Shown here: positions 1 to 64,000 of the stretch, piece after piece
Position numbering within the stretch: position 1 is the first letter of the stretch
How the letters are laid out: the number at the start of each line of letters is the position of its first letter
Assembly (NCBI GenBank): GCA_963745035.1
Contig: CAVUVW010000019.1
Span: forward strand, 32,001-96,000
Source: an uncultured delta proteobacterium
Lineage (GTDB): Bacteria; Desulfobacterota; Binatia; UBA9968
Length of the DNA: 64,000 nucleotides
Reading direction: 5' to 3'
Notes under the pieces: model-generated
Told to the model about the DNA's origin: nothing
Seen by the model: only the letters and a program-made list of their open reading frames with translations
Database searches by the model: none
Program-made: the position numbers and the translations under genes

Positions 1-417
1 GGGCGTGACGATCGGATAGAGCGTGCGGTGAAAAAACTCTTCGAGAAAACGCTCCTGCTCCCGGCCCATTTCTTCGGGCCGAAGCAGATGAATTCCCTCT
101 TCGGTTAGGCGCGGCAGGATGGTATTCAAAAAACACAGGTGCTGCTCGGCGGCGAGCTCGTGAACCTGTTTGGAAATTGCCTTGAGCGCCTCGGGTGGCG
201 TCAAGCCGTCGGGGCCCGCGCTCGGCTCATTGTCACGAATCAGGCGCTTCAGCCGGGCGATCCGGACCATGAAGAACTCATCGAGATTCGAGCTGAAGAT
301 CGATAGAAACTTTACTCTTTCGAGCAGCGGAACGGTTTCGTCTTTGGCCTCTTCGAGCACCCGGCGATTGAACTCCAACCAGGACAATTCGCGATTGATA
401 TACGTGTTGGCGTCCAT
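1..417 (-). CDS. ppk1: Polyphosphate kinase 1, N-terminal part (runs off the window edge)
   Basis: Manual translation gives MDANTYINRELSWLEFNRRVLEEAKDETVPLLERVKFLSIFSSNLDEFFMVRIA, the PPK1 N-terminal signature. Absent from the ORF track because it is truncated. Confidence 0.95.
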   Translation of the reverse strand, partial: MDANTYINRELSWLEFNRRVLEEAKDETVPLLERVKFLSIFSSNLDEFFMVRIARLKRLIRDNEPSAGPDGLTPPEALKAISKQVHELAAEQHLCFLNTILPRLTEEGIHLLRPEEMGREQERFLEEFFHRTLYPIVTP

Positions 418-484
418 GTGTGACCCGCGGCGATGTGCCGTCTGAGTTGAAAAAACACTCCTAGCCCACCCCGTGGCGCAATTG

Positions 485-512
485 GTTACGGAAATGTGAA
501 GTTAAGATGAAG
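485..512 (-). promoter_or_regulatory. Pho-box-like site upstream of ppk1
   Basis: Minus strand reads CTTCAT-n5-CTTCAC-n5-CGTAAC: three hexamers at 11-bp spacing, resembling PhoB direct repeats. Confidence 0.6.
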
Positions 513-740
513 AGCACTGGAGGCTTGTTTGCACGTCTGTGCTTCTTGGAAAAGCGCGTGAGATAGATGTTCTCATAGTCGAAATGACAGGCGTGTACTA
601 TTGTTATGATTCCGAACGGATGTAGGGATCCGTTTCCAACGCGATTGTCGGCATCTGCGGGCTGAGTCGAAGCTGAGGAATCACTTTGTGGTCAATCGCG
701 CCGTCTGCCGCGCTGGGATTTTTGAGATGACTGGGGCCTG

Positions 741-1862
741 CTAGACGATTTCCAGGGCGATGGAGAAGGCGATGAGCAGGATGATCACCCATTCGAGAAT
801 CTCCATGCGCCGGGTCGAGGCCTGGTCGGAGATTTTCTCGTAGATGCTTTCCAGAGTCTCCAGCTTGCGCAGAATGCTCTGGTCCCATTCGTCGAGGTGA
901 AACCGGCGATTGACCATGCGATAGACCCGCGCCAGATATTGATCGCCGACGAGCTTGAGGGTGTTGTTGACGCCTTCGAATAGCGTCGCGTTGTCGACTT
1001 GCAGCTCGGCCACGCTGCGCAAATCGGCGTTGTAAGATCCAAGGAACGAAGACAGCCCCCAAGATCGCCGGACGAGGGTCTCGTGCGCCTGGTCCAGCGC
1101 GAGATCGAGCTTCTGATCCACGTAGCGCATTTCCAGCAATTCGACGTTGGCGAATTCCAGCAGCGCGCGCACATCCTCGCCTTCTTTGTCGACGATCAGC
1201 GCCGCGTTCCAGTCCACCAACGTGATGTCGTTGGTGCCGTAGGAGAATTTTACCGCCAGCGCGTCCTCGATTTCCTGATCGGAGAGGGGTTGAGACTCGG
1301 CGCGCAGAATTTGCACGATGGGCCGGGCATATTCTTCACAGAATCGGTCAAGGTCGAAAAACGCGGCAAAGCTCTCGACGTGAAACACGACGTAGTCTTC
1401 CACCACCGGCGAGGGATGGGGCTTACTCGCGGCGTCGCCGATCACTGCCAAGAGCCGATCGACCCGGAGCCGCGAATCGGCGAGCAGCACTTCATTATCG
1501 TAAAGCTCTTCACTGAGCCCCAGCAGATTTTGAAACGGGCCGTCGATCGGCACGGTGTAGACGACGGACACCGCGCCAAAATCGTAGATCATGAGATCGA
1601 CGCTCGGCCGGCTCGTGAACTTGCCCAGAACAAAAGCGTCGGCATGGCTCGTGGTTCGGACCGGCGGCGGTTGATACTCGAAATAGCTCGGCGTGCGGCG
1701 CTTGTGGGCGATGGTAGGCCGCTCGGTGGCTTGTTGGATGCGGCGTTCCGCCTCGCCGAGATCGATGGCGCGCGCCGCGTCGTACGCAAAGCTCACGTAG
1801 CATGAGCCGTTTTGAACCACCGGGGGCATGATCGTTGCGGGGCGCGTATCCACGACAGTCAT
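741..1862 (-). CDS. Conserved protein, RMD1/DUF155-like, with a C-terminal TM helix
   Basis: 373-aa ORF; YDFGAVS motif, helical C-terminal part ending MEILEWVIILLIAFSIALE. Confidence 0.55.
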   Translation of the reverse strand: MTVVDTRPATIMPPVVQNGSCYVSFAYDAARAIDLGEAERRIQQATERPTIAHKRRTPSYFEYQPPPVRTTSHADAFVLGKFTSRPSVDLMIYDFGAVSVVYTVPIDGPFQNLLGLSEELYDNEVLLADSRLRVDRLLAVIGDAASKPHPSPVVEDYVVFHVESFAAFFDLDRFCEEYARPIVQILRAESQPLSDQEIEDALAVKFSYGTNDITLVDWNAALIVDKEGEDVRALLEFANVELLEMRYVDQKLDLALDQAHETLVRRSWGLSSFLGSYNADLRSVAELQVDNATLFEGVNNTLKLVGDQYLARVYRMVNRRFHLDEWDQSILRKLETLESIYEKISDQASTRRMEILEWVIILLIAFSIALEIV

Positions 1863-1958
1863 AATTCCAGGCTAGCATGTAAACCGCTATCGGCCCAGGC
1901 GGCGCATCGACGCGGTAATCAGATCGTGACCAGGCACGGTGTCCGGCGCGAATAAACT

Positions 1959-1986
1959 TTTCACGATCGCTTCACTGACGCGCAAT
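1959..1986 (+). promoter_or_regulatory. Pho-box-like site
   Basis: TTTCAC-n5-CTTCAC-n5-CGCAAT at 11-bp spacing, upstream of the gene starting at 2078. Confidence 0.4.
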
Positions 1987-2077
1987 GTCGGGATTACACG
2001 ACGGTGGCATGGTCGCGCCGACATGCAGTCAGAGCAAGATGTCGACGCCCGCCATCAGGGGCCGAAGGGAGACGCCG

Positions 2078-2470
2078 ATGGACGATCATTTTCTATTTGC
2101 CATATTCTCGCCCGACGAGACTTTGAGCTGTGACTCCACCTACAATTATGCGCAGTGGCGCCAATGCGAGCCGGAAAGAAATCTGCTCGCCGCGGTGTTG
2201 AAAGACGCACTGTTGACCTACAAGAGGCGCTTTTCTTTGGGCGATGCGCGCTTCAGGGAGGCGGAGCGCTGGCTGTTCAGCGAAGACTCGGACGGGCTTT
2301 TTGCATTCAAGTCGGTATGCTCGATGTTGAATCTGAGCGCCGACCGGATCCGCAAGGACCTGCGCGCCTTCGCCGGCGCGGTCGGCGAATCTCCGGGTTT
2401 CGGTCAACCGCGCCGCTCGCGGGCTGTCAGAAGCCGCGAAAGAGAGCGCAGCGATCTCCCGCGCTGTTAA
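2078..2470 (+). CDS. Hypothetical small helical protein, paralog of 41795..42133
   Basis: GAAGGGAGA RBS-like sequence before the ATG; ERNLLAAVLKDA...EAERWLFSED...FAFKSVCSMLNLSADRIR aligns with the second copy. Confidence 0.7.
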   Translation: MDDHFLFAIFSPDETLSCDSTYNYAQWRQCEPERNLLAAVLKDALLTYKRRFSLGDARFREAERWLFSEDSDGLFAFKSVCSMLNLSADRIRKDLRAFAGAVGESPGFGQPRRSRAVRSRERERSDLPRC

Positions 2471-2890
2471 GCGGCTGCGGCGCCGGGCCGTTCAGTCGGC
2501 GCGCTGTTTGGTGGTTCAGCCCCGTTCGCGCGTGACGCCGAGCGCGGTCGCGCAAAGGGCCCGGCAGCCTCTGCGCCCTTGCCAATCGCGTTGCCCGGCC
2601 GGTTTAACGGACATTGACGGCCAAACGAATTGTCGGTGAACGTGGAATTAAGCGAGCGGAGTGTTAGGCGGATGGAGAGAGTTCGTTCGGGTTTGAAAGA
2701 TTTCACTGCCGCTTTGAGAAGGATGGCGGCTTCTGCGCGGCGATCTTTGGATAAGCACGTCCGCTGAAGATTCCGTTGCGGCGCGCTCGCGCGCACGAGC
2801 TACTGTTCTAACGAGCTAGCGAACGGAAACAAAGATTCACGCTAGAAGCATGGGGAATAACGGAAGAGGTAGGCAGAAAGACTTGGCAGG

Positions 2891-4159
2891 CTACTCAGAT
2901 GCCGAGACTACCCGAATCGTTCCGCTCATGTACGGATGGATGGAACAGAAATAGTCCAAGTCGCCGGCCTGGGCGAAGCTTGCGCTGTAGCTCGATCCGG
3001 GCATCAAAGTATCCGAGCTCATGCGGCCCTTGACTTCGACGTTGTGCGGCGCGCCGTCGGCGTTGACCCAGGTCACGGTATTTCCCGCGGAGATTTGCAG
3101 GAGGGCCGGAACGAAAGCGAAATTGCTGATCGTGATGCGGCGGCTCGATGAGCTCTGCGGCGCCGGCGCGCTTTGCACGGCGATCTTGCGCGGCGCATTG
3201 CCGACGCGGACAGTTGTAACCGCGCCGCTCTCCAGATCGACGATCGACACATCGTTGGAGTCTTCGTTTGTCGTCAATGCGGTTTTTCCACCCGGGCCGC
3301 CGGCCACCCAATGCGGCCGCGAGCCCACTTGGATCGACTTCTCGAGCCGGTTCGTTTGCGGGTCGAAAACGGCGAGAAGGCTGGGGCCTTGCACCGCGGT
3401 GAGGCCGCGCTTTCCGTCGGCGGTGAAGTTGGCGTAGTGCGGTGAGACACCCACCTGTATTTCAGCGACGATGCGGTTGCTGGCAGGATCGACCGCGAGC
3501 ACGGATTCGACTCCGGCCTGAGTGATGTAAAGATGGCTCCCGTTCGGTCCGAACTCCAGGCCGCGCGGGGTTTTCTCCAAGGGCACCATGTCCTTAAGCT
3601 TGCGTTCCGGCAGATCGATAATCGCCAGCGCAAATTTCCCCGGCGTCTGAGAGCCGACGTAAGCAGTCCGGCCGTTCGGGTGGATAGCGATGTTGTGCGG
3701 CTTGCCGACCGCCACGCTGGCGATCACTTTGCGGCTGGCGGTGTCGATGAGCGCCACGGAATCGGTGTCGTAGACGCCGACGAGCACGAGCTTGCCGTCC
3801 GGCGTTGCCGCGACGCCGTGGGGGTTTTTACCGACCTCGATGTTCTCGACGACTTTATCGGTGGCGCTGTCGATGACGCTCACGGTGGACGCGCCGTCGC
3901 TGGCGACGTATACCCAGCGATTATCAGGCGTGATCGCGATACCGTGCGGGCCCGCCGGCACGGCAATCGTCGCCGTCACGCGCCTTTGTTCGAGATCGAT
4001 TACGCTGATCGTGTTGTCCTTGAAGTTGCCGACATAGGCCTTCGGACCGGCGGAAAATGCTAGGCTGCTGCTCAGGATGATTGCGGCCGCTAACAGAATC
4101 GCAACCGACGAGCGATTGCGGAAAACCCCGATTTGTTGAAGGCTGGGCGTCCGGTACAT
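2891..4159 (-). CDS. Secreted YVTN/YncE beta-propeller protein with a C-terminal cupredoxin (amicyanin/plastocyanin-like) domain
   Basis: Signal-like hydrophobic segment; repeated TISVID/VG..PHGIA.TPD blades; type-1 Cu ligands PHNV...YFCSIHPYM; GGAGG RBS before ATG 4159. Confidence 0.88.
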   Translation of the reverse strand: MYRTPSLQQIGVFRNRSSVAILLAAAIILSSSLAFSAGPKAYVGNFKDNTISVIDLEQRRVTATIAVPAGPHGIAITPDNRWVYVASDGASTVSVIDSATDKVVENIEVGKNPHGVAATPDGKLVLVGVYDTDSVALIDTASRKVIASVAVGKPHNIAIHPNGRTAYVGSQTPGKFALAIIDLPERKLKDMVPLEKTPRGLEFGPNGSHLYITQAGVESVLAVDPASNRIVAEIQVGVSPHYANFTADGKRGLTAVQGPSLLAVFDPQTNRLEKSIQVGSRPHWVAGGPGGKTALTTNEDSNDVSIVDLESGAVTTVRVGNAPRKIAVQSAPAPQSSSSRRITISNFAFVPALLQISAGNTVTWVNADGAPHNVEVKGRMSSDTLMPGSSYSASFAQAGDLDYFCSIHPYMSGTIRVVSASE

Positions 4160-4194
4160 GGTTTCCTCCGCGAGCGAGATTTGCGATATTCGCA

Positions 4195-4263
4195 AGACCG
4201 CAGGGAAGGGAGCTTTATTCCGGCGCCTGAGTATCGGGAATAAAATCGTCGTCGCAGCGGTCT
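4195..4263. promoter_or_regulatory. Back-to-back ECF-type promoters GGAATAAA-N13-CGGTCT
   Basis: Same motif and spacing on minus (4195-4221, facing the YVTN gene) and plus (4237-4263, facing the sigma gene). Confidence 0.75.
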
Positions 4264-4283
4264 AACACAAATGGGGCCTGGTC

Positions 4284-4826
4284 TTGGACAACAAGAGATT
4301 ACGCTTTGAAAGGAGCGTGTCGCCCCACGTGGACGCGGCCTACAATCTGGCGCGCTGGCTCACCCGCAACGAGCACGACGCCGAGGACGTGGTTCAGGAA
4401 GCGCTGCTTCGAGCGTTCACGTTTTTCGATGGCTTTCGCGGCGTAGATTCCCGCGCCTGGGTACTCAAGATCGTGCGCAATACGTGCTTTACATGGCTCC
4501 ACGCCAATCGACCCAGAGAAGTCACCGCCGTGGACTCCAGCGAGCTCAATGAAATACCGCCGGCGCTCTACAGTGGAGCGGGCGACGATCCCGAAGCTCT
4601 CGCCCTGCGCCGCACCACCGCGACGGAGCTCAATGACGCGCTTGCCGGCCTTCCCGCGCCGCTCCGCGAAGTCATGGTGCTCCGCGAGCTCGAAGGATTG
4701 TCCTACAAAGATATCGCCGCGGTGATCGACGCGCCGATCGGCACTGTCATGTCGCGGCTGGCGCGCGCTCGCGCCGATTTGCGGCGCAGCCTGCTGCAGT
4801 CTCACTGCAAAGGCGGTGGCCGATGA
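4284..4826 (+). CDS. ECF RNA polymerase sigma-70 factor
   Basis: DAEDVVQEA region 2 motif, WVLKIVRN, region 4 LSYKDIA..IGTVMSRLARAR. Confidence 0.95.
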   Translation: MDNKRLRFERSVSPHVDAAYNLARWLTRNEHDAEDVVQEALLRAFTFFDGFRGVDSRAWVLKIVRNTCFTWLHANRPREVTAVDSSELNEIPPALYSGAGDDPEALALRRTTATELNDALAGLPAPLREVMVLRELEGLSYKDIAAVIDAPIGTVMSRLARARADLRRSLLQSHCKGGGR

Positions 4827-5578
4827 CGCCCGATCGCGCGCGTATCCTGCTGCACGCTTATCTCGACGGCGAGCTGGACGCAGCGTCTACGATCGAGTTG
4901 GAGGGCGAGATCGATCGCTCGCCGGTGCTGCGCCAGGAACTGGCGCGCCTATCCGCGCTGCAAAATGCGCTGCGTGAAGACGCGGCGCGATTCCAAGCGC
5001 CTCACGGTTTGGCCGAGCGCGTGTTCGCGGCTGTGGTCGCGCCGCAAGCAAGGAGCAGCGACAAGGTGCCGTCGTGGTGGCGCGCTTGGGCCATCGGGGC
5101 GAGCGCGGTTGCGGCGGCGCTGCTGGTCTGGGCCTTGGGGTCCGGCGTTTTCAATGCGCATCGGAGCGCAAGTTCAATGCAAGAAGTCGTGAGCGCGCAC
5201 ATTCGTTCGCTTATGGCCGATCACCTGACCGATCTGGCATCGGCGGAGCGCCATTCCGTCAAACCCTGGTTGTCCAACCGGCTCGATTTCGCGCCGCCGG
5301 TGCAAGACCTCGAGAGCCACGGCTTTCATCTCGTCGGAGGGAGGCTGGATTATCTCGGCGGGAAAGCGGTGGCGGCGGTCGTTTATCGGCATCGTCAACA
5401 CCTCATCAACGTTTTTGTCTGGCCGTCGGCGGAGGAAACTTCTGCAGATGTGCGCGAAGCCAACGAGCGCGGCTACAATACGGCGCGCTTCCACTCCAAA
5501 GGAATGAATTATTGGGCCGTGTCTGACGTGAATATGCAAGATCTCCGCAAGCTTGCAGAGTTATTGCTCAGCCGATAA
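4823..5578 (+). CDS. Transmembrane anti-sigma factor
   Basis: ATGA overlap with the sigma gene; LHAYLDGEL N-terminus, one TM helix, HSVKPW...GGRLDY periplasmic domain. Confidence 0.9.
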   Translation: MTPDRARILLHAYLDGELDAASTIELEGEIDRSPVLRQELARLSALQNALREDAARFQAPHGLAERVFAAVVAPQARSSDKVPSWWRAWAIGASAVAAALLVWALGSGVFNAHRSASSMQEVVSAHIRSLMADHLTDLASAERHSVKPWLSNRLDFAPPVQDLESHGFHLVGGRLDYLGGKAVAAVVYRHRQHLINVFVWPSAEETSADVREANERGYNTARFHSKGMNYWAVSDVNMQDLRKLAELLLSR

Positions 5579-5856
5579 ATCAACTCCTCGCGCGCCGTAA
5601 ATTCCAACCTCAGTGTTTGAAGATCCTGTCTGATTGGTCGTCCTCACGGGAAGATAAAGCGAACCCCTGCGCGCGAGGTTGAGCCGCGGCGGGGATCGCT
5701 TATATTGGAAAAGTAGCAGAGCATTCCGTAAGGGATGATCGAGCCAACCGCGCGCCAAAAATTCCGCCCGGAAGTGAAGCCGCCAAAATGCCGTATCATC
5801 AAGAGAGACTGCCCGTTGAGACTGGCGTAGCGTCTCAAACCACTGCGCGCGCGGCG

Positions 5857-6782
<926 letters not shown>

Positions 6783-6786
<4 letters not shown>

Positions 6787-7559
6787 GCAGACTGGTATTC
6801 AATCGACATGGCGTCTGGGCGATCTACAAGTTCGAGATGGCGCGCGCATTGCGCACGCTCTGGCAGAGCCTGGTGACGCCGGTGATCACGACCTCGCTTT
6901 ACTTCATCGTCTTCGGCTCGGCCATCGGCTCGCGCATGACCGAAGTGCACGGCGTGGCGTACGGCGCCTTCATCGTGCCGGGGCTGATCATGCTCTCCTT
7001 GTTCACTCAAAGCATTTTCAACGGCTCGTTCGGCATTCACTTCCCGAAGTTCATCGGTACGATCTACGAGATCCTGTCCGCGCCGGTGTCTTACTTGGAG
7101 ATCGTCCTCGCCTACGTCGGCGCGGCGGCGACCAAGTCGATCGTGCTTGGCCTGGTGATTCTGGCTACGGCGGCGCTGTTCGTGCCGATCAAAATTTTGC
7201 ACCCGTTTTGGATGATCGTTTTTTTGGTGTTGACGGCGACGACCTTCAGCCTGTTCGGCTTTATCATCGGCATCTGGGCAAAAAATTTCGAGCAACTCCA
7301 GTTTATTCCCATGCTCATCATCACGCCGTTGACCTTTCTCGGCGGCGCTTTCTATTCCATCGACATGCTGCCGCCGGGCTGGCGCACCATCGCGCTATTC
7401 AACCCGGTGGTCTATCTGATCAGCGGTTTCCGCTGGAGCTTCTACGAGTCGTCGGACGTCAACGTGGCAGTGAGTCTGGCGATGACTTTGGGATTCTTCG
7501 CCGTTTGCCTGGCGATCGTGAGCTGGATCTTCCGCACCGGCTACCGGCTGAAAAACTGA
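6783..7559 (+). CDS. ABC-2 type transporter permease (YadH-like)
   Basis: Six hydrophobic segments, FIVPGLIM and [11 protein letters not shown] motifs; coupled to the ATPase. Confidence 0.92.
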
Positions 7560-7789
7560 AACAATGTCTTTTTGGCTTAATCGGAAGCCTTTATGAAGAT
7601 CTAAGTTCTCCGCCGTAATGAGAATTTAAACGCGCGGGCATTGAACTCGGCATAGTGTTGGTTCACCTTGCAATCTAGTCGTGGGCGCTTGACGTTCGTA
7701 GTTGTTGGCAAACTGATTGGCAGAGCACGTATTCGAAACCGTGAGTAGTTCTTTGATTCAGTGAATCTGAGACGACGTATGGAGGAAAA

Positions 7790-8008
7790 ATGTTTGGTCT
7801 TGGTATTCCAGAACTGATGATCATTCTAGTTATCGGGGTAGTTTTGTTTGGCTCCAGCAAGCTGCCCCAGCTCGGCAGTGGACTTGGCAGGGCAATACGC
7901 GATTTCAGGAAAGAAGTAACCGGCAATCAGAATAGCGCTGACGAATCCAAAAAGGACGAGCCGAAAAACTTTACAGGGCAGATAGATTCGATTCGTAAGG
8001 AAGCTTAA
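7790..8008 (+). CDS. tatA: Twin-arginine translocase TatA/E subunit
   Basis: MFGLGIPELMIILVIGVVLFGSSKLPQLGSGLGRAIRDFRK; GGAGG RBS. Confidence 0.95.
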   Translation: MFGLGIPELMIILVIGVVLFGSSKLPQLGSGLGRAIRDFRKEVTGNQNSADESKKDEPKNFTGQIDSIRKEA

Positions 8009-8276
8009 TCCTGTGCTGCTAGTCGTACGAGGAAGATCACGATCAGCAGAACCTTATCACTCTACTCGGTTGCCGCGGTAAAACCCGGATAGTCTGAATC
8101 CGGACATCACCTCAGTCAACAGCTCCGCATTGCAGAGGTCGACGCTGCGTTAGAACAACGTTACCGGCGAGACCGTCTCAACTTCATCAAGATATATTCA
8201 ATCGTTAATACAGATCTCACACGACAGACCGAAAAGGCCCTCGTGCGGTCAAAAATACAGTGAGAGGGGCTTTTTT

Positions 8277-10202
8277 ATGGAAGATAGCGAATCCAAGCTT
8301 TACGAGCGGCAGGGCGTACAAACGATGGCCGAGATCATCGACCTTCGTTTCAGCCGGCGCACGGCCCTCAAAGCGCTCTTCACAGCCGGACTGCTCAGCG
8401 GTTTAGGACCGCTGGGCAAACTTGCGCCGGCAGCAACTCCCAAAGAGCAGTCCACACTCAAATTCGCGGAAATCCCCAGCGTGATCGGCGAAAGTCACGC
8501 CGTCCCGCCGGGCTACTCGGCGGATATCGTGATTCGCTGGGGAGATAAGGTGGTTGGAGACGCGCCTGAATTCGACCCGCAACGACAGAGCCAGTTCGCT
8601 CAAGAGCGGCAGTTCGGCTACAACAACGACTTCGTCGGTTATTTTCCGCTTCCCGCCGGTTCAGCGAATTCGGAGCATGGCCTGCTTTGCGTCAATCATG
8701 AATACACGAATTCACACCTGATGTTCCCGGGCTCGCCGCGCGCGGCGGCCGTGACAAGAGAGCAGGCCGACATCGAGCTTGCCGCCCACGGCCACAGCGT
8801 CATCGAGATCAGGAAGATCAAAGGCAAATGGACCAGCTTGCCGGACAGCCCCTACAATCGCCGCATTACGGCCCATCAGACCCGCATGAGAATCTCCGGG
8901 CCAGCGGCGGGTCATGCGCGGCTCAAAACCGCCGCCGATCCCACGGGAACATACGTAATCGGCACGCTCAACAACTGTACGGGCGGGCGAACGCCGTGGG
9001 GTACGGTGTTGTTTGCCGAGGAGAACTTCAATAACTATTTCGGCGGCGATCCGGCGAAGACCACCGAGGCCAGAAACTACAAGCGGTACGGTCTCACGGC
9101 AAAAGGCGGCTATTCCTGGAGCAAGTACTACGATCGCTTCGACGTGGAGAAGACGCCCAATGAACCCAATCGCTTCGGCTGGATGGTGGAGTTCGATCCC
9201 TACACTCCCAACTCTACACCGGTGAAGCGCACGGCGTTGGCCCGGATCAAGCACGAAGGCGCGACCACGATCCTCAACAAGGACGGCCGGGTCGTGGTTT
9301 ACACCGGCGATGACGAGGCGTTCGATTACTTATACAAGTTCATTACCCACGGCCGCTTCGACCCGAATAATCGCGACAGCAACCGCGATCTCTTGGACTC
9401 CGGCACGCTGTTCGTGGCCAAGTTCCACGAAAACGGCGAGCTCACCTGGCTGCCTCTTGTGTGGGGGAGCGCGCCGTTGACGCCGGAGAGCGGCTTCGAG
9501 AGCCAGGCGGACGTCTTGATCGAAACCAGGAGAGCGGCGGATCTCGTCGGCGCCACCCCGATGGATCGGCCCGAAGAGGTCGAGCCCAATCCGGTGAACG
9601 GTCGTGTGTACGCAGCCTTTACCAACAATTCACGGCGCAAGCCCGATCAGGTGGATGCTGCGAATCCACGCGCCGACAATGCTCACGGCCACATTCTCGA
9701 GCTGATTCCACCGGGCGGCCGCGGCGGCGACGCCGATCATGCCGCGCTGAAGTTTCGTTGGGAGGTCTTTTTACTCGCGGGCAATCCGAACGACTCCGCG
9801 CATCATGCTAAGTGCCATCCCGGCGTGACCAAGAATGGATGGGTCTCTTCCCCCGACAATCTCGCCGTCGATCATCGAGGACGGTTGTGGATCTCCACCG
9901 ATCAGGGGTCAAGCCAAGCGAAGAACGGCATCCCGGACGGGATGCGCGCGGCTGATGTGGAAGGACCCGGACGAGCGCTGACCAAGCTTTTCTTCGCGTG
10001 CCCGACCGGCGCGGAGATGTGCGGCCCGGAGTTCACGCCGGACGGCAAAACCTTGTTCCTCGCCATTCAGCATCCGGGTGAAGACGAAGGCTCGACCTTC
10101 GAAAAACCATCGACGCGCTGGCCCGACTTCAAGCCGGCTCTGCCGCCGCGCCCGTCGGTTGTGGCAATCACCAAAAACGACGGCGGCGAAATCGGCAGCT
10201 AG
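8277..10202 (+). CDS. phoX: PhoX-family alkaline phosphatase, Tat-exported
   Basis: Tat motif SRRTALK; VNHEYT, NCTGGRTPWGT, NRFGW, MDRPE, PDN, GAEMCGP, IQHPGE motifs. Confidence 0.95.
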   Translation: MEDSESKLYERQGVQTMAEIIDLRFSRRTALKALFTAGLLSGLGPLGKLAPAATPKEQSTLKFAEIPSVIGESHAVPPGYSADIVIRWGDKVVGDAPEFDPQRQSQFAQERQFGYNNDFVGYFPLPAGSANSEHGLLCVNHEYTNSHLMFPGSPRAAAVTREQADIELAAHGHSVIEIRKIKGKWTSLPDSPYNRRITAHQTRMRISGPAAGHARLKTAADPTGTYVIGTLNNCTGGRTPWGTVLFAEENFNNYFGGDPAKTTEARNYKRYGLTAKGGYSWSKYYDRFDVEKTPNEPNRFGWMVEFDPYTPNSTPVKRTALARIKHEGATTILNKDGRVVVYTGDDEAFDYLYKFITHGRFDPNNRDSNRDLLDSGTLFVAKFHENGELTWLPLVWGSAPLTPESGFESQADVLIETRRAADLVGATPMDRPEEVEPNPVNGRVYAAFTNNSRRKPDQVDAANPRADNAHGHILELIPPGGRGGDADHAALKFRWEVFLLAGNPNDSAHHAKCHPGVTKNGWVSSPDNLAVDHRGRLWISTDQGSSQAKNGIPDGMRAADVEGPGRALTKLFFACPTGAEMCGPEFTPDGKTLFLAIQHPGEDEGSTFEKPSTRWPDFKPALPPRPSVVAITKNDGGEIGS

Positions 10203-10253
10203 GCGCGCTAGTCATCGCATTTGCAATTTTCTGACGGCGACGTTTTTTTAACT

Positions 10254-10350
10254 TCAAGTCTCGCGCACCGTCATGACTTCGAACAGATGCCTGTCGGGAT
10301 CTTGGAAGTAAAAGCCGCGACCGCCGCGCCTACTGTAAATCTGGCCGTAG
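10254..10350 (-). pseudogene. C-terminal remnant of a VOC/glyoxalase-family gene
   Basis: Minus strand reads YGQIYSRRGGRGFYFQDPDRHLFEVMTVRET*; no N-terminal half is present. Confidence 0.6.
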
Positions 10351-10451
10351 CGCAGCACTACGCCTTCGAGTGGGGGCGACGCTACCGTCAACGTTCGGGA
10401 GCGATGCTTCGGAGAATCGGCTCTCGCGCACCTTGGTGAGTGACGGCGAAA

Positions 10452-11073
10452 CTACCGCTCGACGCGCGCGACGCTGCGCTCCAACGGTAAGGGTTTTTCG
10501 AGAGACAGCACCAGAATCTTGCTGACCTTGCCTTTGCCGATGTTATTGCCGTGATCATCGTACTTGCTCTCTTCGCTGTCGAAGTCGTTATCGTTGGCCA
10601 CTGCGGCTGTAATTGTATGGCGTCTCGTCGATCTCTTTCAGGTTCGGCAGCCCGGTTACCGGCTTGCCGGACTGACCGACGATCGGTATGGCGTCGACGA
10701 TTCGGATAGCGCTATTCTCCAGTTTGACTCGGACGATCGCCGGATTGAACTCGGGCACCCAGAACGTGCGGCGGTTCCGGCCATCGACGCGGATCTGACC
10801 ATTGGGACCGCGGTCGGTGATCATCCAGAACTCGCCGGGCGCGTCGCTTGCGCCGCGCCACAGGTCGCTGCCCACGGAGCCCAATAGAACTTTGCGGTCG
10901 TTGCTCACGCTGCCGGCTATTTTCCCGTTTTGAAATTCCCGGATCGGCACCGACGGGAACTGGTAAACGGCTTCGACCTTGGCTTGCGCCTCGAGATCAG
11001 TGGGCATGGAGAGCGATGCCAAGGCGAGGCTCGCTAAAAGAACCAAGCCGGTTGTTGTTTTCGCAGAAGCCAC
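10452..11073 (-). pseudogene. Esterase-like-activity-of-phytase family gene with an internal deletion and frameshift
   Basis: The N-terminal part (signal peptide, ITDRGPNG) joins out of frame near 10605 to a C-terminal AVANDNDF...LERSVARVER* segment; the central part of the family is missing. Confidence 0.75.
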
Positions 11074-11121
11074 TTACACCTCCAAAGCTGGTTGATGGAT
11101 TAGAGAGGTTACGCGCAAATT

Positions 11122-11160
11122 TTTACCGGCGGATGAAGAAAAGTTTAAGCCATGATTACA
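11122..11160 (-). promoter_or_regulatory. Pho-box-like site upstream of the phytase-like gene
   Basis: Minus strand TGTAAT-n5-CTTAAA-n5-CTTCAT-n5-GGTAAA: four hexamers at 11-bp spacing. Confidence 0.55.
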
Positions 11161-11225
11161 AATGCCCCGGCAAAACCGGTATTCAGACTGGAAAGTCCGG
11201 GCTTTTGCCTCTATACCAGGGCAAT

Positions 11226-12845
11226 ATGTCGAACGCTTCTAAAGAGCGCCCGCCGCCGTCGCGCAAGAAGCTTGGCGTGGTTGCACTGCTTTACTTCATT
11301 CAAGGCGCGCCGGCGGCGATTTTGTGGGAAGTATTGCCGGTTTATTTTCGCATCAACGGGGTGTCGCTGCGCGCCATCGGCGGACTGCGGTTGCTCGAGC
11401 TGCCATACTCATTGAAGGTCTTCTGGTCGCCGCTGGTGCACCGCTTCGGCGACCGGCGTCTCTGGATCACGGCGTGCATGTTCGGCATCGCCGCGGTGCT
11501 CTTCGCCTTGCCGTTCGCCGATGTCGCGAGCGTCGGCGTGATCGTGCTCGTCTTGATTCTTGCGCTGACCACGCTGTCGGCGACTCAGGACATCGCCATC
11601 GATTCCTATTCCGTCGGCTTGATCAATCGCGACGAAGAAGGCGCGGCCAACGGCGTGCGCGCCTCGGCCTATCGCGTCGCGCTGGTGCTCACCGGCGGCG
11701 GGCTGGTGTTTCTCGCCGCGGTGCTGGCTTGGAATGCCTTGTTCATGCTCGCCGGCGGCGTTTTCGCGCTGCTCGGTATCGCCGCGCTCGCGATTCCGCG
11801 GCTGAATTTGCCGGAGGAGGCGCGCACGCACTGGTGGCAGGGCTTTGCCGGCTGGGCCGGCACCTGGCAGGTCGTGCCGTTGATCGCCTTCGTGCTCACT
11901 TACAAGCTCGGCGAATTCGCCATCGGGCCGATGGTCAAACCTTTCTGGGTCGATTACGGCAAGTCGATCTGGCCGGCGCAGGACGACTTGATGTTTCAGA
12001 TCGGCCTTTTTCCGACGACCTTCGGCATCATCCTCAGCATCGCCGGCGCGCTCGCCGGCGGCGCGTTCATCTCGCGTTACGGGATTTTTCACGGCGTGTG
12101 GTTCCTGGGCTTGCTGCAAGCGGTATCGAACATCAGCTATTCGTTGGTCGAGTGGCTCGATCTCGGCCGCTACGGCCTGTACGGCGCATCGATGTTCGAA
12201 TCGCTGAGCGGCGGCCTCGGCACGGCGGCGTTTCTCGCGTTTCTCATGAACGTTTGCGACAAAGAGCACGCCACCGTCCAGTATGCGTTTCTCTCGTCGG
12301 TCTTTTCTCTCACCGGCCGCTTGATCGGCGGCATCAGCGGATTGGGCGCGGAAAAATACGGCTACGGCGATTACTTCGCGATCACGTTCTTGCTCTCGAT
12401 GCCGGCTTATTTGCTCTTGCCCTGGGTGAAGCAGTGGATTCACGAGGAAGGAGACGGTGGGGAAGAGAGAAGAGGCCGAGAAGAGGAGACAAGAGAGAGA
12501 AGGAGACAAGGAGAAGGGGAGATGAGGAGACCGGGGCGGCGGCTACTTGGCGCTGGGCTTGGTCCTAGCGAGCTGCCGCAGCAGGCGGCGCCAGCTCTTG
12601 AGCTCGCGCTCGGGGCGCACCCACTTCGCGGCGCGCGCGCAGCGGCGCTTCAGGGCACGATAGAACTTCGGATCGGTTTCGGCGCGCCGCAGCAAAGCGC
12701 AAAGTTTTTTTGTGTCGCCGACTGGAAAATAGCCGGGGAAATCTTTTCCCAACGTTCCGATCAGGCCGGCGATGCGGCTCGCGATCACCGGCACGCCGCT
12801 GGCCAACGCTTCGGACAACACGTTGGAGCTGCCTTCCATCTTTGA
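11226..12845 (+). CDS. AmpG-like MFS transporter (true end probably near 12450-12525)
   Basis: LYFIQG, PYSLKVFWSPLV, SATQDIAIDSY, YKLGE, ATVQYAFLSS motifs. The ORF reads on through a purine-rich repeat and about 300 nt into senB on the opposite strand. Confidence 0.8.
   Translation: MSNASKERPPPSRKKLGVVALLYFIQGAPAAILWEVLPVYFRINGVSLRAIGGLRLLELPYSLKVFWSPLVHRFGDRRLWITACMFGIAAVLFALPFADVASVGVIVLVLILALTTLSATQDIAIDSYSVGLINRDEEGAANGVRASAYRVALVLTGGGLVFLAAVLAWNALFMLAGGVFALLGIAALAIPRLNLPEEARTHWWQGFAGWAGTWQVVPLIAFVLTYKLGEFAIGPMVKPFWVDYGKSIWPAQDDLMFQIGLFPTTFGIILSIAGALAGGAFISRYGIFHGVWFLGLLQAVSNISYSLVEWLDLGRYGLYGASMFESLSGGLGTAAFLAFLMNVCDKEHATVQYAFLSSVFSLTGRLIGGISGLGAEKYGYGDYFAITFLLSMPAYLLLPWVKQWIHEEGDGGEERRGREEETRERRRQGEGEMRRPGRRLLGAGLGPSELPQQAAPALELALGAHPLRGARAAALQGTIELRIGFGAPQQSAKFFCVADWKIAGEIFSQRSDQAGDAARDHRHAAGQRFGQHVGAAFHL
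12450..12532 (+). repeat. Purine-rich GGAGAC/AAGAGA low-complexity repeat
   Basis: Repeated ggagacaag/gagaag units between convergent genes. Confidence 0.6.
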
Positions 12846-13514
12846 TGTGATGCAAGCCAGTTGGCTCTGCGCCAGCAGCCGGCGGGTGCGCCGGTGCGAT
12901 AGCTGGCCGAGCGCGCGGTAGCGCGGGTTGCGCGCGGCTTCGGCTTGGATTTTGCGCGCGAGCTTTTCGTCCAAAGCGAGGCCGATATGAATGAGCTCGA
13001 TGCGTGAATCGGCCGGTAAACGGCGCGCGGCGAGCGGCGCGCGCAGCGGGTCTTTTTCCGCGCGCAGATGCGCGATCAGACATACTCGGAAAGTTTCGTG
13101 GCGCGCGGCAGGAGCGGCGCCGACGCCGTCGGCGGACTGATAAATCACTTGAGTTTTTCGATGAAACCGCCTCGGCAACTCTCGCAAAGCCATGCGTTGA
13201 AGCACGACCAGGCGGCTCGCAAGCTCAAGCGATTGTTTAGCTTGGGCGCTGCGCCGGATATCGCGGTAAAGGTCGGTTCCGGTGAGCACGACGATCAGCG
13301 GCAGGTCGGGATGCAGCTCGTGGAAGCGGCGGATCGACGCAGCGCTGCGGCGGGCGTGGAGCGCGATCAACACGTCGCAGCGCCGCTCATCGTAAGTTTG
13401 CGTAACTCGCACCCGATGACCGAGCTTTTTGAGCAGCGCGGACCAGCGCAGCGCGGTGATGCGGTTGCCGTTGTTGATGCGCAACGGCGCGGGGGTGACG
13501 AGCTGGATATTCAC
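12543..13514 (-). CDS. senB: Selenosugar synthase SenB-like glycosyltransferase (TIGR04348 type)
   Basis: LVTPA...NNGNRITALRW, IALHARRS, VLTGTDLYRD, HLRAEKDP, SKMEGSSNVLSEA, YPGYF-like motifs; lies directly downstream of an EgtB-like gene. Confidence 0.9.
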   Translation of the reverse strand: MNIQLVTPAPLRINNGNRITALRWSALLKKLGHRVRVTQTYDERRCDVLIALHARRSAASIRRFHELHPDLPLIVVLTGTDLYRDIRRSAQAKQSLELASRLVVLQRMALRELPRRFHRKTQVIYQSADGVGAAPAARHETFRVCLIAHLRAEKDPLRAPLAARRLPADSRIELIHIGLALDEKLARKIQAEAARNPRYRALGQLSHRRTRRLLAQSQLACITSKMEGSSNVLSEALASGVPVIASRIAGLIGTLGKDFPGYFPVGDTKKLCALLRRAETDPKFYRALKRRCARAAKWVRPERELKSWRRLLRQLARTKPSAK

Positions 13515-13523
13515 GTTGTTCGG

Positions 13524-14942
13524 CTAGCGGGCGCAGGTGCGAAAGCCTGCCCAAACATCGCGCCGGTCCGGCGTGTAGAAGTTTCTCCAGGTGTTGCGAA
13601 TCAGCAGCGATGAAGTCGCCCAACAGCCGCCGCGTAAAACTTTATGCGTGCCGAACCACGGTTGAGAGTATTCCTTGTAAGGATCCGCGCTAAAGTCCGG
13701 ATAAGGTTGAAATTCGCTTGCCGTCCATTCCCACACATTCCCGAGCATTTGGCGGCAGCCGAAAGCGCTATCGCCGGCGGCATGAGCGCCAACCTCGACC
13801 AGACCGCCGGCGCGCCAATCCAGATTGGCGCAGTCGGGAGTCGCGTTTTGGTCGCCCCAGGGGAAGAGCCGGCGTGAATCGTTGCGGGCGCCGGCGTCGG
13901 GATCAGACGAAGCGGCAACCTCCCATTCCGCTTCGGTGGGAAGCCTGCGGCCGGACCAATTACAATATGCCTCTGCTTCATACCAGCTCACGTGAACGAT
14001 GGGCAGGTTTTCATTGAGCGGAACATACTGGTCATAAACGCGTTGAAGCCAGCGGCCGTTTGCTGCGCGCTTCCAATAAATCGGATGGTCGAGGCTTTCG
14101 GTGAATTCCTGTATTACGGGGGCTTCGTTCATCCCGCGCTTGAAGAACTTGGCGAAGGATTTTTCCAACTGCGGCGAGCCGCCGGATTCGAGCCACTGCC
14201 AACCCTCGTCGCTCCAGAAGCGGCGCTCGCGGTAGCCGCCTGCTTCGACGAATTCGAGAAACTCGCCGTTGGTTACCGGCGCGCGGGCGATGCGAAAAGG
14301 TTTGAGCATGACCTCGTGTGCCCATTTCTCGTTGTCGAAGACGAAGGGGAAAGCCTTGGTCGCGCCGATCAAGTATTTGCCGCCGGGGATCTCGGCATCA
14401 CCGGAACGGCCACCGCCGTCGACGGCGACCGCCCGCCCGCCTTGGACGACCGGCGCCGGATAGCCGAGCGTCTGGCGCGTGTAGGCCAGCGCTTCGGCAT
14501 GCATGGCCTCATGAAAAGACGTGAGCCAATAAAAATAAAACTCGTCGGCCGAGAGTCGCTCGGATCGTTCGAGACGACCAATGCACCGCTCGATGACTTC
14601 ATTCATGTAGCTGAGGGTTTGCTCACGGCTGGGCAACAAGAGCTCCCAGCGCGTATCATGGGCCACGTCGGTTGAATTATAGATTCGGTCGCCGTCTTCG
14701 AGCAGCGGCTTTTCCTTGCGCAGGTGGCGCAGGGCCCAGAACTCCTGCGTCCACGCCACATGGCCGATTTCCCAGAGCGGCGGATTGACGATCGCCAGGC
14801 GCGGTCCGATCATTTGCCGGTCATCGAGATCTTGCACCAGCGCCAGTGTGCGCGCGCGAAACTCGCGCATGGCTGCGATCAATGGACGCACGCCCATGGT
14901 AGCGAAGGGATCGAAGGTTTCACTGGAAATCATCGTCGGCAA
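13524..14942 (-). CDS. senA: Selenoneine synthase SenA-like (EgtB family, DinB + FGE domains)
   Basis: IVNPPLWEIGHVAW, HEAMHAE iron motif, FVFDNEKWAH, RLPTEAEWE, GNVWEW, RNFYTPDRRDVWAGFRTC; adjacent to senB. The start may be ATG 14933. Confidence 0.88.
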   Translation of the reverse strand: MPTMISSETFDPFATMGVRPLIAAMREFRARTLALVQDLDDRQMIGPRLAIVNPPLWEIGHVAWTQEFWALRHLRKEKPLLEDGDRIYNSTDVAHDTRWELLLPSREQTLSYMNEVIERCIGRLERSERLSADEFYFYWLTSFHEAMHAEALAYTRQTLGYPAPVVQGGRAVAVDGGGRSGDAEIPGGKYLIGATKAFPFVFDNEKWAHEVMLKPFRIARAPVTNGEFLEFVEAGGYRERRFWSDEGWQWLESGGSPQLEKSFAKFFKRGMNEAPVIQEFTESLDHPIYWKRAANGRWLQRVYDQYVPLNENLPIVHVSWYEAEAYCNWSGRRLPTEAEWEVAASSDPDAGARNDSRRLFPWGDQNATPDCANLDWRAGGLVEVGAHAAGDSAFGCRQMLGNVWEWTASEFQPYPDFSADPYKEYSQPWFGTHKVLRGGCWATSSLLIRNTWRNFYTPDRRDVWAGFRTCAR

Positions 14943-14985
14943 TCTGAACCCTGCTCTCTGACCGAGCCCTCTTCTCCCAGGCTCG

Positions 14986-15828
14986 CTAGCTCTTCAAAAA
15001 CGGCACGCCCAGGCGCATCAGGTCGTCGAAGGCGTCCCAATGGACCATGTGCTTGCAGCCGTTCACGATGTGAAGATTGATCTGCGGTTGCTGTTTTTTG
15101 AGCAATTCGGCGCGTTCACCGGCGTGTGCGCGGTCTTCGCGGCCGAAGATCATCAACAGCGGCATCTTCAGTTCAGTGAGCCTATCATATAGCGGCTTGG
15201 ACGCTTTTGCGCCGCCCGCGGGGGCTTCGTGATTCTGGCGTTCCTGGTGAGCTTTGAAATTACGGCCGATCATGCGGCTGTGGCGCACGGCCACGTCCTC
15301 TTCGGAAATCAAGGAATGATTGAACGTGTCCGCCTGCAAGAGTTTTCGGGCATCCTCCAAGGTCGGCTCCTTTTGCGCCATCTCCTTGTCGACGCGCGCC
15401 TGTACCGCTTCGTACCTGCCGACTTGCTCTTCGGTCTGCAGCGGCAGCAGCGAGCCGGTGCCGAGGATCATGACGTGCGAATACCGGCCGGGGTCTTCCA
15501 ATGCGAGCTGAACCGCAAAGCCGCCGGAGCGTGAATGCGCGATCAGCGCGGTCTTGCCCAGGTCCGCGGCATCGATGAACTTCGGGATGGAATTGCGTTG
15601 CTGCGGCACGCTTTGCTTCTCGGGTATGTCGGAGAGGCCAAAACCGGGAAGGTCAAAGGCAGCCGCGCGAAATCCGGCCTTGGCAAAAGGACCGAGATTG
15701 CGCAGAAACACGTCCGCGGAACTCCCGAGAGACGCACCGTGCAGAAAAAGTACCGATGGTCCTGAGCCTGCTTCGATATACCGAAGCTTCAGTCCGTCGA
15801 CTTCGACGAATTTGTCTTGATAAGCCAT
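14986..15828 (-). CDS. Alpha/beta hydrolase
   Basis: LFLHG, DLPGFGLS, AHSRSGG nucleophile elbow, C-terminal KHMVHWD. Confidence 0.85.
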   Translation of the reverse strand: MAYQDKFVEVDGLKLRYIEAGSGPSVLFLHGASLGSSADVFLRNLGPFAKAGFRAAAFDLPGFGLSDIPEKQSVPQQRNSIPKFIDAADLGKTALIAHSRSGGFAVQLALEDPGRYSHVMILGTGSLLPLQTEEQVGRYEAVQARVDKEMAQKEPTLEDARKLLQADTFNHSLISEEDVAVRHSRMIGRNFKAHQERQNHEAPAGGAKASKPLYDRLTELKMPLLMIFGREDRAHAGERAELLKKQQPQINLHIVNGCKHMVHWDAFDDLMRLGVPFLKS

Positions 15829-16067
15829 TACGTCCTCCTTGTGTCCTCGTTGGGGTTAAGTTTCGTGCAGCCTTGCTGCGTCAAGCATTGCTCTTTCCGA
15901 CGGTTCGTCATTCCGCGCGCGTTTGAAGGAAGCTCATCACAAGCGCCTGGACCTCTCCCAAGAGAATTAACGTTAAGACCCGATACAATATTCGGGTTGG
16001 CGCCGATTACGTCCTCGCCGTTTTCATCATCATCTAACGCAAATCGAACGGCATCACAACGCGGCGT

Positions 16068-17207
16068 TCAGGAAACCACCCATTGGCGCAGCTTTTTCAG
16101 CCACGGCTCGAGCTCTTTTGCCCAAGCTTGGGTTCGATGGGCCTCGATGTACTCGATTGCGGCGCGCGTTTTCTGCCGCTCACGGGCCGCCGGCGCGCGC
16201 TTTTCCCGGGTTTTTTTCGCTTCGCGATCCGCTTCGCAGAAATGTCGAATCGCGCGCCAATGGGGCAAGGTCTCGGCGCCGAAACGCTCGCCGATAATCC
16301 TCGTCCAACTCTTTTCGGCACGGTAAGCGCGCGGCGTGCGCGCATAATCGAAACAAGTGGCCAAGGGAATCAGGCTCAAGCACGGCTGCAGCATCGGATT
16401 GCTCAGATAGCCGTGAACGTACTTGCACAGATTCGGATCGCGTCCTTGGAGCGGTCCGATGTGGAGCTCGTCGCGCATCGACAAATCGTTCACCGGGTAG
16501 TTGTCCCAGAGAAGCAGCGGGCGCTCGAGGATTCCCGCGATGCGCCGCGCGTGCGCGAGCGAAATGCGCTCACAGACCACCGTTGGTCCGGTCCAAAAGC
16601 ATGGGGCATCGTCGGGGAGGTGGCGCGCCAGCGTCTCCAGAAAGCGCGGCTCGAAGCGGCCGAAGACCCGTTCGAGCAGCGTATCCTCGCTGTAGCGAGA
16701 AGGGCAAATCCACCATCGAACATCTCTCCAGCTCGCCGGCTGTGCCGCGATGATGCGCGCGAGCCACAAGGCTTCCGCCGCGGCCAGGCTGTCGTTGAAA
16801 TGATTGCGGTCCATCGAGTGAATCAAACGCGAGGGGATGTCGTCGAAAAGCACGGCAAAAGTTTTTACGCCGGCATCGTAGAACGATTGCGCTTTTTGCA
16901 GCAGGATGCGAATCGGCTTCTCTTCCGAAAACCGCAGTCCTTCGCCTGGATGAAAGCCGTAGACGAATTCGATCCGCCTTTTCTGCGCGCTTTGAATGAG
17001 TTGCAGCAGTTTTTTCCATGCCGGCCGCGGGTAGGGACGGCGCCAGAGCCGGCGATGGTACGGATCGTCCTTGGGGGCGTAAAGATACGTGTTCATGCCA
17101 CGCGCGGCGCCCAGCTCGAAGAGCGCTCGGCGCTGCGCCATCGACCAGGGCGCGCCGAAGAATCCTTCGACCACGCCGCGATATTCGAATGCGCCCGGCG
17201 TTCTCAT
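16068..17207 (-). CDS. GH84 beta-N-acetylglucosaminidase (O-GlcNAcase-like), no signal peptide
   Basis: GVVEGFFG, YLYAPKDDPYHR, FAVLFDDI catalytic Asp-Asp, FWTG, LWDNYPVND, NPM motifs. Confidence 0.9.
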   Translation of the reverse strand: MRTPGAFEYRGVVEGFFGAPWSMAQRRALFELGAARGMNTYLYAPKDDPYHRRLWRRPYPRPAWKKLLQLIQSAQKRRIEFVYGFHPGEGLRFSEEKPIRILLQKAQSFYDAGVKTFAVLFDDIPSRLIHSMDRNHFNDSLAAAEALWLARIIAAQPASWRDVRWWICPSRYSEDTLLERVFGRFEPRFLETLARHLPDDAPCFWTGPTVVCERISLAHARRIAGILERPLLLWDNYPVNDLSMRDELHIGPLQGRDPNLCKYVHGYLSNPMLQPCLSLIPLATCFDYARTPRAYRAEKSWTRIIGERFGAETLPHWRAIRHFCEADREAKKTREKRAPAARERQKTRAAIEYIEAHRTQAWAKELEPWLKKLRQWVVS

Positions 17208-17295
17208 TGAAATTCGAATCTCGCATGCCGCGCTTGTTGGAACAAGCTTGCTTGCCAAGGCCGATGTCATTGCGTAGGATCGAGCGAACATTTTT

Positions 17296-18099
17296 ATGAT
17301 GCGAGAGACGATCGTCATGATTTCCGTGTTCGGCGTCTGGCTCATGGCGGCGCTGAGCGCCGGCGCGCAAGTCAAAGAGCCGGATGACATGGTGCGCGTT
17401 CCCGGCGGAGCATTCTCGATGGGACGCAATGACGGTCCGGCGGACGAGCGGCCGCAGCACACCGTCCGTCTCGCGGAGTTTTTCATCGATCGAACCAAAG
17501 TCAGCAACGCCGCTTTTGCGATTTTTCTCAATGTCGTTGGCGCGCGCGGCCCGCGCGGCGAAAAGTACTACGACATCGACGACAACGACGCGCGGGTGCG
17601 CCGGCGCGACGGCAAGTGGCAGGCCGATGCCGGTCACGAGCGCCACCCGGTGGTCGAGGCGTCATGGGACGGCGCGCGCGCTTATTGCGCGTGGATCGGC
17701 AAGCGCTTGCCGACGGAAGCGGAATGGGAGCAGGCGGCGCGCGGCGCTGACGGGCGGAAGTATCCATGGGGCAATGAGGCGCCCGATAAATCGCGGGCGC
17801 ACTTCGGCGCCGGTTGGAACGATTTGCGCCCGGTGGGAAGCCTTCCGAAAGGCGCGTCGCCGTACGGCGCGCTCGATATGGCCGGCAACGGTTGGGAATG
17901 GGTGAGCAGTCTTTACCGGCCCTATCCCTACGATGCGCACGACGGACGCGAGGATCCGGCGGCGGATCAGCCGCGCGGCACGAGAGGCGGCGGGCATGAT
18001 TCGCCCGCCGAGGATTTGACCGTGACGCAGCGCGGCCGGCATGTGTCGCGCAACCCGCGCGGCGGGCACCACAACATCAGCTTTCGCTGCGCCCGCTGA
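17296..18099 (+). CDS. Secreted FGE-sulfatase (SUMF1) domain protein
   Basis: Signal peptide; FSMG, ERPQH, KRLPTEAEWEQAARG, YPWG, DMAGNGWEW, ISFRCAR. Confidence 0.9.
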   Translation: MMRETIVMISVFGVWLMAALSAGAQVKEPDDMVRVPGGAFSMGRNDGPADERPQHTVRLAEFFIDRTKVSNAAFAIFLNVVGARGPRGEKYYDIDDNDARVRRRDGKWQADAGHERHPVVEASWDGARAYCAWIGKRLPTEAEWEQAARGADGRKYPWGNEAPDKSRAHFGAGWNDLRPVGSLPKGASPYGALDMAGNGWEWVSSLYRPYPYDAHDGREDPAADQPRGTRGGGHDSPAEDLTVTQRGRHVSRNPRGGHHNISFRCAR

Positions 18100-18115
18100 C
18101 TAGCTTTTCGGTTTC

Positions 18116-18760
18116 ATGTCGCTTTATCTTTTACTGCAAGGCGTGCTGATGGGGTTGGTCGTCGCCGTGCCGGTGGGGCCGCTCGGATTGCTCTGCATCA
18201 ATCGCGCATTGATGATGGGGCCGACCCACGGGCTGTTCTCCGGTCTCGGCGTCGCCACCGCGGATGCGCTCGCCGCCGGCATCGCCGCTCTCGGCATTAC
18301 CCTGATATCGAGCTTCCTGAGCGCGCACCAAGTGCTTCTGCGCTTGATCGGCGGCGCGTTTCTCTGCTATCTCGGCTACGCGATCTACACTGCCGAGCCG
18401 GCTGCGCAGACGGCGATCAAGAACATCAACGGCTTGCTCGGCTGTTATGTGACGACTTTATTTCTGACCTTCTCCAATCCGGTGACGATTCTCTCCTTCG
18501 TCGCCATCTACGCCGGCTGGCATGTGCCGAGCCTGGACGGGCACTATGCGGCGGCGGCGACGTTGACCGCCGGCGTATTCACGGGTTCGGCGCTGTGGTG
18601 GGTCGGCTTGTTCCTCGGCCTGACGACATTTCGCGAGCGCTTCAACCTGCGTTTTCTTTTCTGGGTCCATCGGGCCTCGGGCGTGATCATCGCCGTGTTC
18701 GGCGTCATCGTGCTCTTGAGTCTCTCGCCTTGGGGCCAGGCGTTGGGGTTGAAACTTTGA
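18116..18760 (+). CDS. LysE-family exporter
   Basis: AVPVGP, GLGVATAD, TFSNPVTILSF, GSALWW motifs. Confidence 0.9.
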   Translation: MSLYLLLQGVLMGLVVAVPVGPLGLLCINRALMMGPTHGLFSGLGVATADALAAGIAALGITLISSFLSAHQVLLRLIGGAFLCYLGYAIYTAEPAAQTAIKNINGLLGCYVTTLFLTFSNPVTILSFVAIYAGWHVPSLDGHYAAAATLTAGVFTGSALWWVGLFLGLTTFRERFNLRFLFWVHRASGVIIAVFGVIVLLSLSPWGQALGLKL

Positions 18761-19734
18761 GCGCGCGGCCCGACTCACTGGTTCACGGCGATCGCGGCAG
18801 GGGCATTCCCGCCGGTCTCAATCTCTGTCTGGCCGGTTTCTACGTCGCGCTCAATGTGTATCAATTCATTTTCCTGCCGCTGCAGCTTTTGCCGGTAAGC
18901 CTGGCCTGGGGCTGGACCTTGCTTCCGGCGGCGCTCCTGACCAACCCGTACTGGAGCCTGATTCACGAGGCGATTCACGACCTGTTCCATCCCAACCGGA
19001 ACGTCAATGGATTTTTCGGGCGGTTGTTGTCGATCCTGTTTGGCGCGCCGTTTCGGATTCTCCGCACCAGCCATCTGGTCCACCATAAGCTCAATCGCCT
19101 GCCCGTCGAGGGGACGGAATACTACGACCGCGCTACCGGCACCAAGGCGCGCGCCGCGCCGGGATATTATTCTCAGATTTTTTTCGGGCTCTATCTCGCC
19201 GAGGCGCTGAGCCCGCTCTATTTTCTTTTGCCCAGGAGCGCGCTGGTGCGGCTGCAGAAGCGGCTGCTGAAGCCGGGCAGCGTGAGCGCCATCCTGATGG
19301 AGAATTGGCTCGGCGCCGCGGCGCTGCGCGAGATTCGCTTCGACGGCTGCCTGGCGATTTTGTGGTTGGCGCTTGCGCTAGCGTGCTACGGCGAACATTG
19401 GCCGCTGCTGGCGGCGCTCTGGCTCGCGCGGGCGTTTCTGATTTCCTTTCTCGACAACGTCTATCACTACGCCACCCCGGTGGGCGATCTGTTCTACGCG
19501 CGCAATCTCTCGCTGCCCGGTGCGTGCGCGAAGCTGCTGCTCCATTTCAACCTGCACGGCGTGCACCACGTCAACCCGGCGATCCCGTGGCGCGATCTGC
19601 CGCGCGCCTTCGACGCGCAGGCGGGAAGATACGAGGGCGATTATTTTGCCGCCGCGCTGCGCCAACTGCGCGGCCCGATCGCGCTCCAGGATCTGCCCGA
19701 AGGCTCGCCTTCGGTTCGCGTGCGGCCGTTCTAG
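18757..19734 (+). CDS. Membrane fatty-acid desaturase family protein
   Basis: His boxes HEAIH, HLVHH, HGVHH..PAIPW; the TTG start overlaps the LysE stop codon. Confidence 0.85.
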   Translation: MSARPDSLVHGDRGRGIPAGLNLCLAGFYVALNVYQFIFLPLQLLPVSLAWGWTLLPAALLTNPYWSLIHEAIHDLFHPNRNVNGFFGRLLSILFGAPFRILRTSHLVHHKLNRLPVEGTEYYDRATGTKARAAPGYYSQIFFGLYLAEALSPLYFLLPRSALVRLQKRLLKPGSVSAILMENWLGAAALREIRFDGCLAILWLALALACYGEHWPLLAALWLARAFLISFLDNVYHYATPVGDLFYARNLSLPGACAKLLLHFNLHGVHHVNPAIPWRDLPRAFDAQAGRYEGDYFAAALRQLRGPIALQDLPEGSPSVRVRPF

Positions 19735-19747
19735 GCCAGCAGGCAGA

Positions 19748-19783
19748 CTCGGTTCAAATCGTTCAAGCCGTTCAAAACGTTCC
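19748..19783 (+). repeat. 9-nt tandem repeat (GTTCAAnnC), second copy at 54371-54415
   Basis: ctcggttcaaatcgttcaagccgttcaaaacgttcc; both copies begin ctcggttcaa. Confidence 0.7.
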
Positions 19784-19794
19784 GCGGCAGTGAA

Positions 19795-20832
19795 TCATCC
19801 GTCAGGATTGCTTTTTTTAAAGAGCAGGACGGAAAACCACCGGTTGGCGTCGGTCAGGTGGCGCACCGGCGCGAGGCCGAAAAAACCGAGTTGCTCCTGC
19901 AAGCGCTCGGGGTCGAATTTGCGGCTGATCTCCACGAGAATTTTTTCGTCCCGCTGCCAGTGAAAGGCGCGATGCAGCTCGGCGAAGCGGACTTCGTGGG
20001 TCTCGTTGGCGACGGCGTACATTTCGATCTGCTGCCAGTCGCCGTTGTAGCGCGAGTGGTAGCGCATCTTGGCGAGATCGAAATTGCTTCCGAGCAGGCG
20101 ATTGATGTTGGCAAAGACGTTGAGAATGAATTCGGCGGTGACGCCGCGGCTGTCGTTGTAGGCGGCCTCCAGGATTTCCGCCGGCTTGATCCGGTCGACG
20201 CCGAGCAGGAGATAGTCGCGCGGTCCCATGGCCGCCGACAAGGCGCGGAAGAAGCGCGGCAAGTCGCTGTGGTTGAAGTTGCCGATGGTGCTGCCGAGAA
20301 ATACGAACAAGGTCGGCAGGTCCGGATCGATGGCTGCGATTGCTTCTTCGTAACGCGCATGCATGCCGTGAAATTCGATGCGCGGGAAGGCCGCGCGAAC
20401 CGCGTCGCGCGAGGCGAGCAGACCGGCGCGGCTCACGTCGATGGGCGTAAAAATGCTCGGACCGCGCTGGCGCTCCTGCTCGGTCAGAAGATGAACGGTC
20501 TTCTTGCTGAAGCCCGCGCCCAATTCGGCGACACAGCGCACCGGCGCGGCACCGATGATCTCGGCGGCATGCGCTTCGAGAAGCGCGTCTTCGGTGCGCG
20601 TCAGATAGTACTCCGGCAGCGCGCAGATCTGCTCGAAAAGCTCCGAGCCGCGCTGATCGTAGAGGTGGTAGGCTTCGAGCCAGCGCGGCTGGTCCCAGAG
20701 CGTGGACAGAATCGACAGGGACGGCACCGAGTCCATCTCCGCGCCGCGGCGCGCCCAGATGCCGGACTGGGGGGCGGTCCAATTGATGCGCTCGCCCGGG
20801 GCAAAGATCGATGTCGCGGCCGGTTGTGTCAT
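19795..20832 (-). CDS. egtD: L-histidine N-alpha-methyltransferase (EgtD family)
   Basis: LYDQRGSELFEQICALPEYYLTRTE, ELGAG, FLGSTIGNF, AYNDSRGVTAEF, IEM, EISRKF. Confidence 0.9.
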   Translation of the reverse strand: MTQPAATSIFAPGERINWTAPQSGIWARRGAEMDSVPSLSILSTLWDQPRWLEAYHLYDQRGSELFEQICALPEYYLTRTEDALLEAHAAEIIGAAPVRCVAELGAGFSKKTVHLLTEQERQRGPSIFTPIDVSRAGLLASRDAVRAAFPRIEFHGMHARYEEAIAAIDPDLPTLFVFLGSTIGNFNHSDLPRFFRALSAAMGPRDYLLLGVDRIKPAEILEAAYNDSRGVTAEFILNVFANINRLLGSNFDLAKMRYHSRYNGDWQQIEMYAVANETHEVRFAELHRAFHWQRDEKILVEISRKFDPERLQEQLGFFGLAPVRHLTDANRWFSVLLFKKSNPDG

Positions 20833-20892
20833 CGGTAGAGAGACTATAAAAGAAAAGGGCCCGGCTTTCGACCCGCGCCGGAAATATTTCCC

Positions 20893-21660
20893 ATGAGCAA
20901 CGACGAGATCGCCGTCGAGTTTCGCGACGTGAGCTTCATTGTCCCCGGCGGCAAGAAGCTCCTCGCTCATCTCGATTTGACGGTACGCCGCGGCGAGACT
21001 CTGGTCTTGCTCGGGCGCAGCGGCTCGGGCAAGACCACGACGATGAAGTTGATCAACCGCCTGATCGATCCGACGGAAGGCGAAGTTCGGATCGAGGGCC
21101 GGGCCAGCGTGGAGTGGGACCCGATCCGGCTGCGCCGGCGCATCGGCTACGTGATCCAGGAAATCGGTCTGTTTCCGCACTTGACAGTGGCGGAGAATAT
21201 CGGCGTCGTGCCGCGGCTCGAAGGCTGGCCGCCGGAGCGCATCCGCGAGCGCGCGCGGGCGCTGCTCCAGATGGTCGGTCTCGATGCCGACCGCTTCGCC
21301 GAACGCATGCCGCGGGAATTGTCCGGCGGCCAGCGCCAGCGCGTCGGCGTGGCGCGCGCGCTCGCGGCGGACCCGCCGTTTATTTTGCTCGACGAGCCCT
21401 TCGGCGCCCTCGATCCGATCACGCGCCGCGAGATTCAACGCGAGTTCCAAACCCTCCAGCGCGAGCTGGGCAAGACGATGATCTTCGTCACCCATGACAT
21501 CGCCGAGGCGTTTCTGCTCGCCAACCGGATCGCGCTGCTCCAGGACGGCGCAATGGTTCTGCTCGGCCCGCCGGAAGATTTGCTGCGCTCGGCGCATCCC
21601 GAAGCGCGCGCCTTCGCCGAGGGTTTTCGCGGCGCGCAAAATTCTCCGAGCGGCGCATGA
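20893..21660 (+). CDS. Betaine/ergothioneine-type ABC transporter ATPase (OpuCA/EgtV-like)
   Basis: GRSGSGKTT, LRRRIGYVIQEIGLFPH, LSGGQRQR, DEPFGALDPITR. Confidence 0.92.
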   Translation: MSNDEIAVEFRDVSFIVPGGKKLLAHLDLTVRRGETLVLLGRSGSGKTTTMKLINRLIDPTEGEVRIEGRASVEWDPIRLRRRIGYVIQEIGLFPHLTVAENIGVVPRLEGWPPERIRERARALLQMVGLDADRFAERMPRELSGGQRQRVGVARALAADPPFILLDEPFGALDPITRREIQREFQTLQRELGKTMIFVTHDIAEAFLLANRIALLQDGAMVLLGPPEDLLRSAHPEARAFAEGFRGAQNSPSGA

Positions 21661-23234
21661 CGATCGGCGAATTTCTCGTGCGCCACGGTGGCGAGCTCCT
21701 GGGCCTCACTTTCGAACATTTGCTGCTCGTGCTGGTGTCGACGGGTCTGGCGATCCTCATCGGCGTTCCCCTCGGCATCGTGCTCACCCGCCGGCCTGCG
21801 CTCAGCAAGCCGGTGCTCGGCTTCGCCAACATCATGCAAACCGTGCCGAGCCTGGCGCTGTTCGGCTTTTTGATCCCGCTCAATATTTATTTGTTCAACG
21901 TAAAGATTCTCGGCGGCATCGGCGCGCGCACGGCGATCGTCGCGCTGGTGCTCTACGCGCTGCTGCCGATCATTCGCAATACGTTCATTGGCATCAGCTC
22001 GGTCGATCCGGCGATTCGCGACGCCGGACGCGGCATGGGCATGACCGATCGCCAACTGCTGTTTCAGGTGGAGCTGCCGCTCGCGCTCGGCGTGATCATC
22101 GCCGGAGTGCGCGTCGCGACGGTAATTTGCGTCGGCACGGCGACCATCGCGGCGGCGATCGACGCCGGGGGGCTGGGCCGCTACATTTTTCGCGGTCTGC
22201 GGGCCAACGACAATCTGCTCATCCTCGCCGGCGCACTGCCCGCGGCGCTGATCGCCCTGGGCGCGGACCTCGGTCTGGGCTACGTCGAGCGCACCATGCA
22301 ATTCGCCGGCGCGCGCAAGAGCCGACCAAAAACTTTTCTGTGGCCGAGCCTTGCCGGCGCCCTGGCGCTGCTCGCCGCGGGTTATTTCTTTATCGGTCAC
22401 GGCGGCAGCCGGATTGCCGTCGGCTCCAAGGATTTCAGCGAGCAGGTGATCCTCGGAGAGCTGCTCGCCCAGGCGATCGAAGCGGAGACCGGCTTGGCGG
22501 TGGAGCGGCGCTTCGACCTCGGCGGAAATTTGGCCCATGAGGCGCTCGTCGCCGGAGAAATCGATCTCTATCCGGAATACACCGGAACCGCGCTGCTGGC
22601 GATCTTGAAAAGCCGGCCGCTCAAGGATCCGCAGGAGGTTTACCGCGTGGTGGCGCAAGAGTACGCCAAACGCTTCGATCTCGTCTGGACCGAGCCGTTC
22701 GGGTTCAACAACACCTTCGCGATTTTGGTGCGCGGCGACGATGCGCGCCGGCTCAATCTAAAAACCATCAGCGACGCGGCGCGCGTCTCGGCGCAGTGGC
22801 GCGCCGGCTTCGGCCAGGATTTCATGTCGCGGGCCGACGGCTATCCGGGCTTTGCGAAGACCTACGGCTTTCACTTTCAGGAAATCCGCGAGATGGACCT
22901 TTCGCTCACCTATCGCGCGCTCGCGGAAAAGCAAGTCGATCTGATCGCGGGCAATTCCACCGACGGTTTGATCGCGCGCTACGGTCTGGTGCAGTTGGAA
23001 GACGACCGCAAGTATTTCCCGCCCTACGACGCCGTGCCGGTGGCGCGCCGGGCAACGCTGGAAAAATATCCGAAAACGCGGGCGGTGTTGCAACGGCTCG
23101 GCGGCATCCTCACGGTCGAGGAGATGCGCAAGCTCAACTACGCCGTCGACGGCGAGAAGCGCCAGCCCAAGGACGTGGCCCAGCAGTTCTTGCTGGAGAA
23201 GCGCATCCTCGACGGCTCCGGCGCGGCGCGCTGA
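21657..23234 (+). CDS. Fused permease/substrate-binding protein of a betaine/ergothioneine-type ABC importer (EgtU/OpuBC-like)
   Basis: QTVPSLAL, LLPIIRNT permease part fused to a GSKDFSEQ, YPEYTGT, FNNTFA, FPPYDAVP binding domain. Confidence 0.9.
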   Translation: MTIGEFLVRHGGELLGLTFEHLLLVLVSTGLAILIGVPLGIVLTRRPALSKPVLGFANIMQTVPSLALFGFLIPLNIYLFNVKILGGIGARTAIVALVLYALLPIIRNTFIGISSVDPAIRDAGRGMGMTDRQLLFQVELPLALGVIIAGVRVATVICVGTATIAAAIDAGGLGRYIFRGLRANDNLLILAGALPAALIALGADLGLGYVERTMQFAGARKSRPKTFLWPSLAGALALLAAGYFFIGHGGSRIAVGSKDFSEQVILGELLAQAIEAETGLAVERRFDLGGNLAHEALVAGEIDLYPEYTGTALLAILKSRPLKDPQEVYRVVAQEYAKRFDLVWTEPFGFNNTFAILVRGDDARRLNLKTISDAARVSAQWRAGFGQDFMSRADGYPGFAKTYGFHFQEIREMDLSLTYRALAEKQVDLIAGNSTDGLIARYGLVQLEDDRKYFPPYDAVPVARRATLEKYPKTRAVLQRLGGILTVEEMRKLNYAVDGEKRQPKDVAQQFLLEKRILDGSGAAR

Positions 23235-23276
23235 TTTTGCTTAGCGCTTTCGCCCGGCAGGGCGTCGTGCTAAGCG

Positions 23277-24587
23277 ATGGGTTGGCTGCACAGATTGCCG
23301 ATCACTCGCACAGGATCTTTTTTCTTGTTTCACCAACTCACCGGACTCTTTTACGGCTGGCGCATGATAGCGGCGGCGGGCGCGCTGCGCGTGCTCGGCG
23401 CGGGACTTCATAGCTTCGGCTTCACGGTGTTTTTCCTGCCGCTCAGCCAGGACCTGAACCTCAATCGAACCTCGACGTCTTTGGCTTTTTCCCTCGCGCG
23501 CGCGGAGGGCGCCATCGAGGGTCCGATCGTCGGGCATCTGCTCGATCGCTACGGCCCGAAACCGGTGATGATCGCCGCGGTGTTGCTGATGGGCGTGGGT
23601 TATTTGCTGCTCTCGCAGGTGAATAGCTACGCGGCCTTTCTGTTTGTCTACTTGGGCGTGATCTCGTTGGCGCACGCAGGCGGATTCATGCACGCGCCAA
23701 TGGTGCTGATCAACACCTGGTTCATCCGCCATCGCGCGCGCGCCATTACCATTAGCAGCGCGGCGTTCGGGATGGGCGGCGTCTTGGTCGCGCCGATTCT
23801 CAGCGTGATCGTGCAGACGTGGGGATGGCGCTGGGGTGCGGCGATCGCCGGCATGCTTTTTCTGCTGCTCGGTATCCCGCTGGCGCTGACCATTCGGCGC
23901 TCGCCTGAGAGTATGGGGTTGGTGCCCGATGGCGACGTCGTACCGGATGTCGAGACCGGCACGGAATCGCCTGCTCCCGCGAATCGTCCCGAAGTCGACG
24001 TCACGGTCGCGGAAGCGCTGCGCTCGTTTGCGTTCTGGGGATCGGTGGTCGCTGCCGGTATTCGCAACGGCTGCTATCACGCGATCTCGGTGCATTTCAT
24101 CCCGCTGATGGTCTGGAAGGGGTTGAGCCAGGCGGAGGCGGCATTTTTATTGGGCGCTTACGCATTTCTCGGCATGGCGACCACCTTGCTCATCGGCTGG
24201 TCTGCCGACCGCATGAACAAACCGCGGCTTACCGCATGGATTCTTTTTATAGCGGCGGCCGCGATGCTCCTACCGATCTTCGGCAATTCATTTCTCGCGC
24301 TGGCGCTGTTCACGATTTTTTTTGCCGCGGTGGAAACCACTTTTCCGCTCGGCTGGGCGATCGTCGGCGACTTGTTCGGGCGCAAGCACTACGCCAAAAT
24401 CCGCGGCTACATGACTCTGTTTTACACGTGGGGCGGAGTCATCGGGCCGGTGCTTGCCGGCGCGATCTTCGACCGCTGGGCAACCTACGAGCCGCTGTTA
24501 TGGTCGCTCATCGGTGTATTCATTCTCGCGGGGGGTTTCTTCGCGGGCTTGAGCCGTACCTGGAAAAGAGCGACGGGCCGGATTTGA
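23277..24587 (+). CDS. MFS transporter
   Basis: About 12 TM segments; FYGW, LLDRYGPK, DLFGRKHYAKIRG. Confidence 0.88.
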   Translation: MGWLHRLPITRTGSFFLFHQLTGLFYGWRMIAAAGALRVLGAGLHSFGFTVFFLPLSQDLNLNRTSTSLAFSLARAEGAIEGPIVGHLLDRYGPKPVMIAAVLLMGVGYLLLSQVNSYAAFLFVYLGVISLAHAGGFMHAPMVLINTWFIRHRARAITISSAAFGMGGVLVAPILSVIVQTWGWRWGAAIAGMLFLLLGIPLALTIRRSPESMGLVPDGDVVPDVETGTESPAPANRPEVDVTVAEALRSFAFWGSVVAAGIRNGCYHAISVHFIPLMVWKGLSQAEAAFLLGAYAFLGMATTLLIGWSADRMNKPRLTAWILFIAAAAMLLPIFGNSFLALALFTIFFAAVETTFPLGWAIVGDLFGRKHYAKIRGYMTLFYTWGGVIGPVLAGAIFDRWATYEPLLWSLIGVFILAGGFFAGLSRTWKRATGRI

Positions 24588-24594
24588 GGAGTTT

Positions 24595-24676
24595 ACCGCG
24601 GAGGCGCGGAGAACGCAGAGGGGAGAATTATCGTTACGACATGCTCCGCTCTCTGTGATCTCCGCGTCTCTGCGGT
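24595..24676. repeat. Intergenic inverted repeat (ACCGCGGAGGCGCGGAGA...TCTCCGCGTCTCTGCGGT)
   Basis: Imperfect terminal inverted repeat pair immediately after the MFS stop codon. Confidence 0.65.
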
Positions 24677-24712
24677 CAACGTCGGATTTGTGTAGCGAAG
24701 AAAGGAAAAACG

Positions 24713-25699
24713 ATGGGCAAGCTGCTCATGATGTTGATGATGGTCCTCGCGTTCGCGGCAGATTCCGCCGACGCGCAGAAATTGGATCGGGCGGTCCTCG
24801 CCTTCGGGTCGACCGGACCCAACCTCACACCGTTCTGGGTGGGACGCGATGCCGGTCTCTATCGGCGTTACGGTGTCGACGTCGATGTGGTGTTTTTTCG
24901 CGGCAGCACGATCGCGATCAATGCGCTGGCAACAAGAGACGCGCACTTCGGCGCGTTTGGCGCGAGTTCTTCGGTGCTGGCGAGACTCGGCGGCATGGAT
25001 ACGACCTTGATTGCCACCGCCACACCGGGCTTGCTGTTCTATTTGGTGACACGAAAGGAAATCAAAAACGCCGCCGATCTGAAGGGTAAGCGGATCGGCG
25101 CGAGCCGTCCGGGAACCGATTCGGATCTTGCCGCGCGAGTCGCCGTGCAGAAACTGGGCTTGGCGGAAAAAGACGTCAGCATTCTCAGTATGGGAACCGA
25201 TCAGGAACGGCTCTCGGCGATGACACAGGGCATCGCCGACGCGACGGTGGTCACCATCGGCGGCTACGTGGCGGCCCAGAAACTCGGCTTTCACTCCATC
25301 CTGGATCTTTCGCAATTGAATATTCCCTACGAGGCGGCATCGCTGATTACCACTCGGTCGCTGATCAAGGAGAATCCCGAAATGGTCGGCAAATTCGCCA
25401 GAGGCTTCGTCGCGGCGATTCAATATGCGCAGGCGAACCGCGAATTTACCCTGAAAGTGCTGAGCAAATACATGCGGACTTCCGACCAGGAAGTACTGAA
25501 CGCGAGCTACGACTACTACGTCGGCCGAATCATCCCGCGGACGCCCTACGTCAGCGAAAACGGCTTGCAGGCGGTCATCGACTTCATCCGCCAGCGAAAC
25601 CCGCAGACGCCGCCCGCCAAAGCCCAGGACTTCATGGATAACCGCTTCATCAAGGAGCTCGACGAGAGCGGTTTCATCAAGAGCTTGTACACGAAATAG
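24713..25699 (+). CDS. ABC substrate-binding protein, NMT1/SsuA-like
   Basis: Signal peptide, DLKGKRIG, DNRFIKELDESGFI C-terminus. Confidence 0.88.
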   Translation: MGKLLMMLMMVLAFAADSADAQKLDRAVLAFGSTGPNLTPFWVGRDAGLYRRYGVDVDVVFFRGSTIAINALATRDAHFGAFGASSSVLARLGGMDTTLIATATPGLLFYLVTRKEIKNAADLKGKRIGASRPGTDSDLAARVAVQKLGLAEKDVSILSMGTDQERLSAMTQGIADATVVTIGGYVAAQKLGFHSILDLSQLNIPYEAASLITTRSLIKENPEMVGKFARGFVAAIQYAQANREFTLKVLSKYMRTSDQEVLNASYDYYVGRIIPRTPYVSENGLQAVIDFIRQRNPQTPPAKAQDFMDNRFIKELDESGFIKSLYTK

Positions 25700-25704
25700 C
25701 TCGG

Positions 25705-27157
25705 CTATGGCTGGCTGTTGCGAATGAGCTGCGCGTAGAAGCGCACGCAGCGCTCGTAGTCGTCAAAGGAAATGCGCTCGTCGACGCCGTGATAGCGTTT
25801 CGCGTCCTCGGGTCCGAGAGCAATCGGCAGAAAGCGGAAGATGTTCGGAGTCAAGGCGGCATAATGGCGCGAATCGGTCGCGGCGACCAGAAGCCCGGGA
25901 GCCACCAGGGCAGCCGGTACGATCTGCCGGATGGTTTTCTGCACGAGTTCGAAAGCGGCGCTGCCGACATCCGACACAGCCGACGCTTCCATCTGCACGG
26001 GAAGCGCGGTCACGGCGATGCGCGGATCGTCGATTGTCCGGCGCACATGCGCGACGGCGCCGGCGATCGAATCGCCGGGCAGGAGCCGCAAATTGACGAC
26101 GGCCGAGGCTTCGGCGGGCAAGACGGTCTCCGCCAGGCCGGCATGAAACAGGATCGGCGCCGAGGTGGTGCGAATCGCGGCGTTGGTGAGCGGCGATTGC
26201 GCCAATCGGTTTCGCACTAGGGGATCGAATAGCCAGAGATTGGCGAGCGCCAGTTTGTTGCTCCAAGACATTTCGGGCCCGAGAAATTCGAGCATTTGCC
26301 GCGTCGCGCCGCTCAGGCGCGAGGGAAACGGCGCGCCGTCGAGGCGTTGCAGCGCGCGGCTCAAGATGCCGATCGACGTTCTCCGCAGGCGGGATCGAGC
26401 TGTGCCCACCGGCCGCTTGCGCCGCTAGACGAAGACTCAGGTAGCCTTTTTCGGCGATGCCGATGAGCGCGACCGGAGAATCTGTCCCAGGCACGATTTC
26501 ATTTAGAATATTCAGTCCCTCGTCGACCACGATCTCGAGGGAAACGCCGCGCGAGCGCAGCAGCTCGGCGATTTTCGCGGCGCCGCGATGGCCGCCTGTC
26601 TCTTCGTCATGGCCGAAAGCGAGATAGACTGTGCGCTTCGGCCGGAATCCCTCGCTGAGTAAATGCTCGACGGACTCGAGGATGGCCAGCATGCTCGCCT
26701 TGTCGTCCATCGCACCGCGCCCCCAGACGTGGCCGCCCGCGAGCGCACCGGAAAACGGCGGATAGCGCCAGCTTTGGTCGTCGGCGGGAACCACGTCCAT
26801 GTGCGCCAGCAGCAGCATCGGCTTGAGCGCACCGTCTGCGCCTTTCCAGGTGTAGAGCAGGCTGTGGCCGCCGACGATTTCTCTAGGGAGTTGTTTGCCG
26901 ACATGCGGGAAGGCTTGATGGAGAAAGTCATGAAGCCGCGTGAACTCGTCGAAGGAGGTCTGCGCCGGATCGTGGTTCGAAACCGTGCGAAACTGGATCG
27001 CGCGCGAGAGCCGCTCGAGGGCCGCGGCGCGATCGAAGCTCATCTGGACGGCGGGCGGCGGCGCGATTTGCCGTGAGCGGAACGCGATGGCACGGGCAGC
27101 CAAGATAACGAGAAGAATGACGAGCAATCCAAGTAGGGCAAAACCGATTCGTTTCAT
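25705..27157 (-). pseudogene. M20 peptidase (PM20D1/carboxypeptidase S-like) with one frameshift near 26378, possibly a sequencing indel
   Basis: LAHMDVVP, WGRGAMDDK, GHDEE, GGHSS in one frame; SIGILSRA...ATDSRHY...HGVDER continues in another. Confidence 0.8.
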
Positions 27158-27301
27158 GGCGTTGAACTGCAAGATTCGAGAGGTAGCAAGAGGGCGCGCC
27201 GCCCGCAAGGCGAAATGCCGCGACGATACGCGAATTTGACAATAGGAAGGGCCTCCGCTAATTCTTTTAGAATTCAACGCAAACGCAACGCAGGAGGAAC
27301 G

Positions 27302-28237
27302 ATGAGCGATTTTTACAGCGATTGGCTGGAGCAGTCCAAAGCCAACGAGAAGGCGGTGGGCGAGTCGCCGCGGTTTACCCGATCCAAGGATTTGAAGTGG
27401 GTGCGCACCCCCCAGGATTTCAAAGCCGCGCTGATGATCGCCCCCGAGTTGGGGTTTACCACCGGTGGGAGTTGCATGATGCGGGCAGAGATCCCGGCCA
27501 ACTGGCACACCGGCAAGCATTTCCACGGCGAAGAGGCGATCTACGTCGAGAGCGGCGACGGGTTTATGATCCTCGACGACAAGCGCTACGATTTTCATCC
27601 CGGCACAGTGATTCACATCCCGTATCGCTCCCCGCATCAATTGTTCAATACCGGCAACACGCCCGTGGGCTATATCTCCGGTCTGGCCTGGCATCTCGAA
27701 GCCGCCGTCTACATGGGCAAGCTGGAGCAGCTGGAGGTATGCGGCGAGAACGATCCCAAGAAGATGGCGGTCTTTCCCAAGGAAGAGTCCCAGTACTGGC
27801 CCGAGGACGGCCGGCGCATCACCATGCACCAGAGCCAGCACGTGAAGTCCGACGAGTCCAAGCACGGGGCGACGTATTTTCTGATGGGACGAAGCGGCAA
27901 GGACAATGGATTCAAGGCCACCGGCGTAGCGATCAGCTCAATCTTCGTCGATCTACCCCACACCAAGAGCCACAGCCACGCCCATCCGGAAGCCTATCTC
28001 TACGCGCTCGAAGGCGACGGCTACTCGGAGATCGGCGGCAAGCGTTACGACTGGAATCAGGGGGATGCCATTCACGTACCGCCGGGGATGCTGCATCACC
28101 AGCACTTCAATCCGTTTGATCGCGACATGAAGGAGCTGCGTTTCGAGTTTGGGGTGCGCTACTGGTTCGTCGATCAGTGGAAGGGCTACACCACCATCGA
28201 TAAACACTTGAAGGCGACGACGCACATGATCGATTAG
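27302..28237 (+). CDS. Bicupin-domain protein
   Basis: Two cupin motifs, GKHFHGEE...PHQLFN and SHAHPEA...HQHFN; AGGAGG RBS. Confidence 0.85.
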   Translation: MSDFYSDWLEQSKANEKAVGESPRFTRSKDLKWVRTPQDFKAALMIAPELGFTTGGSCMMRAEIPANWHTGKHFHGEEAIYVESGDGFMILDDKRYDFHPGTVIHIPYRSPHQLFNTGNTPVGYISGLAWHLEAAVYMGKLEQLEVCGENDPKKMAVFPKEESQYWPEDGRRITMHQSQHVKSDESKHGATYFLMGRSGKDNGFKATGVAISSIFVDLPHTKSHSHAHPEAYLYALEGDGYSEIGGKRYDWNQGDAIHVPPGMLHHQHFNPFDRDMKELRFEFGVRYWFVDQWKGYTTIDKHLKATTHMID

Positions 28238-28259
28238 CGATTCCTTTTTCTTTCCATGC

Positions 28260-28293
28260 AAAAGCGAGCCGGACGGAAGGTCGGCTCGCTTTT
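28260..28293. terminator. Rho-independent terminator-like hairpin
   Basis: AAAAGCGAGCCG...CGGCTCGCTTTT after the cupin gene. Confidence 0.65.
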
Positions 28294-28361
28294 CGCATTT
28301 TTGGAGCTTTTCCGCTTAACGATAGAAAAACCGGGAATAAGCTAAGTAACCGCAGGGTTTC

Positions 28362-28438
28362 GTCATACCCGCGAAAGCGGGTATCCAGGCCAATTGGGGC
28401 GAAGAACAAACCTGGATTCCCGCGTACGCGGGAATGAC
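28362..28438. repeat. REP-like inverted doublet GTCATnCCCGCGnAnGCGGGnATCCAGG
   Basis: Two palindromic units in opposite orientation; related copy at 30031-30105. Confidence 0.85.
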
Positions 28439-28617
28439 CACTCGCGGGAAAACGTACCGAGGAAAATCCCCGCATTTTTCATTCTCCGTGAGCGAGCGCA
28501 GCTCATGAATCACTTCGTGGTCCATCTTCTTCTTGGTCGCGCTCGATATTTCGCGGTGTCTTCTGAATTCGGCACCAATCTTCTTGCAAGGCGAAACGAT
28601 ATTTTTTATAGAAACAG

Positions 28618-28890
28618 GTGATGCCAGAGTCGCGCAACATACGAAACGGCGATTCGAAGATGATGCTCGGCTTCATCGTGCGCCGGTGCGCGGCTGACAT
28701 CGGTCACACGCCGACGCCGGACGAATTCGCCAAGTGGGCCAACGGCTATCATCAGCACGGCAAGCGCCTCTGTCTGTTCGGCAGGGAGATTTCGGCGTCG
28801 CACGCGAAAGTCATGTTCAGCCAGCCGGGCCGGCTGGTTTCGGTCAGCGCCGAAGGCATGGCGCGGATCGCGCGCGGAAACGGCCGATAA
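28618..28890 (+). CDS. Hypothetical protein (about 90 aa)
   Basis: Isolated ORF with coding-like codon use; MLGFIVRRCAADIGHTPTPDEFAKWAN; no family recognised. Confidence 0.6.
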   Translation: MMPESRNIRNGDSKMMLGFIVRRCAADIGHTPTPDEFAKWANGYHQHGKRLCLFGREISASHAKVMFSQPGRLVSVSAEGMARIARGNGR

Positions 28891-29027
28891 CATTCCTCGT
28901 CCTCGATCTCATTCAGGTCACGACGACTCCGCCTTCCCGTCGTTGCCCCACATAATCGATCTTGTTATGCTCATTCACACTCTCATTATCCTGACTTCGG
29001 TTGGATTCATCTCGTGGAGGTTTTCGC

Positions 29028-30029
29028 GTGAACGCGTGGCTGCGTATCGGTTTCTCGTTATCGGTGCTGCTGGTTCTTCTCAAGTTGGATGCGGCGGCGC
29101 AGGGCAAGCCTGAAAAGGTGCGCATCGGCTATGCGGCGCGCGCCGTGGCCCATTCGGTTCCGTTCGTCGCCAAGGAAGCGGGATTTTTTGCCGAGGAGGG
29201 GATCGACGCGGAAATCGTGCGCACGGCGGGCTCGATTGCGCCGATGGCGTTGGTCGCGAACGAAGTCGATCTGGCGATCATGTCGGCGTATCTGATGCTG
29301 CCGGTGGCGGCGCAGAACAAAGACGTGGCGATGCTCGGCGGATTTTCGCGCTATGCGTCGATGGTCTTCGTCGCGCGGCCGGACGTGAAAGGCGCGCAGG
29401 ACTTGAAGGGAAAAGTCGTCGGCATTCAGCGCCCCGGCGACGCCTACGAGAAGAGCGCGCGTTTCGCGCTGCGCCATTTGGGCCTGGACGCGGACAAGGA
29501 CGTGCAGATGCTCGCGCTCGGCACCAACGACGTCATGTGGAGCGCGCTTCAGACCGGCAGGGTATCGGCGACGATCCTGTCGCCGCCGGGGACGTTGTTC
29601 GCGCGCAAGGCGGGCATGAATTTCATGGTCGATCTCACCGATCTCAAACTGGAATATCAGGGCTCGACGATCGCGACCCGGCGCTCGTTCGTGCAGAAGA
29701 ATCCGCAACTGGCGACCCGGGCGCTGCGGGCGATCGTCCGGGGGGTTCATCTGTTCAAGTCGCGCAAGGAAGACACCATGCGCATCCTGGGGAAATTTCT
29801 CGGCACCAAGGACCGCGCCGCGCTGGAGGAGTCGTGGGAATATGCCGCGAAGATGCCGGCCAAGCCCTACGCGGTCGAAAGCGCCGTGCAAGCGGTGCTG
29901 GACCACTTGGCCGAAGGCCAGCCGCGCTTTGCCCAATACAAGCCGGCGGAATTCATCGACGGCCGGCTGCTGACGGAGATCGACAAGAGCGGCTACATCG
30001 ACAAGCTCTACGGCGGGCAGGCGAAGTGA
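29028..30029 (+). CDS. ABC substrate-binding protein, NMT1/SsuA-like
   Basis: GGAGG RBS, signal peptide, EAGFFAEEGID, DLKGKVVG. Confidence 0.88.
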   Translation: MNAWLRIGFSLSVLLVLLKLDAAAQGKPEKVRIGYAARAVAHSVPFVAKEAGFFAEEGIDAEIVRTAGSIAPMALVANEVDLAIMSAYLMLPVAAQNKDVAMLGGFSRYASMVFVARPDVKGAQDLKGKVVGIQRPGDAYEKSARFALRHLGLDADKDVQMLALGTNDVMWSALQTGRVSATILSPPGTLFARKAGMNFMVDLTDLKLEYQGSTIATRRSFVQKNPQLATRALRAIVRGVHLFKSRKEDTMRILGKFLGTKDRAALEESWEYAAKMPAKPYAVESAVQAVLDHLAEGQPRFAQYKPAEFIDGRLLTEIDKSGYIDKLYGGQAK

Positions 30030-30030
30030 C

Positions 30031-30105
30031 GTCCTGCGGGTGAAAACCGGCATCCAGGTTTGCGTCAGTGCAAAAACGCCTGGATTCCGGCTTCGCCGGA
30101 ATGAC
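30031..30105. repeat. REP-like doublet (degenerate left arm plus CTGGATTCCGGCTTCGCCGGAATGAC)
   Basis: Same family as 28362-28438. Confidence 0.75.
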
Positions 30106-30186
30106 GGAACCAGAATCGACTTTCAATGAACGAATTAAAAACCATCGGCTTGAAGCCGAGATCGTTCGTTTCGTAGATTTCTTCAC

Positions 30187-32235
<2,049 letters not shown>

Positions 32236-32322
32236 CCCGCCGTGTCGCCCGCCGGCTGCGCTCGCTCGCCGTAGCCGACACTCCGCTGTTTGTGTAAACT
32301 CCGCAGCCGCGAGCCTGATTCC

Positions 32323-34170
32323 GTGAATCCGACTTCCGAAAAACTCGCCAATCTACCCTCGCGTCCGGGGTGTTACCTCATGCGCGACAAGGGCGGCAAG
32401 GTGGTGTACGTCGGCAAGGCCAAGGACGTGCGCGCCCGGGTGCGCTCCTATTTCAACAATTCCGACGAGCGCTCGCAGATCCAGTTTTTGCTGCGGCGGG
32501 TGGAAGACATCGAGACCCTGGTCACGAGCAGCGACAAGGAAGCGCTGATCCTCGAAAACAATCTGATCAAACAGTACAAGCCGCGCTACAACATCCGGCT
32601 CAAGGACGACAAGAGCTATCTCAGCATCAAAGTGACGACTCAGCATCCCTGGCCGCGGATCTTCGCCACCCGAAAGATCGTCAAGGACGGCAACCGCTAC
32701 TTCGGACCGTTTTCCTCCGCCGTGGCGGCGCGCGAGACCATCGACATCATCGAGAAGCACTTTTTGCTGCGCAACTGCACCGATCACAATTTTCGCAACC
32801 GCAGCCGGCCCTGCTTGCAATATCAAATCAAGCGCTGCATGGCGCCGTGCGTGCTGGCGGTGCCGGAGGAAGTCTATCGCGAGCAGGTGCGCCAGGCGAT
32901 GTTGTTCATCGACGGCAAGCAGCAGCAGTTGATCGACGAGCTGCGCCAGCGCATGCAGGCCAAATCCGACGCGCTGGAGTTCGAGGCGGCGGCGCGCATC
33001 CGCGACCAGGTCCAGGCGGTGGAAAAGACGCTCGAAAAACAGCGCATGGTGGCGCACTGGGGCGCCGATCAGGATATCTTCGGTCTTTATCGTGAGGGCG
33101 GCTTTATCGAAGTCCAGGTGTTGCTCGTGCGCCAGGGAAAGCTGACCGAGAATCTTTCCTATTCCCTCGAGGACCTCGAATTTCCCGACGAGGAGATCGT
33201 CGGCTCCTTGCTGACCCAGTTTTATCAAGGGCAGCGCTTCGTACCGGATGAGATTCTTCTGCCGGTTACTTTGGAAGACCGCGCCGCGCGCGAGGAATAT
33301 CTGGGCGAGCGCAAAGGCAAGCGGGTCGAGATCATCAATCCGCAGCGCGGCGACAAGCGCCATCTAGTGCAGATGGCCGAGGACAACGCCAAGCAGAGCT
33401 TTTCCGAGCGCCACGATCAGGAGAAAGCGCGGGAAAAAATGCTCCGTGAGCTGCAGGAGCATCTGCGGCTCAAGCGCTATCCGCAGCGCATCGAGTGCTT
33501 CGACATCTCGATGATCCACGGCTCCCACGCGGTCGGTTCGATGGTCACGTTCATCGACGGCGAGCCGGACAAGAACCTCTACCGCCATTTTCGCATCCGC
33601 ACGATCGATCCAGCGTCGGGCGGCGATGATTTCGGCATGATGCTCGAGGTTTTGAAGCGCCGGTTCAGCCGCGGCAAGGAGGAAGCCGACCTGCCCGATC
33701 TGATCGTTGTCGACGGCGGACGCGGACAACTGGCGATGGCGTTGACTGCCATGGCCGAGCTGGGCGTTGAAGGCGTCGATGCCGTGGGCTTGGCCAAGAT
33801 GCGCGTGCAGGCGGCGCCGCGCAGCGCCGAGATCGAGAGATCCGAGGAACGAGTGTTTTTGCCGGGGCAGAGCAATCCGGTGATCTTGAAGCGCAACTCC
33901 AACGCGCTCTTTCTCTTGCAGCGGGTGCGCGACGAGGCGCACCGCTTCGCCATTACCCATCATCGCCGGCTTCGGTCCAGGCAGACGCTTTACTCCGCGC
34001 TGGACCGCATTCCCGGCGTCGGCGGCGCGCGCAAGCGCGCTTTGCTGCGCGCGTTCGGCAGCGTCAAACGTATCGAAGAGGCGTCCCTCGAAGAGCTGCT
34101 GAAGGTGCCCTCGATGAACGAGCGGGTCGCGCAGCAAATCCTGCACAATTTGCGGGACGCGACGGATTGA
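32323..34170 (+). CDS. uvrC: Excinuclease ABC subunit C
   Basis: GIY-YIG domain PGCYLM..YVGKAK, PRYNIRLKDDKSY, IECFDIS, VDGGRGQ, RDEAHRFA, HhH. Confidence 0.99.
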   Translation: MNPTSEKLANLPSRPGCYLMRDKGGKVVYVGKAKDVRARVRSYFNNSDERSQIQFLLRRVEDIETLVTSSDKEALILENNLIKQYKPRYNIRLKDDKSYLSIKVTTQHPWPRIFATRKIVKDGNRYFGPFSSAVAARETIDIIEKHFLLRNCTDHNFRNRSRPCLQYQIKRCMAPCVLAVPEEVYREQVRQAMLFIDGKQQQLIDELRQRMQAKSDALEFEAAARIRDQVQAVEKTLEKQRMVAHWGADQDIFGLYREGGFIEVQVLLVRQGKLTENLSYSLEDLEFPDEEIVGSLLTQFYQGQRFVPDEILLPVTLEDRAAREEYLGERKGKRVEIINPQRGDKRHLVQMAEDNAKQSFSERHDQEKAREKMLRELQEHLRLKRYPQRIECFDISMIHGSHAVGSMVTFIDGEPDKNLYRHFRIRTIDPASGGDDFGMMLEVLKRRFSRGKEEADLPDLIVVDGGRGQLAMALTAMAELGVEGVDAVGLAKMRVQAAPRSAEIERSEERVFLPGQSNPVILKRNSNALFLLQRVRDEAHRFAITHHRRLRSRQTLYSALDRIPGVGGARKRALLRAFGSVKRIEEASLEELLKVPSMNERVAQQILHNLRDATD

Positions 34171-34179
34171 GAGACGGCC

Positions 34180-36702
34180 GTGACCGATGGACGATCAGCG
34201 GAGCAAGCAACTGGAAAAAGCATCCATCCTTCGGCCTGGCTGATCGCGCCGACGAGCGCGCTGCTCGTCGGCCAGGCGGTTGCAACCGCGCCGGGGAATT
34301 TTGCGCCCGAGGCCGGCGCGGTATTCTTGTCGCCGCTGTTGCTGATTTTTCCAGCGCGCCGGCGGCGCTGGGCGATTTTGCTGGCGCTGTGTTTGGCGGC
34401 ATTGCTGCTGGGCTATGTGCGCCACCGCCAACTCTTGTCGCCGCATTTTCCCGCCAATCACCTCCGTTCGGTCATGGCCCGTGGCGACGAGCGCTTGTAT
34501 CTGGAGGGCACGCTGCGCCACGAGCCGGAGAAGCTCGTCGGTCGCAGCCGCTGGCACGTCGCCGCCGAACGGGTCTGGCAGCCGGTCGGCGCAGAGGAGG
34601 TCACCGGCGATATTCTCATCACCTTGCGCGCGGCGCGGCGTGACTGGCGCTACGGCGACCGAGTGCGGCTTTGGGTCCGGCCCAACGTGCCGCAAGACAG
34701 CGGTAATCCCGGCGGCTTCGATTACGCGACATATTTAAAACGCCGCGAGATCTACGCCGTCGGGTTTCTCGACAACGATCAAGAAGTGGAATTGCTCGCG
34801 CGAAGTCCCGGTCCGATCCGGGCCCTGGTCGAAGATCTGCGGCGCCAGATTCGCCGTTTCATCGACCGTCACTTTTCCTACGAGAGCGGCGCACTGCTGG
34901 CGGCACTGGTGGTCGGCGACATGGGCGGCATCACCAAAGCGACGCGCGCGGCGTTTACGGCCGCGGGCGTCAATCACGTCCTGTCGATCTCCGGCCTCCA
35001 CGTCGCCATGCTCGGCCTGGTGGTGTTCGGCTTTGTTCGCTACGGCGCGCAGTACAGCACCTTTCTCATGCTGCGAATGAATCTTCTGAAGACCGCCGCG
35101 CTGTTTTCCTTCATCGCCGTGCTTTTTTATACCGCGCTTGCCGGGGCGATGGTGCCGACCGTTCGCTCCGCGATCATGATCGGCGTGTATCAACTGGCGG
35201 TGCTGCTCGATCGCGAAGAGGAAGTCTTCGCGAGTTTGACCTTGGCGGCGTTGCTGATCGCCATCGTCTGGCCCGGCGTCGTCGCGGATATTTCCTTCCA
35301 GCTATCGTTTCTCGCGGTGTTGTTCATCGTCTGGGGCATGCGCAGGTTTCATCTCTGGCTTGCCACCGAAGCGCGCGATCAGTTGCCGCAGGAACGGAGC
35401 TGGGCGCGCGCCCGGATGCGGCAGGCGGGCGTTCATCTCGCGGTGCCGCTGCTTGCTACCCTGGGCACCGGCCCGCTGATCGCGCATTACTTCGGCCACA
35501 TCTCGCTCGCCGGATTCATCGCCAATCCGTTGATTGTTCCGCTGGTCGGTTTTCTCGTCGTGCCGCTCGGTCTCGTCATCGGTTTTTGCGCGCTGCTCGC
35601 GCCCGAGGCCGGCGCTCTGATCGCCGTTCTCGCCGAGCAATTGATTTCGACAACCTCCTGGCTGGTGCGGCAATTCGCGAGCTTGCCGCTGGCGAATCTC
35701 AGCGTGCCGTCGCCCAACGCGCTGGAAATCGCCGTGCTCTACGGTTTGCTGGTCAGCGTGTTTGTTCTTACCAAACCGCTGCACCGCACGGCTGCCGTCG
35801 TTGTTGCCGTCGGCATGCTCGGCGCCATCGGTTCTTACTGGTGGAGCGAGCGCCACCAGCGTAGAGAGTTGCGCGTCACGCATCTCAACGTCGGTCAGGG
35901 CGACGCGGCGGTGGTGGAGTTGCCCGGTTCGAAAGTGATGCTGATCGATGCGGGGGGCGCGGCGGCGGGCGATTTCGATACCGGTGAGTCGATTGTCGCG
36001 CCCTATCTACGCTCGCGCAAGATTCTGAAAGTGGACTATCTCGTCGTCACCCATCCACGCATCGATCATTACGGCGGCATGCGCGCGATTGCCGAGGAGT
36101 TTTCGCCGCGAGAATTCTGGTCCGGCGGCGCGCGTGGGCAGACCGGCCGCTTTGACGAGCTTGAAGATGCATTGCAAAAAGCCCGCGTGCAGCGCGTCGC
36201 GCTCAGCGACCGCGAACCCTGCCGGAAAATCGATGACGTGAGGCTATGCGCTTTGTATCCCGCGGCGGGGAAGGCCGAGGAGGGCTCCGTCGTGCTGCGC
36301 CTGGAATACGGCAAGCTGCGCTATCTGTTCGCGAGCGATATCGACAAGCGCGACGAAGCGCTGCTGCTGCAGCACGCCGACGAAGTTCGCAGCGCGGTCT
36401 TGAAAGTGCCGCGCCACGGCGCGCCGACGGCGAGCTCGGCGGAGTTCATCGCCGCCGCGCGGCCGAAACTCGCGATCGTTTCAACCGGCGGCCGCAGCCG
36501 CAATGAAACCGCGCGGGAAGACATACTCTTGCGTTATAGGCAGATCGGGGCCGAAGTCCTGCGCACGTCCGACGACGGCGCCATCATCGTCGAAAGCGAC
36601 GGCGCCGTTGTGCGCTATGCCGGCCATAAGAGCGGCAAGAAAGGCGAAGTCGATTTGAGGGCGGATAATACAGCCACAGAGATCACAAAAATCACGCACT
36701 AG
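34180..36702 (+). CDS. comEC: DNA internalisation competence protein ComEC/Rec2
   Basis: NPGGFDY, HVLSISGLHV, SFQLSF, NVGQGDA, THPRIDHYGG, KVPRHG. Confidence 0.95.
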   Translation: MTDGRSAEQATGKSIHPSAWLIAPTSALLVGQAVATAPGNFAPEAGAVFLSPLLLIFPARRRRWAILLALCLAALLLGYVRHRQLLSPHFPANHLRSVMARGDERLYLEGTLRHEPEKLVGRSRWHVAAERVWQPVGAEEVTGDILITLRAARRDWRYGDRVRLWVRPNVPQDSGNPGGFDYATYLKRREIYAVGFLDNDQEVELLARSPGPIRALVEDLRRQIRRFIDRHFSYESGALLAALVVGDMGGITKATRAAFTAAGVNHVLSISGLHVAMLGLVVFGFVRYGAQYSTFLMLRMNLLKTAALFSFIAVLFYTALAGAMVPTVRSAIMIGVYQLAVLLDREEEVFASLTLAALLIAIVWPGVVADISFQLSFLAVLFIVWGMRRFHLWLATEARDQLPQERSWARARMRQAGVHLAVPLLATLGTGPLIAHYFGHISLAGFIANPLIVPLVGFLVVPLGLVIGFCALLAPEAGALIAVLAEQLISTTSWLVRQFASLPLANLSVPSPNALEIAVLYGLLVSVFVLTKPLHRTAAVVVAVGMLGAIGSYWWSERHQRRELRVTHLNVGQGDAAVVELPGSKVMLIDAGGAAAGDFDTGESIVAPYLRSRKILKVDYLVVTHPRIDHYGGMRAIAEEFSPREFWSGGARGQTGRFDELEDALQKARVQRVALSDREPCRKIDDVRLCALYPAAGKAEEGSVVLRLEYGKLRYLFASDIDKRDEALLLQHADEVRSAVLKVPRHGAPTASSAEFIAAARPKLAIVSTGGRSRNETAREDILLRYRQIGAEVLRTSDDGAIIVESDGAVVRYAGHKSGKKGEVDLRADNTATEITKITH

Positions 36703-36727
36703 AGGCGGTTTTGAAACCGCCCCTACA
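36702..36727 (-). repeat. GTAG-type REP palindrome
   Basis: Minus strand TGTAGGGGCGGTTTCAAAACCGCCTC, between convergent genes. Confidence 0.7.
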
Positions 36728-36743
36728 ACCGGTCAATTCCTCA

Positions 36744-37685
36744 TCATCCCAACGCTTTTAGTTCTTCGATGTAGTCTTTAAAGCCCGCTTCGATGTCGTA
36801 TTCCGGGCTCCAGCCCAGCACTTGCTTGGCTTTTTCGATCACCATCGGCTGTTTCGCCGAGCGGGGGCGTTGGCCGGGGACGATTTCGACCTGAAGCTTG
36901 GGCAGGAGCTTCTCCGCCAAGGCGACGAGGTCGTCGAACTTGATGACGACGCCGGTGCCGATGTTCAATGTGACCGGCTCCTTCAACGGCGTCGTCGCCG
37001 CTTTGTCGAGCGCGCGGCCGAGGTCTTTGTAATAGACGTACTCGAAATCGCGGGCGACTTCCTGGGCGATCTTCACGACGCCGCCTTTGATACCGGTCTG
37101 AAGCATGTTCTGCACCATCTCGCCGCCGCCGGAGCCGCCGGCGAAATGGCCGACGCCGTAGACATTCGCCAATCTCAGCACGATCAGCTCGAAGCCGTAC
37201 ATGCGCTGGTAGGCTTCGACCATGAGCTCCTTGGCGACTTTGGAGTTGCCGTACGGCTCGCCCGGTCCGCGGCGAAAATCTTCGTCGATCGGGCTGGGCT
37301 CGCCCTTGCGGCGGTCGTAGATGCCGAAGGTGCTGATCTGGACCAAACGCTTCACGCCGGTCAGGCGCACCGCCTCGGCCACGTTGATCGTGCCCATGAC
37401 GTTGATCTGCAAGCCCGTGTAGACCGGATTGGCGACTTTGCCGCCGATCAGTCCGGCGGTGTGGATCACCGTGTCGCATTTATGCTTCTGGATGGTTTCG
37501 ATCAACGACGGTAAGTCCCGGATGTCTCGCTGCACCACCGTAACGTTAGCGCCGCCCAGCTTATGCGCCAAAAAGTCCTTGCGCGGCGCGAAATCATAAA
37601 ACACGACGTTCTCACCCCGTTTGACCGCATGCTGCGCGTAGGAAGTGCCGACGAGTCCCAAGCCAGTGATAAGTGTCGCTGCCAT
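36744..37685 (-). CDS. NAD-dependent epimerase/dehydratase
   Basis: ITGLGLVG, YGNSK (YxxxK), LRLANVYG. Confidence 0.9.
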   Translation of the reverse strand: MAATLITGLGLVGTSYAQHAVKRGENVVFYDFAPRKDFLAHKLGGANVTVVQRDIRDLPSLIETIQKHKCDTVIHTAGLIGGKVANPVYTGLQINVMGTINVAEAVRLTGVKRLVQISTFGIYDRRKGEPSPIDEDFRRGPGEPYGNSKVAKELMVEAYQRMYGFELIVLRLANVYGVGHFAGGSGGGEMVQNMLQTGIKGGVVKIAQEVARDFEYVYYKDLGRALDKAATTPLKEPVTLNIGTGVVIKFDDLVALAEKLLPKLQVEIVPGQRPRSAKQPMVIEKAKQVLGWSPEYDIEAGFKDYIEELKALG

Positions 37686-37840
37686 GACCGCTCCTTTCGT
37701 CCGTCAGATGAAATCAGCTTTCCCCTTACTCCTTGAAACTCCAAATGTCCAGGTGGGAATCGAATGCAACCGCCTGCCATGCCTCACCGATTTGCAACGG
37801 AGCGTGACCTCAGGTTATAGCCCATCATGAAGGTTCGATT

Positions 37841-38800
37841 ATGAAAAACGTCTCGTGTTTTCTACTTGGCCTATTCGTCTTGATCATCCCGGCGTCCGGC
37901 AAGAGTCAAAGCCAGGCGCCCCTCGTGGTGAATTACGCCGCGATCAATGCCAACATGCTCAATCTTTGGGTCGGCAAGGAAGGTGGGCATTTTACCGAAG
38001 AAGGATTGGACGTGCGCATTCTCCACGTGCGCGGCGGATCTCTTGGCGTGCAACTGTTGGTGTCCGGTCAGACGCCGATCGGTTTGGTCGGTGCCACGGC
38101 GATCGCGAATGCTTACCTGCAGGGAAGCAAAGATTTGGTGATGATCGGCGGCGTCACGAATGTCATGGCTTACGTGTTGGCGGCGAAGCCCGAGATTCAA
38201 ACCGCAAACCAAATTAAGGGCAAAACCTTGGCGGTGAGCCGGTTCGGATCCACGGCTGACTTTGTCGCCGAGTACGCGTTACGCCAGTTGGGACTGCAAA
38301 AAACCGACGTGACGATGGTTCAGATCGGCACCGAAGGCGATCGCTTGGCGGCGATGCAGCGCGGCGATATCCAGCTCTCGGTGTTTACGCCAACCTTTCT
38401 TCCCGCGCTCAAAAAAACCGGCATGAGGGTCTTGCTCGATCTTGAAGAGCGGAAAATTCCCTATCTGCTCGCCGGATACGCGACGAGCCGAGCGTTTCTT
38501 GGCCGCGAGCGGCAGAACACGGTCAAATTCATGCGCGGCATTATCAAAAGCATCAAGCGCATCAAAACCGACCGGCCGTTTGCCGAAAAAGTTTTGGCTC
38601 AGTATGTAAAAAGCGACGACAAGGAACTATTGCGGCTTGCTCTGGACCAGCAAATACGGATTCTGCCGGATTTGCCGTACGCTCCCGAGGAAGGGATGAA
38701 AACGATCCTGGAAGATTTGGGACGGACCTTGCCGGACGCCCGGCGGTTGCAGCCGGCGGCGCTGATCGATGCGACGGTCGTACGCGACGCGGCGAAATGA
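37841..38800 (+). CDS. ABC substrate-binding protein, NMT1/SsuA-like
   Basis: Signal peptide, EEGLDV, IKGKTLAVSRFGS. Confidence 0.88.
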   Translation: MKNVSCFLLGLFVLIIPASGKSQSQAPLVVNYAAINANMLNLWVGKEGGHFTEEGLDVRILHVRGGSLGVQLLVSGQTPIGLVGATAIANAYLQGSKDLVMIGGVTNVMAYVLAAKPEIQTANQIKGKTLAVSRFGSTADFVAEYALRQLGLQKTDVTMVQIGTEGDRLAAMQRGDIQLSVFTPTFLPALKKTGMRVLLDLEERKIPYLLAGYATSRAFLGRERQNTVKFMRGIIKSIKRIKTDRPFAEKVLAQYVKSDDKELLRLALDQQIRILPDLPYAPEEGMKTILEDLGRTLPDARRLQPAALIDATVVRDAAK

Positions 38801-39915
38801 GTCTTGCGAAGGAGAAATACATGAAAGGTGTAGTGGACGCGGATACCCACATTGCCGAACCGGAGGCGATGTGGAAGTTGATCGACGAAAAAATGGCGCC
38901 GCGCCGGCCGGTGCTGGTGGGCTTGCCGGAGGATACCTGGTTCGGGGACCGGAATGCGCTGTGGCTGATCGATGGCAACATTTTTCCCAAGCCGGCGGGG
39001 AAGGGGAGTTACCGGCTGGTTACGCCATCGGCGCAGAAGGCGGAGAAAGTGCGCGGCGACATCGCGATCTCCAGCCGGGAGATTTCCGACGTGGCCGCGC
39101 GGCTAAAAGACATGGACCGCCTCGGCGTCGACGTTCAAGTGATTTATCCGACGCTGTTTCTGGTCTACCTAACCGACGACGCGGAATTGGAAACGGCTTT
39201 GTGCAAGGCCTACAACTCTTGGCTCGGCGACGCTTGCAACAAATCCAACGGGCGGCTGAAGTTCGTCGCCATCTTGCCGCTGCGCTCGATCCCCGAGTCG
39301 CTGAAAGAGATGAAGCGGGCGAAAGAGCTTGGCGCCGTGGGCATCTTTTTTCGCGGCATCGAAGGCGACAAGACCATCGATCACCCGTATTTTCATCCGG
39401 TTTACGAGCAGGCCGCTCAGCTCGACATGGCGATCTGCATTCATACGGGTTCCGGCGCGCCGTGGATGCTGCCTTACTTCGAGCACGCGCGCAATCATAC
39501 CTTCGCTCACGGCCGCGCGCTGCCGATCTTCGCGTTCCGCGATCTGGTCGCCAACCGGATTCCGGAAAAGTACCCCGGCTTGCGCATCGGCTTCATCGAA
39601 GCCTCCGCCGGCTGGGCGCCGTTCATGATGCACATCCTGCGCAGGCTGTTCAAAGATCGCTCGAAGTTCAAGAACAGCGCCGAGTTCTTCCGCGACTATA
39701 ATCTGTTCATTGCCTGCGAAGCCGACGAAGACATTCCGTATTTGGCCAAATGCATCGGCGAAGATAACATCGTCATCGGCTCGGACTACGGCCACAACGA
39801 CCCGTCCGCTGAGGAAAGGCTGGTCGAGACCCTCGGCGCCCGCGAAGACGTGGCGCAAGCGCTGGCGGAAAAGATCCTGGTCCACAACCCGCGTAGGCTT
39901 TACGGGCTGCATTGA
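38797..39915 (+). CDS. Amidohydrolase-2 family protein
   Basis: DADTHIAEP, DMDRLGVD, ICIH, FIEASAGW, GSDYGHND. Confidence 0.9.
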   Translation: MSLAKEKYMKGVVDADTHIAEPEAMWKLIDEKMAPRRPVLVGLPEDTWFGDRNALWLIDGNIFPKPAGKGSYRLVTPSAQKAEKVRGDIAISSREISDVAARLKDMDRLGVDVQVIYPTLFLVYLTDDAELETALCKAYNSWLGDACNKSNGRLKFVAILPLRSIPESLKEMKRAKELGAVGIFFRGIEGDKTIDHPYFHPVYEQAAQLDMAICIHTGSGAPWMLPYFEHARNHTFAHGRALPIFAFRDLVANRIPEKYPGLRIGFIEASAGWAPFMMHILRRLFKDRSKFKNSAEFFRDYNLFIACEADEDIPYLAKCIGEDNIVIGSDYGHNDPSAEERLVETLGAREDVAQALAEKILVHNPRRLYGLH

Positions 39916-39923
39916 CAAGAGTG

Positions 39924-39956
39924 TCACCACGAAACACGCGAAGGTCATAAAGGTTC
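39924..39956 (+). repeat. TCACCACGAA... intergenic repeat, second copy at 45368-45400
   Basis: tcaccacgaaacacgcgaaggtcataaaggttc versus tcaccacgaagcgtgcgaagagcacgaaggttc; both lie just after stop codons. Confidence 0.7.
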
Positions 39957-40010
39957 AAAGGGAGAAATCATTTCTCTGAACGGAATTCATTTGCTGCGCT
40001 GGCGAAGCAC

Positions 40011-40721
40011 ATGACGACCGACCTAGAGAACTTCGTGGTCCGCGCCGCCGAACACTTCAAATCCCAACTTGGGGGATCGATCGTCGAAGTCTACAAACTC
40101 GGCAGCTTGGCCCACGGCGGATTCAGCAGCATCTATAGTGATATCGACGTCGGTGTCGTGCTGAGTTGCGCCGAGCCGCCGCGTGAGATGGCTGACTTGA
40201 TCGCGCAGGCAAAATCGTTGGACCCGGTACACGGTAAGAAGCTTTCTGTGTTCTGGGGCAATCCGGAATTCGCGTGGGGACGTTTGCCGGTGATCGACCG
40301 CATCGACCTGCTCGATCACGGCGTGCCGCTGTTGCGGGGGGTCAGACCAGGCTTCCGCAGACCAACCAAGGAAGAGATTCACCAGGAACAACTACAAAGT
40401 ATCGAGCGAAGCTGGAAATCCCGATTGCCTGAGTTGAGTCGGCTAACGGCACTCGAAGCCAAAGATCGCAAACCCTACATCCGCGCAATCCTCTACGCCG
40501 CGCGGCTGATCTACACCTGGGACAACCTGGCCGTCGATTCGAACGACCGTGCCGTCGAATATCTCCATCAAGTTCAACCGCCCGGACTCGACCTCAGCCC
40601 GATCGATATGGCCCTGGCCTGCCGCAACGGAAAATGCACGGCCGAGGACGTCTTTGCAATGCGAACTGATCTCAATGCGCAGTGCCAAAGAGCGTTGAGC
40701 TACATTGCTGCGAGGTCTTGA
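40011..40721 (+). CDS. Pol-beta superfamily nucleotidyltransferase domain protein
   Basis: LGSLAHGGF...SDIDV (GS..DxD) motif. Confidence 0.75.
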   Translation: MTTDLENFVVRAAEHFKSQLGGSIVEVYKLGSLAHGGFSSIYSDIDVGVVLSCAEPPREMADLIAQAKSLDPVHGKKLSVFWGNPEFAWGRLPVIDRIDLLDHGVPLLRGVRPGFRRPTKEEIHQEQLQSIERSWKSRLPELSRLTALEAKDRKPYIRAILYAARLIYTWDNLAVDSNDRAVEYLHQVQPPGLDLSPIDMALACRNGKCTAEDVFAMRTDLNAQCQRALSYIAARS

Positions 40722-40734
40722 CCGTAGCAGCATC

Positions 40735-41523
40735 ATGAAAGTACAAGACATCGCTAAAAAGTGGCGCGCACAGGGCTTCGCCGTTATCCCCGGCTTTCTG
40801 ACTGCGCCTGAGGTTGATTCGTTACGCCGCATTTGCGATTACGTCCTTCAGCAGGCCATCGAAGGAGATCCTCGTCGGGCGGCGGCGAGAAATATAGCTT
40901 ATCTCACCGAGCAGAGATATTTCGGCTCGCGCGAAGATGATCTGTTGAAGCTGCTGGAATTTATCGCTGACGACCGCATCGTTGCCATAATCAGTCACGT
41001 CGCCGGTGAAATGCCGCTGTTTCACAATACCCAATACTTCTACAACCCCACGCAATCGCACGACGGCGAATGGCACAGAGACACGCAGTTTCTGGCGCCC
41101 GGCGAAGTTTTGGAACGAGAAAGAATGAAGCAACACACCGGCGTCCACTTTCGGGTCGCATTTCTCCCTGATCGCCAGCTTGAATATGTGCCACGCTCTG
41201 AGCAGCGCTGGGACACGCCGGAAGAATTGAGCATACGGAAGGGCGATGATCCTACTCATCCGGACATGCCCGGCCGAACCAGGATCGATCTTGCACCGGG
41301 CGACGCCTGCCTTTTCCACGCTTGGGGAATCCATCGCGGAACGTACAGAGCCGAAATTCCCAGGCGTACGCTGGACATCATCTATGGTTGGGGCGGTGTC
41401 TGCGATTATTCTCCACCGCCGCCCATGTGCTTTACTGACGCAAGCCTACTCGCACGGCTGAGTCCGCAAGCCCGCAAGTTTTTCGACCACTTCATTCACA
41501 GTTACCAAAGAAGCTGGAAGTAG
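40735..41523 (+). CDS. Phytanoyl-CoA dioxygenase (PhyH) family 2OG-Fe(II) oxygenase
   Basis: QGFAVIPGFL, WHRD, GDACLFH..IHRG..R. Confidence 0.85.
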   Translation: MKVQDIAKKWRAQGFAVIPGFLTAPEVDSLRRICDYVLQQAIEGDPRRAAARNIAYLTEQRYFGSREDDLLKLLEFIADDRIVAIISHVAGEMPLFHNTQYFYNPTQSHDGEWHRDTQFLAPGEVLERERMKQHTGVHFRVAFLPDRQLEYVPRSEQRWDTPEELSIRKGDDPTHPDMPGRTRIDLAPGDACLFHAWGIHRGTYRAEIPRRTLDIIYGWGGVCDYSPPPPMCFTDASLLARLSPQARKFFDHFIHSYQRSWK

Positions 41524-41591
41524 GCTGGTACGTATCAAGACAGACGCGCGTCCAACCGCAACGAACACGTGTAGAAAGAAGAGGCGAGGAA

Positions 41592-41777
41592 ATGAAGATC
41601 AGAACATCGACTGTTGCGATGCTTGCCGGATCCCGAAGCGGTCGGAAATTCGCTTTATTTTTCGTTTTGTTGATTACCGTTTTGTCGGGATGCTGTTCAG
41701 TAATCAGCACCAGCGAGAATTTTTATAAAGACCGGCCGCCGCGGCGCATCAATTGGCGGGAATATTTGACGGATTGA
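41592..41777 (+). CDS. Small putative lipoprotein
   Basis: GAGGA RBS, hydrophobic stretch ending in an LSGC lipobox. Confidence 0.5.
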   Translation: MKIRTSTVAMLAGSRSGRKFALFFVLLITVLSGCCSVISTSENFYKDRPPRRINWREYLTD

Positions 41778-41794
41778 GCAGGTATTTCAACTTT

Positions 41795-42133
41795 TCATGC
41801 CATGCGCCGGCTGTTGTATTTACAATCGCGCCTGGTCGCCTTCCAGCGCATGAATCCCCGCCGCACGTAGTCCGGGTCGAGGTGAAGATGAGCGCAGACA
41901 TTTTCGAAGGAGAAAAACGACGAGCTGTCGGTTTCCAGGATCCAGTCCTCCGCTTGTTGAAATAGTTCCTTGCCGCGGCTGTCCTCGGCAAGCGCGTACT
42001 TCTGAAAATCTTCAACGGCGCTTTCCAGCACTGCGAGCATCAGTCGTTCTTCGCCGTCCCGGAGAGTACGCTTGAAAACATGTTCCGCAAGGCTGGTGTC
42101 GGTGGGTTCGAAAAAGCCCAACTTTGACTTCAT
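41795..42133 (-). CDS. Hypothetical small helical protein, paralog of 2078..2470
   Basis: AGGAGA RBS; EERLMLAVLESAVEDF...QAEDWILE...FSFENVCAHLHLDPDYVR. Confidence 0.75.
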   Translation of the reverse strand: MKSKLGFFEPTDTSLAEHVFKRTLRDGEERLMLAVLESAVEDFQKYALAEDSRGKELFQQAEDWILETDSSSFFSFENVCAHLHLDPDYVRRGFMRWKATRRDCKYNSRRMA

Positions 42134-42432
42134 GAAGATCGTCTCCTGAGTAAATGCGCGTCCAAGCTGGGCAGTGCCGACGCAAAGCCGAAGCCACCGC
42201 GAGTGAGGCGAAACAACGGCGGTCGCGGGACGCAGCGTGGAAGGAAAGTGACAACTATGAAGGGTGTGAATGCCCGTTGGGGGCTGCGGCGATTACCCGC
42301 CGGGCTGCCCGTAATTCGCACCGTGTCCGCTGTGTAATCTTTGCTGACAGGCCGATGTGTTCATGTCGGAAACAGATTGATTTCTGATTGGTAAGATTGG
42401 CAATCCTGCGATTCCGTGTTTATAATTTCGCA

Positions 42433-42651
42433 GTGGCGAACCTCTACTACAACGACCGGCTCATCATCGCCTTCGCGTCGCTCAATCCGAGCGACAAGCA
42501 GTGGACGGCTGGGGCGGAGATCACATGGAAGCGTGACGGCGAGCGGCAGTCCCATACCATCAGCGGGCTGACAGATCGCTTCAAGACCAGTGAAGATGCC
42601 GAGAGGTTTGTCATCCATCTCGCTAAAAGCTGGATCGACGCAAATCCCTAG
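42433..42651 (+). CDS. Hypothetical small protein
   Basis: GTG-start ORF with coding-like codon use ending AKSWIDANP; no family recognised. Confidence 0.55.
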   Translation: MANLYYNDRLIIAFASLNPSDKQWTAGAEITWKRDGERQSHTISGLTDRFKTSEDAERFVIHLAKSWIDANP

Positions 42652-42772
42652 CACCGTAGCGACAGGTCGCGGCCGGCCTTGAAATTTCGCCCCTGCCCCG
42701 ATTATGTTCTGTGATCAGTCGCCGAGAAGTAAAAACCTCAACGAGGAGCGAGTCGCGCGGAGAATATTTGCC

Positions 42773-44119
42773 ATGAGCTATAACGCTTGGTTTCAGTGCA
42801 TCAACGGCTGCCCTGGGCAATACAGCCTACTGGAAATCATTTACCGCTGTCCGACCTGCGGCGACTTGTTGGAAGTCAGTCACGACATGAGCGCGCTCAG
42901 AACGCGCGCGGCGGCGGGCTGGATCAAGCTGTTCGACGAGCGGGTCGGGCAGAACGTCTATCCCTACGGCTCCGGCGTGTGGGCGAAGAAGGAGTGGGTC
43001 GTTCCGTTTATCGACAACGAAAACATCGTCTCCACCTGCGAGGGGAACACCAATCTTTTCTGGGCCAACCGCTATGGCAAGCAGCTTCACGTCGAGGACC
43101 TCTGGGTCAAGCAATGCGGCAACTCCCACACGGGCTCGTTCAAGGATCTCGGCATGACCGTGCTGGTCTCGGTGGTCAAGCAGATGATCGCCAACGGCGA
43201 GCCCATCGATGCCGTGGCCTGCGCCTCCACCGGCGACACCTCGGCGGCGCTGGCGGCGTACGGCGCGGCGGCGGGCATCCCGACGGTGGTCTTCCTGCCG
43301 CGCGACAAAGTCTCGCCGGCGCAGCTCGTCCAGCCGTTGGCCAACGGCGCGCTGGTTTTGTCGCTCGACACCGACTTCGACGGCTGCATGGCGGCAGTGC
43401 AGGAAGTCACCAGGCACAAGCACATCTATCTCGCGAACTCGATGAACAGTTTGCGCATCGAAGGGCAGAAAACCATTTCGCTCGAGATCGTTCAGCAGTT
43501 CGATTGGGAGGTCCCCGACTGGGTGATTTTGCCGGGCGGCAATCTCGGCAACGTGAGCGCCTTCGGTAAGGGCTTTCTGATGATGCACGAGCTCGGTTTG
43601 ATCTCGAAGCTGCCGCGCATCTGTGTCGCGCAGGCGGAAAACGCCAACCCGCTCTATCTCTCCTACCTGACCCACTTCGAACGCTTCGAGCCGGTCACAG
43701 CGCGCAAAACTCTGGCCAGCGCGATTCAGATCGGCAACCCGGTGAGCATCCGCAAAGCCATCGCGACGCTGCAGCGTTTTGACGGAGTGGTCGAGCAGGC
43801 TTCCGAGCAGGAACTCGCCGAGGAAGTGGCGCGCGCGGACCGCACCGGCATGTTCAACTGCCCGCATACGGGAGTCGCACTGGCCGCGCTGCGCAAGCTG
43901 GTCGAACGCAAGGTGGTGCACGGGCACGAACGAGTCGTCGTCATCTCGACGGCCCATGGGCTCAAGTTCGCCGATCAGAAAATCGCCTACCACGCGGGCA
44001 CGCTCGAAGGCATCCAGGGAACCCAATGCAATCGCCCCGTCGAGGTGAGCGCCAATCCCAAACAGATCAGCGATGCGATCTCGCACTATGTCGAGCGCAT
44101 GCGCTTGCTGGAGAACTGA
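42773..44119 (+). CDS. thrC: Threonine synthase (plant-like type)
   Basis: [14 protein letters not shown] lysine motif, [25 protein letters not shown]. Confidence 0.95.
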
Positions 44120-45360
44120 TGGGCGCGCCGAATTCCAAGAGAGACGGCGCGCGCGAAGCGAAGATCTTCTCCGCGGGCGGCGACGGAAAAACGCTGGGCT
44201 TCAGCACCGTGGCGGTTCACGGCGGGGAGCCTCGCCCGAAGCTCGGCAATTCGCTCGCGACGCCGATCGTGCAAACCGCGACCTACACGTTCGCCGATAC
44301 CCGCGAGCTGCACGACCATTTCCAGCGCCGCATCGAGCGCGAGGAATACGGCCGCTACGGCAACCCGACCCAGCGCATCGCCGAGCAGAAGCTCGCCGCC
44401 CTCGAAGGCGCCGAGGACTGCCTGCTGTTTTCCAGTGGCATGGCGGCGGTGACGACGACGATGTACGCCGTGCTTTCGCACAATTCGCACGTGGTCGTGA
44501 CCGACGACTCGTACCGCCGCACGCGCCAGTTTCTGACCCAGGTTCTGCACCGCTACGGCATCGAAGTCTCGGTGGTTCCGGCCGGCGACTACCAAGCGAT
44601 CGAGGAGGCGATCCGCCCGACCACTCGTCTGCTGGTCAGCGAATCGCCGACCAATCCCTACAATCGCATCGTCGATCTCGAGCGCTTCGCCGCCATCGGG
44701 CGGCGGCACCGGGTCAAAACCCTCATCGACGCGACTTTCGCCACTCCGTATAACCAGCGTCCCCTCGAGTACGGCATCGATATCGTGCTCCACTCGGCGA
44801 CCAAATATCTGGCCGGCCATAACGATTTATTGGCCGGCGCGGTCCTGGGTTCGGCGGATCTGGTGGACGGTGTTCGCTCGCTGCAGCATGTGACGGGCGC
44901 GATCGTCGACCCGCTCGCGGCCTATCTGCTCGTGCGCGGCTTGAAGACATTCGCTCTGCGCGTGGCGCGACAGAACGCAAATGCCCAGGCGTTGGCGGAG
45001 TTTTTGGCGGGGCACCCGCGCGTCAAAGCCGTGCACTATGCGGGGTTGCCATGCCATCCCGAATACGAAGTGGCGCGCCGCCAGATGCGCGGCTTCGGCG
45101 GCGTGGTCTCCTTCGAGATCGACGGCGATCTGGAAGCGACCTCGCGCGTGGTCGACGGCTGCCGCATTCCACAGATCGCGCCGTCGCTGGGCGGCGTGGA
45201 AAGCCTGATCGAGCAGCCGGCGCTGATGAGTTTTTACGAATTGACCACTGAAGAACGATTGATGGTGGGCATCAAAGACAATCTGATCCGCTATTCCGTC
45301 GGCATCGAAGACGCCGACGACTTGATCGCCGATCTCGGCGCGGCTCTGGCCAAAGGGTAA
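44119..45360 (+). CDS. metB: Cystathionine gamma-synthase-like PLP enzyme
   Basis: YGRYGNPT, FSSGMAA, ESPTNP, HSATKYLAGHND, SLGGVESL; start overlaps the thrC stop codon. Confidence 0.85.
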   Translation: MGAPNSKRDGAREAKIFSAGGDGKTLGFSTVAVHGGEPRPKLGNSLATPIVQTATYTFADTRELHDHFQRRIEREEYGRYGNPTQRIAEQKLAALEGAEDCLLFSSGMAAVTTTMYAVLSHNSHVVVTDDSYRRTRQFLTQVLHRYGIEVSVVPAGDYQAIEEAIRPTTRLLVSESPTNPYNRIVDLERFAAIGRRHRVKTLIDATFATPYNQRPLEYGIDIVLHSATKYLAGHNDLLAGAVLGSADLVDGVRSLQHVTGAIVDPLAAYLLVRGLKTFALRVARQNANAQALAEFLAGHPRVKAVHYAGLPCHPEYEVARRQMRGFGGVVSFEIDGDLEATSRVVDGCRIPQIAPSLGGVESLIEQPALMSFYELTTEERLMVGIKDNLIRYSVGIEDADDLIADLGAALAKG

Positions 45361-45481
45361 AGTCTGTTCACCACGAAGCGTGCGAAGAGCACGAAGGTTC
45401 CGAAAACAATTATCTTTGCTTTGTGCCTTGGCCGGAGATTTCCGAGCTTATCTGCGGTTCACTGCGCCGGGTGGTGCGTGC

Positions 45482-46075
45482 TCAATCCTGGATAATTTCA
45501 TACGGAATATTTGTCGGACCGTCGATGCGCCGGACGGTGTTGTTCTCCCTGTTGTAGCTGCCCTGTAGGACTTTCCCAGCGACCCGCTCGGAACGCAGGA
45601 TGACGGCGACGGAGCGCGTCGGACCGCCCTGCTCGGCATGTACGTCGAAGGGCGGCACGAGGTCGACTTTTCCCGGCGTCCCTTCCGTTACGCTTTCCAG
45701 TTCGAGCTTTGCGTAGCCTTCTTTCGAGCCGTCGTCGACGCGGCGAAAGCGTTCGAGGCTCTCCGTGCCGTCGAGAATTCCGTACGCGGTCCAGGCGTGC
45801 GCATGATCGTGAATGCTGCCCTTGCGCCCCGGCTCGCGCACCACGCCGTTGACGGCGAAGCCGTAGTCCGGGTCTTCATGAAACAGCAGGTTCTTACGCC
45901 CTTCGGTCGATGGCCAGCTCTTCGATGCCTGGCGCAACGATTCGTCCTTCACCAATTCTTCGAGCAGCTTCTGGCCCTTTTTCATGCGCGCTTCCATGTC
46001 CGGCAGCTCGGCCCAGGCGGCGCGCAGGTCACGAATGAACTTCTCGAAAGCAGGGTGTTGTTTGCCGGTAGACAT
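45482..46075 (-). CDS. Cysteine-dioxygenase-like cupin protein
   Basis: SIHDHAHAW..YGIL.G.E and a distal DVHAE. Confidence 0.7.
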   Translation of the reverse strand: MSTGKQHPAFEKFIRDLRAAWAELPDMEARMKKGQKLLEELVKDESLRQASKSWPSTEGRKNLLFHEDPDYGFAVNGVVREPGRKGSIHDHAHAWTAYGILDGTESLERFRRVDDGSKEGYAKLELESVTEGTPGKVDLVPPFDVHAEQGGPTRSVAVILRSERVAGKVLQGSYNRENNTVRRIDGPTNIPYEIIQD

Positions 46076-46100
46076 GGATCCTCCGTTTTTTGCCGATTTG

Positions 46101-47069
46101 CTATTGTTGTGCCTCGCGGCGTATTTCCTCGAGCAGCCGGAAGTCGACGATCTTGGTCAATGAAACGTCGCCCATGCTCTTTTCGGAGCCGTGAGTCTGT
46201 TGCATGTGAAACCTCAAGCCCGGTTCGCTGGCGGTGCCGTCGCGGCTGAAGGACTTGGCGAGAGCCGCGTAGGACTCGCGCGCGACGGCGTTGTCGACCT
46301 TCCATTCGCGCTCGATGATTCGGATGGAATCGTCCGCCCGCTCACGCGCGAACATCAGACCGCGATAGAGCGCACGCAGGGTTCGCTTTGAGATCTCTCG
46401 TTTTTCGGCCAGTTGGCGCTCCGAGGTTGCATAGCCGTTGCTGGGAAACTCCACCGCGTCGCCCAGGAAGAGCAGCTCGCGAAACCCCTTCTGTTTGAGC
46501 AGCACATTGTCCGGCGGCACGGCAATGGTGGCATCGATGGAACCGGCGCTCAGAGCCGCGACCCGGGTGGCGGGAAAGCCGATCATGATCGGCACAGCGT
46601 CTTTTTGCAGATCGAGTCCTTCGCGTTGGAGCGCAATGCGGCTGGCGAGCTCGATGGTGTCGCCGAAGCGCGCCATGCCGATGTACTTGCCGCGCAGCTC
46701 GCGGACGGACTTGATTTGCGGCTTGGCCATCAGGAAATAATTTGGCCGCATGGCGCCGAAGAAAACGCTTTTTAACGGCGCGCCCCGGGCGGCGAGCCGC
46801 AGAGCGGAGTCGGCGACGCCGTGAAACTCGACGTCGCCGGACAAAAGCGCGTTGTGCGCAAGCTGCGGCAGCATCATCGGTATTTCGATATCGATGGCTT
46901 CGTCCTTGAAAAATCCGCGATGGAGCGCGACGAACAAAGGCAGGTAGCCCATGGACTTCGCCGGAAGGGCGAGACGGACCCGATCCTCCGGCCAAAGCGG
47001 CGCCGGCGGCGATGCCTGCGCGCAGACAATCAGCAACAGAAGTACGGCGAAACGGCGACCGGGACGCAT
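46101..47069 (-). CDS. ABC substrate-binding protein, NMT1/SsuA-like
   Basis: Signal peptide, RGFFKDEAID, ELRGKYIG, VDFRLLEE. Confidence 0.88.
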   Translation of the reverse strand: MRPGRRFAVLLLLIVCAQASPPAPLWPEDRVRLALPAKSMGYLPLFVALHRGFFKDEAIDIEIPMMLPQLAHNALLSGDVEFHGVADSALRLAARGAPLKSVFFGAMRPNYFLMAKPQIKSVRELRGKYIGMARFGDTIELASRIALQREGLDLQKDAVPIMIGFPATRVAALSAGSIDATIAVPPDNVLLKQKGFRELLFLGDAVEFPSNGYATSERQLAEKREISKRTLRALYRGLMFARERADDSIRIIEREWKVDNAVARESYAALAKSFSRDGTASEPGLRFHMQQTHGSEKSMGDVSLTKIVDFRLLEEIRREAQQ

Positions 47070-47089
47070 GTTCGTGCGTAGCGCAGCGA

Positions 47090-47527
47090 TTACGATTCGG
47101 CGCGCGCTTTGATTTTCTTTTCCTCAGGTGCCGTGATTTTATCGAGGTTCCTCTTGGCGAAGTCGCCGTGCCCGACTTCCTTGTCCTTGGCGCTGAAACG
47201 CGGATTGCCGGCAGGCTCAGCTCGCGCTCCGAGGAGAATCATGTATTCGTCGCCGGTGTTGTCGAGCTGATAAAGCTGTCCCGCGGGAATCGTGACGAGC
47301 ATGCCCGGGGTGAGCTTGCGCGCGGCGCCGTCGGGAAAGTGAAACGTGCATTCGCCCTGTACGCAGTAAAACTGCTGGTCGGCGGTGTGCTTGTGCATCG
47401 GCCCCTTGGTGCCGGGATAGTCGCCGTGCACCCAGGTGTGAAAATGGTCGGAGGTGAAAAGCACCTTCTTGCTGTGGCCGATGTCCAACTCCTCCATTTT
47501 GAGAATATCGATGAATTCAGCCGGCAT
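47090..47527 (-). CDS. Cupin domain protein
   Basis: PMHKHTADQQFYCVQGE, PGMLVTIPAG. Confidence 0.85.
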   Translation of the reverse strand: MPAEFIDILKMEELDIGHSKKVLFTSDHFHTWVHGDYPGTKGPMHKHTADQQFYCVQGECTFHFPDGAARKLTPGMLVTIPAGQLYQLDNTGDEYMILLGARAEPAGNPRFSAKDKEVGHGDFAKRNLDKITAPEEKKIKARAES

Positions 47528-47629
47528 AGGGTTGCCCTCCGTTGGTTAGGTTAGGTTGTTTGCAGTCTTGTAGATTGATCATGCGTTCAATCTACCTCAA
47601 CGAAGCACTGATTTTCCATCACTGATCGT

Positions 47630-49180
47630 TTACTGCTTTCCGCCTTGCGCCGCCGCGGCGCGCGTCGCTTGCATGGACACGCTGTCGCCGTGGATGCCGA
47701 CGATGGTGGCGACGTCGATGCCCAGCTTGTCGAGGCCGGCGACGAACTCTTTGACCAAGGGCGCCGGCCGGACTTGGCCGCCGCGCGGGCTGATATGGTC
47801 GGCCTCAATCAGCATTTTGTCCGCCGGCAGGTAGACAACGACGATATCCTCCGCGTGGGAAGTCGGCATCGGATGCACCTCGACCCGGCGGCTGCCGTCG
47901 GTCAAGACGCGCGGCGCGCCGCCGAAGGCTTCGAGCACCACCGTGCGCCTGTTGCGCTCCAGACTGTCCGGTTGGCGCGTGTGCGCGGCTCTGGCGACAC
48001 GGGTGTAAAAGTCCTTGGCGACAAACGGCACGACCAAGGTCGCGCCCTCCGCCATGAAGGCGCGAATGCCGCCGGAATGGTCGAGATGGTGATGGGTAGG
48101 TACCACGTAGCGAATCGGTTTTCCGGGAAAGCGCTCTTTGATCGATTTCACCACCGGCGCGGTGCGCGCCTCGTAGAGCGGGCCTTCGACGGCGATGAGA
48201 TGATCGCGCATCTCGATCACCACAGTAGCGTGAGAGCCGCCGGCGACTTTGTGCACGCCGTCGGCAAGCTTGAGCCATTCGATGTTCGCCGCCCGGCCGA
48301 AGTCCTGGTAACTCACGTTCCCCGCCATGCGCCGCAGGATCCATTGCGAGGGAACCGGCGCGGCGTCGGGCTTTTGATTGCGGATCGATTCGGGAATCGA
48401 GAACACTTCGGCAGACGCGGGTACATTGTGCCGAATGGATTTTAGCTGTTCTTCTTGGAATAGCCTCCCGTTGATCTCATAACGCAGGCTGTGCGGCATC
48501 ATGACGCCGTCTACTTTGCGCCAATCGCCGTAGCGCAGCAGATAGCTGGTATCGCCCTCGAGCGGATCACTGTCGAGGATGTCGGTTTGCGTGGGCAGGG
48601 AAGTTTTTGCGTCCAGATAAATACGGAACTCGTCGGCGTCGTCTTTGAAGTAGAGGACGCGATTCTTCACGCCGTCCACATCTGCATCGGGCAGCTGGCG
48701 AAGGGATTTCTGCGCTGCGGCGGTTCGGATCAGCTTTGGCGCGGAGCGCTTCTCGTCGCGCATGCGCGTTGCCAGGCGGCCGGGATGAAGGGGGCTTTGC
48801 TTGGACGCGGCACCGGTCCCTTCCTGAAGCAGGCCGGCGGTGCCGTCGATAATCTCGACGAAGCGGATCTCTTCATTGCGGGTCAGATGGCGGGCATCCC
48901 ATTCTAATTTCATGCGCGGCTGCACGAGATCGCGCGTCAAGGTATAGCGAAAGGATGAAATTTGCCCGCCGGGCTTGAATTGCAGAGGGAACGCCGTGTT
49001 GAACTGCTTGCCTTCGGCTTCGACCGCCTGACTTTTCAGAGCGCGCAAAGCGCCCATCCCTCCCATGGCTTTGGCAGCGTCATTGATCAACGTGTGAGCC
49101 GATTGAGCGCCGGCGATGCCAGGCGAGCAAAAGGGAAGCAATAACGCCAGAGCGAAAACGCGAACGATCATCGTGCTCAT
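47630..49180 (-). CDS. Secreted MBL-fold metallo-hydrolase with a long N-terminal domain
   Basis: Signal peptide, THHHLDHSGG, SHAED, EADH, GIHG; GGAGG RBS. Confidence 0.85.
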   Translation of the reverse strand: MSTMIVRVFALALLLPFCSPGIAGAQSAHTLINDAAKAMGGMGALRALKSQAVEAEGKQFNTAFPLQFKPGGQISSFRYTLTRDLVQPRMKLEWDARHLTRNEEIRFVEIIDGTAGLLQEGTGAASKQSPLHPGRLATRMRDEKRSAPKLIRTAAAQKSLRQLPDADVDGVKNRVLYFKDDADEFRIYLDAKTSLPTQTDILDSDPLEGDTSYLLRYGDWRKVDGVMMPHSLRYEINGRLFQEEQLKSIRHNVPASAEVFSIPESIRNQKPDAAPVPSQWILRRMAGNVSYQDFGRAANIEWLKLADGVHKVAGGSHATVVIEMRDHLIAVEGPLYEARTAPVVKSIKERFPGKPIRYVVPTHHHLDHSGGIRAFMAEGATLVVPFVAKDFYTRVARAAHTRQPDSLERNRRTVVLEAFGGAPRVLTDGSRRVEVHPMPTSHAEDIVVVYLPADKMLIEADHISPRGGQVRPAPLVKEFVAGLDKLGIDVATIVGIHGDSVSMQATRAAAAQGGKQ

Positions 49181-49280
49181 GGAAACCTCCCGAGGCGACG
49201 ACTTAGGCATGCAGCCAGACGGGAAATAGACCAAAAGGGCGCATCAATGCAACTAAAAAGAGTAGTGGTTTAGCCGGGAA

Positions 49281-49344
49281 AGATCTCTCACGTCGTTCGA
49301 GATGACAAGTCGCTTGTTTCGTTGTCATTTCGAGTACGATCGAG
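49281..49344. repeat. REP-like AGAT...CGAGATGACA / TGTCATTTCGA element, related half copy at 565-590
   Basis: Inverted TCGAGATGACA/TGTCATTTCGA arms; agatgttctcatagtcgaaatgaca at 565-590. Confidence 0.55.
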
Positions 49345-49381
49345 GCGCATTGAAATGAACCCTACCGGAGAAGAACCAGGC

Positions 49382-50462
49382 TCAGACCGCGCGATACGCG
49401 CTCGAGCGGCGTTCCAGCTCGGGAATGACTTCCCGGCAGATCAGATCGATCGCTTCATTCCAGTCGGGGCCGAGCGGCGAGGCGATATCGATGATATCGA
49501 AAGCGTGCGCTTTGGCCGCGCGCAGCATCTCGTCGATGCCGGCAATGCACTCGGCCGGCGTTCCCGCGATGACCGTGCCGACATCGGCGAGCAAATCGTC
49601 GGTTACCAAATCGATCATGTCATCGATGTGCTTTTTCTGGGCATGCGCCGCTAGTATGGCATCGGCGGTGCTCTCGGAGACGGGGAGCTTGAGCATGCGC
49701 TGCTTCAAGAGGTGTCCCTGGATGATCGCGGTTGCGCCCATGCGCTTGGCGCAGCGCTTTGCCGCTGCCCCGTCGCGTGAGACCGAGACATGCAAATGGA
49801 GAACTTTGATAAACCGGCGTCGCTCGGCGCGGGTGCTCCGCGCGGCTGCGAGATGGGCCATGGCGAGGTCGAGGGCGCCTTGCCGGACCAAGGCGGTGGG
49901 AAAGGAAAGATTGCTGACGATCAAGCCGTCGCCGACATCCCATGCCAGCTCGAGCATTTTTGGGACCCGCCGCGGCGACATAGATCTCCGGCGGCGTCGA
50001 CGGCGGCAGGCGCAGAAAGGCTTCCGCGGCTTCGTCGAGACGAAAAAAGTCCGCTAGCAGCGGGAACTCGCCAAGCGTGGTTCGCCGGCCGGCGAACATC
50101 TCGCGCAGAAACAAGATCGTCTCGCGGGTCATGCCGACCCGGTTGCGTTTGCGAATCATGTTGGACGACGGTGAGCCCGCGCCGATGCCCACGGTAATGC
50201 CGCGGTCGCCCGCAAGATGCGCCAGCGAAGCGAAGCTCGAGGCAAGATCGACGGGCGTGCGACTGAACGGGTGGATCACCGATGTGCCGACGTGCGCGCC
50301 GGTGCGCGCGATGATCGCCGCCAAGATGACGAAGACGTTCTCGTAGGTCAGGTGGTCGGGGACCCAAACTTTGTCGAAGGGGTATTGCGACAGCGCGCGC
50401 GCCGCATAGTCCGCCATCTGCGGCGCGATACAGGGCGGGTAAAGCTGAATGCCGAAACGCAT
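49382..50462 (-). pseudogene. LLM-class flavin-dependent oxidoreductase with one frameshift at an A5 run (49957-49961), possibly a sequencing indel
   Basis: VWVPDH, GTSV, GIGAG, IYVAAAGPK then MLELAWDVGDG in the adjacent frame. Confidence 0.8.
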
Positions 50463-50492
50463 GAATTCACCGACGCAACATCGCGCGGCCGA

Positions 50493-50999
50493 CTACTCCA
50501 TGGTGATCGGCGGCTTGAAGGTTTGCTTCTTGTTGGACAACGAAAAAAATCCAGTCCCCTGATCTATTTTCAGAACCTTGTAGTCGGTTGCGGCGTTGCC
50601 TTCCATGGTAAAGCGGTAGTTGAACTGCTCCTCGTCGTTTCGGCCCGTGACAAAAATATAGATCGCCTTTTCGTCGGCCATGGGCTCGTATTCCATCGCC
50701 GCGAGCTTTGTCGGATAGTTCCGCGCGTGCATGGCGGCGAGGGACTGCTTGAACTTGTCGCGCGGCACATGGCGCTTGCCGCCGTCGGCGAGCAACTCGT
50801 AGCCCCGATCGAGGTTCTTTTCCAAGATCGCCACGCGGCCGAATTCGAGGGCGCGCTTGGCGGCGCGGGTTTCGTCGTGCTTGACGGATTCGGCGCAAGC
50901 TGTCAGCGCCGCCGTCAACGCGAGCGCCAGCAGGTAAAGTCTGCCGCCGCGATGGAGCCGCGCCCGAGCGCGCGGCATGCGCTCCGCTCCGTGTTTCAT
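50493..50999 (-). CDS. Hypothetical lipoprotein
   Basis: LTAC lipobox after a hydrophobic stretch. Confidence 0.7.
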   Translation of the reverse strand: MKHGAERMPRARARLHRGGRLYLLALALTAALTACAESVKHDETRAAKRALEFGRVAILEKNLDRGYELLADGGKRHVPRDKFKQSLAAMHARNYPTKLAAMEYEPMADEKAIYIFVTGRNDEEQFNYRFTMEGNAATDYKVLKIDQGTGFFSLSNKKQTFKPPITME

Positions 51000-51209
51000 T
51001 TCATGTCATCGACTTTCTTTGAGATCGTGTCTTGCCCGCGCTCTGCTTCGCGCCTTGCCAAGTGTGTGACCACGCGTTGTCAACGATGAGCACTTTATTT
51101 ACACGGTCGGCCAAGGATTCTCAATCGACGCCAACTTTGTCTCTTAGCGATTCGGGCGGCGGCACGTCGCTTGCGTTTCTGCCCTTGCGCTTCAGCAAGG
51201 AGGTGAGCC

Positions 51210-52070
51210 GTGACCAAATTTAGCATTGCAATTCCCATCTGCTTCATTACCCTTTCCGGATGCGCGCTTTTCGACAACCCGGAAATGTCAACCGTGGCAG
51301 CTCCGGCATCGGTTCCGGTCGCGGAAGATCAAGGGACAATGAGCGCCGAAACGGTGCAGATCGCCGGAACACCCGACCCATCCACGGCGCCGCCGCGCAG
51401 CGCGACGACCGAGGACGTGCGCCGTTTGCAAATGCGCTTGCGCGACTTGGGTTTCGATGCCGGACCGGTCGACGGCGTAGCGGGAGTCAAAACCAAGAAG
51501 GCGTTCAGCCGGTTGCAGCATGGTTGCGCGAAGCTGGAACCGTTGAGCGAAAAGTTGCCGATCGCTGCAAGCCATGGCGCTGCGGGCGACAGAGTTCCCG
51601 GTCGGGAAGACGTCGTTAAAATTCAGAGACAACTCCGCGGCGCGGGCTTTGACCCCGGGCCCGTAGACGGCGTTTACGGCAGCAAAACAAAATCCGTCGT
51701 TGCGCAGCTTCCGGACGCTTGCCTCATGGCCAGAGAATTCAGCGGAACTCTGGAAGCTCCGCTGCGCATGGCGAAGCGCGAAAACTCCACCGCGCCATCG
51801 CCCGAAGGTGCCAAGCCGGCTGGCGGCGGGCAATTCACCGGGCTGCGCCATGAGGGCTCCGGCGATGTCGCCGCGGCTCAAACTGCGCAAGCGCGCGAAG
51901 ATGTTCGAATCCTCCAGTTGCGGCTGCGCGACGCGGGCTTTGATCCCGGCCCGTTCGATGGCGTGATGGGCGCGAAGACGAAGGCGGCGTTGGCGCAATA
52001 TGAGGCCAGCCAGCTTAACAAAAAGGTCAAAACCAGTTTGACGACCAAGAAAATAAGCGGACAATACTGA
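51210..52070 (+). CDS. Lipoprotein with three peptidoglycan-binding (PGBD) repeats
   Basis: LSGC lipobox; three copies of LQ.RLR..GFD.GP.DG..G.KTK; AAGGAGG RBS. Confidence 0.88.
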   Translation: MTKFSIAIPICFITLSGCALFDNPEMSTVAAPASVPVAEDQGTMSAETVQIAGTPDPSTAPPRSATTEDVRRLQMRLRDLGFDAGPVDGVAGVKTKKAFSRLQHGCAKLEPLSEKLPIAASHGAAGDRVPGREDVVKIQRQLRGAGFDPGPVDGVYGSKTKSVVAQLPDACLMAREFSGTLEAPLRMAKRENSTAPSPEGAKPAGGGQFTGLRHEGSGDVAAAQTAQAREDVRILQLRLRDAGFDPGPFDGVMGAKTKAALAQYEASQLNKKVKTSLTTKKISGQY

Positions 52071-52086
52071 GAAGAAGAGGGCGAAC

Positions 52087-52126
52087 AAAAAAGGCGGATT
52101 CAGGTTAACCTGAATCCGCCTTTTTT
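52087..52126. terminator. Bidirectional intrinsic terminator
   Basis: Perfect 40-bp palindrome AAAAAAGGCGGATTCAGGTTAACCTGAATCCGCCTTTTTT between convergent genes. Confidence 0.92.
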
Positions 52127-52143
52127 GCTTTAACCTTCAGCGG

Positions 52144-52482
52144 TTAATATTCGACCTGCTTGGCGCGTTGAATCTGCTGGTTGTTTCGATCGATGGTTCT
52201 TTGGTTTTGCTGAATCTGTTGCCCGTTAGTCTGATATTGCTCCTGACCCTGCATGTAATCGCCGACGAGCGCGCCGGCGCCAAGTCCGAGCGCTCCGCCG
52301 ATCGCCGCGCCGGCGCCGGGAGCGCCGACCGTGGCGCCGATGATCCCGCCGACGGCGGCGCCGCCAAGCGCGCCGATCCCGGCACCTTTCTCTCGGGTCG
52401 TCAACGACCCGCCCGAGCAACCTGCCAAGATCATCCCCGCCAATGCGAGCGCGGCCAGTTCGATGGATAATGCCTTCGGCAT
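52144..52482 (-). CDS. Glycine-zipper lipoprotein
   Basis: LAGC lipobox; GAGIGALGGAAVGGIIG...GAAIGGALG; AAGGAGG RBS. Confidence 0.85.
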   Translation of the reverse strand: MPKALSIELAALALAGMILAGCSGGSLTTREKGAGIGALGGAAVGGIIGATVGAPGAGAAIGGALGLGAGALVGDYMQGQEQYQTNGQQIQQNQRTIDRNNQQIQRAKQVEY

Positions 52483-52982
52483 GGCTCTGCCTCCTTTAAG
52501 TTCGCCCGAACGATTCGAGCTACGAGGATGCGTTTCACGCAATGGGTGCGCCAGGTAGAAAGGGGCGAGTAAAGGAGTATTCTTGCCAGAAGCTGCGGAA
52601 AAAGGGGGTGGCGGCTTCGCTCGTTTACTGTCCGGGGAAAAAAGTTGGCCAAAAAATCTATACCGTTGCTTTTGGCCATCTGTTCCAGATCGGCGATGGT
52701 TGGGCCGTTGAGACGAAAGGCGCGATGGGCGCGCCATTCCCGGACTTCCATCTCGCGAATACCCTCGGAGTGATGCGGGTCTTGAGCGGCAAGGGCTATG
52801 GCTTCGTCGAGGCTTGATGCGAGCATGACGTAGATGCCATAAGCGCCGTCGGTCGTTGGCCCCGAGAAAAGCAGGCGCCCGGCGCGATGCTGATCATCGA
52901 GCCACTGGCGGTGCGCTTCGTAGTTGCGCTCCTTCTCCGCGTCCTTCTCCGGCTTCGAGCGTGACAAAACGATGTACCACAT
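52431..52982 (-). CDS. YciI-family protein (true end probably near 52660)
   Basis: EAHRQWL, LLFSGP, AAQDPH motifs; the C-terminal extension looks non-homologous and overlaps the next gene. Confidence 0.75.
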   Translation of the reverse strand: MWYIVLSRSKPEKDAEKERNYEAHRQWLDDQHRAGRLLFSGPTTDGAYGIYVMLASSLDEAIALAAQDPHHSEGIREMEVREWRAHRAFRLNGPTIADLEQMAKSNGIDFLANFFPRTVNERSRHPLFPQLLARILLYSPLSTWRTHCVKRILVARIVRANLKEAEPCRRHYPSNWPRSHWRG

Positions 52983-53117
52983 GATCGAGTCCTCCGTGAA
53001 TCAGCTAGGAGCGATCATAGACGCCGCGTCGGAGATTTTCCACTTGCGCGGCAAAGCGGTGAGGGGTAGAAGCCTGAGCACGAAGACAGTCATTCGAAAC
53101 GGGGAGAGATCGCGGCC

Positions 53118-54365
53118 ATGCTGTCGAGCCACGAGAACGAGTTGCTGACCCGAGTGGGGCGGGAGACGCCGATGGGCGCATTGATGCGGCGGTACTGGAT
53201 TCCCGCGCTTCTCGCGGAGGAAATCCCGGTCCCGGACTGCCCGCCGGTGCGAGTGCGGTTGCTGGGCGAAGACCTGGTCGCTTTCAGAGATTCCAACGGC
53301 AGGGTCGGCTTGCTCGGCGAGCACTGCTCTCATCGTGGCACCTCGCTGTTCTTCGGGCGCAATGAACTTTGCGGCCTGACCTGCATCTATCACGGCTGGA
53401 AGTATGACGTGGACGGCAACGTACTGGATACGCCGGCCGAGCCCGCGAGCAGCGACTTTAAGCGCAAACTCCGGCATACCGCCTATCCGTGCAAAGAAGT
53501 CGCCGGGATTGTCTTCGCGTACTTGGGACCCGCCGACAGACAGCCGGTGTTGCCGCGCTACGAATGGTTCGATCTCGACGCCGCGCAAGTCTACCCCGTG
53601 AAGTCGTATCTCCAATGCAATTATCTGCAGGGCATCGAGGGCGACTTCGATTCGTCGCACACGTCGTTTCTGCACAACAACGATCTTACCAACGCGGAGA
53701 CTTTGAAGCGCGACGGCGCGCCGGTCCTCGAGGCCGAGGAAACCGCCTACGGCATGAGAGCGGTATCGATCCGCAAGGCAGGCCCGCAGCGCATCTACGT
53801 GCGCACCAGTCCGTATATCCTGCCGTCGTTCAGCATCGTGCCGGGCCCGCCGACGGAAAAGTTCGACGACGACGATATTCGCGGCTTTCGTTTCTGGGCG
53901 CCGATCGACGACCGGACGACCTGGCTTTACATTCTCAACATGCGCAAGCGGCCCTTCACGGCCGAAGAGCGGCTGAGTCTGCGGAGCTGGATCGCCGCCG
54001 ATTACCGGCGAGTGCGGAACGCGTCGAATAATTATCTCCAGGATCGGGAGCGGCAGCGAACCATCAACTACACGGGCATCGACGCGGTCAATCCCGCCGA
54101 GCAGGACGGCTGCGCGACGGAGAGCATGGGCGTGATCTGCGACCGCACTCAAGAACATCTCGGTTACAGCGACAAGACCATCATTGCGCTTCGTAAGATG
54201 CTGCTCCGAGCGACAAGCGATTTGGCGGAAGGAAAAGATCCGCCGCATATCATTCGTGAGGGTCAGGACGACGATTTTTCACGGTTGCGATCGATCAAGG
54301 GCGTCTTGCCGGCGGGCGCGGACTGGCGCAAGGTGTTGGAGGGGATGGGGCCCAATGACGGGTGA
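53118..54365 (+). CDS. Rieske non-heme iron oxygenase alpha subunit (phthalate 4,5-dioxygenase-like)
   Basis: CSHRG...CIYHGW Rieske motif; EGDFDSSHTSFLH mononuclear iron site; EHLGYSD. Confidence 0.92.
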   Translation: MLSSHENELLTRVGRETPMGALMRRYWIPALLAEEIPVPDCPPVRVRLLGEDLVAFRDSNGRVGLLGEHCSHRGTSLFFGRNELCGLTCIYHGWKYDVDGNVLDTPAEPASSDFKRKLRHTAYPCKEVAGIVFAYLGPADRQPVLPRYEWFDLDAAQVYPVKSYLQCNYLQGIEGDFDSSHTSFLHNNDLTNAETLKRDGAPVLEAEETAYGMRAVSIRKAGPQRIYVRTSPYILPSFSIVPGPPTEKFDDDDIRGFRFWAPIDDRTTWLYILNMRKRPFTAEERLSLRSWIAADYRRVRNASNNYLQDRERQRTINYTGIDAVNPAEQDGCATESMGVICDRTQEHLGYSDKTIIALRKMLLRATSDLAEGKDPPHIIREGQDDDFSRLRSIKGVLPAGADWRKVLEGMGPNDG

Positions 54366-54457
54366 GTATACTCGGTTCAAGCCGTTCAAATCGTTCCAGG
54401 CGTTCAAGTGGTTTCGGGTTCTTCAGTTTCCAGCTTAGAGTCTCGCGGATTGGAATC

Positions 54458-55504
54458 ATGCGAAATAAACGTCCACGTCAGGTCGCTAAGTTTGCACTTT
54501 TGACTCTAATCATTTGCACCGCATCTCCATCGGTTGCTCAGCCGCTGCAGAAAGCCGTCGCCATGGTCGGCGCGCGCAGCGGCGCATCATGGCCTCTTTG
54601 GATCGCTAAGGACGCGCGCCTTTACAGCAAGTATGGACTCGACGTGGAGTTGGTTTACGCCGTTCATCCTGGACCCATTGCGGCGATCATCAGCGGCCAC
54701 GCGGCGATGACTTCGGCAGGGAGCGATCCGGCGCTCCTCGCGGCCGCGAAGGATCCGTCCTTGGTGGTGCTCGGCGGTTTCATGAACAAGGGCTCGTTCG
54801 CGATGATCGGCTCGAAAACCGCGACGGACATGAAGCAGGTTTCCGGCAAGAAGATCGGCGTGGGTCGAGTCGGTGATCCGCCGTATCACATGGCGGTCAG
54901 CCTGTTGAAGAAGTACGGCATGACGGCGCGCGATGTGCAGTGGGTTTCCATCGGCGTCGATGCGGCTGCTCGCGCGGCAGCTTTACAGACGGGGCAGGTG
55001 GACGCGGCATTGATTACCGCGCCCGCCTATTTTCGGCTGCAGGCCGCCGGCCTGCCGGTGCTGGCCGTATTGCTCGATCACGAAGATATTTACGTCTCGA
55101 CCTACTATCTTTTTCGCCGCGACGCATTGACGAAAGATCGGCCTATGGCGACGGCTTTTATCAAAGCACACGCCGAAGCGATCAAGCGGTTTTATGACGA
55201 CAAAGCATTCGCGACTTCTATCATGATCAAATACGGTGGCACGCGGAACGCGGACGATGCCAATCGCGTCTACGATCTTTTTCAGAAGGCGCGTGTGTTG
55301 GAGCCGATCCCTTACGCTTTGAAAGGATCTGTGGAGGCGGTCGTCGAGCGCCAGGGACAGGACTTAAAGGGCGCCGACTTCTCCAAGATGATCGACAATA
55401 GTCTGGTGGATCAACTGGTCAACGAGAAATATTTCGAAACGGTTTTCGGCTCGGCGATCCGCGACGAGCAAAAGCGCCGGCAGGCGCGGGCGTTTGGAAG
55501 GTAG
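54458..55504 (+). CDS. ABC substrate-binding protein, NMT1/SsuA-like
   Basis: Signal peptide, KYGLDVEL, GKKIGVGRVG, IDNSLVDQL. Confidence 0.85.
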   Translation: MRNKRPRQVAKFALLTLIICTASPSVAQPLQKAVAMVGARSGASWPLWIAKDARLYSKYGLDVELVYAVHPGPIAAIISGHAAMTSAGSDPALLAAAKDPSLVVLGGFMNKGSFAMIGSKTATDMKQVSGKKIGVGRVGDPPYHMAVSLLKKYGMTARDVQWVSIGVDAAARAAALQTGQVDAALITAPAYFRLQAAGLPVLAVLLDHEDIYVSTYYLFRRDALTKDRPMATAFIKAHAEAIKRFYDDKAFATSIMIKYGGTRNADDANRVYDLFQKARVLEPIPYALKGSVEAVVERQGQDLKGADFSKMIDNSLVDQLVNEKYFETVFGSAIRDEQKRRQARAFGR

Positions 55505-55526
55505 CGTCCGCGTGTGTCCGCGCCAC

Positions 55527-56529
55527 CTAGGAGCGCTTTTGCAGCGATTTAAAAAAGCCCTGCTTCTCCAGCTCGCGCAGGACATCTTCGTTCATGAATT
55601 CCTGCGCTTTCCTTCCTTTGGCATCGGCCCTGCTGTTGCCTAGATCGTCCACGACAACCTGAATCCCGGAAACTTCGCTGTAGGGCGGATAAGAAATTCT
55701 CGGCGCATAGCTCTTATAAGCACTGTCCAGCAAGGCCTTGTCCTGAGTGCGCATCCATTTGGAAAGACTTTTTTGGCCGAGAGCCGGATCGTTCTTGAAA
55801 ATATAAATCCCTTCACCGATCCCCTGCAGAAAACTTCGCACGAGGCCTCGCTTGGACGACTGCAGAGTCCTGGTCGTCATCAGACTGACGGTTGGAAACG
55901 AATCCGCCAATTCGCCCAGATCAAGCATGACCTGCATTCCGGAGGCTTTCGCTCGGTCGACGAAAGCGCCGGTGAGTACGGTGGCGTCGACCAGGCCATT
56001 TTGCAGCGCCGCGAGGCGGTCCCGGCTGCCGCCGGCGCGCACGAGGGTGACGCTCTTCTCATCGACGCCCCAGTGCCGCAGCGCCGTTGCGACGACGATC
56101 TGATTCAAGCCGACGACGGAAAGAACCCCGACCTTCTTGCCGCGCAAATCTTGCGGCGAGCGGATGCCGGGGCGGGCAACGAAACTGTAGGTATGCTTGT
56201 TGAAATAGGTGCCGATAATGATGATGTCGGCTCCCGAGAGATTCGCCGCGATATGGGGTTGCGGCGCGACCACGTCGAATTGAATCTCGCCGCCGGTCAG
56301 GGCGTGCGTCGACTCGGCGCCGCCGCGAAACAGAATCGGCTCGAGATTGAGCCCATACTTTTTGAATAAGCCGAGATCGACGGCAAGCCAAAGGGGAATC
56401 TGGTACCCGGAGATGCCGCTGTAACCCGCGCGCACCCGCTCTTGAGCGCGGCGGCACCGCGGCAGTGCAAAGATCGTCAAGCCCGCCAAAGCAACAGTGC
56501 AGAAAGCAATAAATCCGTTTGTGCTTCAT
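55527..56529 (-). CDS. ABC substrate-binding protein, NMT1/SsuA-like (ATG at 56529 is out of frame by one base)
   Basis: GLFKKYGL, DLRGKKVG, ELEKQGFF; removing one A after the ATG gives a continuous signal peptide MSTNGFIAFCTVALAG. Confidence 0.8.
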
Positions 56530-56605
56530 GAGCCTACCTTTTTCCGATGACTGACGGCAGCGGAAGATGAGCAAAAAGCCAAACGACTCTCTACCGTCGG
56601 ATGAA

Positions 56606-57451
56606 TCATGCCCGGTGCGACAGCGGCCAGCGCAGCCATTCGGCGAGCGCCCGGCCCATTATCCATTCTTTGTCTTGGGCCGATAGAAAATCCAGCTCTT
56701 CGGTAAACAATGTGACTGCCTGGCGATAGGAGCAGGGGAGCTGCGAGAGATCCGTGCCCCAGAAAAGCCGTTGCGGCCCGAAAGTTTCGACGACGCGGCG
56801 AATCTGCGGATGCAAGGTCGGATAGGGATAAGCTTCGTCGACGTAGCAAGGGAGACAAGAAACTTTGACTCCGACGTTCTTGAAGCGCGCGAATTTGAGC
56901 AAGACATCGACGCCGGGTCCGAGATCCTTGCCTTTCCATTGCACGTTGAGCCCCATATGGTCGACGATCACGCGCAGATCGGGATGACGTGCGGCAATCT
57001 CGCCGATCTTCGCCACCGCGAAGGGCGCGAAAATCATGACCGGAATATCGTGGCGCTCGCAGTCCGCCCAGAACCAGTCCGCCGTGCCGTCATCGAGAAA
57101 CGAATGGGTGCCGCTGTGACGAAAACTGATGCGAAAACCCAGCATGCCCGGCTGTTTGAGCCAACTGGCGACGCGCCCTTTGCTCGCAGGATCGTTGAGC
57201 GGCACTTTGCCCATGACAGCAAAGCGATCGGGATATTTTTGCGCCGCTTCGAGCGCGTAATCATTCCGATAGCCTTCCCACGAGGGCGGCACCAAAATGA
57301 CCCGATCAACGCCTGCTGTCGACATTTCGCGCAGCAAATCTTCGTAGCCTAAAGGCACCGGACGGTGCGGCTTGGACGCATCTTCTTTGATGTACGGCCG
57401 CTCAGGACTTTCCGGCTTCCAGATGTGAACTTGCGCGTCGATGATGGTCAT
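56606..57451 (-). CDS. Amidohydrolase-2 family protein
   Basis: IIDAQVHIW, VDHMG, FGPQRLFWGTD. Confidence 0.9.
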   Translation of the reverse strand: MTIIDAQVHIWKPESPERPYIKEDASKPHRPVPLGYEDLLREMSTAGVDRVILVPPSWEGYRNDYALEAAQKYPDRFAVMGKVPLNDPASKGRVASWLKQPGMLGFRISFRHSGTHSFLDDGTADWFWADCERHDIPVMIFAPFAVAKIGEIAARHPDLRVIVDHMGLNVQWKGKDLGPGVDVLLKFARFKNVGVKVSCLPCYVDEAYPYPTLHPQIRRVVETFGPQRLFWGTDLSQLPCSYRQAVTLFTEELDFLSAQDKEWIMGRALAEWLRWPLSHRA

Positions 57452-57460
57452 TGGACTAAA

Positions 57461-58451
57461 TTATTTTCCGCTATTCACTTGCCGCACGAAGCGGTCGTCG
57501 AAGAACTGTGAGGGTTTGGCGGTCTTGGCTTCGGGGATCGTTTCGGAAAGAAAATCGAGCATGCCTTGCAGGCCCGGCTCGGACGTGACCAGCTCGCGGC
57601 GAAATCCCGCCTTCTTGTAGAATTCGTAGGTGCGGTCGAGAACTTCCTGATCGTTCTCCTTGGTGTATTTGCCGATCACTCTCGTGGCGAACGGCTTGTC
57701 GGCGTAGTAGCGCTCTATCCCTTGACGCACCGCACGCAGCAGCGGGGTGAGCCGGCTCGCCAGCTCATCGATACGGCTCCGTCTCACGACCAAGCCGACG
57801 TTTTGATAGGGCACATCGAGAAGGCTGACCATCGAATGAAAACCGGAGCGCTCCATTAGAAAACTGGCGGGCGGCGAGCCCACGCCGCCGACGATCTGTC
57901 CGGCATAGAAAGCGGCGACGATTTGCGGGCTGCTGCCGAGGGGGCGAAGTTGAACATCCTTCGCGGTGAGCCCCATTTTCTTTAGCGCCACCATCGTGCC
58001 GTACGCCACAGGGGTGCCGGGTCGGTCCGTGCCGACGATTTTTCCCTTCAGCTGTTCGACGCTTTTGATTTCCGGCCGGGCGTAAAAATCCCAGATCATC
58101 GTGTTGAGGAGGCCGGCGATAAAGACGACGTCGACGCCTCGAACCGAAGCGGTGATCACCGGCGCGGCGGAAACTTGCACGACGTCGAGCTCGTTGGCGA
58201 TCAGCGCCGGGTATCGCGGCGGTCGAAGGCATGGAAATCACCTCGGTATCCAGACCTTCCTTGGCTAACGCGCCGCTTTCCTTCGCCATCCAGACCGAGG
58301 CCATGGTGGCCGAAGTGCTCAGGTAGGCGATGCGTAAAGGCCGGGCCGAGCGCGCGCTCGTTTGCGCGCTGAGTGGCGCGGCGCTGGCGCAGATCAGCGC
58401 GAGCGGCAACAGTACCCTGGACAAAGCAGAAATGGTTCCTGTCCTAATCAT
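57461..58451 (-). pseudogene. NMT1/SsuA-like substrate-binding protein with one frameshift near 58210, possibly a sequencing indel
   Basis: Signal peptide and KEGLDTEV in one frame; IPALIANELDVVQVSAAP continues in another. Confidence 0.8.
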
Positions 58452-58691
58452 GGGATAGTTTCCTCTTATCGGCTGTCAGCCAAATGGGGCGGCCACGAGT
58501 TGTAACACCTAGGTCATCGCGGCGGTCGCTGAGCGGATTGCGATCAGGTCGACCATCGGTTTACAAGGGCATAGCTCGTGCGCTATGAGTACAAACACCC
58601 CAGGACAGAAGCCGCAGCAGGATAGTAAACAATCGCACGAGCCCGGCGTCTATAAAGACGGACGGCGGAAGATAGAAAACCAGGAGGCGCT

Positions 58692-58853
58692 ATGAAAGGC
58701 TTGCCGGGAACTCTGTTGGCGCTCGCATTCGCCTGTTTCTCTTTGATTTCTCTGATCTCCATAAATCGCGACTGGGATAGCGCATTGGTGCAATTGACCG
58801 CTGACGAGTCGAAGCTTTCGGAGCTCGGGCTCCGCTTCGTTATACGGCCTTAG
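58692..58853 (+). CDS. Putative 53-aa secreted or membrane peptide
   Basis: AGGAGG RBS; MKGLPGTLLALAFACFSLISLISINRDW...RP*; below the ORF-track size cutoff. Confidence 0.5.
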   Translation: MKGLPGTLLALAFACFSLISLISINRDWDSALVQLTADESKLSELGLRFVIRP

Positions 58854-58919
58854 CGGCGCTCACTCCAAACGCGTTCGCGCGCCAATTCGCAATCCGCACC
58901 GGAATCCCGTGAAATTCCA

Positions 58920-59480
58920 TCACGGCGTCGACCGCACCGCCGGTCGATCGAGCAGGCGTTCCATCCACCCCTTCACATGGGGCAGGTCGCTGCCGATGGT
59001 CGTCTGATAACGCTGCAGGCGACAAAAGAACGGGATGTAAGTAATATCGGCGAGGGAATACTCGCCGGCGATGTAGCGCCGGTCGCGCATCTCCCGATCC
59101 AGGTTCTCCAGATAGCCGCGCAGCCGTTCTTTCGATTTCTCCACCTCATGATCGTGAGCGATGTAGCCCGCAGCCGCCTGCAGGCGCGTATTGCAGTAAT
59201 CGATCCAGATGCGGGCGCGGGAGCGCAGCACTGGATCGCTCGGCATCAGCGGGACCTGCGGATATTTCTCTTCCAGATATTCGTTGATAATCGCCGACTC
59301 GTAGATGACGCCCTCGCCGTCTACCAGCACCGGAACCTTGCCGTACGGATTGAGCTCCAATAAGTCTTTGGGCTTGTTCGAGAGATCGCACTCGATGAGT
59401 TGGTGGGGAATCTTTTTCTCGGCCAGGACAATCCTTGTCCTGTGGGCGTACGGTCAAGGTTGATAAGAATAAAGCTTCAT
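58920..59480 (-). CDS. Glutathione S-transferase (omega/SspA-like) with predicted selenocysteine at residue 9
   Basis: MKLYSYQP-TGA-PYAHRTRIVLAEKKIPH...LNPYGKVPVL...ESAIINEYL, in frame with the track ORF 58920..59360. The TGA occupies the Cys position of the CPYAHR motif. GGAGG RBS and ATGA coupling to the upstream gene. Confidence 0.85.
59424..59442 (-). promoter_or_regulatory. Bacterial SECIS-like hairpin
   Basis: mRNA CAGGACAA-GGA-UUGUCCUG (8-bp perfect stem, G-containing loop) starts 11 nt after the UGA at 59454-59456. Confidence 0.75.
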
Positions 59481-59881
59481 AACGATCCTCCCTTATATGA
59501 TTTAGCTTCAGTGTCGCCGCCAAAACGCTGGGTATGAATCACTGCCCTGCGGTGCAATCCTTCGCCGATCTTTACCCCCTCGTCGTTGGTCGCCGACACG
59601 GAGTAGCGAAGTTTATTTTCTTTCACTTCCAAAAGCTCGGCCCTGACCGTAACCTTCTGGCCGATCTTCGTTGGCGCCATGTGCCGCACGTCTACATGAA
59701 TCCCGACGGTCTGCTCGTTCGGATCGAGATAAGGCTCGGTCAATTCGACGCAGGTTCTTTCCATCAGGCCGATCATCGCCGGAGTCGAAAAAACATCCGC
59801 CTCGAGCTGGCCGGCGCGCATTTCCTGGGTGGTGGCGTAGGTGCGGGTGCGCGTGATGCCTGGCGCCACATCATTGGTCAT
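59477..59881 (-). CDS. FlK-like hotdog-fold thioesterase
   Basis: VFSTPAMIGLME, TVG..V.VRHMAPT, GEGLHRRAV, carrying the Thr/Glu/His triad. Confidence 0.9.
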   Translation of the reverse strand: MTNDVAPGITRTRTYATTQEMRAGQLEADVFSTPAMIGLMERTCVELTEPYLDPNEQTVGIHVDVRHMAPTKIGQKVTVRAELLEVKENKLRYSVSATNDEGVKIGEGLHRRAVIHTQRFGGDTEAKSYKGGSL

Positions 59882-59990
59882 ACGGCGAATATACGGGAGT
59901 TGCCGAGCCGGAAGCAACACTACCGTTGAACGATGTGACCGCGCAGAAATTTAATGTTATGAGAAGACAAACCAAGAAGGAGCGCCGAAC

Positions 59991-61031
59991 ATGCTATTGC
60001 CGTTCCGGGAACATCTCGATTTCGGCCCCACGCCCTACGACGTTCTCCAGGCCGAGGAGGGGATTCCGATCATCAAAGGGAACGTCGTGCACGACGTCAC
60101 GACCTTGGAGCTGGCTCCCTGGAAGCGCATGGGAGCGCTGGGCTGCTATCTCAATCTTTCCAATCAACAGCAGACCGATGCGTACGTCTGCGAGATTCCG
60201 CCCGGCAGTGAAACCCTGCCGCAGCGCCATCTGTTTGAAGAAATCATCTACGTGGCCAAAGGGCGCGGCGCCACCGCCATCTGGCAGGACGGCACCGGCA
60301 AGGTGACCTTCGAATGGGGCCCGGGAGCGATCTTCGCCATCCCGCTCAATTCCTCCTACGTTCACTACAACGGGTCCCGCGACGAGGCGGTGCGGCTGTT
60401 TGCGGGCACCACCTGCCCGCGCATGATCAATATTTTTCACAACCAGGAATTCATTTTCCGCAATCCCTTCAATTTCCGTGACCGCTTTCATCAAGGCGAT
60501 GATTTTTTGAGGTTCAATAAACACATCACGGACCGGTATTGGGAAACCAACCTGGTTCCGGACGTAAATCAATTTCCGCTCGACGATTTTCCGATGAAAG
60601 GGAAGGGTGTGCGGCACATGCGCTTCACCTTGGCGGATACGACTTACGGCTGCCACGTTTCGGAGTTTCCGCCGGGCTGCCGCAGCACTTTTCACCGCCA
60701 CGGCCCGGGCGCGGTGATCATCATCACTCAAGGCGAAGGCTACGTCATGCTCTGGAAAGACGGCGAGGAGCGGAAGCGCCATGAGTTCAAGGTCGGCACG
60801 GTCTATTCGCCGAACGACCTCATGTGGCACGGCCACTTCAATACCGGCAAGGGCACCATGCGCCACTTTGCCATGCGCGGCGACAGTCCCAAGTACAGCC
60901 ACGACCGCTTCCGCAATCCGCTCTGGACGATGATCCCCATGGAAGACGAAACTCCGGAGATTCAAAAAGAGTATGTACGCATTCTCGCGGAGAAAGGAGT
61001 CGAGGCGGCGGTGCAGGTGGTTGAAGATTGA
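59991..61031 (+). CDS. Bicupin protein (gentisate 1,2-dioxygenase-like)
   Basis: QRHLFEE..YV..GRG, FHRHGPG, WHGHFN. Confidence 0.85.
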   Translation: MLLPFREHLDFGPTPYDVLQAEEGIPIIKGNVVHDVTTLELAPWKRMGALGCYLNLSNQQQTDAYVCEIPPGSETLPQRHLFEEIIYVAKGRGATAIWQDGTGKVTFEWGPGAIFAIPLNSSYVHYNGSRDEAVRLFAGTTCPRMINIFHNQEFIFRNPFNFRDRFHQGDDFLRFNKHITDRYWETNLVPDVNQFPLDDFPMKGKGVRHMRFTLADTTYGCHVSEFPPGCRSTFHRHGPGAVIIITQGEGYVMLWKDGEERKRHEFKVGTVYSPNDLMWHGHFNTGKGTMRHFAMRGDSPKYSHDRFRNPLWTMIPMEDETPEIQKEYVRILAEKGVEAAVQVVED

Positions 61032-61076
61032 CCGTATAACTCAGTAGATGAACCCAGAGCAAACAAGGAGGCTGCC

Positions 61077-62120
61077 ATGGTGAATTGTCCGGTGATCGAT
61101 GCCGACGGGCATGTGTTGGAGAAGGAAAAATATATTCGCAAATACCTTGAAGCTCCCTGGAACAAGCGCTCCACGTCGCTGCGCACCCGCGACCAGCCCT
61201 GGGACGCCAATCTCTTCGATAGCTTCGACATGGCGGTGCGCTGGGAAGACTTGAGCCCAAAGGAGCAGATCGATGAGTGGCATGCGGTGATGGAGCGGGA
61301 GGGGATGGAGTACGCCATTTGTTTTCCTACCGGCTCGGGCAACGTCTCGAAGATACAGGAGCTGGATTTCGCGCTCGCCGTGGCGCGCGCGTGCAACACC
61401 CATTTCGCCAAGGAGTTCAACGCGCTCTCCGACCGGGTGAGCTGCGTCGGCGTGCTTCCGCTGCGTGATCCCAAGGCCGCGGCCGAAGAGCTGCGGCGCG
61501 GCGTGACCGAGCTGGGATTGAAGGGGTTCGAAATCTTGCCGATGGGTTTGCCCATGGCGCTCGGCAGCACGTTTTACGATCCGGTTTATGCCGAGGCGGA
61601 AAAGTTGGGCGCGGTGATCGGCATCCACGGCTCGCGCAGCAACTCGCACGAGATCGGCGCAGCAAATCTATCGACCTTCGCCGAAGTGCACTCCTATGCA
61701 TTCACGGTCGGTTTGCTGCTTCAGTTCACTCACGTCGTATGCCAGGGCTTGCCGGTGCGCTTCCCCAACTTGAAATTGGCTTTTTTGGAGATCGGCGCGA
61801 CGTGGCTGCCGTACTATCTGGACCGCTTGGATGAGCACTGGGAAAAGCGCGCCAAGCACGAGATGCCGCTGCTGAAAGAGAAACCTAGTGATCTGGTGCG
61901 CAAATCGAAGATGTATTTCAGTCTGGAATCGGGCGAGTCGCTGCTGCCGGAGTCGATCAATTATCTCGGCGCGGAGCATTTCCTGTACGCCTCGGACATC
62001 CCGCATTGGGACAACGAGTTTCCGGGCAATCTCCACGCGCTGAGAAATCATCCACGAATTTCCGACGCCGATAAGGAAAAGATTCTTTACAGCAACGCGA
62101 AGGCACTGTTCGGTCTGTAG
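61077..62120 (+). CDS. Amidohydrolase-2 family protein
   Basis: IDADGHVLE, IGIHG, FLEIGATWLP, YASDIPHWD. Confidence 0.9.
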   Translation: MVNCPVIDADGHVLEKEKYIRKYLEAPWNKRSTSLRTRDQPWDANLFDSFDMAVRWEDLSPKEQIDEWHAVMEREGMEYAICFPTGSGNVSKIQELDFALAVARACNTHFAKEFNALSDRVSCVGVLPLRDPKAAAEELRRGVTELGLKGFEILPMGLPMALGSTFYDPVYAEAEKLGAVIGIHGSRSNSHEIGAANLSTFAEVHSYAFTVGLLLQFTHVVCQGLPVRFPNLKLAFLEIGATWLPYYLDRLDEHWEKRAKHEMPLLKEKPSDLVRKSKMYFSLESGESLLPESINYLGAEHFLYASDIPHWDNEFPGNLHALRNHPRISDADKEKILYSNAKALFGL

Positions 62121-62159
62121 GATCGTCCGGTCGATTGGTTCCAGATCGTGAGGATTAGC

Positions 62160-63173
62160 ATGAATTATCTCCGGGTGAACGTACGAAAACTCCGTGCTGT
62201 CTGTTTACTGATCGCATCCCTAGCAGCGCCGAATGCAGCTAGGGCGGCGGACAAGCTGGTAGCTTTGTATTCCGCGCATGCCGTTCCCTACGCGATGCCT
62301 TGGGTGGCGGAGGAATTGGGGCTGCTGAAGAAATACGACATCGATTTGGAGTTCGTTTATATACCGTCGTCGTCGGCCGCGACGGCGGCGCTTCTTGGCG
62401 GCAACGTCGAGATCGCATTATTGGGAGGTGTCGGCATCGTCAATGCATACGTCAACGGTGCCTCGGACGTGGTGTTCATCGGCAGCATAAAGAACATCAT
62501 GACTCAGAGCATTCTGGCCAAGCCCGACGTTACCAAGTTGGAGCAGCTCAAAGGCAAGCGCGTCGGCGTGACCCGCATCGGCAGCAACACGCACTACTTC
62601 ACGGTCCAGGCGTTTCGCCGCGCCGGCATGAACACGGACAAGGACATTATCTTCATTCAGACGGGCGGCGAAGCGGAAACCGTAGGCGCTCTCGTCAGCG
62701 GCCGCATCGATGCCGCGACTCTGCTGCCGCCGAGCGACGGCAAAGCGCTCGCTCAAGGATTCCGTTATGTCGTATTCGGGCCGGATATCGGCATCCCTTA
62801 CGCTGCATCGACGATTACGACGCGCCGTTCGGTGATCGGCAAGCGCGGTCCGGTCCTAGGCCGCTTTATGCGCGCCATGGCAGAAGCCTCCAGAGCGATG
62901 CATCGCGACCGGGAAATCGTTTACCGCGTGATGGAGAAGAAGCTGCGAATCAAAGATCGAGCCGTTCTAGAAAGCAGTTACAACATCGAGATGAAGGTGA
63001 TGGAGCCGCGCCTGGAAATCAAGCCTCAGGCGCTGCAGCCGATGATCGAAGAGGTCGCGAGAAATAATCCGCGGGCCAACGATGTCAAGCCGCAGGATTT
63101 GATGGACCGCCGGTATCTCGCTGAAATGGAGAGTAGCGGGTTTTTCAAACAGCTGTGGAACGAGAAGCGCTGA
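62160..63173 (+). CDS. ABC substrate-binding protein, NMT1/SsuA-like
   Basis: Signal peptide, LKGKRVGVTRIGS, EMESSGFF. Confidence 0.88.
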   Translation: MNYLRVNVRKLRAVCLLIASLAAPNAARAADKLVALYSAHAVPYAMPWVAEELGLLKKYDIDLEFVYIPSSSAATAALLGGNVEIALLGGVGIVNAYVNGASDVVFIGSIKNIMTQSILAKPDVTKLEQLKGKRVGVTRIGSNTHYFTVQAFRRAGMNTDKDIIFIQTGGEAETVGALVSGRIDAATLLPPSDGKALAQGFRYVVFGPDIGIPYAASTITTRRSVIGKRGPVLGRFMRAMAEASRAMHRDREIVYRVMEKKLRIKDRAVLESSYNIEMKVMEPRLEIKPQALQPMIEEVARNNPRANDVKPQDLMDRRYLAEMESSGFFKQLWNEKR

Positions 63174-63180
63174 CGTACAA

Positions 63181-63251
63181 CGATCGAGGATAGAGGATGG
63201 AAGATGGAGGATCCAATTTCGCCATCCTCTAGCCTCGATCCTCCATCCTCG
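63181..63251. repeat. Heptamer (GAGGATG/CATCCTC) tandem repeats in inverted arrangement
   Basis: gaggatagaggatggaagatggaggat ... catcctctagcctcgatcctccatcctc between convergent genes. Confidence 0.7.
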
Positions 63252-63270
63252 GTCTCCTTCTTCTCTCGAG

Positions 63271-64000
63271 CTACCGCACCGGCAAATCGTCCTCCTTCAA
63301 GTTAAACCACTTCCGCGCGTTCTCGCCCAGGACGTGGCGCAGTTTGTCTTCGGTCATGCCGGGGATTTTCTCGACTTCGCGCACGGAGTCGGGAAATTCG
63401 GAATCCCAGTGGCGGTAGTCCGACGCGTACATGACCTGGGTGATGCCGATATCGTCGAGGACGTAGGGTAGGATCGTTTCTTCTGGCTCGCAGGTGAACG
63501 CCACTTGCGGGCTTTTGATGATTTCCGAAGGCTTGCGTTTGAGTAGCGGCCACTGCGGGCGCAGCTTATGGAAGTGCTCGTCCATCCGTTCGGACCAGAA
63601 AGGTAGCCAGCCGCAGGCGCCTTCCATGAAGCCGACTTTCAATTTTGGATAGCGGTCGAAGACTCCCTCTCCGATGAGATGCATGAGCGCGATCATCAAT
63701 TCGAACGGGAAAGACGTCATGTGCACGTAGCTGTACTTTTCCATGCGCTCGCTGCCCGCGCCCATCACCCCCCAAACTCCGTACTGGCCGTCGTGCTCGG
63801 TTTGCGGGTGGACGGACAGCGGCATGCCGATCTCCTGCGCCGCGGCGTACACCGGGTCGAATATGCGATGGCCCAAGTTGATGCCGTAAACGTTGGTCGG
63901 CAGCATGGCGCTGACAATCGAGCGATGCTGGGCGAGATATTCCAATTCTTTAACCGCTAACGCCGGCTCCTGCACGGGAATAAGTCCCACTCCTTTCAAG
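63271..64000 (-). CDS. Amidohydrolase-2 family protein, C-terminal part
   Basis: LSVHP, FMEGACGWLP, YASDYRHWD; the 5' end lies outside the window. Confidence 0.9.
   Translation of the reverse strand, partial: LKGVGLIPVQEPALAVKELEYLAQHRSIVSAMLPTNVYGINLGHRIFDPVYAAAQEIGMPLSVHPQTEHDGQYGVWGVMGAGSERMEKYSYVHMTSFPFELMIALMHLIGEGVFDRYPKLKVGFMEGACGWLPFWSERMDEHFHKLRPQWPLLKRKPSEIIKSPQVAFTCEPEETILPYVLDDIGITQVMYASDYRHWDSEFPDSVREVEKIPGMTEDKLRHVLGENARKWFNLKEDDLPVR

Follow-up and report, generated by a model that had tools for sequence, protein, structure and literature searches.

The selenoneine genes of an uncultured soil bacterium lie within a neighbourhood of about 12 kb, at ~11.2-23.2 kb of the window (the whole 64-kb stretch of DNA analysed), and we consider it somewhat probable, at roughly 0.55, that this neighbourhood represents one conserved selenoneine supercluster of Candidatus Binatia type, in which a GH84 enzyme acts on a selenium-carrying GlcNAc. 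The GH84 gene connects the sen genes with an accessory module. A sequence-only reading had proposed an expanded locus at this site and had named synteny in relatives beforehand as the test that could refute it; the synteny comparison supports the proposal, with the accessory genes conserved beside senAB in relatives and GH84 adjoining senB in 19 of 20 senB-anchored loci from three families (loci picked for long contigs from 51 SenB-positive genomes).

Organization of the locus

Profile searches recovered all genes named in that reading, with corrected coordinates (Table 1), and the scores bear out the adjacency of senA and senB, with egtD and a betaine-type importer (the ATPase and the permease/binding fusion) about 5 kb away. 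The SenC step that had been assumed has no gene within the locus, and neither senC nor selD was found in the 64-kb window.

Table 1. Genes of the putative selenoneine supercluster, with positions in the window and profile scores.
Gene or product	Position	Strand	Profile evidence and remarks
AmpG-family MFS permease	about 11226..12845	+	TIGR00901, 242.8 bits, below cut-off 350; candidate locus member
senB, selenosugar synthase	12543..13514	-	TIGR04348, 404.5 bits, cut-off 300
senA, selenoneine (selenoxide) synthase	13524..14942	-	NF041186, 490.8 bits, cut-off 420
alpha/beta-fold hydrolase	14986..15828	-	PF00561, 66.6 bits
GH84 beta-N-acetylglucosaminidase, compact, cytoplasmic	16068..17198	-	PF07555, 272.7 bits
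exported FGE-fold protein, divergent from GH84	17296..18099	+	PF03781, 175.8 bits
LysE/RhtB-family exporter	18116..18760	+	PF01810, 67.4 bits; TIGR00949, 55.8 bits, below cut-off
membrane His-box (di-iron) desaturase/hydroxylase-family enzyme	18757..19734	+	PF00487, 72.2 bits
egtD, histidine N-alpha-trimethyltransferase (makes hercynine)	19795..20736	-	TIGR03438, 288.5-291.1 bits vs cut-off 290.9
ProV/OpuBA-type ABC ATPase	20893..21660	+	TIGR01186, 276.9 bits, below cut-off 326.6
fused ABC permease and OsmF/OpuBC-like quaternary-amine binding domain	21657..23234	+	OsmF-like domain, 135 bits; ChoW/ProW-like permease

Selenoneine biosynthesis genes and selenium supply

The SenB of the window aligns with Variovorax paradoxus SenB (8jjq/8rz3) at 196 bits, with the counterparts of G19, T23, Q131, R155, K158, L209, H211 and T214 retained (residues from PMC11237966); the R22 position is occupied by Ile, immediately preceded by an Arg, and that of the main-chain contact His235 by Asn, with the preceding Glu-Gly pair retained. 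In the alignment of SenA with OvsA-YNF (8ux5), the three-His triad (H...HxxxH) and the catalytic Tyr are present, and the positions of Met401, Gln430 and Ala431 in wild-type OvsA are occupied in SenA by Tyr, Asn and Phe; these are the three positions that, according to section 5 of PMC11030361, separate hercynine-using SenA from histidine-using OvsA. Since this is the hercynine/2'-selenylation motif described in that section, a selenoneine-type product is the expected output of SenA. OvsA of the ovoselenol pathway (Halomonas utahensis; 8U41, 8U42, 8UX5) is the best-scoring solved relative of SenA (350-360 bits; V. paradoxus SenA scores 258 bits), and SenA falls into the same length class with the same selenosugar donor logic. 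Unlike the ovoselenol cluster, however, the locus in the window contains egtD, and no OvsM-type methyltransferase was seen there.

The adjacent SenA/SenB equivalogs and the expected product resemble those of the senABC clusters of V. paradoxus and Amycolatopsis (Kayrouz et al.; available text of bioRxiv 10.1101/2022.04.13.486033), and the presence of egtD resembles the small subset of sen clusters in which the same text reports its co-localisation. In a genome-wide profile search egtD was found as a sole copy, and no canonical EgtB scored over its cut-off in the genome. Unlike in the published senABC, senC/selD is missing from the locus in the window, and profile searches identified no selenate-transporter gene in it. 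The single SelD of the genome, a selenocysteine type with an in-frame TGA, lies on another contig (C17); of 61 related genomes, 57 likewise have one SelD gene without linkage to senB, and SelD had no match in 80 GH84-anchored or in 80 desaturase-anchored loci. Because the genome search found no senC, the selenophosphate would have to come from this unlinked, selenocysteine-containing SelD. The census of Kayrouz et al. demanded selD within 5 kb (827 of 2,353 TIGR04348 genes qualified, according to the available preprint text), and thus it would exclude a locus of the Binatia type.

Judging from family assignments and motifs, EgtD would provide hercynine, SenB would form 1-seleno-GlcNAc from UDP-GlcNAc and selenophosphate, and SenA would couple hercynine with 1-seleno-GlcNAc using O2.

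Linkage of GH84 to the sen genes

Evaluable GH84-anchored loci contained senB in 59 and senA in 55 of 65 cases. SenB and GH84 were concordant (both or neither) in 56 of 61 related genomes: both were found in 51 (with SenB partial or broken in 3), neither in 5, GH84 only in 2 and SenB only in 3 (G020, G023 and G031, with completeness of 67, 97 and 93). The earlier suggestion that the intervening genes might be chance neighbours is contradicted by this co-occurrence together with the conserved linkage, which indicate that these genes are something other than that. Since the loci all belong to uncultured lineages that are related and mostly Binatia-like, inheritance, and not selection, may account for part of the synteny.

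The linkage of GH84 is tighter with senB than with senA. In family f2 the senB-GH84 pair is maintained with senA elsewhere in the genome, and a Burkholderiales locus (L110) comprises senB, an ArsR-rhodanese gene, a fatty-acid-hydroxylase-family gene, a rhodanese gene, a SemiSWEET-like gene and GH84; all five Burkholderiales-type genomes with this GH84 clade have SenA over the cut-off. This tighter linkage agrees equally well with a substrate that depends on SenB only and with the selenoether considered below.

Features of the GH84 enzyme

The GH84 protein, encoded by a single-copy gene, is a cytoplasmic enzyme of 376 aa devoid of a signal peptide and extra domains (the 487-aa ORF is over-long in comparison to relatives of ~380 aa, and the start was set by alignment). 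Motifs and modelling point to an OGA-like enzyme with its catalytic machinery intact: the Asp-Asp pair (FDDIPS) and the WDNYPVND motif are invariant in 13 orthologues, the minus-1 site for GlcNAc is complete, and the structure model (pLDDT 88.8) has its best fold match in Thermobaculum terrenum OGA (5diy, TMq 0.83). Like the OGA-type enzymes of T. terrenum (5DIY), Clostridium perfringens (NagJ) and Bacteroides thetaiotaomicron (BT_4395), it is predicted to have a TIM barrel and a C-terminal helical bundle, in addition to the catalytic pair and GlcNAc-binding motifs. It differs from them in its ~32% identity to 5DIY, in its compact architecture, in belonging to a clade whose members adjoin senB/senA, and in the proposed substrate, which would be Se-linked GlcNAc or a by-product and not a glycoprotein. 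A NagZ-type GH3 is found elsewhere in the genome, thus GH84 would be dispensable for muropeptide recycling. Our literature search returned no paper tying GH84 to selenoneine.

Accessory module and transporters

In comparison to the published senABC, GH84 belongs to the conserved core here, and the locus additionally contains the alpha/beta hydrolase, an FGE-fold/LysE/desaturase operon, an EgtUV-like importer and the AmpG-like permease. Among evaluable desaturase-anchored metagenome loci, LysE was present in 57 of 57, in each case directly upstream of the desaturase, the FGE-fold protein in 26 of 28, GH84 in 25 of 28, senA in 15 of 16, senB in 10 of 16, egtD in 44 of 50 and the permease/binding fusion in 26 of 31. 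The FGE-fold/LysE/desaturase/egtD/ABC module accompanies GH84 in about one third of GH84-anchored loci (12-18 of 50), scattered in the tree across several GH84 subclades, and it was seen by the sen genes in none of 11 fetched loci of family f3. Where the cluster is split (L063, G013), GH84 remains on the FGE-fold/LysE/desaturase side. The desaturase was present in 5/5 same-genus genomes and was not found in five f2/f3 genomes lacking the accessory module.

The TTG start of the desaturase overlaps the LysE stop (TTGA), and its three His boxes (HEAIHD..H, HLxHH and HGxHH) are invariant in six orthologues; no related solved structure was found. The FGE-fold protein shares the FGE-sulfatase fold (PF03781) with FGE/SUMF1 and the C-terminal domain of EgtB/SenA, its best solved matches being bacterial FGEs (95 bits); unlike them, it has a predicted signal peptide, and a hydrophobic stretch of this kind occurs in all nine N-termini compared (in three over-long ORFs it begins 25-40 residues in). 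We rejected its assignment as an FGE, since it lacks both catalytic cysteines when aligned with 6muj, and as a selenoxide synthase, as it has neither the DinB iron-binding domain nor the Tyr/Asn-Phe substrate motifs of SenA. The best NCBIfam matches of the alpha/beta hydrolase are HsaD/BphD (~100 bits, far under the cut-offs); orthologues of at least 40% identity occur in 25 of 80 GH84-anchored loci, and same-genus copies are 85-97% identical, above any neighbouring gene.

The ATPase gene diverges from egtD and overlaps the permease/binding-fusion gene by 4 nt. The EgtUV importer (Streptococcus pneumoniae, Helicobacter pylori) likewise pairs a separate ATPase with a permease that carries a fused quaternary-amine binding domain of cluster F-III, and in Table 1 of PMC13674229 such ABC genes count among the most frequent neighbours of NHISS (thio/seleno-imidazole synthase) genes. 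Unlike in EgtUV, the binding domain scores higher against sensors derived from the choline/betaine-type OpuBC scaffold (223 bits) than against EgtUC chains (161-166 bits), suggesting that it is closer to choline/betaine binders; the ligand may be selenoneine, ergothioneine, hercynine or plain betaine.

The AmpG-family permease gene converges on senB, and its frame extends ~130 aa beyond the stop of its relatives. Orthologues (71-88% identical) abut senB in part of the relatives, and of the 51 GH84-anchored loci that extend 5 kb or more downstream, 24 have one; at E<=1e-20 the permease was missing in four of five genomes tested, three of them also lacking SenB and GH84.

Proposed pathway and alternatives

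Conserved linkage and co-occurrence suggest that GH84 belongs to the pathway, where it would remove or recycle a selenium-carrying GlcNAc. As its preferred substrate we tentatively put forward the hercynyl-SeGlcNAc selenoether, a choice that may well prove wrong, the cleavage of which would yield selenoneine and GlcNAc. According to the available text of bioRxiv 10.1101/2022.04.13.486033, the selenoxide eliminates spontaneously and the reduced selenoether is a shunt product detected in vitro; the same text describes both selenoneine production by senABC organisms and in-vitro reconstitution without GH84, thus GH84 is chemically non-essential. The reduced selenoether would be unable to eliminate spontaneously, and GH84 might rescue it by cleaving this Se-glycoside. 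O-GlcNAcase is able to cleave thioglycosides bearing good leaving groups. The general resistance of thioglycosides to hydrolases, as stated in the abstract of PMC6637381, counts against such a cleavage by GH84. LysE and the EgtUV-like importer may be the export and uptake arms for a betaine product or precursor, and the FGE-fold protein, the membrane di-iron enzyme and the alpha/beta hydrolase may have tailoring or handling functions; these roles in export, uptake and tailoring we infer with less assurance than that of GH84.

It is also conceivable, if rather unlikely, that the substrate of GH84 is not the SenA product but free SeGlcNAc or its diselenide, with GlcNAc and selenide as the hydrolysis products. 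GH84 could then control the selenosugar pool, or free selenium from selenosugars imported by the AmpG-family permease, and SeGlcNAc would serve to store or carry selenium. GH84 indeed remains by senB where senA lies elsewhere (f2, L110), the AmpG family, by the name of TIGR00901, transports GlcNAc-containing muropeptides and its member abuts senB in 24/51 loci, and two same-genus genomes in which the permease was not found are also devoid of SenB and GH84. However, synthesis and hydrolysis of SeGlcNAc in one compartment would be a futile cycle unless regulated, the convergent AmpG-like gene is not co-transcribed with senB and does not occur in f2 or f3 loci, and SenA is present in every tested genome with this GH84, compatible with a SenA-dependent substrate.

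Less probable still is the salvage of a sugar by-product, in which GH84 would hydrate 1,2-unsaturated GlcNAc (2-acetamidoglucal) to GlcNAc, thereby removing a potential hexosaminidase inhibitor and recovering carbon and nitrogen. The enzyme has the minus-1 GlcNAc site and the Asp-Asp pair for 2-acetamido-assisted chemistry, and hexosaminidases bind or hydrate N-acetyl glycals. The published mechanism in the available text of bioRxiv 10.1101/2022.04.13.486033 is internal selenoxide elimination, and therefore an unsaturated sugar should remain; that text, however, does not name the sugar by-product ('glucal' has 0 occurrences in it), a literature search gave no acetamidoglucal paper, and salvage would offer little reason for a tight, ancient linkage to senB.

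We give equally little credence to the view that senB, senA and egtD alone are functionally related, the other genes being unrelated neighbours by common descent in one class. Related uncultured lineages do contribute nearly all loci, most GH84-anchored loci lack the accessory module beside GH84, and a promoter/terminator scan for a regulatory element common to the locus genes was at chance level, with no Rfam match. On the other hand, the linkage persists between loci whose proteins share 50-65% identity and has outlasted several rearrangements (the hydrolase gene changes place, the gene order of the window differs from that of same-genus relatives, and split clusters occur), GH84 and SenB are gained or lost jointly at the genome level, the desaturase subfamily is essentially always in this context, and the same GH84 clade lies by senB in a Burkholderiales MAG with otherwise quite different neighbours. 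A sulfur or mixed product, through a thiosugar route to ergothioneine, would agree with the lack of senC in the locus, with the single egtD in a genome without canonical EgtB over the cut-off, and with the weak acceptance of thioglucose by SenA in vitro, yet it is highly improbable, as SelD is present in 57/61 genomes, SenA and SenB score as equivalogs, and with a thiosugar SenA stalls at the sulfoxide, giving no ergothioneine (both in-vitro statements from the available text of bioRxiv 10.1101/2022.04.13.486033).

We retain the selenium-carrying GlcNAc as the proposed target of GH84, and the recurrence of the neighbourhood in many relatives points to undescribed steps of the selenoneine pathway.

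Gene content and setting of the locus

The sequence-only reading had described an expanded selenoneine-like locus in which senA, senB, egtD and an importer are separated by several unexplained genes, and every gene that it named proved to be real, as judged by profile matches in the window. The arrangement is summarized in the table below. The window has a G+C content of about 60% and belongs to a genome of 7.4 Mb (G000; 28 contigs, completeness 92.6, contamination 5.8), whose nearest relatives found with GH84 as anchor carry labels such as 'Candidatus Binatia bacterium'.

Genes of the locus, in window positions, with profile matches and arrangement
Gene	Position	Strand	Remarks
AmpG-family permease	~11226-12845	+	convergent on senB
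senB	12543-13514	-	TIGR04348, 404.5 bits (cut-off 300)
senA	13524-14942	-	NF041186, 490.8 bits (cut-off 420); 490.3 in the genome search
alpha/beta hydrolase	14986-15828	-	
GH84, 376 aa	16068-17198	-	PF07555, 272.7 bits; start set by alignment
FGE-fold protein	17296-18099	+	divergent from GH84, gap 97 bp
LysE	18116-18760	+	PF01810, 67.4 bits
His-box desaturase	18757-19734	+	PF00487, 72.2 bits; TTG start overlaps LysE stop
egtD	19795-20736	-	TIGR03438; convergent on desaturase
ProV-like ATPase, 255 aa	20893-21660	+	divergent from egtD
permease fused to OsmF/OpuBC-like binding domain, 525 aa	21657-23234	+	overlaps ATPase gene

The length of the GH84 gene follows from its alignment with orthologues of 380 aa. 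The open frame of the AmpG-like gene (10848-12845, plus strand) runs for about 130 low-complexity residues past the position at which the 417-aa orthologues stop, and this extension overlaps senB, which is on the other strand, at its 3' end; the cause is loss of the stop codon or an error in the assembly.

Two genes upstream of the locus encode a PhoX alkaline phosphatase (8277-10202; 550.7 bits) and a beta-propeller protein that carries a cupredoxin domain at its C-terminus (2891-4195). Neither these genes nor the other flanking ABC parts, the NMT1-like binding protein or the M20 peptidase showed any connection with the locus. The MFS gene (23277-24587) was rejected as a member, with no orthologue in the 20 senB-anchored loci (E<=1e-10; E<=1e-15). 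A scan for promoters and terminators did no better than on shuffled sequences (4 versus 2.5 expected, and 16 versus 15), and Rfam gave no match at E<=0.1 in the 10-26 kb region of the window. In three RNA libraries, which come from two studies, Logan contigs that are mostly 90-99% alike cover parts of most locus genes; DNA may be present in these libraries, and the cover bears on neither transcription nor operon structure, just as uncovered parts carry no meaning. DNA nearly identical to 12543-22500 (at least half of the sampled words) occurs in 11 sequencing runs, whose labels, where given, are rhizosphere, soil or winery metagenome.

Core enzymes of selenoneine synthesis

The closest solved structure to the window SenA is that of the ovoselenol enzyme OvsA (350-360 bits), whereas the SenA of V. 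paradoxus scores 258 bits. This top match raised the reading of a histidine-using, OvsA-type enzyme. According to PMC11030361, the substrate is set by three residues, Met401, Gln430 and Ala431 in OvsA versus Tyr, Asn and Phe in SenA (Y366, N395, F396), and OvsA mutated to YNF becomes a selenoneine synthase. Alignment to structure 8ux5 placed Y, N and F at the three hercynine-binding positions of the window protein, on which ground the histidine-using reading was rejected, and it also revealed the H...HxxxH iron triad and the catalytic Tyr (aligned to OvsA Tyr398 and SenA Tyr363; residue roles as given in PMC11237966 and PMC11030361). The OvsA-YNF variant moreover scored higher against the window protein than wild-type OvsA (359.7 and 349.9 bits). 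Because of the Y/N/F motif, the catalytic Tyr, the iron triad and this difference in score, the window synthase is assigned by sequence as a SenA-type, hercynine-using enzyme on a branch near OvsA.

The window SenB keeps the counterparts of G19, T23, Q131, R155, K158, L209, H211 and T214 in an alignment to V. paradoxus SenB, whose donor- and phosphate-binding residues are described in PMC11237966; the counterpart of R22 sits one position off, and Asn stands in for the main-chain contact His235. EgtD lies at the line of its family model, with 288.5, 290.8 or 291.1 bits against the TIGR03438 cut-off of 290.9. Its orthologues in relatives are 59-81% identical and occupy the same position, and the gene is the sole egtD copy in G000. 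No canonical EgtB over the cut-off was found in G000. A second sulfoxide/selenoxide-synthase-like gene (L006; G000:C19:239632-240868) lies outside the window, on its contig at a distance of 190 kb; it is in two pieces in different open frames, and its C-terminal domain scores about 181 bits alike against the SenA, EgtB and OvoA models, below every cut-off.

A sen cluster without senC

The published cluster consists of senA, senB and senC, and the census of Kayrouz et al. demanded selD within 5 kb, a demand that 827 of 2,353 TIGR04348 genes passed (bioRxiv 10.1101/2022.04.13.486033). No SelD match was found in the window. The only SelD of G000 lies on another contig, C17 (318816-319742, locus L001), carries a single in-frame TGA close to the start and is probably a selenocysteine enzyme. 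SelD is present, as a single copy, in 57 of the 61 same-order genomes, and the in-frame TGA recurred in every SelD match spanning the gene start (55 of the 57). Among related genomes compared by coordinates (61 genomes), SelD was never near senB, and no SelD match occurred in 80 GH84-anchored and 80 desaturase-anchored loci (the best 80 of 138 and the best 80 of 182, respectively). The co-localisation of selD with senA and senB that marks published senABC clusters is thus seen neither in the window nor in its relatives. With no SelD in the locus or in the loci of relatives, the housekeeping enzyme has to be the source of selenophosphate.

Conservation of the locus

The neighbourhood was compared from three anchors. 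These relatives are not independent of one another, the loci come from related, uncultured lineages, contig ends restrict many of the counts, and the identity thresholds used with tblastn were our choice. For the senB anchor, we fetched 20 kb around the gene in 20 of the 51 same-order genomes (out of 61) with SenB over the cut-off, picking long contigs. GH84 adjoins the sen genes in 19 of the 20 loci (the exception is locus L051), senA is present in 17, and the full accessory set in five, all of the window's genus. The suggested synteny comparison thus found accessory genes kept beside the sen genes, to an extent that ranges from GH84 (19/20) to the whole accessory set (5/20 of the senB-anchored loci). 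Three loci of family f2, from the same order, combine senB and GH84 with a divergent FGE-fold gene and are without senA, which lies elsewhere in those genomes.

For the GH84 anchor, contigs from one genome per species were used. Among the best 80 of 138 relatives, those that extend 3 kb or more downstream contained senB in 59/65 and senA in 55/65 cases; where at least 6.5 kb was available upstream (50 loci), the FGE-fold gene was seen in 17, LysE in 18, the desaturase in 13, egtD in 15 and the ABC genes in 12-13; the alpha/beta hydrolase was present at 40% identity or more in 25/80, and the AmpG-like gene in 24/51. For the desaturase anchor, searched in metagenome contigs, the evaluable loci among the best 80 of 182 relatives carried LysE in all 57 cases, the FGE-fold gene in 26/28, GH84 in 25/28, senA in 15/16, senB in 10/16, egtD in 44/50 and the ABC fusion in 26/31.

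At the level of whole genomes, SenB and GH84 were both present in 51 of the 61 (SenB being partial or broken in three) and both missing in five, with SenB alone in three and GH84 alone in two; the 61-genome tallies include the unpublished G005 and G035 (both positive for SenB, GH84 and SelD), without which they are out of 59. In one f2 genome (G043, completeness 95) we found SenA over the cut-off and an EgtD match, and neither SenB nor GH84. In another genome, senB seems to be broken (G025:C44:2711-3644; two pieces and an internal TAA) and shares its contig with an intact GH84. Where clusters are split, GH84 stays with the side of the FGE-fold gene, LysE and the desaturase, as in locus L063 and in genome G013, where GH84 and the desaturase are both on contig C282. 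The desaturase was found in five of five same-genus genomes and was not found in five genomes of families f2 and f3; in f3, egtD is located 17-23 kb from senB.

A tree of 81 GH84 sequences (quick maximum-likelihood search with SH-aLRT support) placed the window on a long branch. Family f3 formed a separate clade with only senA and senB beside GH84, and the accessory module was scattered over the three other large subclades. GH84 sequences from four MAGs titled Burkholderiales or Betaproteobacteria (L110, L112, L115 and L117) nested in a Binatia-type clade (SH-aLRT 98), which suggests a transfer between phyla, or mis-binning. All five Burkholderiales-type genomes with this GH84 clade have SenA over the cut-off elsewhere in the genome. 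In one of these MAGs, senB lies 2.3 kb from GH84 in a very different neighbourhood (L110:4702-9140), in the order senB, ArsR-rhodanese fusion, membrane enzyme of the fatty-acid-hydroxylase family, rhodanese, SemiSWEET-like gene and GH84. In L110 as in the window, senB and GH84 are thus joined by a small transporter and a membrane enzyme of the di-iron type, although the families differ (FA_hydroxylase and SemiSWEET-like in L110), and this hints at a conserved function, as yet unnamed.

Accessory genes

The FGE-fold protein has a signal-peptide-like hydrophobic stretch in all nine N-termini compared; in three over-long open frames this stretch begins 25-40 residues in. In an alignment to S. coelicolor FGE (6muj), both catalytic, copper-binding cysteines are gapped or replaced, and the lone Cys invariant among eight orthologues is at another position. 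The protein is without a DinB domain and without the Tyr-x-x-Tyr and Asn-Phe motifs of SenA, and its structural model, built from eight sequences, is poor (pLDDT 52.4). The desaturase retains the His boxes HEAIHD..H, HLxHH and HGxHH, invariant in an alignment of six orthologues; no relative was found among solved structures, and the Protein Atlas returned generic family names only for the desaturase and the FGE-fold protein. The 4-nt overlap of the LysE and desaturase genes suggests translational coupling. LysE itself is over the Pfam cut-off for PF01810, and every NCBIfam subfamily model falls far below its own cut-off.

Within the locus, the alpha/beta hydrolase shows the highest conservation among relatives (85-97% identity, versus 55-80% for its neighbours), an unusually strong constraint for an enzyme of this kind. 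Its placement varies: in the window it separates senA from GH84, in same-genus relatives it is found beyond GH84, and other lineages have a 45-51% identical type between these two genes. The ABC system shares the architecture of EgtUV, namely a fusion of permease and binding domain and a separate ATPase encoded by overlapping genes, but its binding domain is nearer to choline/betaine binders than to EgtUC. As listed in bioRxiv 10.1101/2022.05.02.490363, the ergothioneine site of S. pneumoniae EgtU comprises K242, G244, F293, T296, N339, Y341, R379, Y419 and Y443. From family and conserved position, LysE may act in export and the ABC system in uptake.

A candidate role for GH84

The GH84 protein has the domain match, the adjacent Asp residues and, in its model (pLDDT 88.8), the OGA-like fold of its family. 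The catalytic Asp-Asp pair (FDDIPS) and WDNYPVND are invariant in 13 orthologues, and there is no signal peptide. Over its full length, barrel and C-terminal helical bundle, the model superposes on the cytoplasmic OGA of T. terrenum (5diy; Foldseek TMq 0.83, 32% identity), with a sequence match of 233 bits. Since the gene shares inheritance, loss and relocation with senB, this cytoplasmic, catalytically intact beta-N-acetylglucosaminidase is best explained as an enzyme that would act on beta-linked Se-GlcNAc. Beyond the family assignments, the roles proposed here are drawn from conserved position and co-occurrence.

According to family, motif and genome searches, EgtD would provide hercynine; SelD would supply selenophosphate in trans, SenB would form SeGlcNAc, and SenA would join it to hercynine. 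In vitro, as described in bioRxiv 10.1101/2022.04.13.486033, the resulting selenoxide eliminates spontaneously, and in the presence of reductant the reduced hercynyl-SeGlcNAc selenoether builds up. We prefer the reading that GH84 cleaves this selenoether to selenoneine and GlcNAc, which would rescue a dead-end product in the reducing cell. For the linkage of GH84 to senB in loci without senA, hydrolysis of free SeGlcNAc by GH84 would be an equally good fit. It is also possible that GH84 hydrates the unsaturated sugar by-product. Muropeptide recycling, with AmpG and with GH84 in place of NagZ, was rejected: G000 has a GH3 NagZ-type gene elsewhere, and GH84 tracks SenB, not AmpG.

Selenoether cleavage can be combined with the accessory genes in a joint reading, to which we give a probability of roughly one in five. 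Selenoneine would then not be finished spontaneously: the reducing cytoplasm would trap the SenA product as a Se-GlcNAc selenoether, GH84 would deprotect it as a true Se-glycosidase, and GlcNAc would serve as a removable carrier of selenium. LysE and the EgtUV-like importer, together with the di-iron enzyme of the membrane and the exported FGE-fold protein, would make up an envelope circuit by which selenoneine is exported, used or oxidised outside the cytoplasm and re-imported. E. coli offers a likeness for such a circuit in its periplasmic shuttle of cysteine and cystine.

Relation to described selenoneine clusters

Kayrouz et al. had already stated that egtD is co-localised with sen genes in some clusters (bioRxiv 10.1101/2022.04.13.486033). 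A 2026 survey reports egtD, senB, senC and OpuB-type ABC parts within 5 kb of thio/seleno-imidazole synthases; families of the GH84, LysE, desaturase and FGE-fold types do not appear in its neighbour list for that range, supplementary tables apart (PMC13674229). Our literature search found no paper linking selenoneine and GH84, although supplementary files, which lay outside the search, might show such genes. It also returned nothing relevant on selenosugar or SenB with N-acetylglucosaminidase, or on selenoneine with glycoside hydrolase or selenoether, and nothing joining Binatia/Binatota with selenoneine and ergothioneine.

Current descriptions of selenoneine biosynthesis comprise three enzymes and spontaneous chemistry. 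The window locus and about 140 related loci point to a large soil-bacterial group in which the selenium-activating gene is outside the cluster, a GlcNAc hydrolase is inside it, and the cluster is accompanied by a fixed complement of predicted export and import genes and of membrane or periplasmic ones. Censuses that demand a nearby selD overlook this whole class of predicted producers. The locus thereby offers testable candidates for the in vivo removal or recycling of the selenium-carrying sugar, for the membrane transport of selenoneine and for its further tailoring.

What the first reader, a model, noticed from the sequence alone, without database searches (positions are those of the whole stretch)
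16068..17207. Cytoplasmic O-GlcNAcase (GH84) beside a selenosugar synthase
Seen: a single-domain GH84 with intact FDD catalytic residues and no signal peptide, on the same strand as and about 1.1 kb upstream of senA. Established: SenB can use UDP-GlcNAc to form 1-seleno-beta-GlcNAc, and GH84 enzymes cleave beta-GlcNAc linkages. Inference: it may be a seleno- or thio-glycosidase that recycles or limits the selenosugar pool. I am not aware of that role having been described.
Basis: inference. Interest (0 to 1): 0.75.

Follow-up and report, generated by a model that had tools for sequence, protein, structure and literature searches.

The report
GlcNAc-cleaving enzyme in selenoneine operon
A cytoplasmic sugar-cleaving enzyme of the O-GlcNAcase family heads the selenoneine (selenium antioxidant) gene cluster in one order of soil bacteria, which suggests an untested enzymatic step that removes the sugar handle from the selenium compound.

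Summary
Window 16068-17207 on the minus strand encodes a 379-aa GH84 beta-N-acetylglucosaminidase. It has the Asp-Asp catalytic pair (D122, D123) and no room for a signal peptide. It lies 1.1 kb upstream of senA and senB on the same strand, with an alpha/beta hydrolase gene in between.

- **Within the window's order (named Candidatus Binatia by sources):** a distinct monophyletic GH84 clade is present in 103 of 123 genomes. In 85 of the 98 genomes that hold both genes, it sits upstream of senB on the same contig and strand, at most about 4.3 kb away. The flanking genes differ between families.
- **Exceptions:** there are three clear unlinkings in genomes and four more on metagenome contigs.
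- **Outside the order:** 0 of 63 senB loci from other phyla and 0 of 8 from other Binatia families carry a GH84. 0 of 47 non-clade GH84 loci carry sen genes.

This is a lineage-specific accessory, not a general pathway part. The clade has Phe where 96% of other GH84s have the aglycone-contacting Tyr (human OGA Tyr69).

My best reading (confidence about 0.4) is a Se-glycosidase that frees selenoneine from the reduced shunt product hercynyl-SeGlcNAc. No activity has been tested. I found no paper that links GH84 to selenoneine.

The parts
16068..17207 (-). GH84 beta-N-acetylglucosaminidase, 379 aa, cytoplasmic. Catalytic pair D122/D123. Member of the clade linked to the sen genes.
   Evidence: PF07555 E 2.4e-81. 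5DIY E 4.6e-68. Model pLDDT 95.6, TM 0.85 to 5DIY. Clade monophyly support 1.0.
14986..15828 (-). Alpha/beta-fold hydrolase, 280 aa, related to the HsaD/BphD type, with a strong Shine-Dalgarno sequence. A variable member of the cluster.
   Evidence: PF00561 E 3.6e-18. The best NCBIfam matches are all below their cut-offs. Present in 6 of 20 related loci, all in family f1. AAGGAGG lies before the ATG.
13524..14942 (-). SenA, selenoneine synthase (DinB_2 plus FGE-sulfatase domains).
   Evidence: NF041186, 490.8 bits against a cut-off of 420. Pfam.
12543..13514 (-). SenB, selenosugar synthase (GT4 Se-glycosyltransferase).
   Evidence: TIGR04348, 404.5 bits against a cut-off of 300.
17296..18099 (+). 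FGE-sulfatase-domain protein with a hydrophobic N-terminus, transcribed divergently from GH84. Conserved next to GH84 in families f1 and f3.
   Evidence: PF03781 E 1.7e-51. N-terminal hydrophobic stretch. Adjacent to GH84 in 7 of 20 loci.
18116..18760 (+). LysE-family exporter. Candidate betaine or amino-acid exporter (inference).
   Evidence: PF01810 E 1.5e-18. Travels with GH84 in f1.
18760..19734 (+). Fatty-acid-desaturase-like membrane protein. The start is approximate.
   Evidence: PF00487 E 7.3e-20. Relatives match from query residue about 56-71 onward.
19795..20832 (-). EgtD, histidine trimethyltransferase (hercynine synthase). Start at 20736 or 20832.
   Evidence: TIGR03438, 290.8 bits at G000:C19:51822-52712. 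PF10017 E 2.5e-90. Translation.
20893..23234 (+). Betaine-type ABC transporter: ProV-like ATPase (20893..21660) and a permease fused to an OpuAC-type binding domain (21657..23234). It has the same architecture that I recall for the ergothioneine importer EgtUV.
   Evidence: Pfam. NCBIfam TIGR01186, 276.9 bits, below its cut-off. The EgtUV comparison is recalled, not tested.
11265..12425 (+). AmpG-like MFS transporter, convergent with senB. The open frame runs on to 12845, antisense to the 3' end of senB.
   Evidence: TIGR00901, 242.8 bits against a cut-off of 350. The only AmpG-like match in the genome.

Best explanation
In this order of Binatia, a distinct GH84 clade has been recruited as an accessory enzyme of selenoneine biosynthesis and is probably co-transcribed with senA and senB.

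Shown:
- It is an intact, cytoplasmic GH84 with the full substrate-assisted catalytic set.
- It forms its own clade.
- That clade, and only that clade, sits next to sen genes.

Inferred:
- It acts as a Se-glycosidase.
- SenB makes 1-seleno-beta-GlcNAc, and SenA joins it to hercynine as a selenoxide.
- In a thiol-rich cytoplasm, part of that selenoxide is reduced to the stable hercynyl-SeGlcNAc selenoether instead of eliminating spontaneously.
- The GH84 then uses the sugar's 2-acetamido group as nucleophile to expel the very good selenolate/selone leaving group, giving selenoneine plus GlcNAc.
- This would rescue a dead end, much as EgtC/EgtE finish ergothioneine.
For: **Identity.** PF07555 E 2.4e-81. 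D122/D123 and K46, Y172, W234, N236, D241 and N270 are invariant. The fold matches TtOGA 5DIY with TM 0.85.

**Separate clade.**
- In 1.84 billion representatives, one full-length 50%-identity cluster scores 471 bits. The next full-length hit scores 269 bits.
- FastTree support is 1.0, the stem is 0.67 substitutions per site, and no outsider falls among the 22 tips.

**Linkage within the order (123 genomes, including G000).**
- GH84 is in 103 genomes, SenB in 109, both in 98.
- In 85 of those 98, the genes share contig and strand, GH84 is upstream, and the gap is at most about 4.3 kb (I cross-tabulated by hand).
- Without the 4 unpublished genomes the figure is 82 of 94.
- Of the 13 split cases, 3 are contig breaks inside the cluster.

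**Only the GH84-sen block is shared.** Flanks differ between families: f1 has FGE-LysE-desaturase and AmpG-like genes; f2 has RND efflux, an amidohydrolase and an aminotransferase; f3 has a hydantoinase and RND efflux. In f2, the GH84 and SenA matches lie 2-200 bp apart.

**Metagenome contigs.** 15 of 19 clade loci with at least 1.5 kb of downstream sequence have senA or senB downstream. 0 of 47 non-clade GH84 loci have sen genes.

**Pathway context in the window.** egtD and a betaine-type ABC transporter lie within 6 kb. selD, with an in-frame TGA, is elsewhere in the genome.

**Chemistry.**
- The selenoether is a documented SenA shunt product with DTT (bioRxiv 10.1101/2022.04.13.486033, passages).
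- SenB prefers UDP-GlcNAc (PMC10891094, passages).
[quoted passage not shown] I saw only the reference entry.

**Active-site face.**
- F17 is invariant in 22 of 22 clade members, where 96% of 142 other GH84s have Tyr.
- That Tyr (hOGA Tyr69) stacks on the substrate peptide and may hydrogen-bond the catalytic Asp175. Y69F keeps activity (PMC3476531, section and table).
Against: - No enzymology was or could be done.
- The link is confined to one lineage, so it is phylogenetically a single event. 0 of 63 senB loci from other phyla (786 kb of flanks; 40 loci with at least 2 kb on both sides) and 0 of 8 from other Binatia families have a GH84. No other glycosidase recurs there either. The pathway therefore works without it.
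- Unlinked cases exist:
  - G290 and G254 keep both genes apart. In both, GH84 stays with the LysE/desaturase side rather than with senAB.
  - G239 (60% complete) has GH84 alone in a 207-kb contig, and no senB was found.
  - L194, L200, L201 and L189 are further exceptions.
- Where senA has moved away (G047, G113, G206, G291), GH84 stays with senB. That fits a selenosugar-level role as well as it fits mine.
- In the window, a 239-bp spacer with a strong ribosome-binding site separates GH84 from the next gene, so co-transcription here is not shown.
- The Y-to-F change is mild in hOGA.
Confidence: 0.4

Rival explanations
1. An unrelated housekeeping GlcNAcase, acting on a protein O-GlcNAc, a muropeptide or another GlcNAc conjugate. 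Its position next to senAB arose once in the ancestor of the order and persists by descent.
For: - All linked genomes are kin from one order.
- No sen locus elsewhere has a GH84.
- GH84 is retained when unlinked from sen (G290, G254) and possibly without senB (G239).
- In f1 and f3 it is just as regularly next to the divergent FGE-LysE-desaturase genes.
- The closest solved relative is a genuine bacterial protein O-GlcNAcase.
- The genome's only AmpG-like transporter is beside senB.
Against: - Flanks on both sides have turned over between families while the GH84-sen block persists.
- Spacing is tight in f2.
- No GT41 OGT was found in the genome, which is 92.6% complete.
- A NagZ-sized GH3 exists elsewhere.
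- The AmpG-like neighbour is seen in only part of f1.
- The clade is sharply separated from all other GH84s and has changed the conserved aglycone-contacting Tyr.
Confidence: 0.3
2. The enzyme hydrolyses free 1-seleno-beta-GlcNAc (or a thio analogue) to GlcNAc plus selenide, so as to limit, proofread or recycle the selenosugar pool.
For: - GH84 directly abuts senB in four genomes (G047, G113, G206, G291). For G047 and G113, senA was located elsewhere in the genome.
- L189 has GH84 2.3 kb from a senB-like gene with no senA in the 20.9-kb locus.
- HSe- is a plausible leaving group (inference).
Against: It would undo an ATP- and UDP-GlcNAc-consuming product of a co-encoded enzyme, which is a futile cycle (inference). 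18 of the 20 loci I fetched have senA between the two genes. These loci were picked among genomes with both genes on one contig.
Confidence: 0.12
3. Sugar salvage. The enzyme processes the sugar by-product of the spontaneous selenoxide elimination (presumably 2-acetamidoglucal, by hydration) back to GlcNAc.
For: The Cope-type elimination is the published route to selenoneine. Glycosidases hydrating glycals is established chemistry (recalled, not checked here).
Against: I recall that N-acetyl glycals are tight inhibitors of hexosaminidases rather than good substrates (not checked). The identity of the by-product is my inference, because the figures were not visible. No sequence evidence distinguishes this reading.
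Confidence: 0.08

Closest known systems
Thermobaculum terrenum O-GlcNAc hydrolase (TtOGA, PDB 5DIY)
   Same: GH84 TIM barrel with a C-terminal helical bundle. No N-terminal extension before the barrel: chain residue 4 aligns with query residue 7. Asp-Asp pair and GlcNAc-binding residues conserved. Best hit by sequence (E 4.6e-68) and by fold (TM 0.85).
   Different: - The query is shorter: 379 aa against a 474-residue chain.
- Identity is only 31-32% in the fold alignment.
- It has Phe instead of the conserved Tyr (EGFFG against EGFYG).
- No GT41 OGT was found in its genome.
- It sits in a sen operon rather than alongside an OGT. The TtOGA/OGT pairing is recalled.
Human OGA and Clostridium perfringens NagJ (CpOGA)
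   Same: Same family and the same substrate-assisted mechanism residues. A reported ability of OGA to cleave thioglycosides is the precedent for chalcogen-glycoside cleavage. I saw only the title.
   Different: No CBM, FIVAR or pseudo-HAT domains. Clade-specific changes lie on the catalytic face: F17, H86, S170, W165, F286 and others. The substrate is unknown.
Canonical sen cluster senC-senB-senA (Variovorax paradoxus type)
   Same: SenA and SenB score above the NCBIfam cut-offs. egtD is co-localised, as in the 'small subset' noted by the authors.
   Different: The canonical cluster has three genes and needs no sugar-removing enzyme, because the selenoxide eliminates spontaneously. Here selD is elsewhere, and a GH84, with or without an alpha/beta hydrolase, precedes senA.
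EgtC/EgtE of ergothioneine biosynthesis
   Same: The functional analogy I propose: enzymes that trim the sulfur or selenium donor scaffold off the hercynyl adduct (pathway description).
   Different: Unrelated folds and chemistry (an amidohydrolase and a PLP C-S lyase). This is an analogy only.
NagZ (GH3) with the AmpG muropeptide recycling system
   Same: A cytoplasmic GlcNAcase next to an AmpG-like permease.
   Different: The family is GH84, not GH3. A GH3 candidate exists elsewhere. The AmpG-like score is below its cut-off. The adjacency is limited to part of one family.

Membership tests
GH84 (Pfam PF07555, beta-N-acetylglucosaminidase / O-GlcNAcase family) | Profile match above the curated cut-off | tested here: met
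   273.8 bits against a cut-off of 25, E 2.4e-81, profile positions 1-283 of 295.
GH84 | Adjacent catalytic Asp-Asp pair (polarising residue and general acid/base) | tested here: met
   D122 and D123 are invariant in 38 of 38 and in 164 aligned sequences. They align to the DD of CpOGA.
GH84 | Conserved GlcNAc-binding residues. The hOGA numbering K98, Y219, W278, N280, D285, N313 is recalled. | tested here: met
   K46, Y172, W234, N236, D241 and N270 are conserved across the clade and the outgroup. The mapping to hOGA numbers is by motif and recall.
GH84 | (beta/alpha)8 barrel that superposes on solved GH84 structures | tested here: met
   Model pLDDT 95.6. Foldseek top hits are all GH84: 5DIY at TM 0.85, CpOGA at 0.80.
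GH84 | Beta-N-acetylglucosaminidase activity | not testable with these tools
   Needs an enzyme assay.
NCBIfam NF041654 GlcNAcase (equivalog, 732-position model) | Score above the equivalog cut-off | tested here: not met
   192.6 bits against a cut-off of 1000. Only the catalytic core, model positions 144-423, matches.
Protein O-GlcNAc cycling system (OGA plus OGT) | A GT41 O-GlcNAc transferase in the same genome | tested here: not met
   PF13844 gave no match in G000, which is 92.6% complete. The controls rang in 2 of 14 genomes.
Protein O-GlcNAc cycling system | The peptide-stacking Tyr (hOGA Tyr69) | tested here: inconclusive
   Phe in 22 of 22 clade members, against Tyr in 96% of 142 others. 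hOGA Y69F remains active (PMC3476531).
Selenoneine (sen) biosynthetic gene cluster | SenA and SenB present, adjacent, and above their cut-offs | tested here: met
   NF041186 at 490.8 against 420, TIGR04348 at 404.5 against 300, with a 9-bp gap between the genes.
Selenoneine (sen) biosynthetic gene cluster | SenC/SelD inside the cluster | tested here: not met
   The only strong selD match is on contig C17, with an in-frame TGA.
Selenoneine (sen) biosynthetic gene cluster | GH84 is a recurrent component of sen clusters in general | tested here: not met
   0 of 63 loci from other phyla and 0 of 8 from other Binatia families, by tblastn and by HMM.
Selenoneine (sen) biosynthetic gene cluster | GH84 is syntenic with senB within its own lineage | tested here: met
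   85 of the 98 genomes with both genes. 15 of 19 metagenome loci with at least 1.5 kb downstream.
NagZ/AmpG muropeptide recycling | The GlcNAcase belongs to GH3 | tested here: not met
   The protein is GH84. A separate GH3 lies at G000:C11:317256-318206.

The most novel reading that the evidence does not exclude
This GH84 clade is the first dedicated Se-glycosidase: an enzyme evolved to cleave an anomeric carbon-selenium bond. It would provide an enzymatic last step of selenoneine biosynthesis (hercynyl-SeGlcNAc to selenoneine plus GlcNAc). That step would replace or back up the spontaneous selenoxide elimination assumed for all known sen pathways. It would also let the pathway run productively in a reducing or low-oxygen cytoplasm.
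Probability: 0.35. Interest if true: 0.8.

Novelty: new variant of a known kind. Interest (0 to 1): 0.6.

Why it matters
Selenoneine biosynthesis is currently described as a three-enzyme route whose final C-Se cleavage needs no enzyme. Its in vitro shunt product, hercynyl-SeGlcNAc selenoether, has no known fate.

A GH84 that clears this product would do four things:
- add a fourth, enzymatic step to the pathway;
- define a new substrate class (Se-glycosides) for a family known almost only for protein O-GlcNAc and glycan trimming;
- give a physiological role to at least one group of the 'orphan' cytoplasmic bacterial OGA homologues that lack an OGT;
- offer a practical way to raise selenoneine yields in engineered hosts.

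If it proves unrelated to the pathway, the result is still a clean example of a lineage-restricted, conserved gene neighbourhood that should not be over-read.

Tried and rejected
- **RNA evidence.** Six metatranscriptome runs from 3 studies held small shares of the words (0.06-0.13). I laid four, from 2 studies. They are assembled contigs of 115-411 nt, 95-99% alike, scattered over all four genes. One 411-nt contig bridges the senB/senA junction. None bridges GH84 to the hydrolase gene. Contigs from RNA libraries show neither transcription nor operon structure, so I draw no conclusion.
- **Promoter and terminator scan of 12000-17600.** Nothing above shuffle expectation, and no minus-strand terminator-like site between GH84 and the hydrolase gene. 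Uninformative.
- **Phyletic co-loss.** 9 of 123 order genomes lack both genes, including both genomes of genus g106 (81% and 95% complete). The genes are adjacent, so one deletion or one missing contig removes both. I do not count this as independent support. Of the 11 'SenB only' genomes, 9 have a contig that ends inside senA or the hydrolase gene.
- **Class-level co-occurrence outside the order.** GH84 of any kind is in 37 of 174 genomes and SenB in 8 of 174. Three have both, on different contigs. No association.
- **Contexts of distant GH84s.** G021 has PEMT-like and OYE-type neighbours. The nearest sister-group locus, L171, shows no sen gene. Uninformative.
- **Functional analogue in other sen clusters.** I clustered the ORFs of the 63 loci. 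Only SenC-like (11 loci), an ABC ATPase (10 loci) and lineage-specific housekeeping genes recur. No glycosidase appears.
- **Specificity-position analysis.** Coordinates of the model are not available to scripts. I could place clade-specific residues only by strand and loop topology, not by distance to the active site.
- **align_proteins** failed on stop codons at hit edges. I corrected the coordinates and dropped L062 from alignment A1.
Full report
**1. What is at the coordinates**

The feature is real and lies on the minus strand.
- Window 17207 to 16068 encodes 379 aa, beginning MRTPGAFEYRGVVEGFFG.
- Pfam PF07555 (GH84 NAGidase) matches residues 10-310 at E 2.4e-81.
- The NCBIfam 'GlcNAcase' equivalog, built on 732-residue enzymes, matches only the core and stays far below its cut-off: 192.6 against 1000.
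- phmmer against PDB sequences puts Thermobaculum terrenum O-GlcNAc hydrolase (5DIY) first at E 4.6e-68. Clostridium perfringens NagJ, Bacteroides BT_4395, human OGA and Oceanicola OGA follow.
- An AlphaFold2 model built on a 38-sequence alignment has mean pLDDT 95.6. It shows eight strands alternating with helices plus a C-terminal helical bundle at 297-378.
- Foldseek returns only GH84 structures at the top, with 5DIY at TM 0.85.
K46, Y172, W234, N236, D241 and N270 are conserved across 164 aligned GH84s.
- The barrel starts at residue 9, so there is no signal peptide. Gene callers give 376-388 aa for the relatives.

**2. The neighbourhood in the window**

Downstream on the same strand:
- an alpha/beta-fold hydrolase, 14986..15828;
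- SenA, 13524..14942 (NF041186, 490.8 bits against a cut-off of 420);
- SenB, 12543..13514 (TIGR04348, 404.5 bits against a cut-off of 300).

Gaps are 239 bp from GH84 to the hydrolase, with AAGGAGG before the hydrolase ATG. They are 43 bp from the hydrolase to senA and 9 bp from senA to senB.

Upstream and divergent:
- an FGE-sulfatase-domain protein with a hydrophobic N-terminus;
- a LysE-family exporter;
- a desaturase-like membrane protein.

Further on:
- egtD on the minus strand, about 19795..20736 or 20832;
- divergent from egtD, a betaine-type ABC transporter whose permease is fused to an OpuAC binding domain.

Convergent with senB is the genome's only AmpG-like MFS transporter.

Elsewhere in the genome:
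- selD, with an in-frame TGA, is on another contig.
- No GT41 O-GlcNAc transferase was found. The genome is 92.6% complete.
- One NagZ-sized GH3 lies elsewhere.

**3. A clade of its own**

The 120 best hits in the 5.8-billion-protein collection are 62-73% identical and about 380 aa long. Where named, they are called Candidatus Binatia.

Among 1.84 billion 50%-identity representatives, one full-length cluster scores 471 bits (55% identity). The next full-length protein scores only 269 bits (36%).

I built a FastTree of the following sequences:
- 22 clade sequences: the window, 20 genome loci and P0126;
- 142 other representatives of at least 330 aa. I dropped shorter fragments from the 150 listed.

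The clade is monophyletic with support 1.0. Its stem is 0.67 substitutions per site, and no outsider falls inside.

**4. The co-occurrence test**

(a) Class sample, 201 genomes including G000.
- Orthologues of 54-64% identity are confined to the window's order, families f1-f3: 25 of 26 genomes besides G000.
- SenB scores above its cut-off in 25 of the same 26.
- Outside the order, 37 of 174 genomes have some GH84 at 31-40% identity, and 8 of 174 have SenB.
- Three genomes have both, on different contigs.
- I fetched the eight sen loci from outside the order. None has a GH84 in the flanks.

(b) Whole order, 123 genomes including G000.
- The GH84 orthologue is in 103 genomes: 54 of the 58 that are at least 90% complete and at most 5% contaminated.
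- SenB is in 109 genomes: 56 of those 58.
- By hand cross-tabulation: both in 98, GH84 only in 5, SenB only in 11, neither in 9.
- In 85 of the 98, the two genes share contig and strand, GH84 is upstream, and the gap is at most about 4.3 kb.
- Four genomes are flagged unpublished (G260, G278, G241, G244). Without them the figures are 82 of 94.

(c) Checks on the misfits.
- G251, G286 and G273 are contig breaks inside the cluster.
- G298 shows GH84, the hydrolase and the start of senA, and then the contig ends.
- 9 of the 11 'SenB only' genomes have contigs that end inside senA or the hydrolase gene.
- G236 and G272 have 2.1-2.3 kb upstream of senA without GH84.
- Real unlinkings:
  - G290: 4.4 kb upstream of hydrolase-senA-senB holds other genes, and GH84 is on another contig with LysE and the desaturase.
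  - G254: 9.3 kb upstream of senA holds no GH84, which sits on another contig with FGE-LysE-desaturase.
  - G239: GH84 is alone in a 207-kb contig between a MacB-type ABC system and a DUF4143 ATPase. No senB was found, and the genome is 60% complete.

(d) Gene order in 20 loci that I chose among genomes with both genes on one contig.
- 18 of 20 read GH84, then sometimes other genes, then senA, then senB.
- The hydrolase is present in 6 of 20, all in f1. It lies between GH84 and senA in five and upstream of GH84 in one.
- Two g3 genomes add a VOC/glyoxalase-fold protein and an NMT1-like binding protein.
- In the nine f2 loci, the GH84 and SenA matches lie 2-200 bp apart.
- In f3 (G047, G113, and G206) and in f1 genus g104 (G291), GH84 directly abuts senB with gaps of 141-342 bp.
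- For G047 and G113, senA was located elsewhere in the genome.
- Flanks differ between families.

(e) SenB-centred scan of one genome per species.
- Of the 80 best loci, 11 carry a GH84. All 11 are among the 17 best SenB matches, whose titles read Binatia, 'delta proteobacterium' and the like.
- Of the other six among those 17, five begin inside senA or the hydrolase gene, and one is G290.
- The remaining 63 loci have none, by tblastn at E 1e-5 and by an HMM at E 1e-3.
- Their titles include Acidobacteriota, Terriglobia, Blastocatellia, Latescibacterota, Poribacteria, Planctomycetota, Gemmatimonadota, Alpha- and Betaproteobacteria, Dehalococcoidia, Bacillota and others.
- 48 of the 63 have SenA in the locus, 40 have at least 2 kb on both sides, and the flanks total 786 kb.
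- No other glycosidase recurs in those 63 loci.

(f) GH84-centred scan of metagenome contigs, seeded with the sister group.
- Of 80 loci, 33 belong to the clade (at least 55% identity to the window protein).
- Of the 19 clade loci with at least 1.5 kb downstream, 15 have senA or senB downstream.
- The four exceptions:
  - L194: the hydrolase follows, then 2.3 kb without sen genes.
  - L200 and L201: a DDE transposase is upstream, and no sen gene lies within 8-10 kb.
  - L189: a senB-like gene lies 2.3 kb away on the other strand, next to an ArsR-rhodanese fusion.
- None of the 47 non-clade GH84 loci has a sen gene.

**5. Reading the synteny**

The association is strong, specific to one GH84 clade, and survives turnover of the surrounding genes and relocation of senA. 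That is how functionally coupled genes behave. But it is one lineage, hence one evolutionary origin. It is absent from every other sen cluster examined, and it breaks in a minority of genomes without loss of GH84. So the enzyme is not required for selenoneine synthesis in general. At most it is a lineage-specific improvement.

**6. Mechanism**

What the preprint on the sen pathway says (bioRxiv 10.1101/2022.04.13.486033, passages only):
- SenB makes SeGlcNAc.
- SenA couples it to hercynine as a selenoxide.
- The selenoether was detected in reactions containing DTT.
- The thio analogue stalls as the sulfoxide.

SenB prefers UDP-GlcNAc (PMC10891094, passages).

A beta-GlcNAc attached through selenium to an excellent leaving group is what a substrate-assisted GH84 could cleave. 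[quoted passage not shown] I saw only its reference entry.

I therefore favour hydrolysis of the selenoether to selenoneine plus GlcNAc. This is inference.

One sequence feature is in keeping with it:
- Position 17 is Phe in 22 of 22 clade members, where 96% of 142 other GH84s have Tyr.
- In human OGA this Tyr69 stacks on the substrate's peptide bonds and may hydrogen-bond the acid/base Asp175.
- Y69F keeps activity with slightly higher Km (PMC3476531, section 8 and Table 1).
- Other clade-specific positions sit on strand ends and loops of the catalytic face, judged by topology only: H86, S126, W165/W166, S170, D175, L242, L272/L273, F286.

The rival readings are set out in their own sections: free-selenosugar hydrolase, by-product salvage, and unrelated GlcNAcase.

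**7. Literature**

- No paper in the searchable library holds 'selenoneine' with 'GH84'.
- None holds 'SenB', 'selenosugar' and 'glycoside hydrolase' together.
- The one paper holding 'selenoneine' with 'acetylglucosaminidase' is a fungal genomics review (listing only).
- The 2026 survey of genes co-encoded with NHISS enzymes (PMC13674229) has no occurrence of 'glycosid', 'GlcNAc' or 'hydrolase' in its main text.
- The ovoselenol preprint has none of 'selenoether', 'glycosid' or 'hydrolase'.
Supplementary Fig. 1 of the 2022 work and the 2026 supplementary tables could list such a gene.
- I did not read the journal version of the 2022 paper.

**8. Verdict**

This is a new variant of a known kind: a sen-linked GH84 clade with a plausible, untested Se-glycosidase role. 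My confidence is about 0.6 in a functional tie to the pathway and about 0.4 in the specific selenoether-cleaving mechanism.

Noticed in passing
window 19795-23234: egtD (hercynine synthase) lies divergent from a ProV-like ATPase and a permease fused to an OpuAC binding domain. I recall this architecture for the ergothioneine importer EgtUV. Together with senAB, it makes the 12.5-23.2 kb stretch look like a hercynine/selenoneine island.
   Followed up: partly
window 10848-12845 (+): The AmpG-like MFS open frame has no stop until 12845. It therefore runs about 300 nt antisense over the 3' end of senB. Its tail gave spurious 'AmpG' tblastn hits on every senB. It is either a real convergent overlap or a frame error. 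It is the only AmpG-like gene found in the genome.
   Followed up: partly
window 17296-19734 (+): The trio of FGE-sulfatase-domain protein, LysE exporter and desaturase-like protein is conserved divergently from GH84 in family f1. The FGE protein is also there in f3. The trio stays with GH84 when the sen genes are unlinked (G254, G290). Its function is unknown.
   Followed up: partly
G000:C17:318816-319742 and four relatives: selD has one in-frame TGA in all 5 genomes searched, presumably a selenocysteine-containing selenophosphate synthetase. It is never inside the sen cluster there.
   Followed up: no
L076 7191-8352; G240:C41:263137-264232; G268:C27:11036-12147: The GH84 orthologue is split into two overlapping pieces in L076 and G240. 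In G268 it carries in-frame TGA stops. senB is intact on the same contig in all three. These are either assembly frameshifts or decaying copies.
   Followed up: no
L189 6687-8370 (-): A senB-like glycosyltransferase (49% identical to SenB) follows an ArsR-rhodanese fusion protein. A clade GH84 lies 2.3 kb away on the other strand, and no senA is in the 20.9-kb locus. This may be a different selenosugar or thiosugar context.
   Followed up: partly
L041 9671-11450; L042: In two genus g3 genomes, a VOC/glyoxalase-fold protein and an NMT1-like binding protein are inserted between GH84 and the BphD/HsaD-like hydrolase. This pairing is reminiscent of ring-cleavage pathways.
   Followed up: no
window 16392-16394 (GH84 residue 272): The window's protein has Met at position 272 (NPML), where 21 of 22 clade members have Leu (NPLL). 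Met is the residue found in 89% of non-clade GH84s.
   Followed up: no
G000:C19:240077-240868 (outside the window): A second EgtB/SenA-like gene on the same contig scores 182 bits on the SenA model, below the cut-off. It may be an EgtB or OvoA-type enzyme.
   Followed up: no
window 8277-10202 (+): A PhoX alkaline phosphatase (PF05787, E 6.2e-165). Its N-terminal region contains 'SRRTALKA', which looks twin-arginine-like by eye. A 38%-identical PhoX also appears near the cluster in L074.
   Followed up: no

What the first reader, a model, noticed from the sequence alone, without database searches (positions are those of the whole stretch)
58920..59480. Hidden selenoprotein: GST with UGA at the catalytic Cys and a SECIS-like hairpin
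Seen: the GST ORF extends 40 codons upstream through one in-frame TGA (59454-59456) to an ATG that has a GGAGG RBS and overlaps the thioesterase stop (ATGA). The TGA falls exactly at the Cys of the omega-type CPYAHR motif, and an 8-bp hairpin with a GGA loop starts 11 nt downstream. Established: bacterial Sec insertion uses a stem-loop just 3' of the UGA (about 11 nt in E. coli fdhF), and GST-like selenoproteins have been predicted from metagenomes but are little characterised. Inference: this is a natural Sec-GST that standard gene callers truncate.
Basis: partly seen in the sequence, partly recalled or inferred. Interest (0 to 1): 0.9.

Follow-up and report, generated by a model that had tools for sequence, protein, structure and literature searches.

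The report
Selenocysteine glutathione transferase, truncated by gene callers
This gene encodes a glutathione-transferase-type enzyme that almost certainly has selenocysteine in place of its catalytic cysteine; it is a real but routinely mis-annotated member of a selenoprotein family that was predicted twenty years ago and has never been tested at the bench.

Summary
A minus-strand ORF runs from ATG 59480 to the stop at 58920. It has one in-frame TGA (59456-59454, codon 9), and an 8-bp hairpin with a GGA loop begins 11 nt after it.

The selenoprotein reading is strongly supported:
- **Machinery:** the genome holds selA, selB, selD (itself with a TGA) and tRNA-Sec.
- **Conservation:** the TGA sits at the same column in 88 of 128 genome loci that cover it, in proteins 49-90% identical. 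It is also in 80 of 80 metagenome loci. The other 40 genome loci carry Cys or Ser there.
- **Hairpin:** it is built from codons that are rare elsewhere in the same genes. AGG fills 72/79 and 79/79 rows at the two Arg codons, against 5.6% of Arg codons elsewhere.
- **Natural control:** the one Cys revertant inside the Sec clade (L066) encodes the same peptide with the hairpin destroyed.

The protein has a confident GST fold, with Sec at the N-cap of helix α1. Of the 120 best database homologues, 118 are truncated calls.

"GST-like" selenoproteins have been catalogued since 2005, so this is a new member of a known, uncharacterised kind. Selenium incorporation and enzyme activity remain untested.

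The parts
58920..59480 (-). Complete Sec-GST coding sequence. It has 186 codons plus a TGA stop, with Sec at codon 9.
   Evidence: Translated with TGA=U. Pfam GST_N_2 E 1e-21, GST_N_3 E 3.1e-21, GST_C E 1e-10. The AlphaFold2 model has pLDDT 96.1.
59454..59456 (-). UGA codon read as selenocysteine, at the column of the catalytic Cys in Cys-type GSTs.
   Evidence: TGA is at this column in 88 of 128 genome loci that cover it and in 80 of 80 metagenome loci. It aligns with Cys in L066, P0122 and PDB 6v91/4hoj.
59424..59442 (-). Bacterial SECIS hairpin: 8-bp stem and GGA loop, starting 11 nt after the UGA, with 19 nt from the UGA to the loop.
   Evidence: -9.2 kcal/mol. It meets the four criteria of the published bSECIS model (criteria read; script). 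Its codons are frozen across 79 distinct rows. It is lost in the Cys revertant L066.
59487..59492 (-). Shine-Dalgarno-like GGGAGG, 6 nt before the ATG.
   Evidence: Read. A purine-rich GGAGG/GGGGA-type stretch precedes the start in the 30 relatives printed.
59477..59920 (-). Upstream FlK-type hotdog thioesterase gene. Its TGA stop overlaps the GST start (ATGA), so the two are probably co-transcribed.
   Evidence: Pfam PF22636 E 3.2e-32. A thioesterase homologue lies within the available flanks in 18 of 88 Sec loci, and less than 160 nt upstream in 13 of them, two of those being one place fetched twice.

Best explanation
This is a genuine bacterial selenoprotein gene.

**How it is made (inferred from the standard bacterial Sec pathway; the components are shown to be present).** Translation starts at ATG 59480. 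At UGA codon 9, SelB carrying Sec-tRNA(Sec) docks on the mRNA hairpin 11 nt downstream (59442-59424) and inserts selenocysteine instead of terminating. The product is a 186-residue GST-fold protein.

**Where the Sec sits (shown by alignment and model).** Sec lies at the N-cap of helix α1, in the motif U-P-Y-A-H-R. This is the position of the catalytic Cys in Cys-type GSTs (SspA-like, omega and Grx2-like).

**What it does (inferred).** It most likely performs glutathione-dependent thiol-transfer, deglutathionylation or reduction chemistry. The expected route is a selenenyl-sulfide intermediate with glutathione that a second thiol resolves.

**History (shown by the tree).** The Sec form arose once from a Cys ancestor. 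It then duplicated into two paralogues, both kept in this genome. It reverted to Cys at least once, with decay of the hairpin.
For: **Machinery in the same genome**
- tRNA-Sec lies at C17:371273-371363 (76.7 bits against a cut-off of 47). ARAGORN calls it tRNA-SeC with anticodon tca.
- A selA-selB-selD cluster lies at C17:315081-319841 with intact frames.
- NCBIfam scores against cut-offs are 592 vs 268, 347 vs 242 and 391 vs 125.
- SelD itself holds one in-frame TGA.

**TGA is not generally reassigned**
- selA, selB, the thioesterase and the GST itself all end in TGA.

**Conservation in related genomes**
- Among 41 related genomes, 58 matches are at least 49% identical. 57 of them hold exactly one TGA; the 58th starts at residue 15.
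- 38 of the 41 genomes hold a TGA form.
- All matches at 46% identity or less hold none.

**Column check**
- TGA is at the same column in 30/30, 20/20 and 38/78 loci. The other 40 of the 78 have Cys (11) or Ser (29).
- It is in 80/80 metagenome loci.

**The part upstream of the TGA is translated**
- Codon 3 is Leu in 79/79 rows, using six different codons.
- Codon 2 switches between AAA and AAG.

**RNA-level selection on the hairpin**

| Codon | Count at that codon | Share of the same codon elsewhere in the same 79 genes |
|---|---|---|
| AGG (Arg, codon 14) | 72/79 | 5.6% of 1042 Arg codons |
| AGG (Arg, codon 16) | 79/79 | 5.6% of 1042 Arg codons |
| ACA (Thr) | 72/79 | 6.0% of 516 Thr codons |
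| ATT (Ile) | 54/57 | 21.6% |
| GTC (Val) | 79/79 | 37.9% |

- Flanking four-fold sites vary freely.
- Three rows carry compensatory changes at one stem pair: A-U to G-C in two rows and to U-A in one.

**Natural control**
- L066 has TGT and is sister to the Sec form L067 with SH-aLRT 99.
- It encodes the same HRTRIVL peptide, but three synonymous changes abolish the hairpin.
- No qualifying hairpin was found in 10 of 11 Cys forms; L136 holds an unrelated one.

**Fit to the published bSECIS model**
- The model asks for a 3-9 nt loop, a 4-16 bp stem, G in the first two loop positions, 16-37 nt spacing and MFE of -7.5 or lower (passage read).
- The window's element passes all four.

**Protein**
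- PDB sequence hits: SspA-like GST 6v91 at E 2.5e-33 and GSTO1 1eem at E 1.8e-24, with U aligned to their Cys.
- The model has pLDDT 96.1, with β1 at residues 2-5 and α1 at 10-21.
- Foldseek TM-scores are 0.86-0.93 to glutathione-bound GSTs.
- U/C9, P10, V49-P50 and E61-S62 are invariant in 38 rows.

**Assemblies**
- Contigs from two DNA studies and one RNA library span 59454-59456 without any difference there.
Against: - **No direct evidence of selenium.** Nothing here shows selenium in the protein, and no enzyme activity was measured.
- **The hairpin is unremarkable in one sequence.** The fold z-score is -0.42.
- **Classical covariation is weak.** 5 of 8 stem pairs never vary, and only 3 cells are compensatory. 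109 of 500 shuffles reach the observed number of pairs with a change on both sides. The RNA evidence therefore rests mostly on frozen rare codons.
- **Some relatives fall short of the model.** In my script, 15 of 79 Sec rows hold a 6-7 bp version that misses the -7.5 kcal/mol threshold.
- **The model alone is unspecific.** 8 of 40 non-Sec homologues (1 of 11 Cys, 7 of 29 Ser) pass it by chance with unrelated hairpins.
- **No Rfam family matched**.
- **The reversal control is a single lineage.**
- **RNA support is weak.** It is one assembled contig from an RNA library, which does not prove transcription.
- **The relatives are kin, not independent samples.**
Confidence: 0.93

Rival explanations
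1. The TGA is a real stop. The functional gene is the shorter ORF that gene callers report (TTG 59360 or a later start), and the upstream 40 codons are untranslated leader.
For: Table 11 gives a 146-aa ORF. Public gene calls of 134-177 aa dominate the database.
Against: - A product starting at codon 41 would lack β1, α1 and β2 of the thioredoxin-like domain.
- The 40 upstream codons are conserved as protein with synonymous variation in 79 distinct rows.
- They align to the N-terminus of solved GSTs.
- An ATG with a Shine-Dalgarno-like stretch precedes codon 1 in all 30 printed relatives.
Confidence: 0.02
2. The TGA comes from a sequencing or assembly error, or marks a recent pseudogene.
For: None beyond the a priori possibility. 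Only assembled contigs could be laid on the stretch, not raw reads.
Against: - The same TGA is in 88 genome loci and 80 metagenome loci from many assemblies.
- It is in contigs from two DNA studies and one RNA library.
- The frame is intact on both sides, down to 49% protein identity.
Confidence: 0.01
3. The UGA is read through by something other than the Sec pathway: near-cognate Trp or Cys insertion, or a reassigned code. On this view the conserved hairpin only stimulates read-through or regulates translation.
For: One source's gene call reads W at the column (P0004). Nothing here shows selenium in the protein.
Against: - The genome ends well-defined genes with TGA.
- It carries the complete Sec machinery.
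- The column is Cys in homologues, which is the classic Sec/Cys pair.
- The hairpin fits the bSECIS model in position and loop.
- The hairpin decays when the codon becomes TGT.
Confidence: 0.04

Closest known systems
GST / GST-like selenoprotein family of the microbial selenoproteome surveys: Sargasso Sea 2005 (PMC1088965), GOS 2008 (PMC2398784), and the 2026 review (PMC13188914)
   Same: It is a predicted bacterial selenoprotein with a GST domain (COG0625/PF13409) and one Sec, identified through a Sec/Cys pair plus a downstream hairpin. Its function is uncharacterised (passages read).
   Different: The published members came from marine metagenomes: 4 sequences in 2005 and 12 in 2008. Here the runs that hold the stretch are labelled soil, rhizosphere or winery metagenome, and relatives' record titles name Candidatus Binatia, Deltaproteobacteria and other MAGs. 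Two paralogues per genome are common. I could not see the published sequences, because figures are not held and supplements are closed. So I could not test whether their Sec sits at the same column, or whether this clade is a separate origin.
Cys-type SspA-like bacterial GSTs with bound glutathione (PDB 6v91, 4qq7, 4hoj)
   Same: These are the best sequence and fold matches (E 2.5e-33 to 5.9e-33; TM 0.86-0.89). Their motif T-C-P-F-S-x-R aligns with the U-P-Y-A-H-R motif here.
   Different: They have Cys, not Sec. About 34% of residues are identical. The NCBIfam SspA equivalog score is 119 bits against a cut-off of 314, so this is not SspA proper. The protein is also about 20 residues shorter at the C-terminus.
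Omega-class GST (human GSTO1, PDB 1eem)
   Same: The fold is the same, and a catalytic Cys in a C-P-F-A motif sits at the N-terminus of α1, aligned with U9 (E 1.8e-24; fold hit 6mhb). The thiol-transferase and reductase chemistry of the class is recalled knowledge, not from a call.
   Different: It lacks the N-terminal extension of omega GSTs; the match starts at residue 25 of 1eem. It is not nearer to omega than to the tau or SspA-like classes.
E. coli fdhF-type bacterial SECIS
   Same: It is a hairpin inside the coding region that starts about 11 nt after the UGA, with G in the apical loop (model criteria read).
   Different: The stem is shorter and perfect (8 bp) with a 3-nt GGA/GGC loop. 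No bulged U was seen. The sequence is nearly invariant across two paralogue clades.

Membership tests
Bacterial selenoprotein gene | In-frame UGA aligned with Cys in homologues (Sec/Cys pair) | tested here: met
   U9 aligns with Cys of P0122/L066 (GCPYAHR), of L114 and L117, and of PDB 6v91/4hoj.
Bacterial selenoprotein gene | Protein-level conservation on both sides of the UGA in TGA-bearing orthologues of other organisms | tested here: met
   88 genome loci and 80 metagenome loci carry it. Codons 1-8 are conserved with synonymous variation.
Bacterial selenoprotein gene | bSECIS hairpin just downstream: 3-9 nt loop, 4-16 bp stem, G in the first two loop positions, 16-37 nt from the UGA, MFE of -7.5 or lower | tested here: met
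   The window's element has loop GGA, an 8-bp stem, 19-nt spacing and -9.2 kcal/mol (criteria from the passage). 64 of 79 distinct Sec rows pass. The other 15 hold a weaker 6-7 bp version.
Bacterial selenoprotein gene | Genome encodes selA, selB, selC (tRNA-Sec) and selD | tested here: met
   Found. All score above the curated cut-offs and all frames are intact.
Bacterial selenoprotein gene | Selenium physically present in the polypeptide | not testable with these tools
   This needs 75Se labelling or mass spectrometry.
GST superfamily, Cys-type (omega / SspA-like / Grx2-like) | GST N-terminal thioredoxin-like domain plus helical C-terminal domain | tested here: met
   Pfam GST_N_2, GST_N_3, GST_N and GST_C all match. 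The model shows β-α-β-α-β-β-α followed by helices, with pLDDT 96.1. TM-scores are 0.86-0.93 to solved GSTs.
GST superfamily, Cys-type (omega / SspA-like / Grx2-like) | Catalytic Cys (here Sec) in a C-P-[FY]-[AS] motif at the N-terminus of α1 | tested here: met
   U9-P10-Y11-A12, with α1 spanning residues 10-21. The column and P10 are invariant in 38 rows.
GST superfamily, Cys-type (omega / SspA-like / Grx2-like) | Glutathione-site residues: cis-Pro (V-P) before β3 and the E-S pair at the start of α3 | tested here: met
   V49-P50 and E61-S62 are invariant and align with the same residues of glutathione-bound 6v91/4hoj. Their role in binding glutathione is recalled knowledge, not from a call.
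GST superfamily, Cys-type (omega / SspA-like / Grx2-like) | Glutathione-dependent enzymatic activity | not testable with these tools
Stringent starvation protein A (NCBIfam NF007016 equivalog) | Score at or above the curated cut-off of 314 bits | tested here: not met
   119.1 bits. It is not filed as SspA.
Published GST-like selenoprotein family (Zhang and colleagues) | GST domain (COG0625/PF13409) with a single Sec | tested here: met
   PF13409 at E 1e-21 and one TGA. The family rows were read.
Published GST-like selenoprotein family (Zhang and colleagues) | Sec at the same alignment column as in published members | not testable with these tools
   The published sequences and figures are not held, and supplements are closed.

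The most novel reading that the evidence does not exclude
The Sec-GST pair (this gene and its paralogue on contig C21) may be a separate, soil-lineage origin of selenocysteine within the GST superfamily, distinct from the marine GST-like selenoproteins. It is kept in nearly every genome of one bacterial order. Its 15-nt SECIS core is almost invariant in more than 160 loci, which would mean that this lineage's SelB reads sequence rather than only shape. The enzyme may act as a selenium-dependent glutathione lyase or thiol transferase in the catabolism of aromatic CoA-thioester compounds, as the overlapping thioesterase and the neighbouring Rieske, amidohydrolase and cupin genes hint.
Probability: 0.15. 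Interest if true: 0.55.

Novelty: new member of a known kind. Interest (0 to 1): 0.4.

Why it matters
- **Annotation.** Public gene calls miss the catalytic residue and the first 9 to 52 residues of this protein in 118 of the 120 best database hits. Any functional inference drawn from those records is therefore wrong.
- **A good model for a first biochemical study.** No GST-like selenoprotein has been characterised. This one is small, folds confidently, has a natural Cys revertant and two paralogues, and carries a compact, well-defined SECIS.
- **SECIS evolution.** The frozen-codon hairpin and its decay in the Cys revertant give a clean natural example of a SECIS and its UGA appearing and disappearing together.
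- **Ecology.** Near-universal retention in one order suggests a selenium requirement tied to glutathione chemistry in that group. Runs labelled soil, rhizosphere or winery metagenome hold the stretch.

Tried and rejected
**Tried, with no useful result**
- **Rfam scan.** A scan of 59350-59500 at E up to 10 gave only a 9.3-bit chance hit to a lncRNA family. Rfam offered no usable bacterial SECIS model here.
- **Single-sequence fold significance.** Not significant, z -0.42.
- **Covariation as the main RNA evidence.** Too little variation to use: 5 of 8 pairs are invariant. I replaced it with the codon-usage contrast and the Cys and Ser controls.
- **Thioesterase neighbour as a functional clue.** A homologue lies in the flanks of only 18 of 88 Sec loci, mostly close orthologues. 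The link is lineage-local. The 20 loci had only 150 nt of flank, so they could not show it.
- **A LigG-like role.** No LigG entry appears among the 60 sequence hits listed or the fold hits listed. This remains speculation from the neighbours only.
- **A wider lineage.** An even draw of 150 other genomes of the same phylum gave 0 matches at E of 1e-45 or lower. The gene was not found outside the window's order in that sample.
- **Literature.** A search for 'Binat' plus 'selenoprotein' returned 17 papers, and none of the 10 listed was relevant. The deep-Sep paper holds no mention of GST.
- **Sequencing runs.** Only assembled contigs were available, no raw reads. Run X7 covered only 3 of 30 bins, so I draw nothing from it.
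- **Not run.** No complex prediction and no protein-representative search.

**Unpublished genome G005**
- G005 supplies two matches and locus L017.
- L017 is one of 30 loci, one of 79 rows in A1, and one row in the tree.

Full report
**What is in the sequence.**
- On the minus strand an ATG at 59480-59478 follows GGGAGG (59492-59487). It overlaps the TGA stop of an upstream FlK-type thioesterase ORF (59477-59920) as ATGA.
- The frame runs 186 codons to its own TGA stop at 58922-58920. It is interrupted once, by TGA at 59456-59454, which is codon 9.
- Table 11 gives only a 146-aa ORF from TTG 59360.
- Eleven nucleotides after the TGA lies a perfect hairpin: CAGGACAA, loop GGA, TTGTCCTG, at 59442-59424. 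It folds at -9.2 kcal/mol on its own.
- In a single-sequence test the fold does not stand out: z -0.42, with 61 of 200 shuffles folding as well.

**The genome can decode Sec.**
- The window lies on contig C19 of a 7.43-Mb assembly of 28 contigs.
- Contig C17 holds a tRNA-Sec (Rfam 76.7 bits against a cut-off of 47). ARAGORN calls it tRNA-SeC with anticodon tca.
- C17 also holds an intact selA-selB-selD cluster, with open frames of 511, 645 and 331+ codons.
- NCBIfam equivalog scores are 592, 347 and 391 bits, all above the cut-offs.
- SelD itself contains one in-frame TGA, as in many Sec-using bacteria.
- TGA still serves as a stop: selA, selB, the thioesterase and the GST all end in TGA.

**The TGA is conserved at the Cys column.**
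- The read-through protein was searched in 41 related genomes, and 40 had a match.
- Of 58 matches at 49% identity or more, 57 hold exactly one TGA. The 58th begins at residue 15. No match at 46% identity or less holds one.
- 38 of the 41 genomes hold a TGA form. It was not found in G001 (65% complete), G004 (92%) or G036 (93%).
- The codon was extracted in scripts. TGA is at the same column, within P/T/G-U-P-Y-A-H-R, in 30 of 30 and 20 of 20 loci.
- In a genome-collection scan with the Cys homologue P0122, 78 of 80 loci cover the column. Of these, 38 have TGA, 11 Cys and 29 Ser.
- The 80 best loci of a metagenome scan all carry TGA.
- Some loci from different calls are the same place. The 88 TGA genome loci give 79 distinct 87-nt rows.
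- Codons 1-8 are translated sequence. Codon 3 is Leu in 79 of 79 rows through six different codons.
- An ATG with a Shine-Dalgarno-like stretch precedes the frame in the 30 printed relatives, one codon further upstream in eight of them.

**The hairpin is under RNA-level selection.**
- Across the 79 rows the stem is paired in 96.5% of cells.
- Five of eight pairs never vary, and only one pair shows compensatory change: two rows G-C and one row U-A. Covariation in the strict sense is therefore weak.
- The stronger evidence is codon choice, summarised in the table below.

| Codon | Count at that codon | Share elsewhere in the same 79 genes |
|---|---|---|
| AGG (Arg, codon 14) | 72 of 79 | 5.6% of 1042 Arg codons |
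| AGG (Arg, codon 16) | 79 of 79 | 5.6% of 1042 Arg codons |
| ACA (Thr) | 72 of 79 | 6.0% of 516 Thr codons |
| ATT (Ile) | 54 of 57 | 21.6% |
| GTC (Val) | 79 of 79 | 37.9% |

- The Pro, Ala, Glu and Lys codons on either side vary freely.
- The published consensus model, read as a passage of PMC13188914, asks for a 3-9 nt loop, a 4-16 bp stem, G in the first two loop positions, 16-37 nt from the UGA, and MFE of -7.5 or lower. The window's element meets all four.
- In my script 64 of 79 Sec rows pass. The other 15 hold a 6-7 bp version above the energy threshold.
- 8 of 40 Cys or Ser homologues pass by chance with unrelated hairpins. The model alone is therefore weak evidence, and conservation at one fixed place is the real signal.

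**A natural control.**
- L066 carries TGT at the column and is 94% identical to P0122. In the tree it is sister to the TGA form L067 with SH-aLRT 99.
- It encodes the same H-R-T-R-I-V-L peptide as CAC AGA ACA CGA ATC GTC CTG. Three synonymous changes remove the hairpin.
- The more distant Cys forms L114 and L117 also lack it.
- The tree had 118 rows, with the Sec column masked. L105 and L117 were left out as too short, and duplicate proteins were collapsed.
- It places 80 Sec rows and L066 in one clade (SH-aLRT 90) beside Cys clades. Three state changes are needed in all.
- This fits one gain of Sec, a duplication into two paralogue clades, and one reversion.
- The window's genome holds both paralogues. 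The second is at C21:173950-174501, 61% identical, with the same hairpin.

**The protein.**
- Pfam finds GST_N_2, GST_N_3 and GST_C.
- The best NCBIfam model is SspA, at 119 bits, far below its cut-off of 314. No selenoprotein-specific GST model matched.
- The nearest solved sequences are Cys-bearing SspA-like GSTs (6v91, 4hoj, 4qq7; E about 1e-33), then tau and omega classes. U9 aligns to their Cys.
- An AlphaFold2 model built from a 38-row alignment has pLDDT 96.1 and pTM 0.91. It shows the GST thioredoxin-like domain, with U9 just before helix α1 at residues 10-21.
- It superposes on glutathione-bound GSTs at TM 0.86-0.93.
- U/C9, P10, V49-P50 and E61-S62 are invariant.
- From recalled knowledge of Cys-type GSTs, I infer glutathione-dependent thiol-transfer or reductase chemistry through a Se-S intermediate. 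This step is inference.

**Distribution and annotation.**
- Titles of related records name Candidatus Binatia, "Deltaproteobacteria" MAGs, Thermodesulfobacteriota, Syntrophobacteraceae and a few Verrucomicrobiota. Such MAG labels are coarse.
- An even draw of 150 other genomes of the phylum gave no match at E of 1e-45 or lower.
- Of the 120 best database proteins, 118 start downstream of the Sec column. One reads W there, and one is the Cys form.
- Runs labelled soil, rhizosphere or winery metagenome hold the stretch.
- Contigs of two DNA studies and one RNA library span the TGA without a difference there. The four differences that the X1 DNA contig shows inside the gene (three of them also in X2) fall at third codon positions or are a synonymous first-position Leu change, by my reading of the places.

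**Neighbourhood.**
- Around the gene lie a LigXa-like Rieske oxygenase, three Amidohydro_2 genes, a bicupin and several NMT1-like binding proteins.
- The thioesterase neighbour recurs in only 18 of 88 loci.
- This hints at aromatic catabolism but does not establish a role.

**Novelty.**
- A "Glutathione S-transferase" selenoprotein family is listed in the Sargasso Sea survey (4 sequences; table read) and in the GOS survey (12 sequences).
- It appears as "GST-like protein, PF13409, 1 Sec" in a 2026 review, which says such families remain largely uncharacterised.
- I saw passages and tables only. Figures and supplements were not available, so I could not test identity of the Sec column with published members.
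- The finding is therefore a real, well-supported new member of a known, predicted kind. It is possibly a separate clade.

**Limits.**
- There is no evidence of selenium in the protein, no activity data and no raw reads.
- The relatives are kin rather than independent samples.
- Genome G005 is unpublished, and no claim depends on it alone.

Noticed in passing
outside the window: G000 contig C21:173950-174501 (-), locus L048: A second Sec-GST paralogue in the same genome. It is 61% identical, has TGA at the same column and carries the same hairpin core. Most related genomes hold both paralogues.
   Followed up: yes
outside the window: G000 contig C17:315081-319841 (+), locus L146; tRNA at C17:371273-371363: A selA-selB-selD cluster in which SelD itself has one in-frame TGA (the Sec form of SelD). 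tRNA-Sec lies about 52 kb further along the same contig.
   Followed up: partly
window 57461-58451 (-): An NMT1-like solute-binding gene appears split over two overlapping frames. ORF 57765-58451 has a signal-peptide-like start followed by Arg-rich out-of-frame-looking text. ORF 57461-58180 matches NMT1 profile positions 53-211. This may be a frameshift or an assembly error.
   Followed up: no
window 53118-63999: A cluster that looks like aromatic-compound catabolism. It holds a Rieske/LigXa-like oxygenase (53118-54365 +), Amidohydro_2 genes (56606-57451 -, 61077-62120 +, 63271-63999 -), a bicupin (59991-61031 +), and NMT1-like binding proteins (54362-55504 +, 55527-56489 -, 62148-63173 +).
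   Followed up: partly
database protein P0004 (211 aa): One source's gene call reads Trp at the Sec column (GPWPYAHR) and starts 25 residues upstream. The caller probably used a TGA=Trp code on that contig. This is a second kind of mis-annotation besides truncation.
   Followed up: no
loci L107-L145 (Cys and Ser homologues): 8 of 40 homologues without TGA pass the published bSECIS consensus criteria by chance, with unrelated hairpins. The consensus alone has low specificity on this gene family.
   Followed up: yes
locus L091, about 30 nt after the GST gene's end: In one relative the thioesterase homologue lies just downstream of the Sec-GST instead of upstream, so the pairing recurs in a different order.
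   Followed up: no
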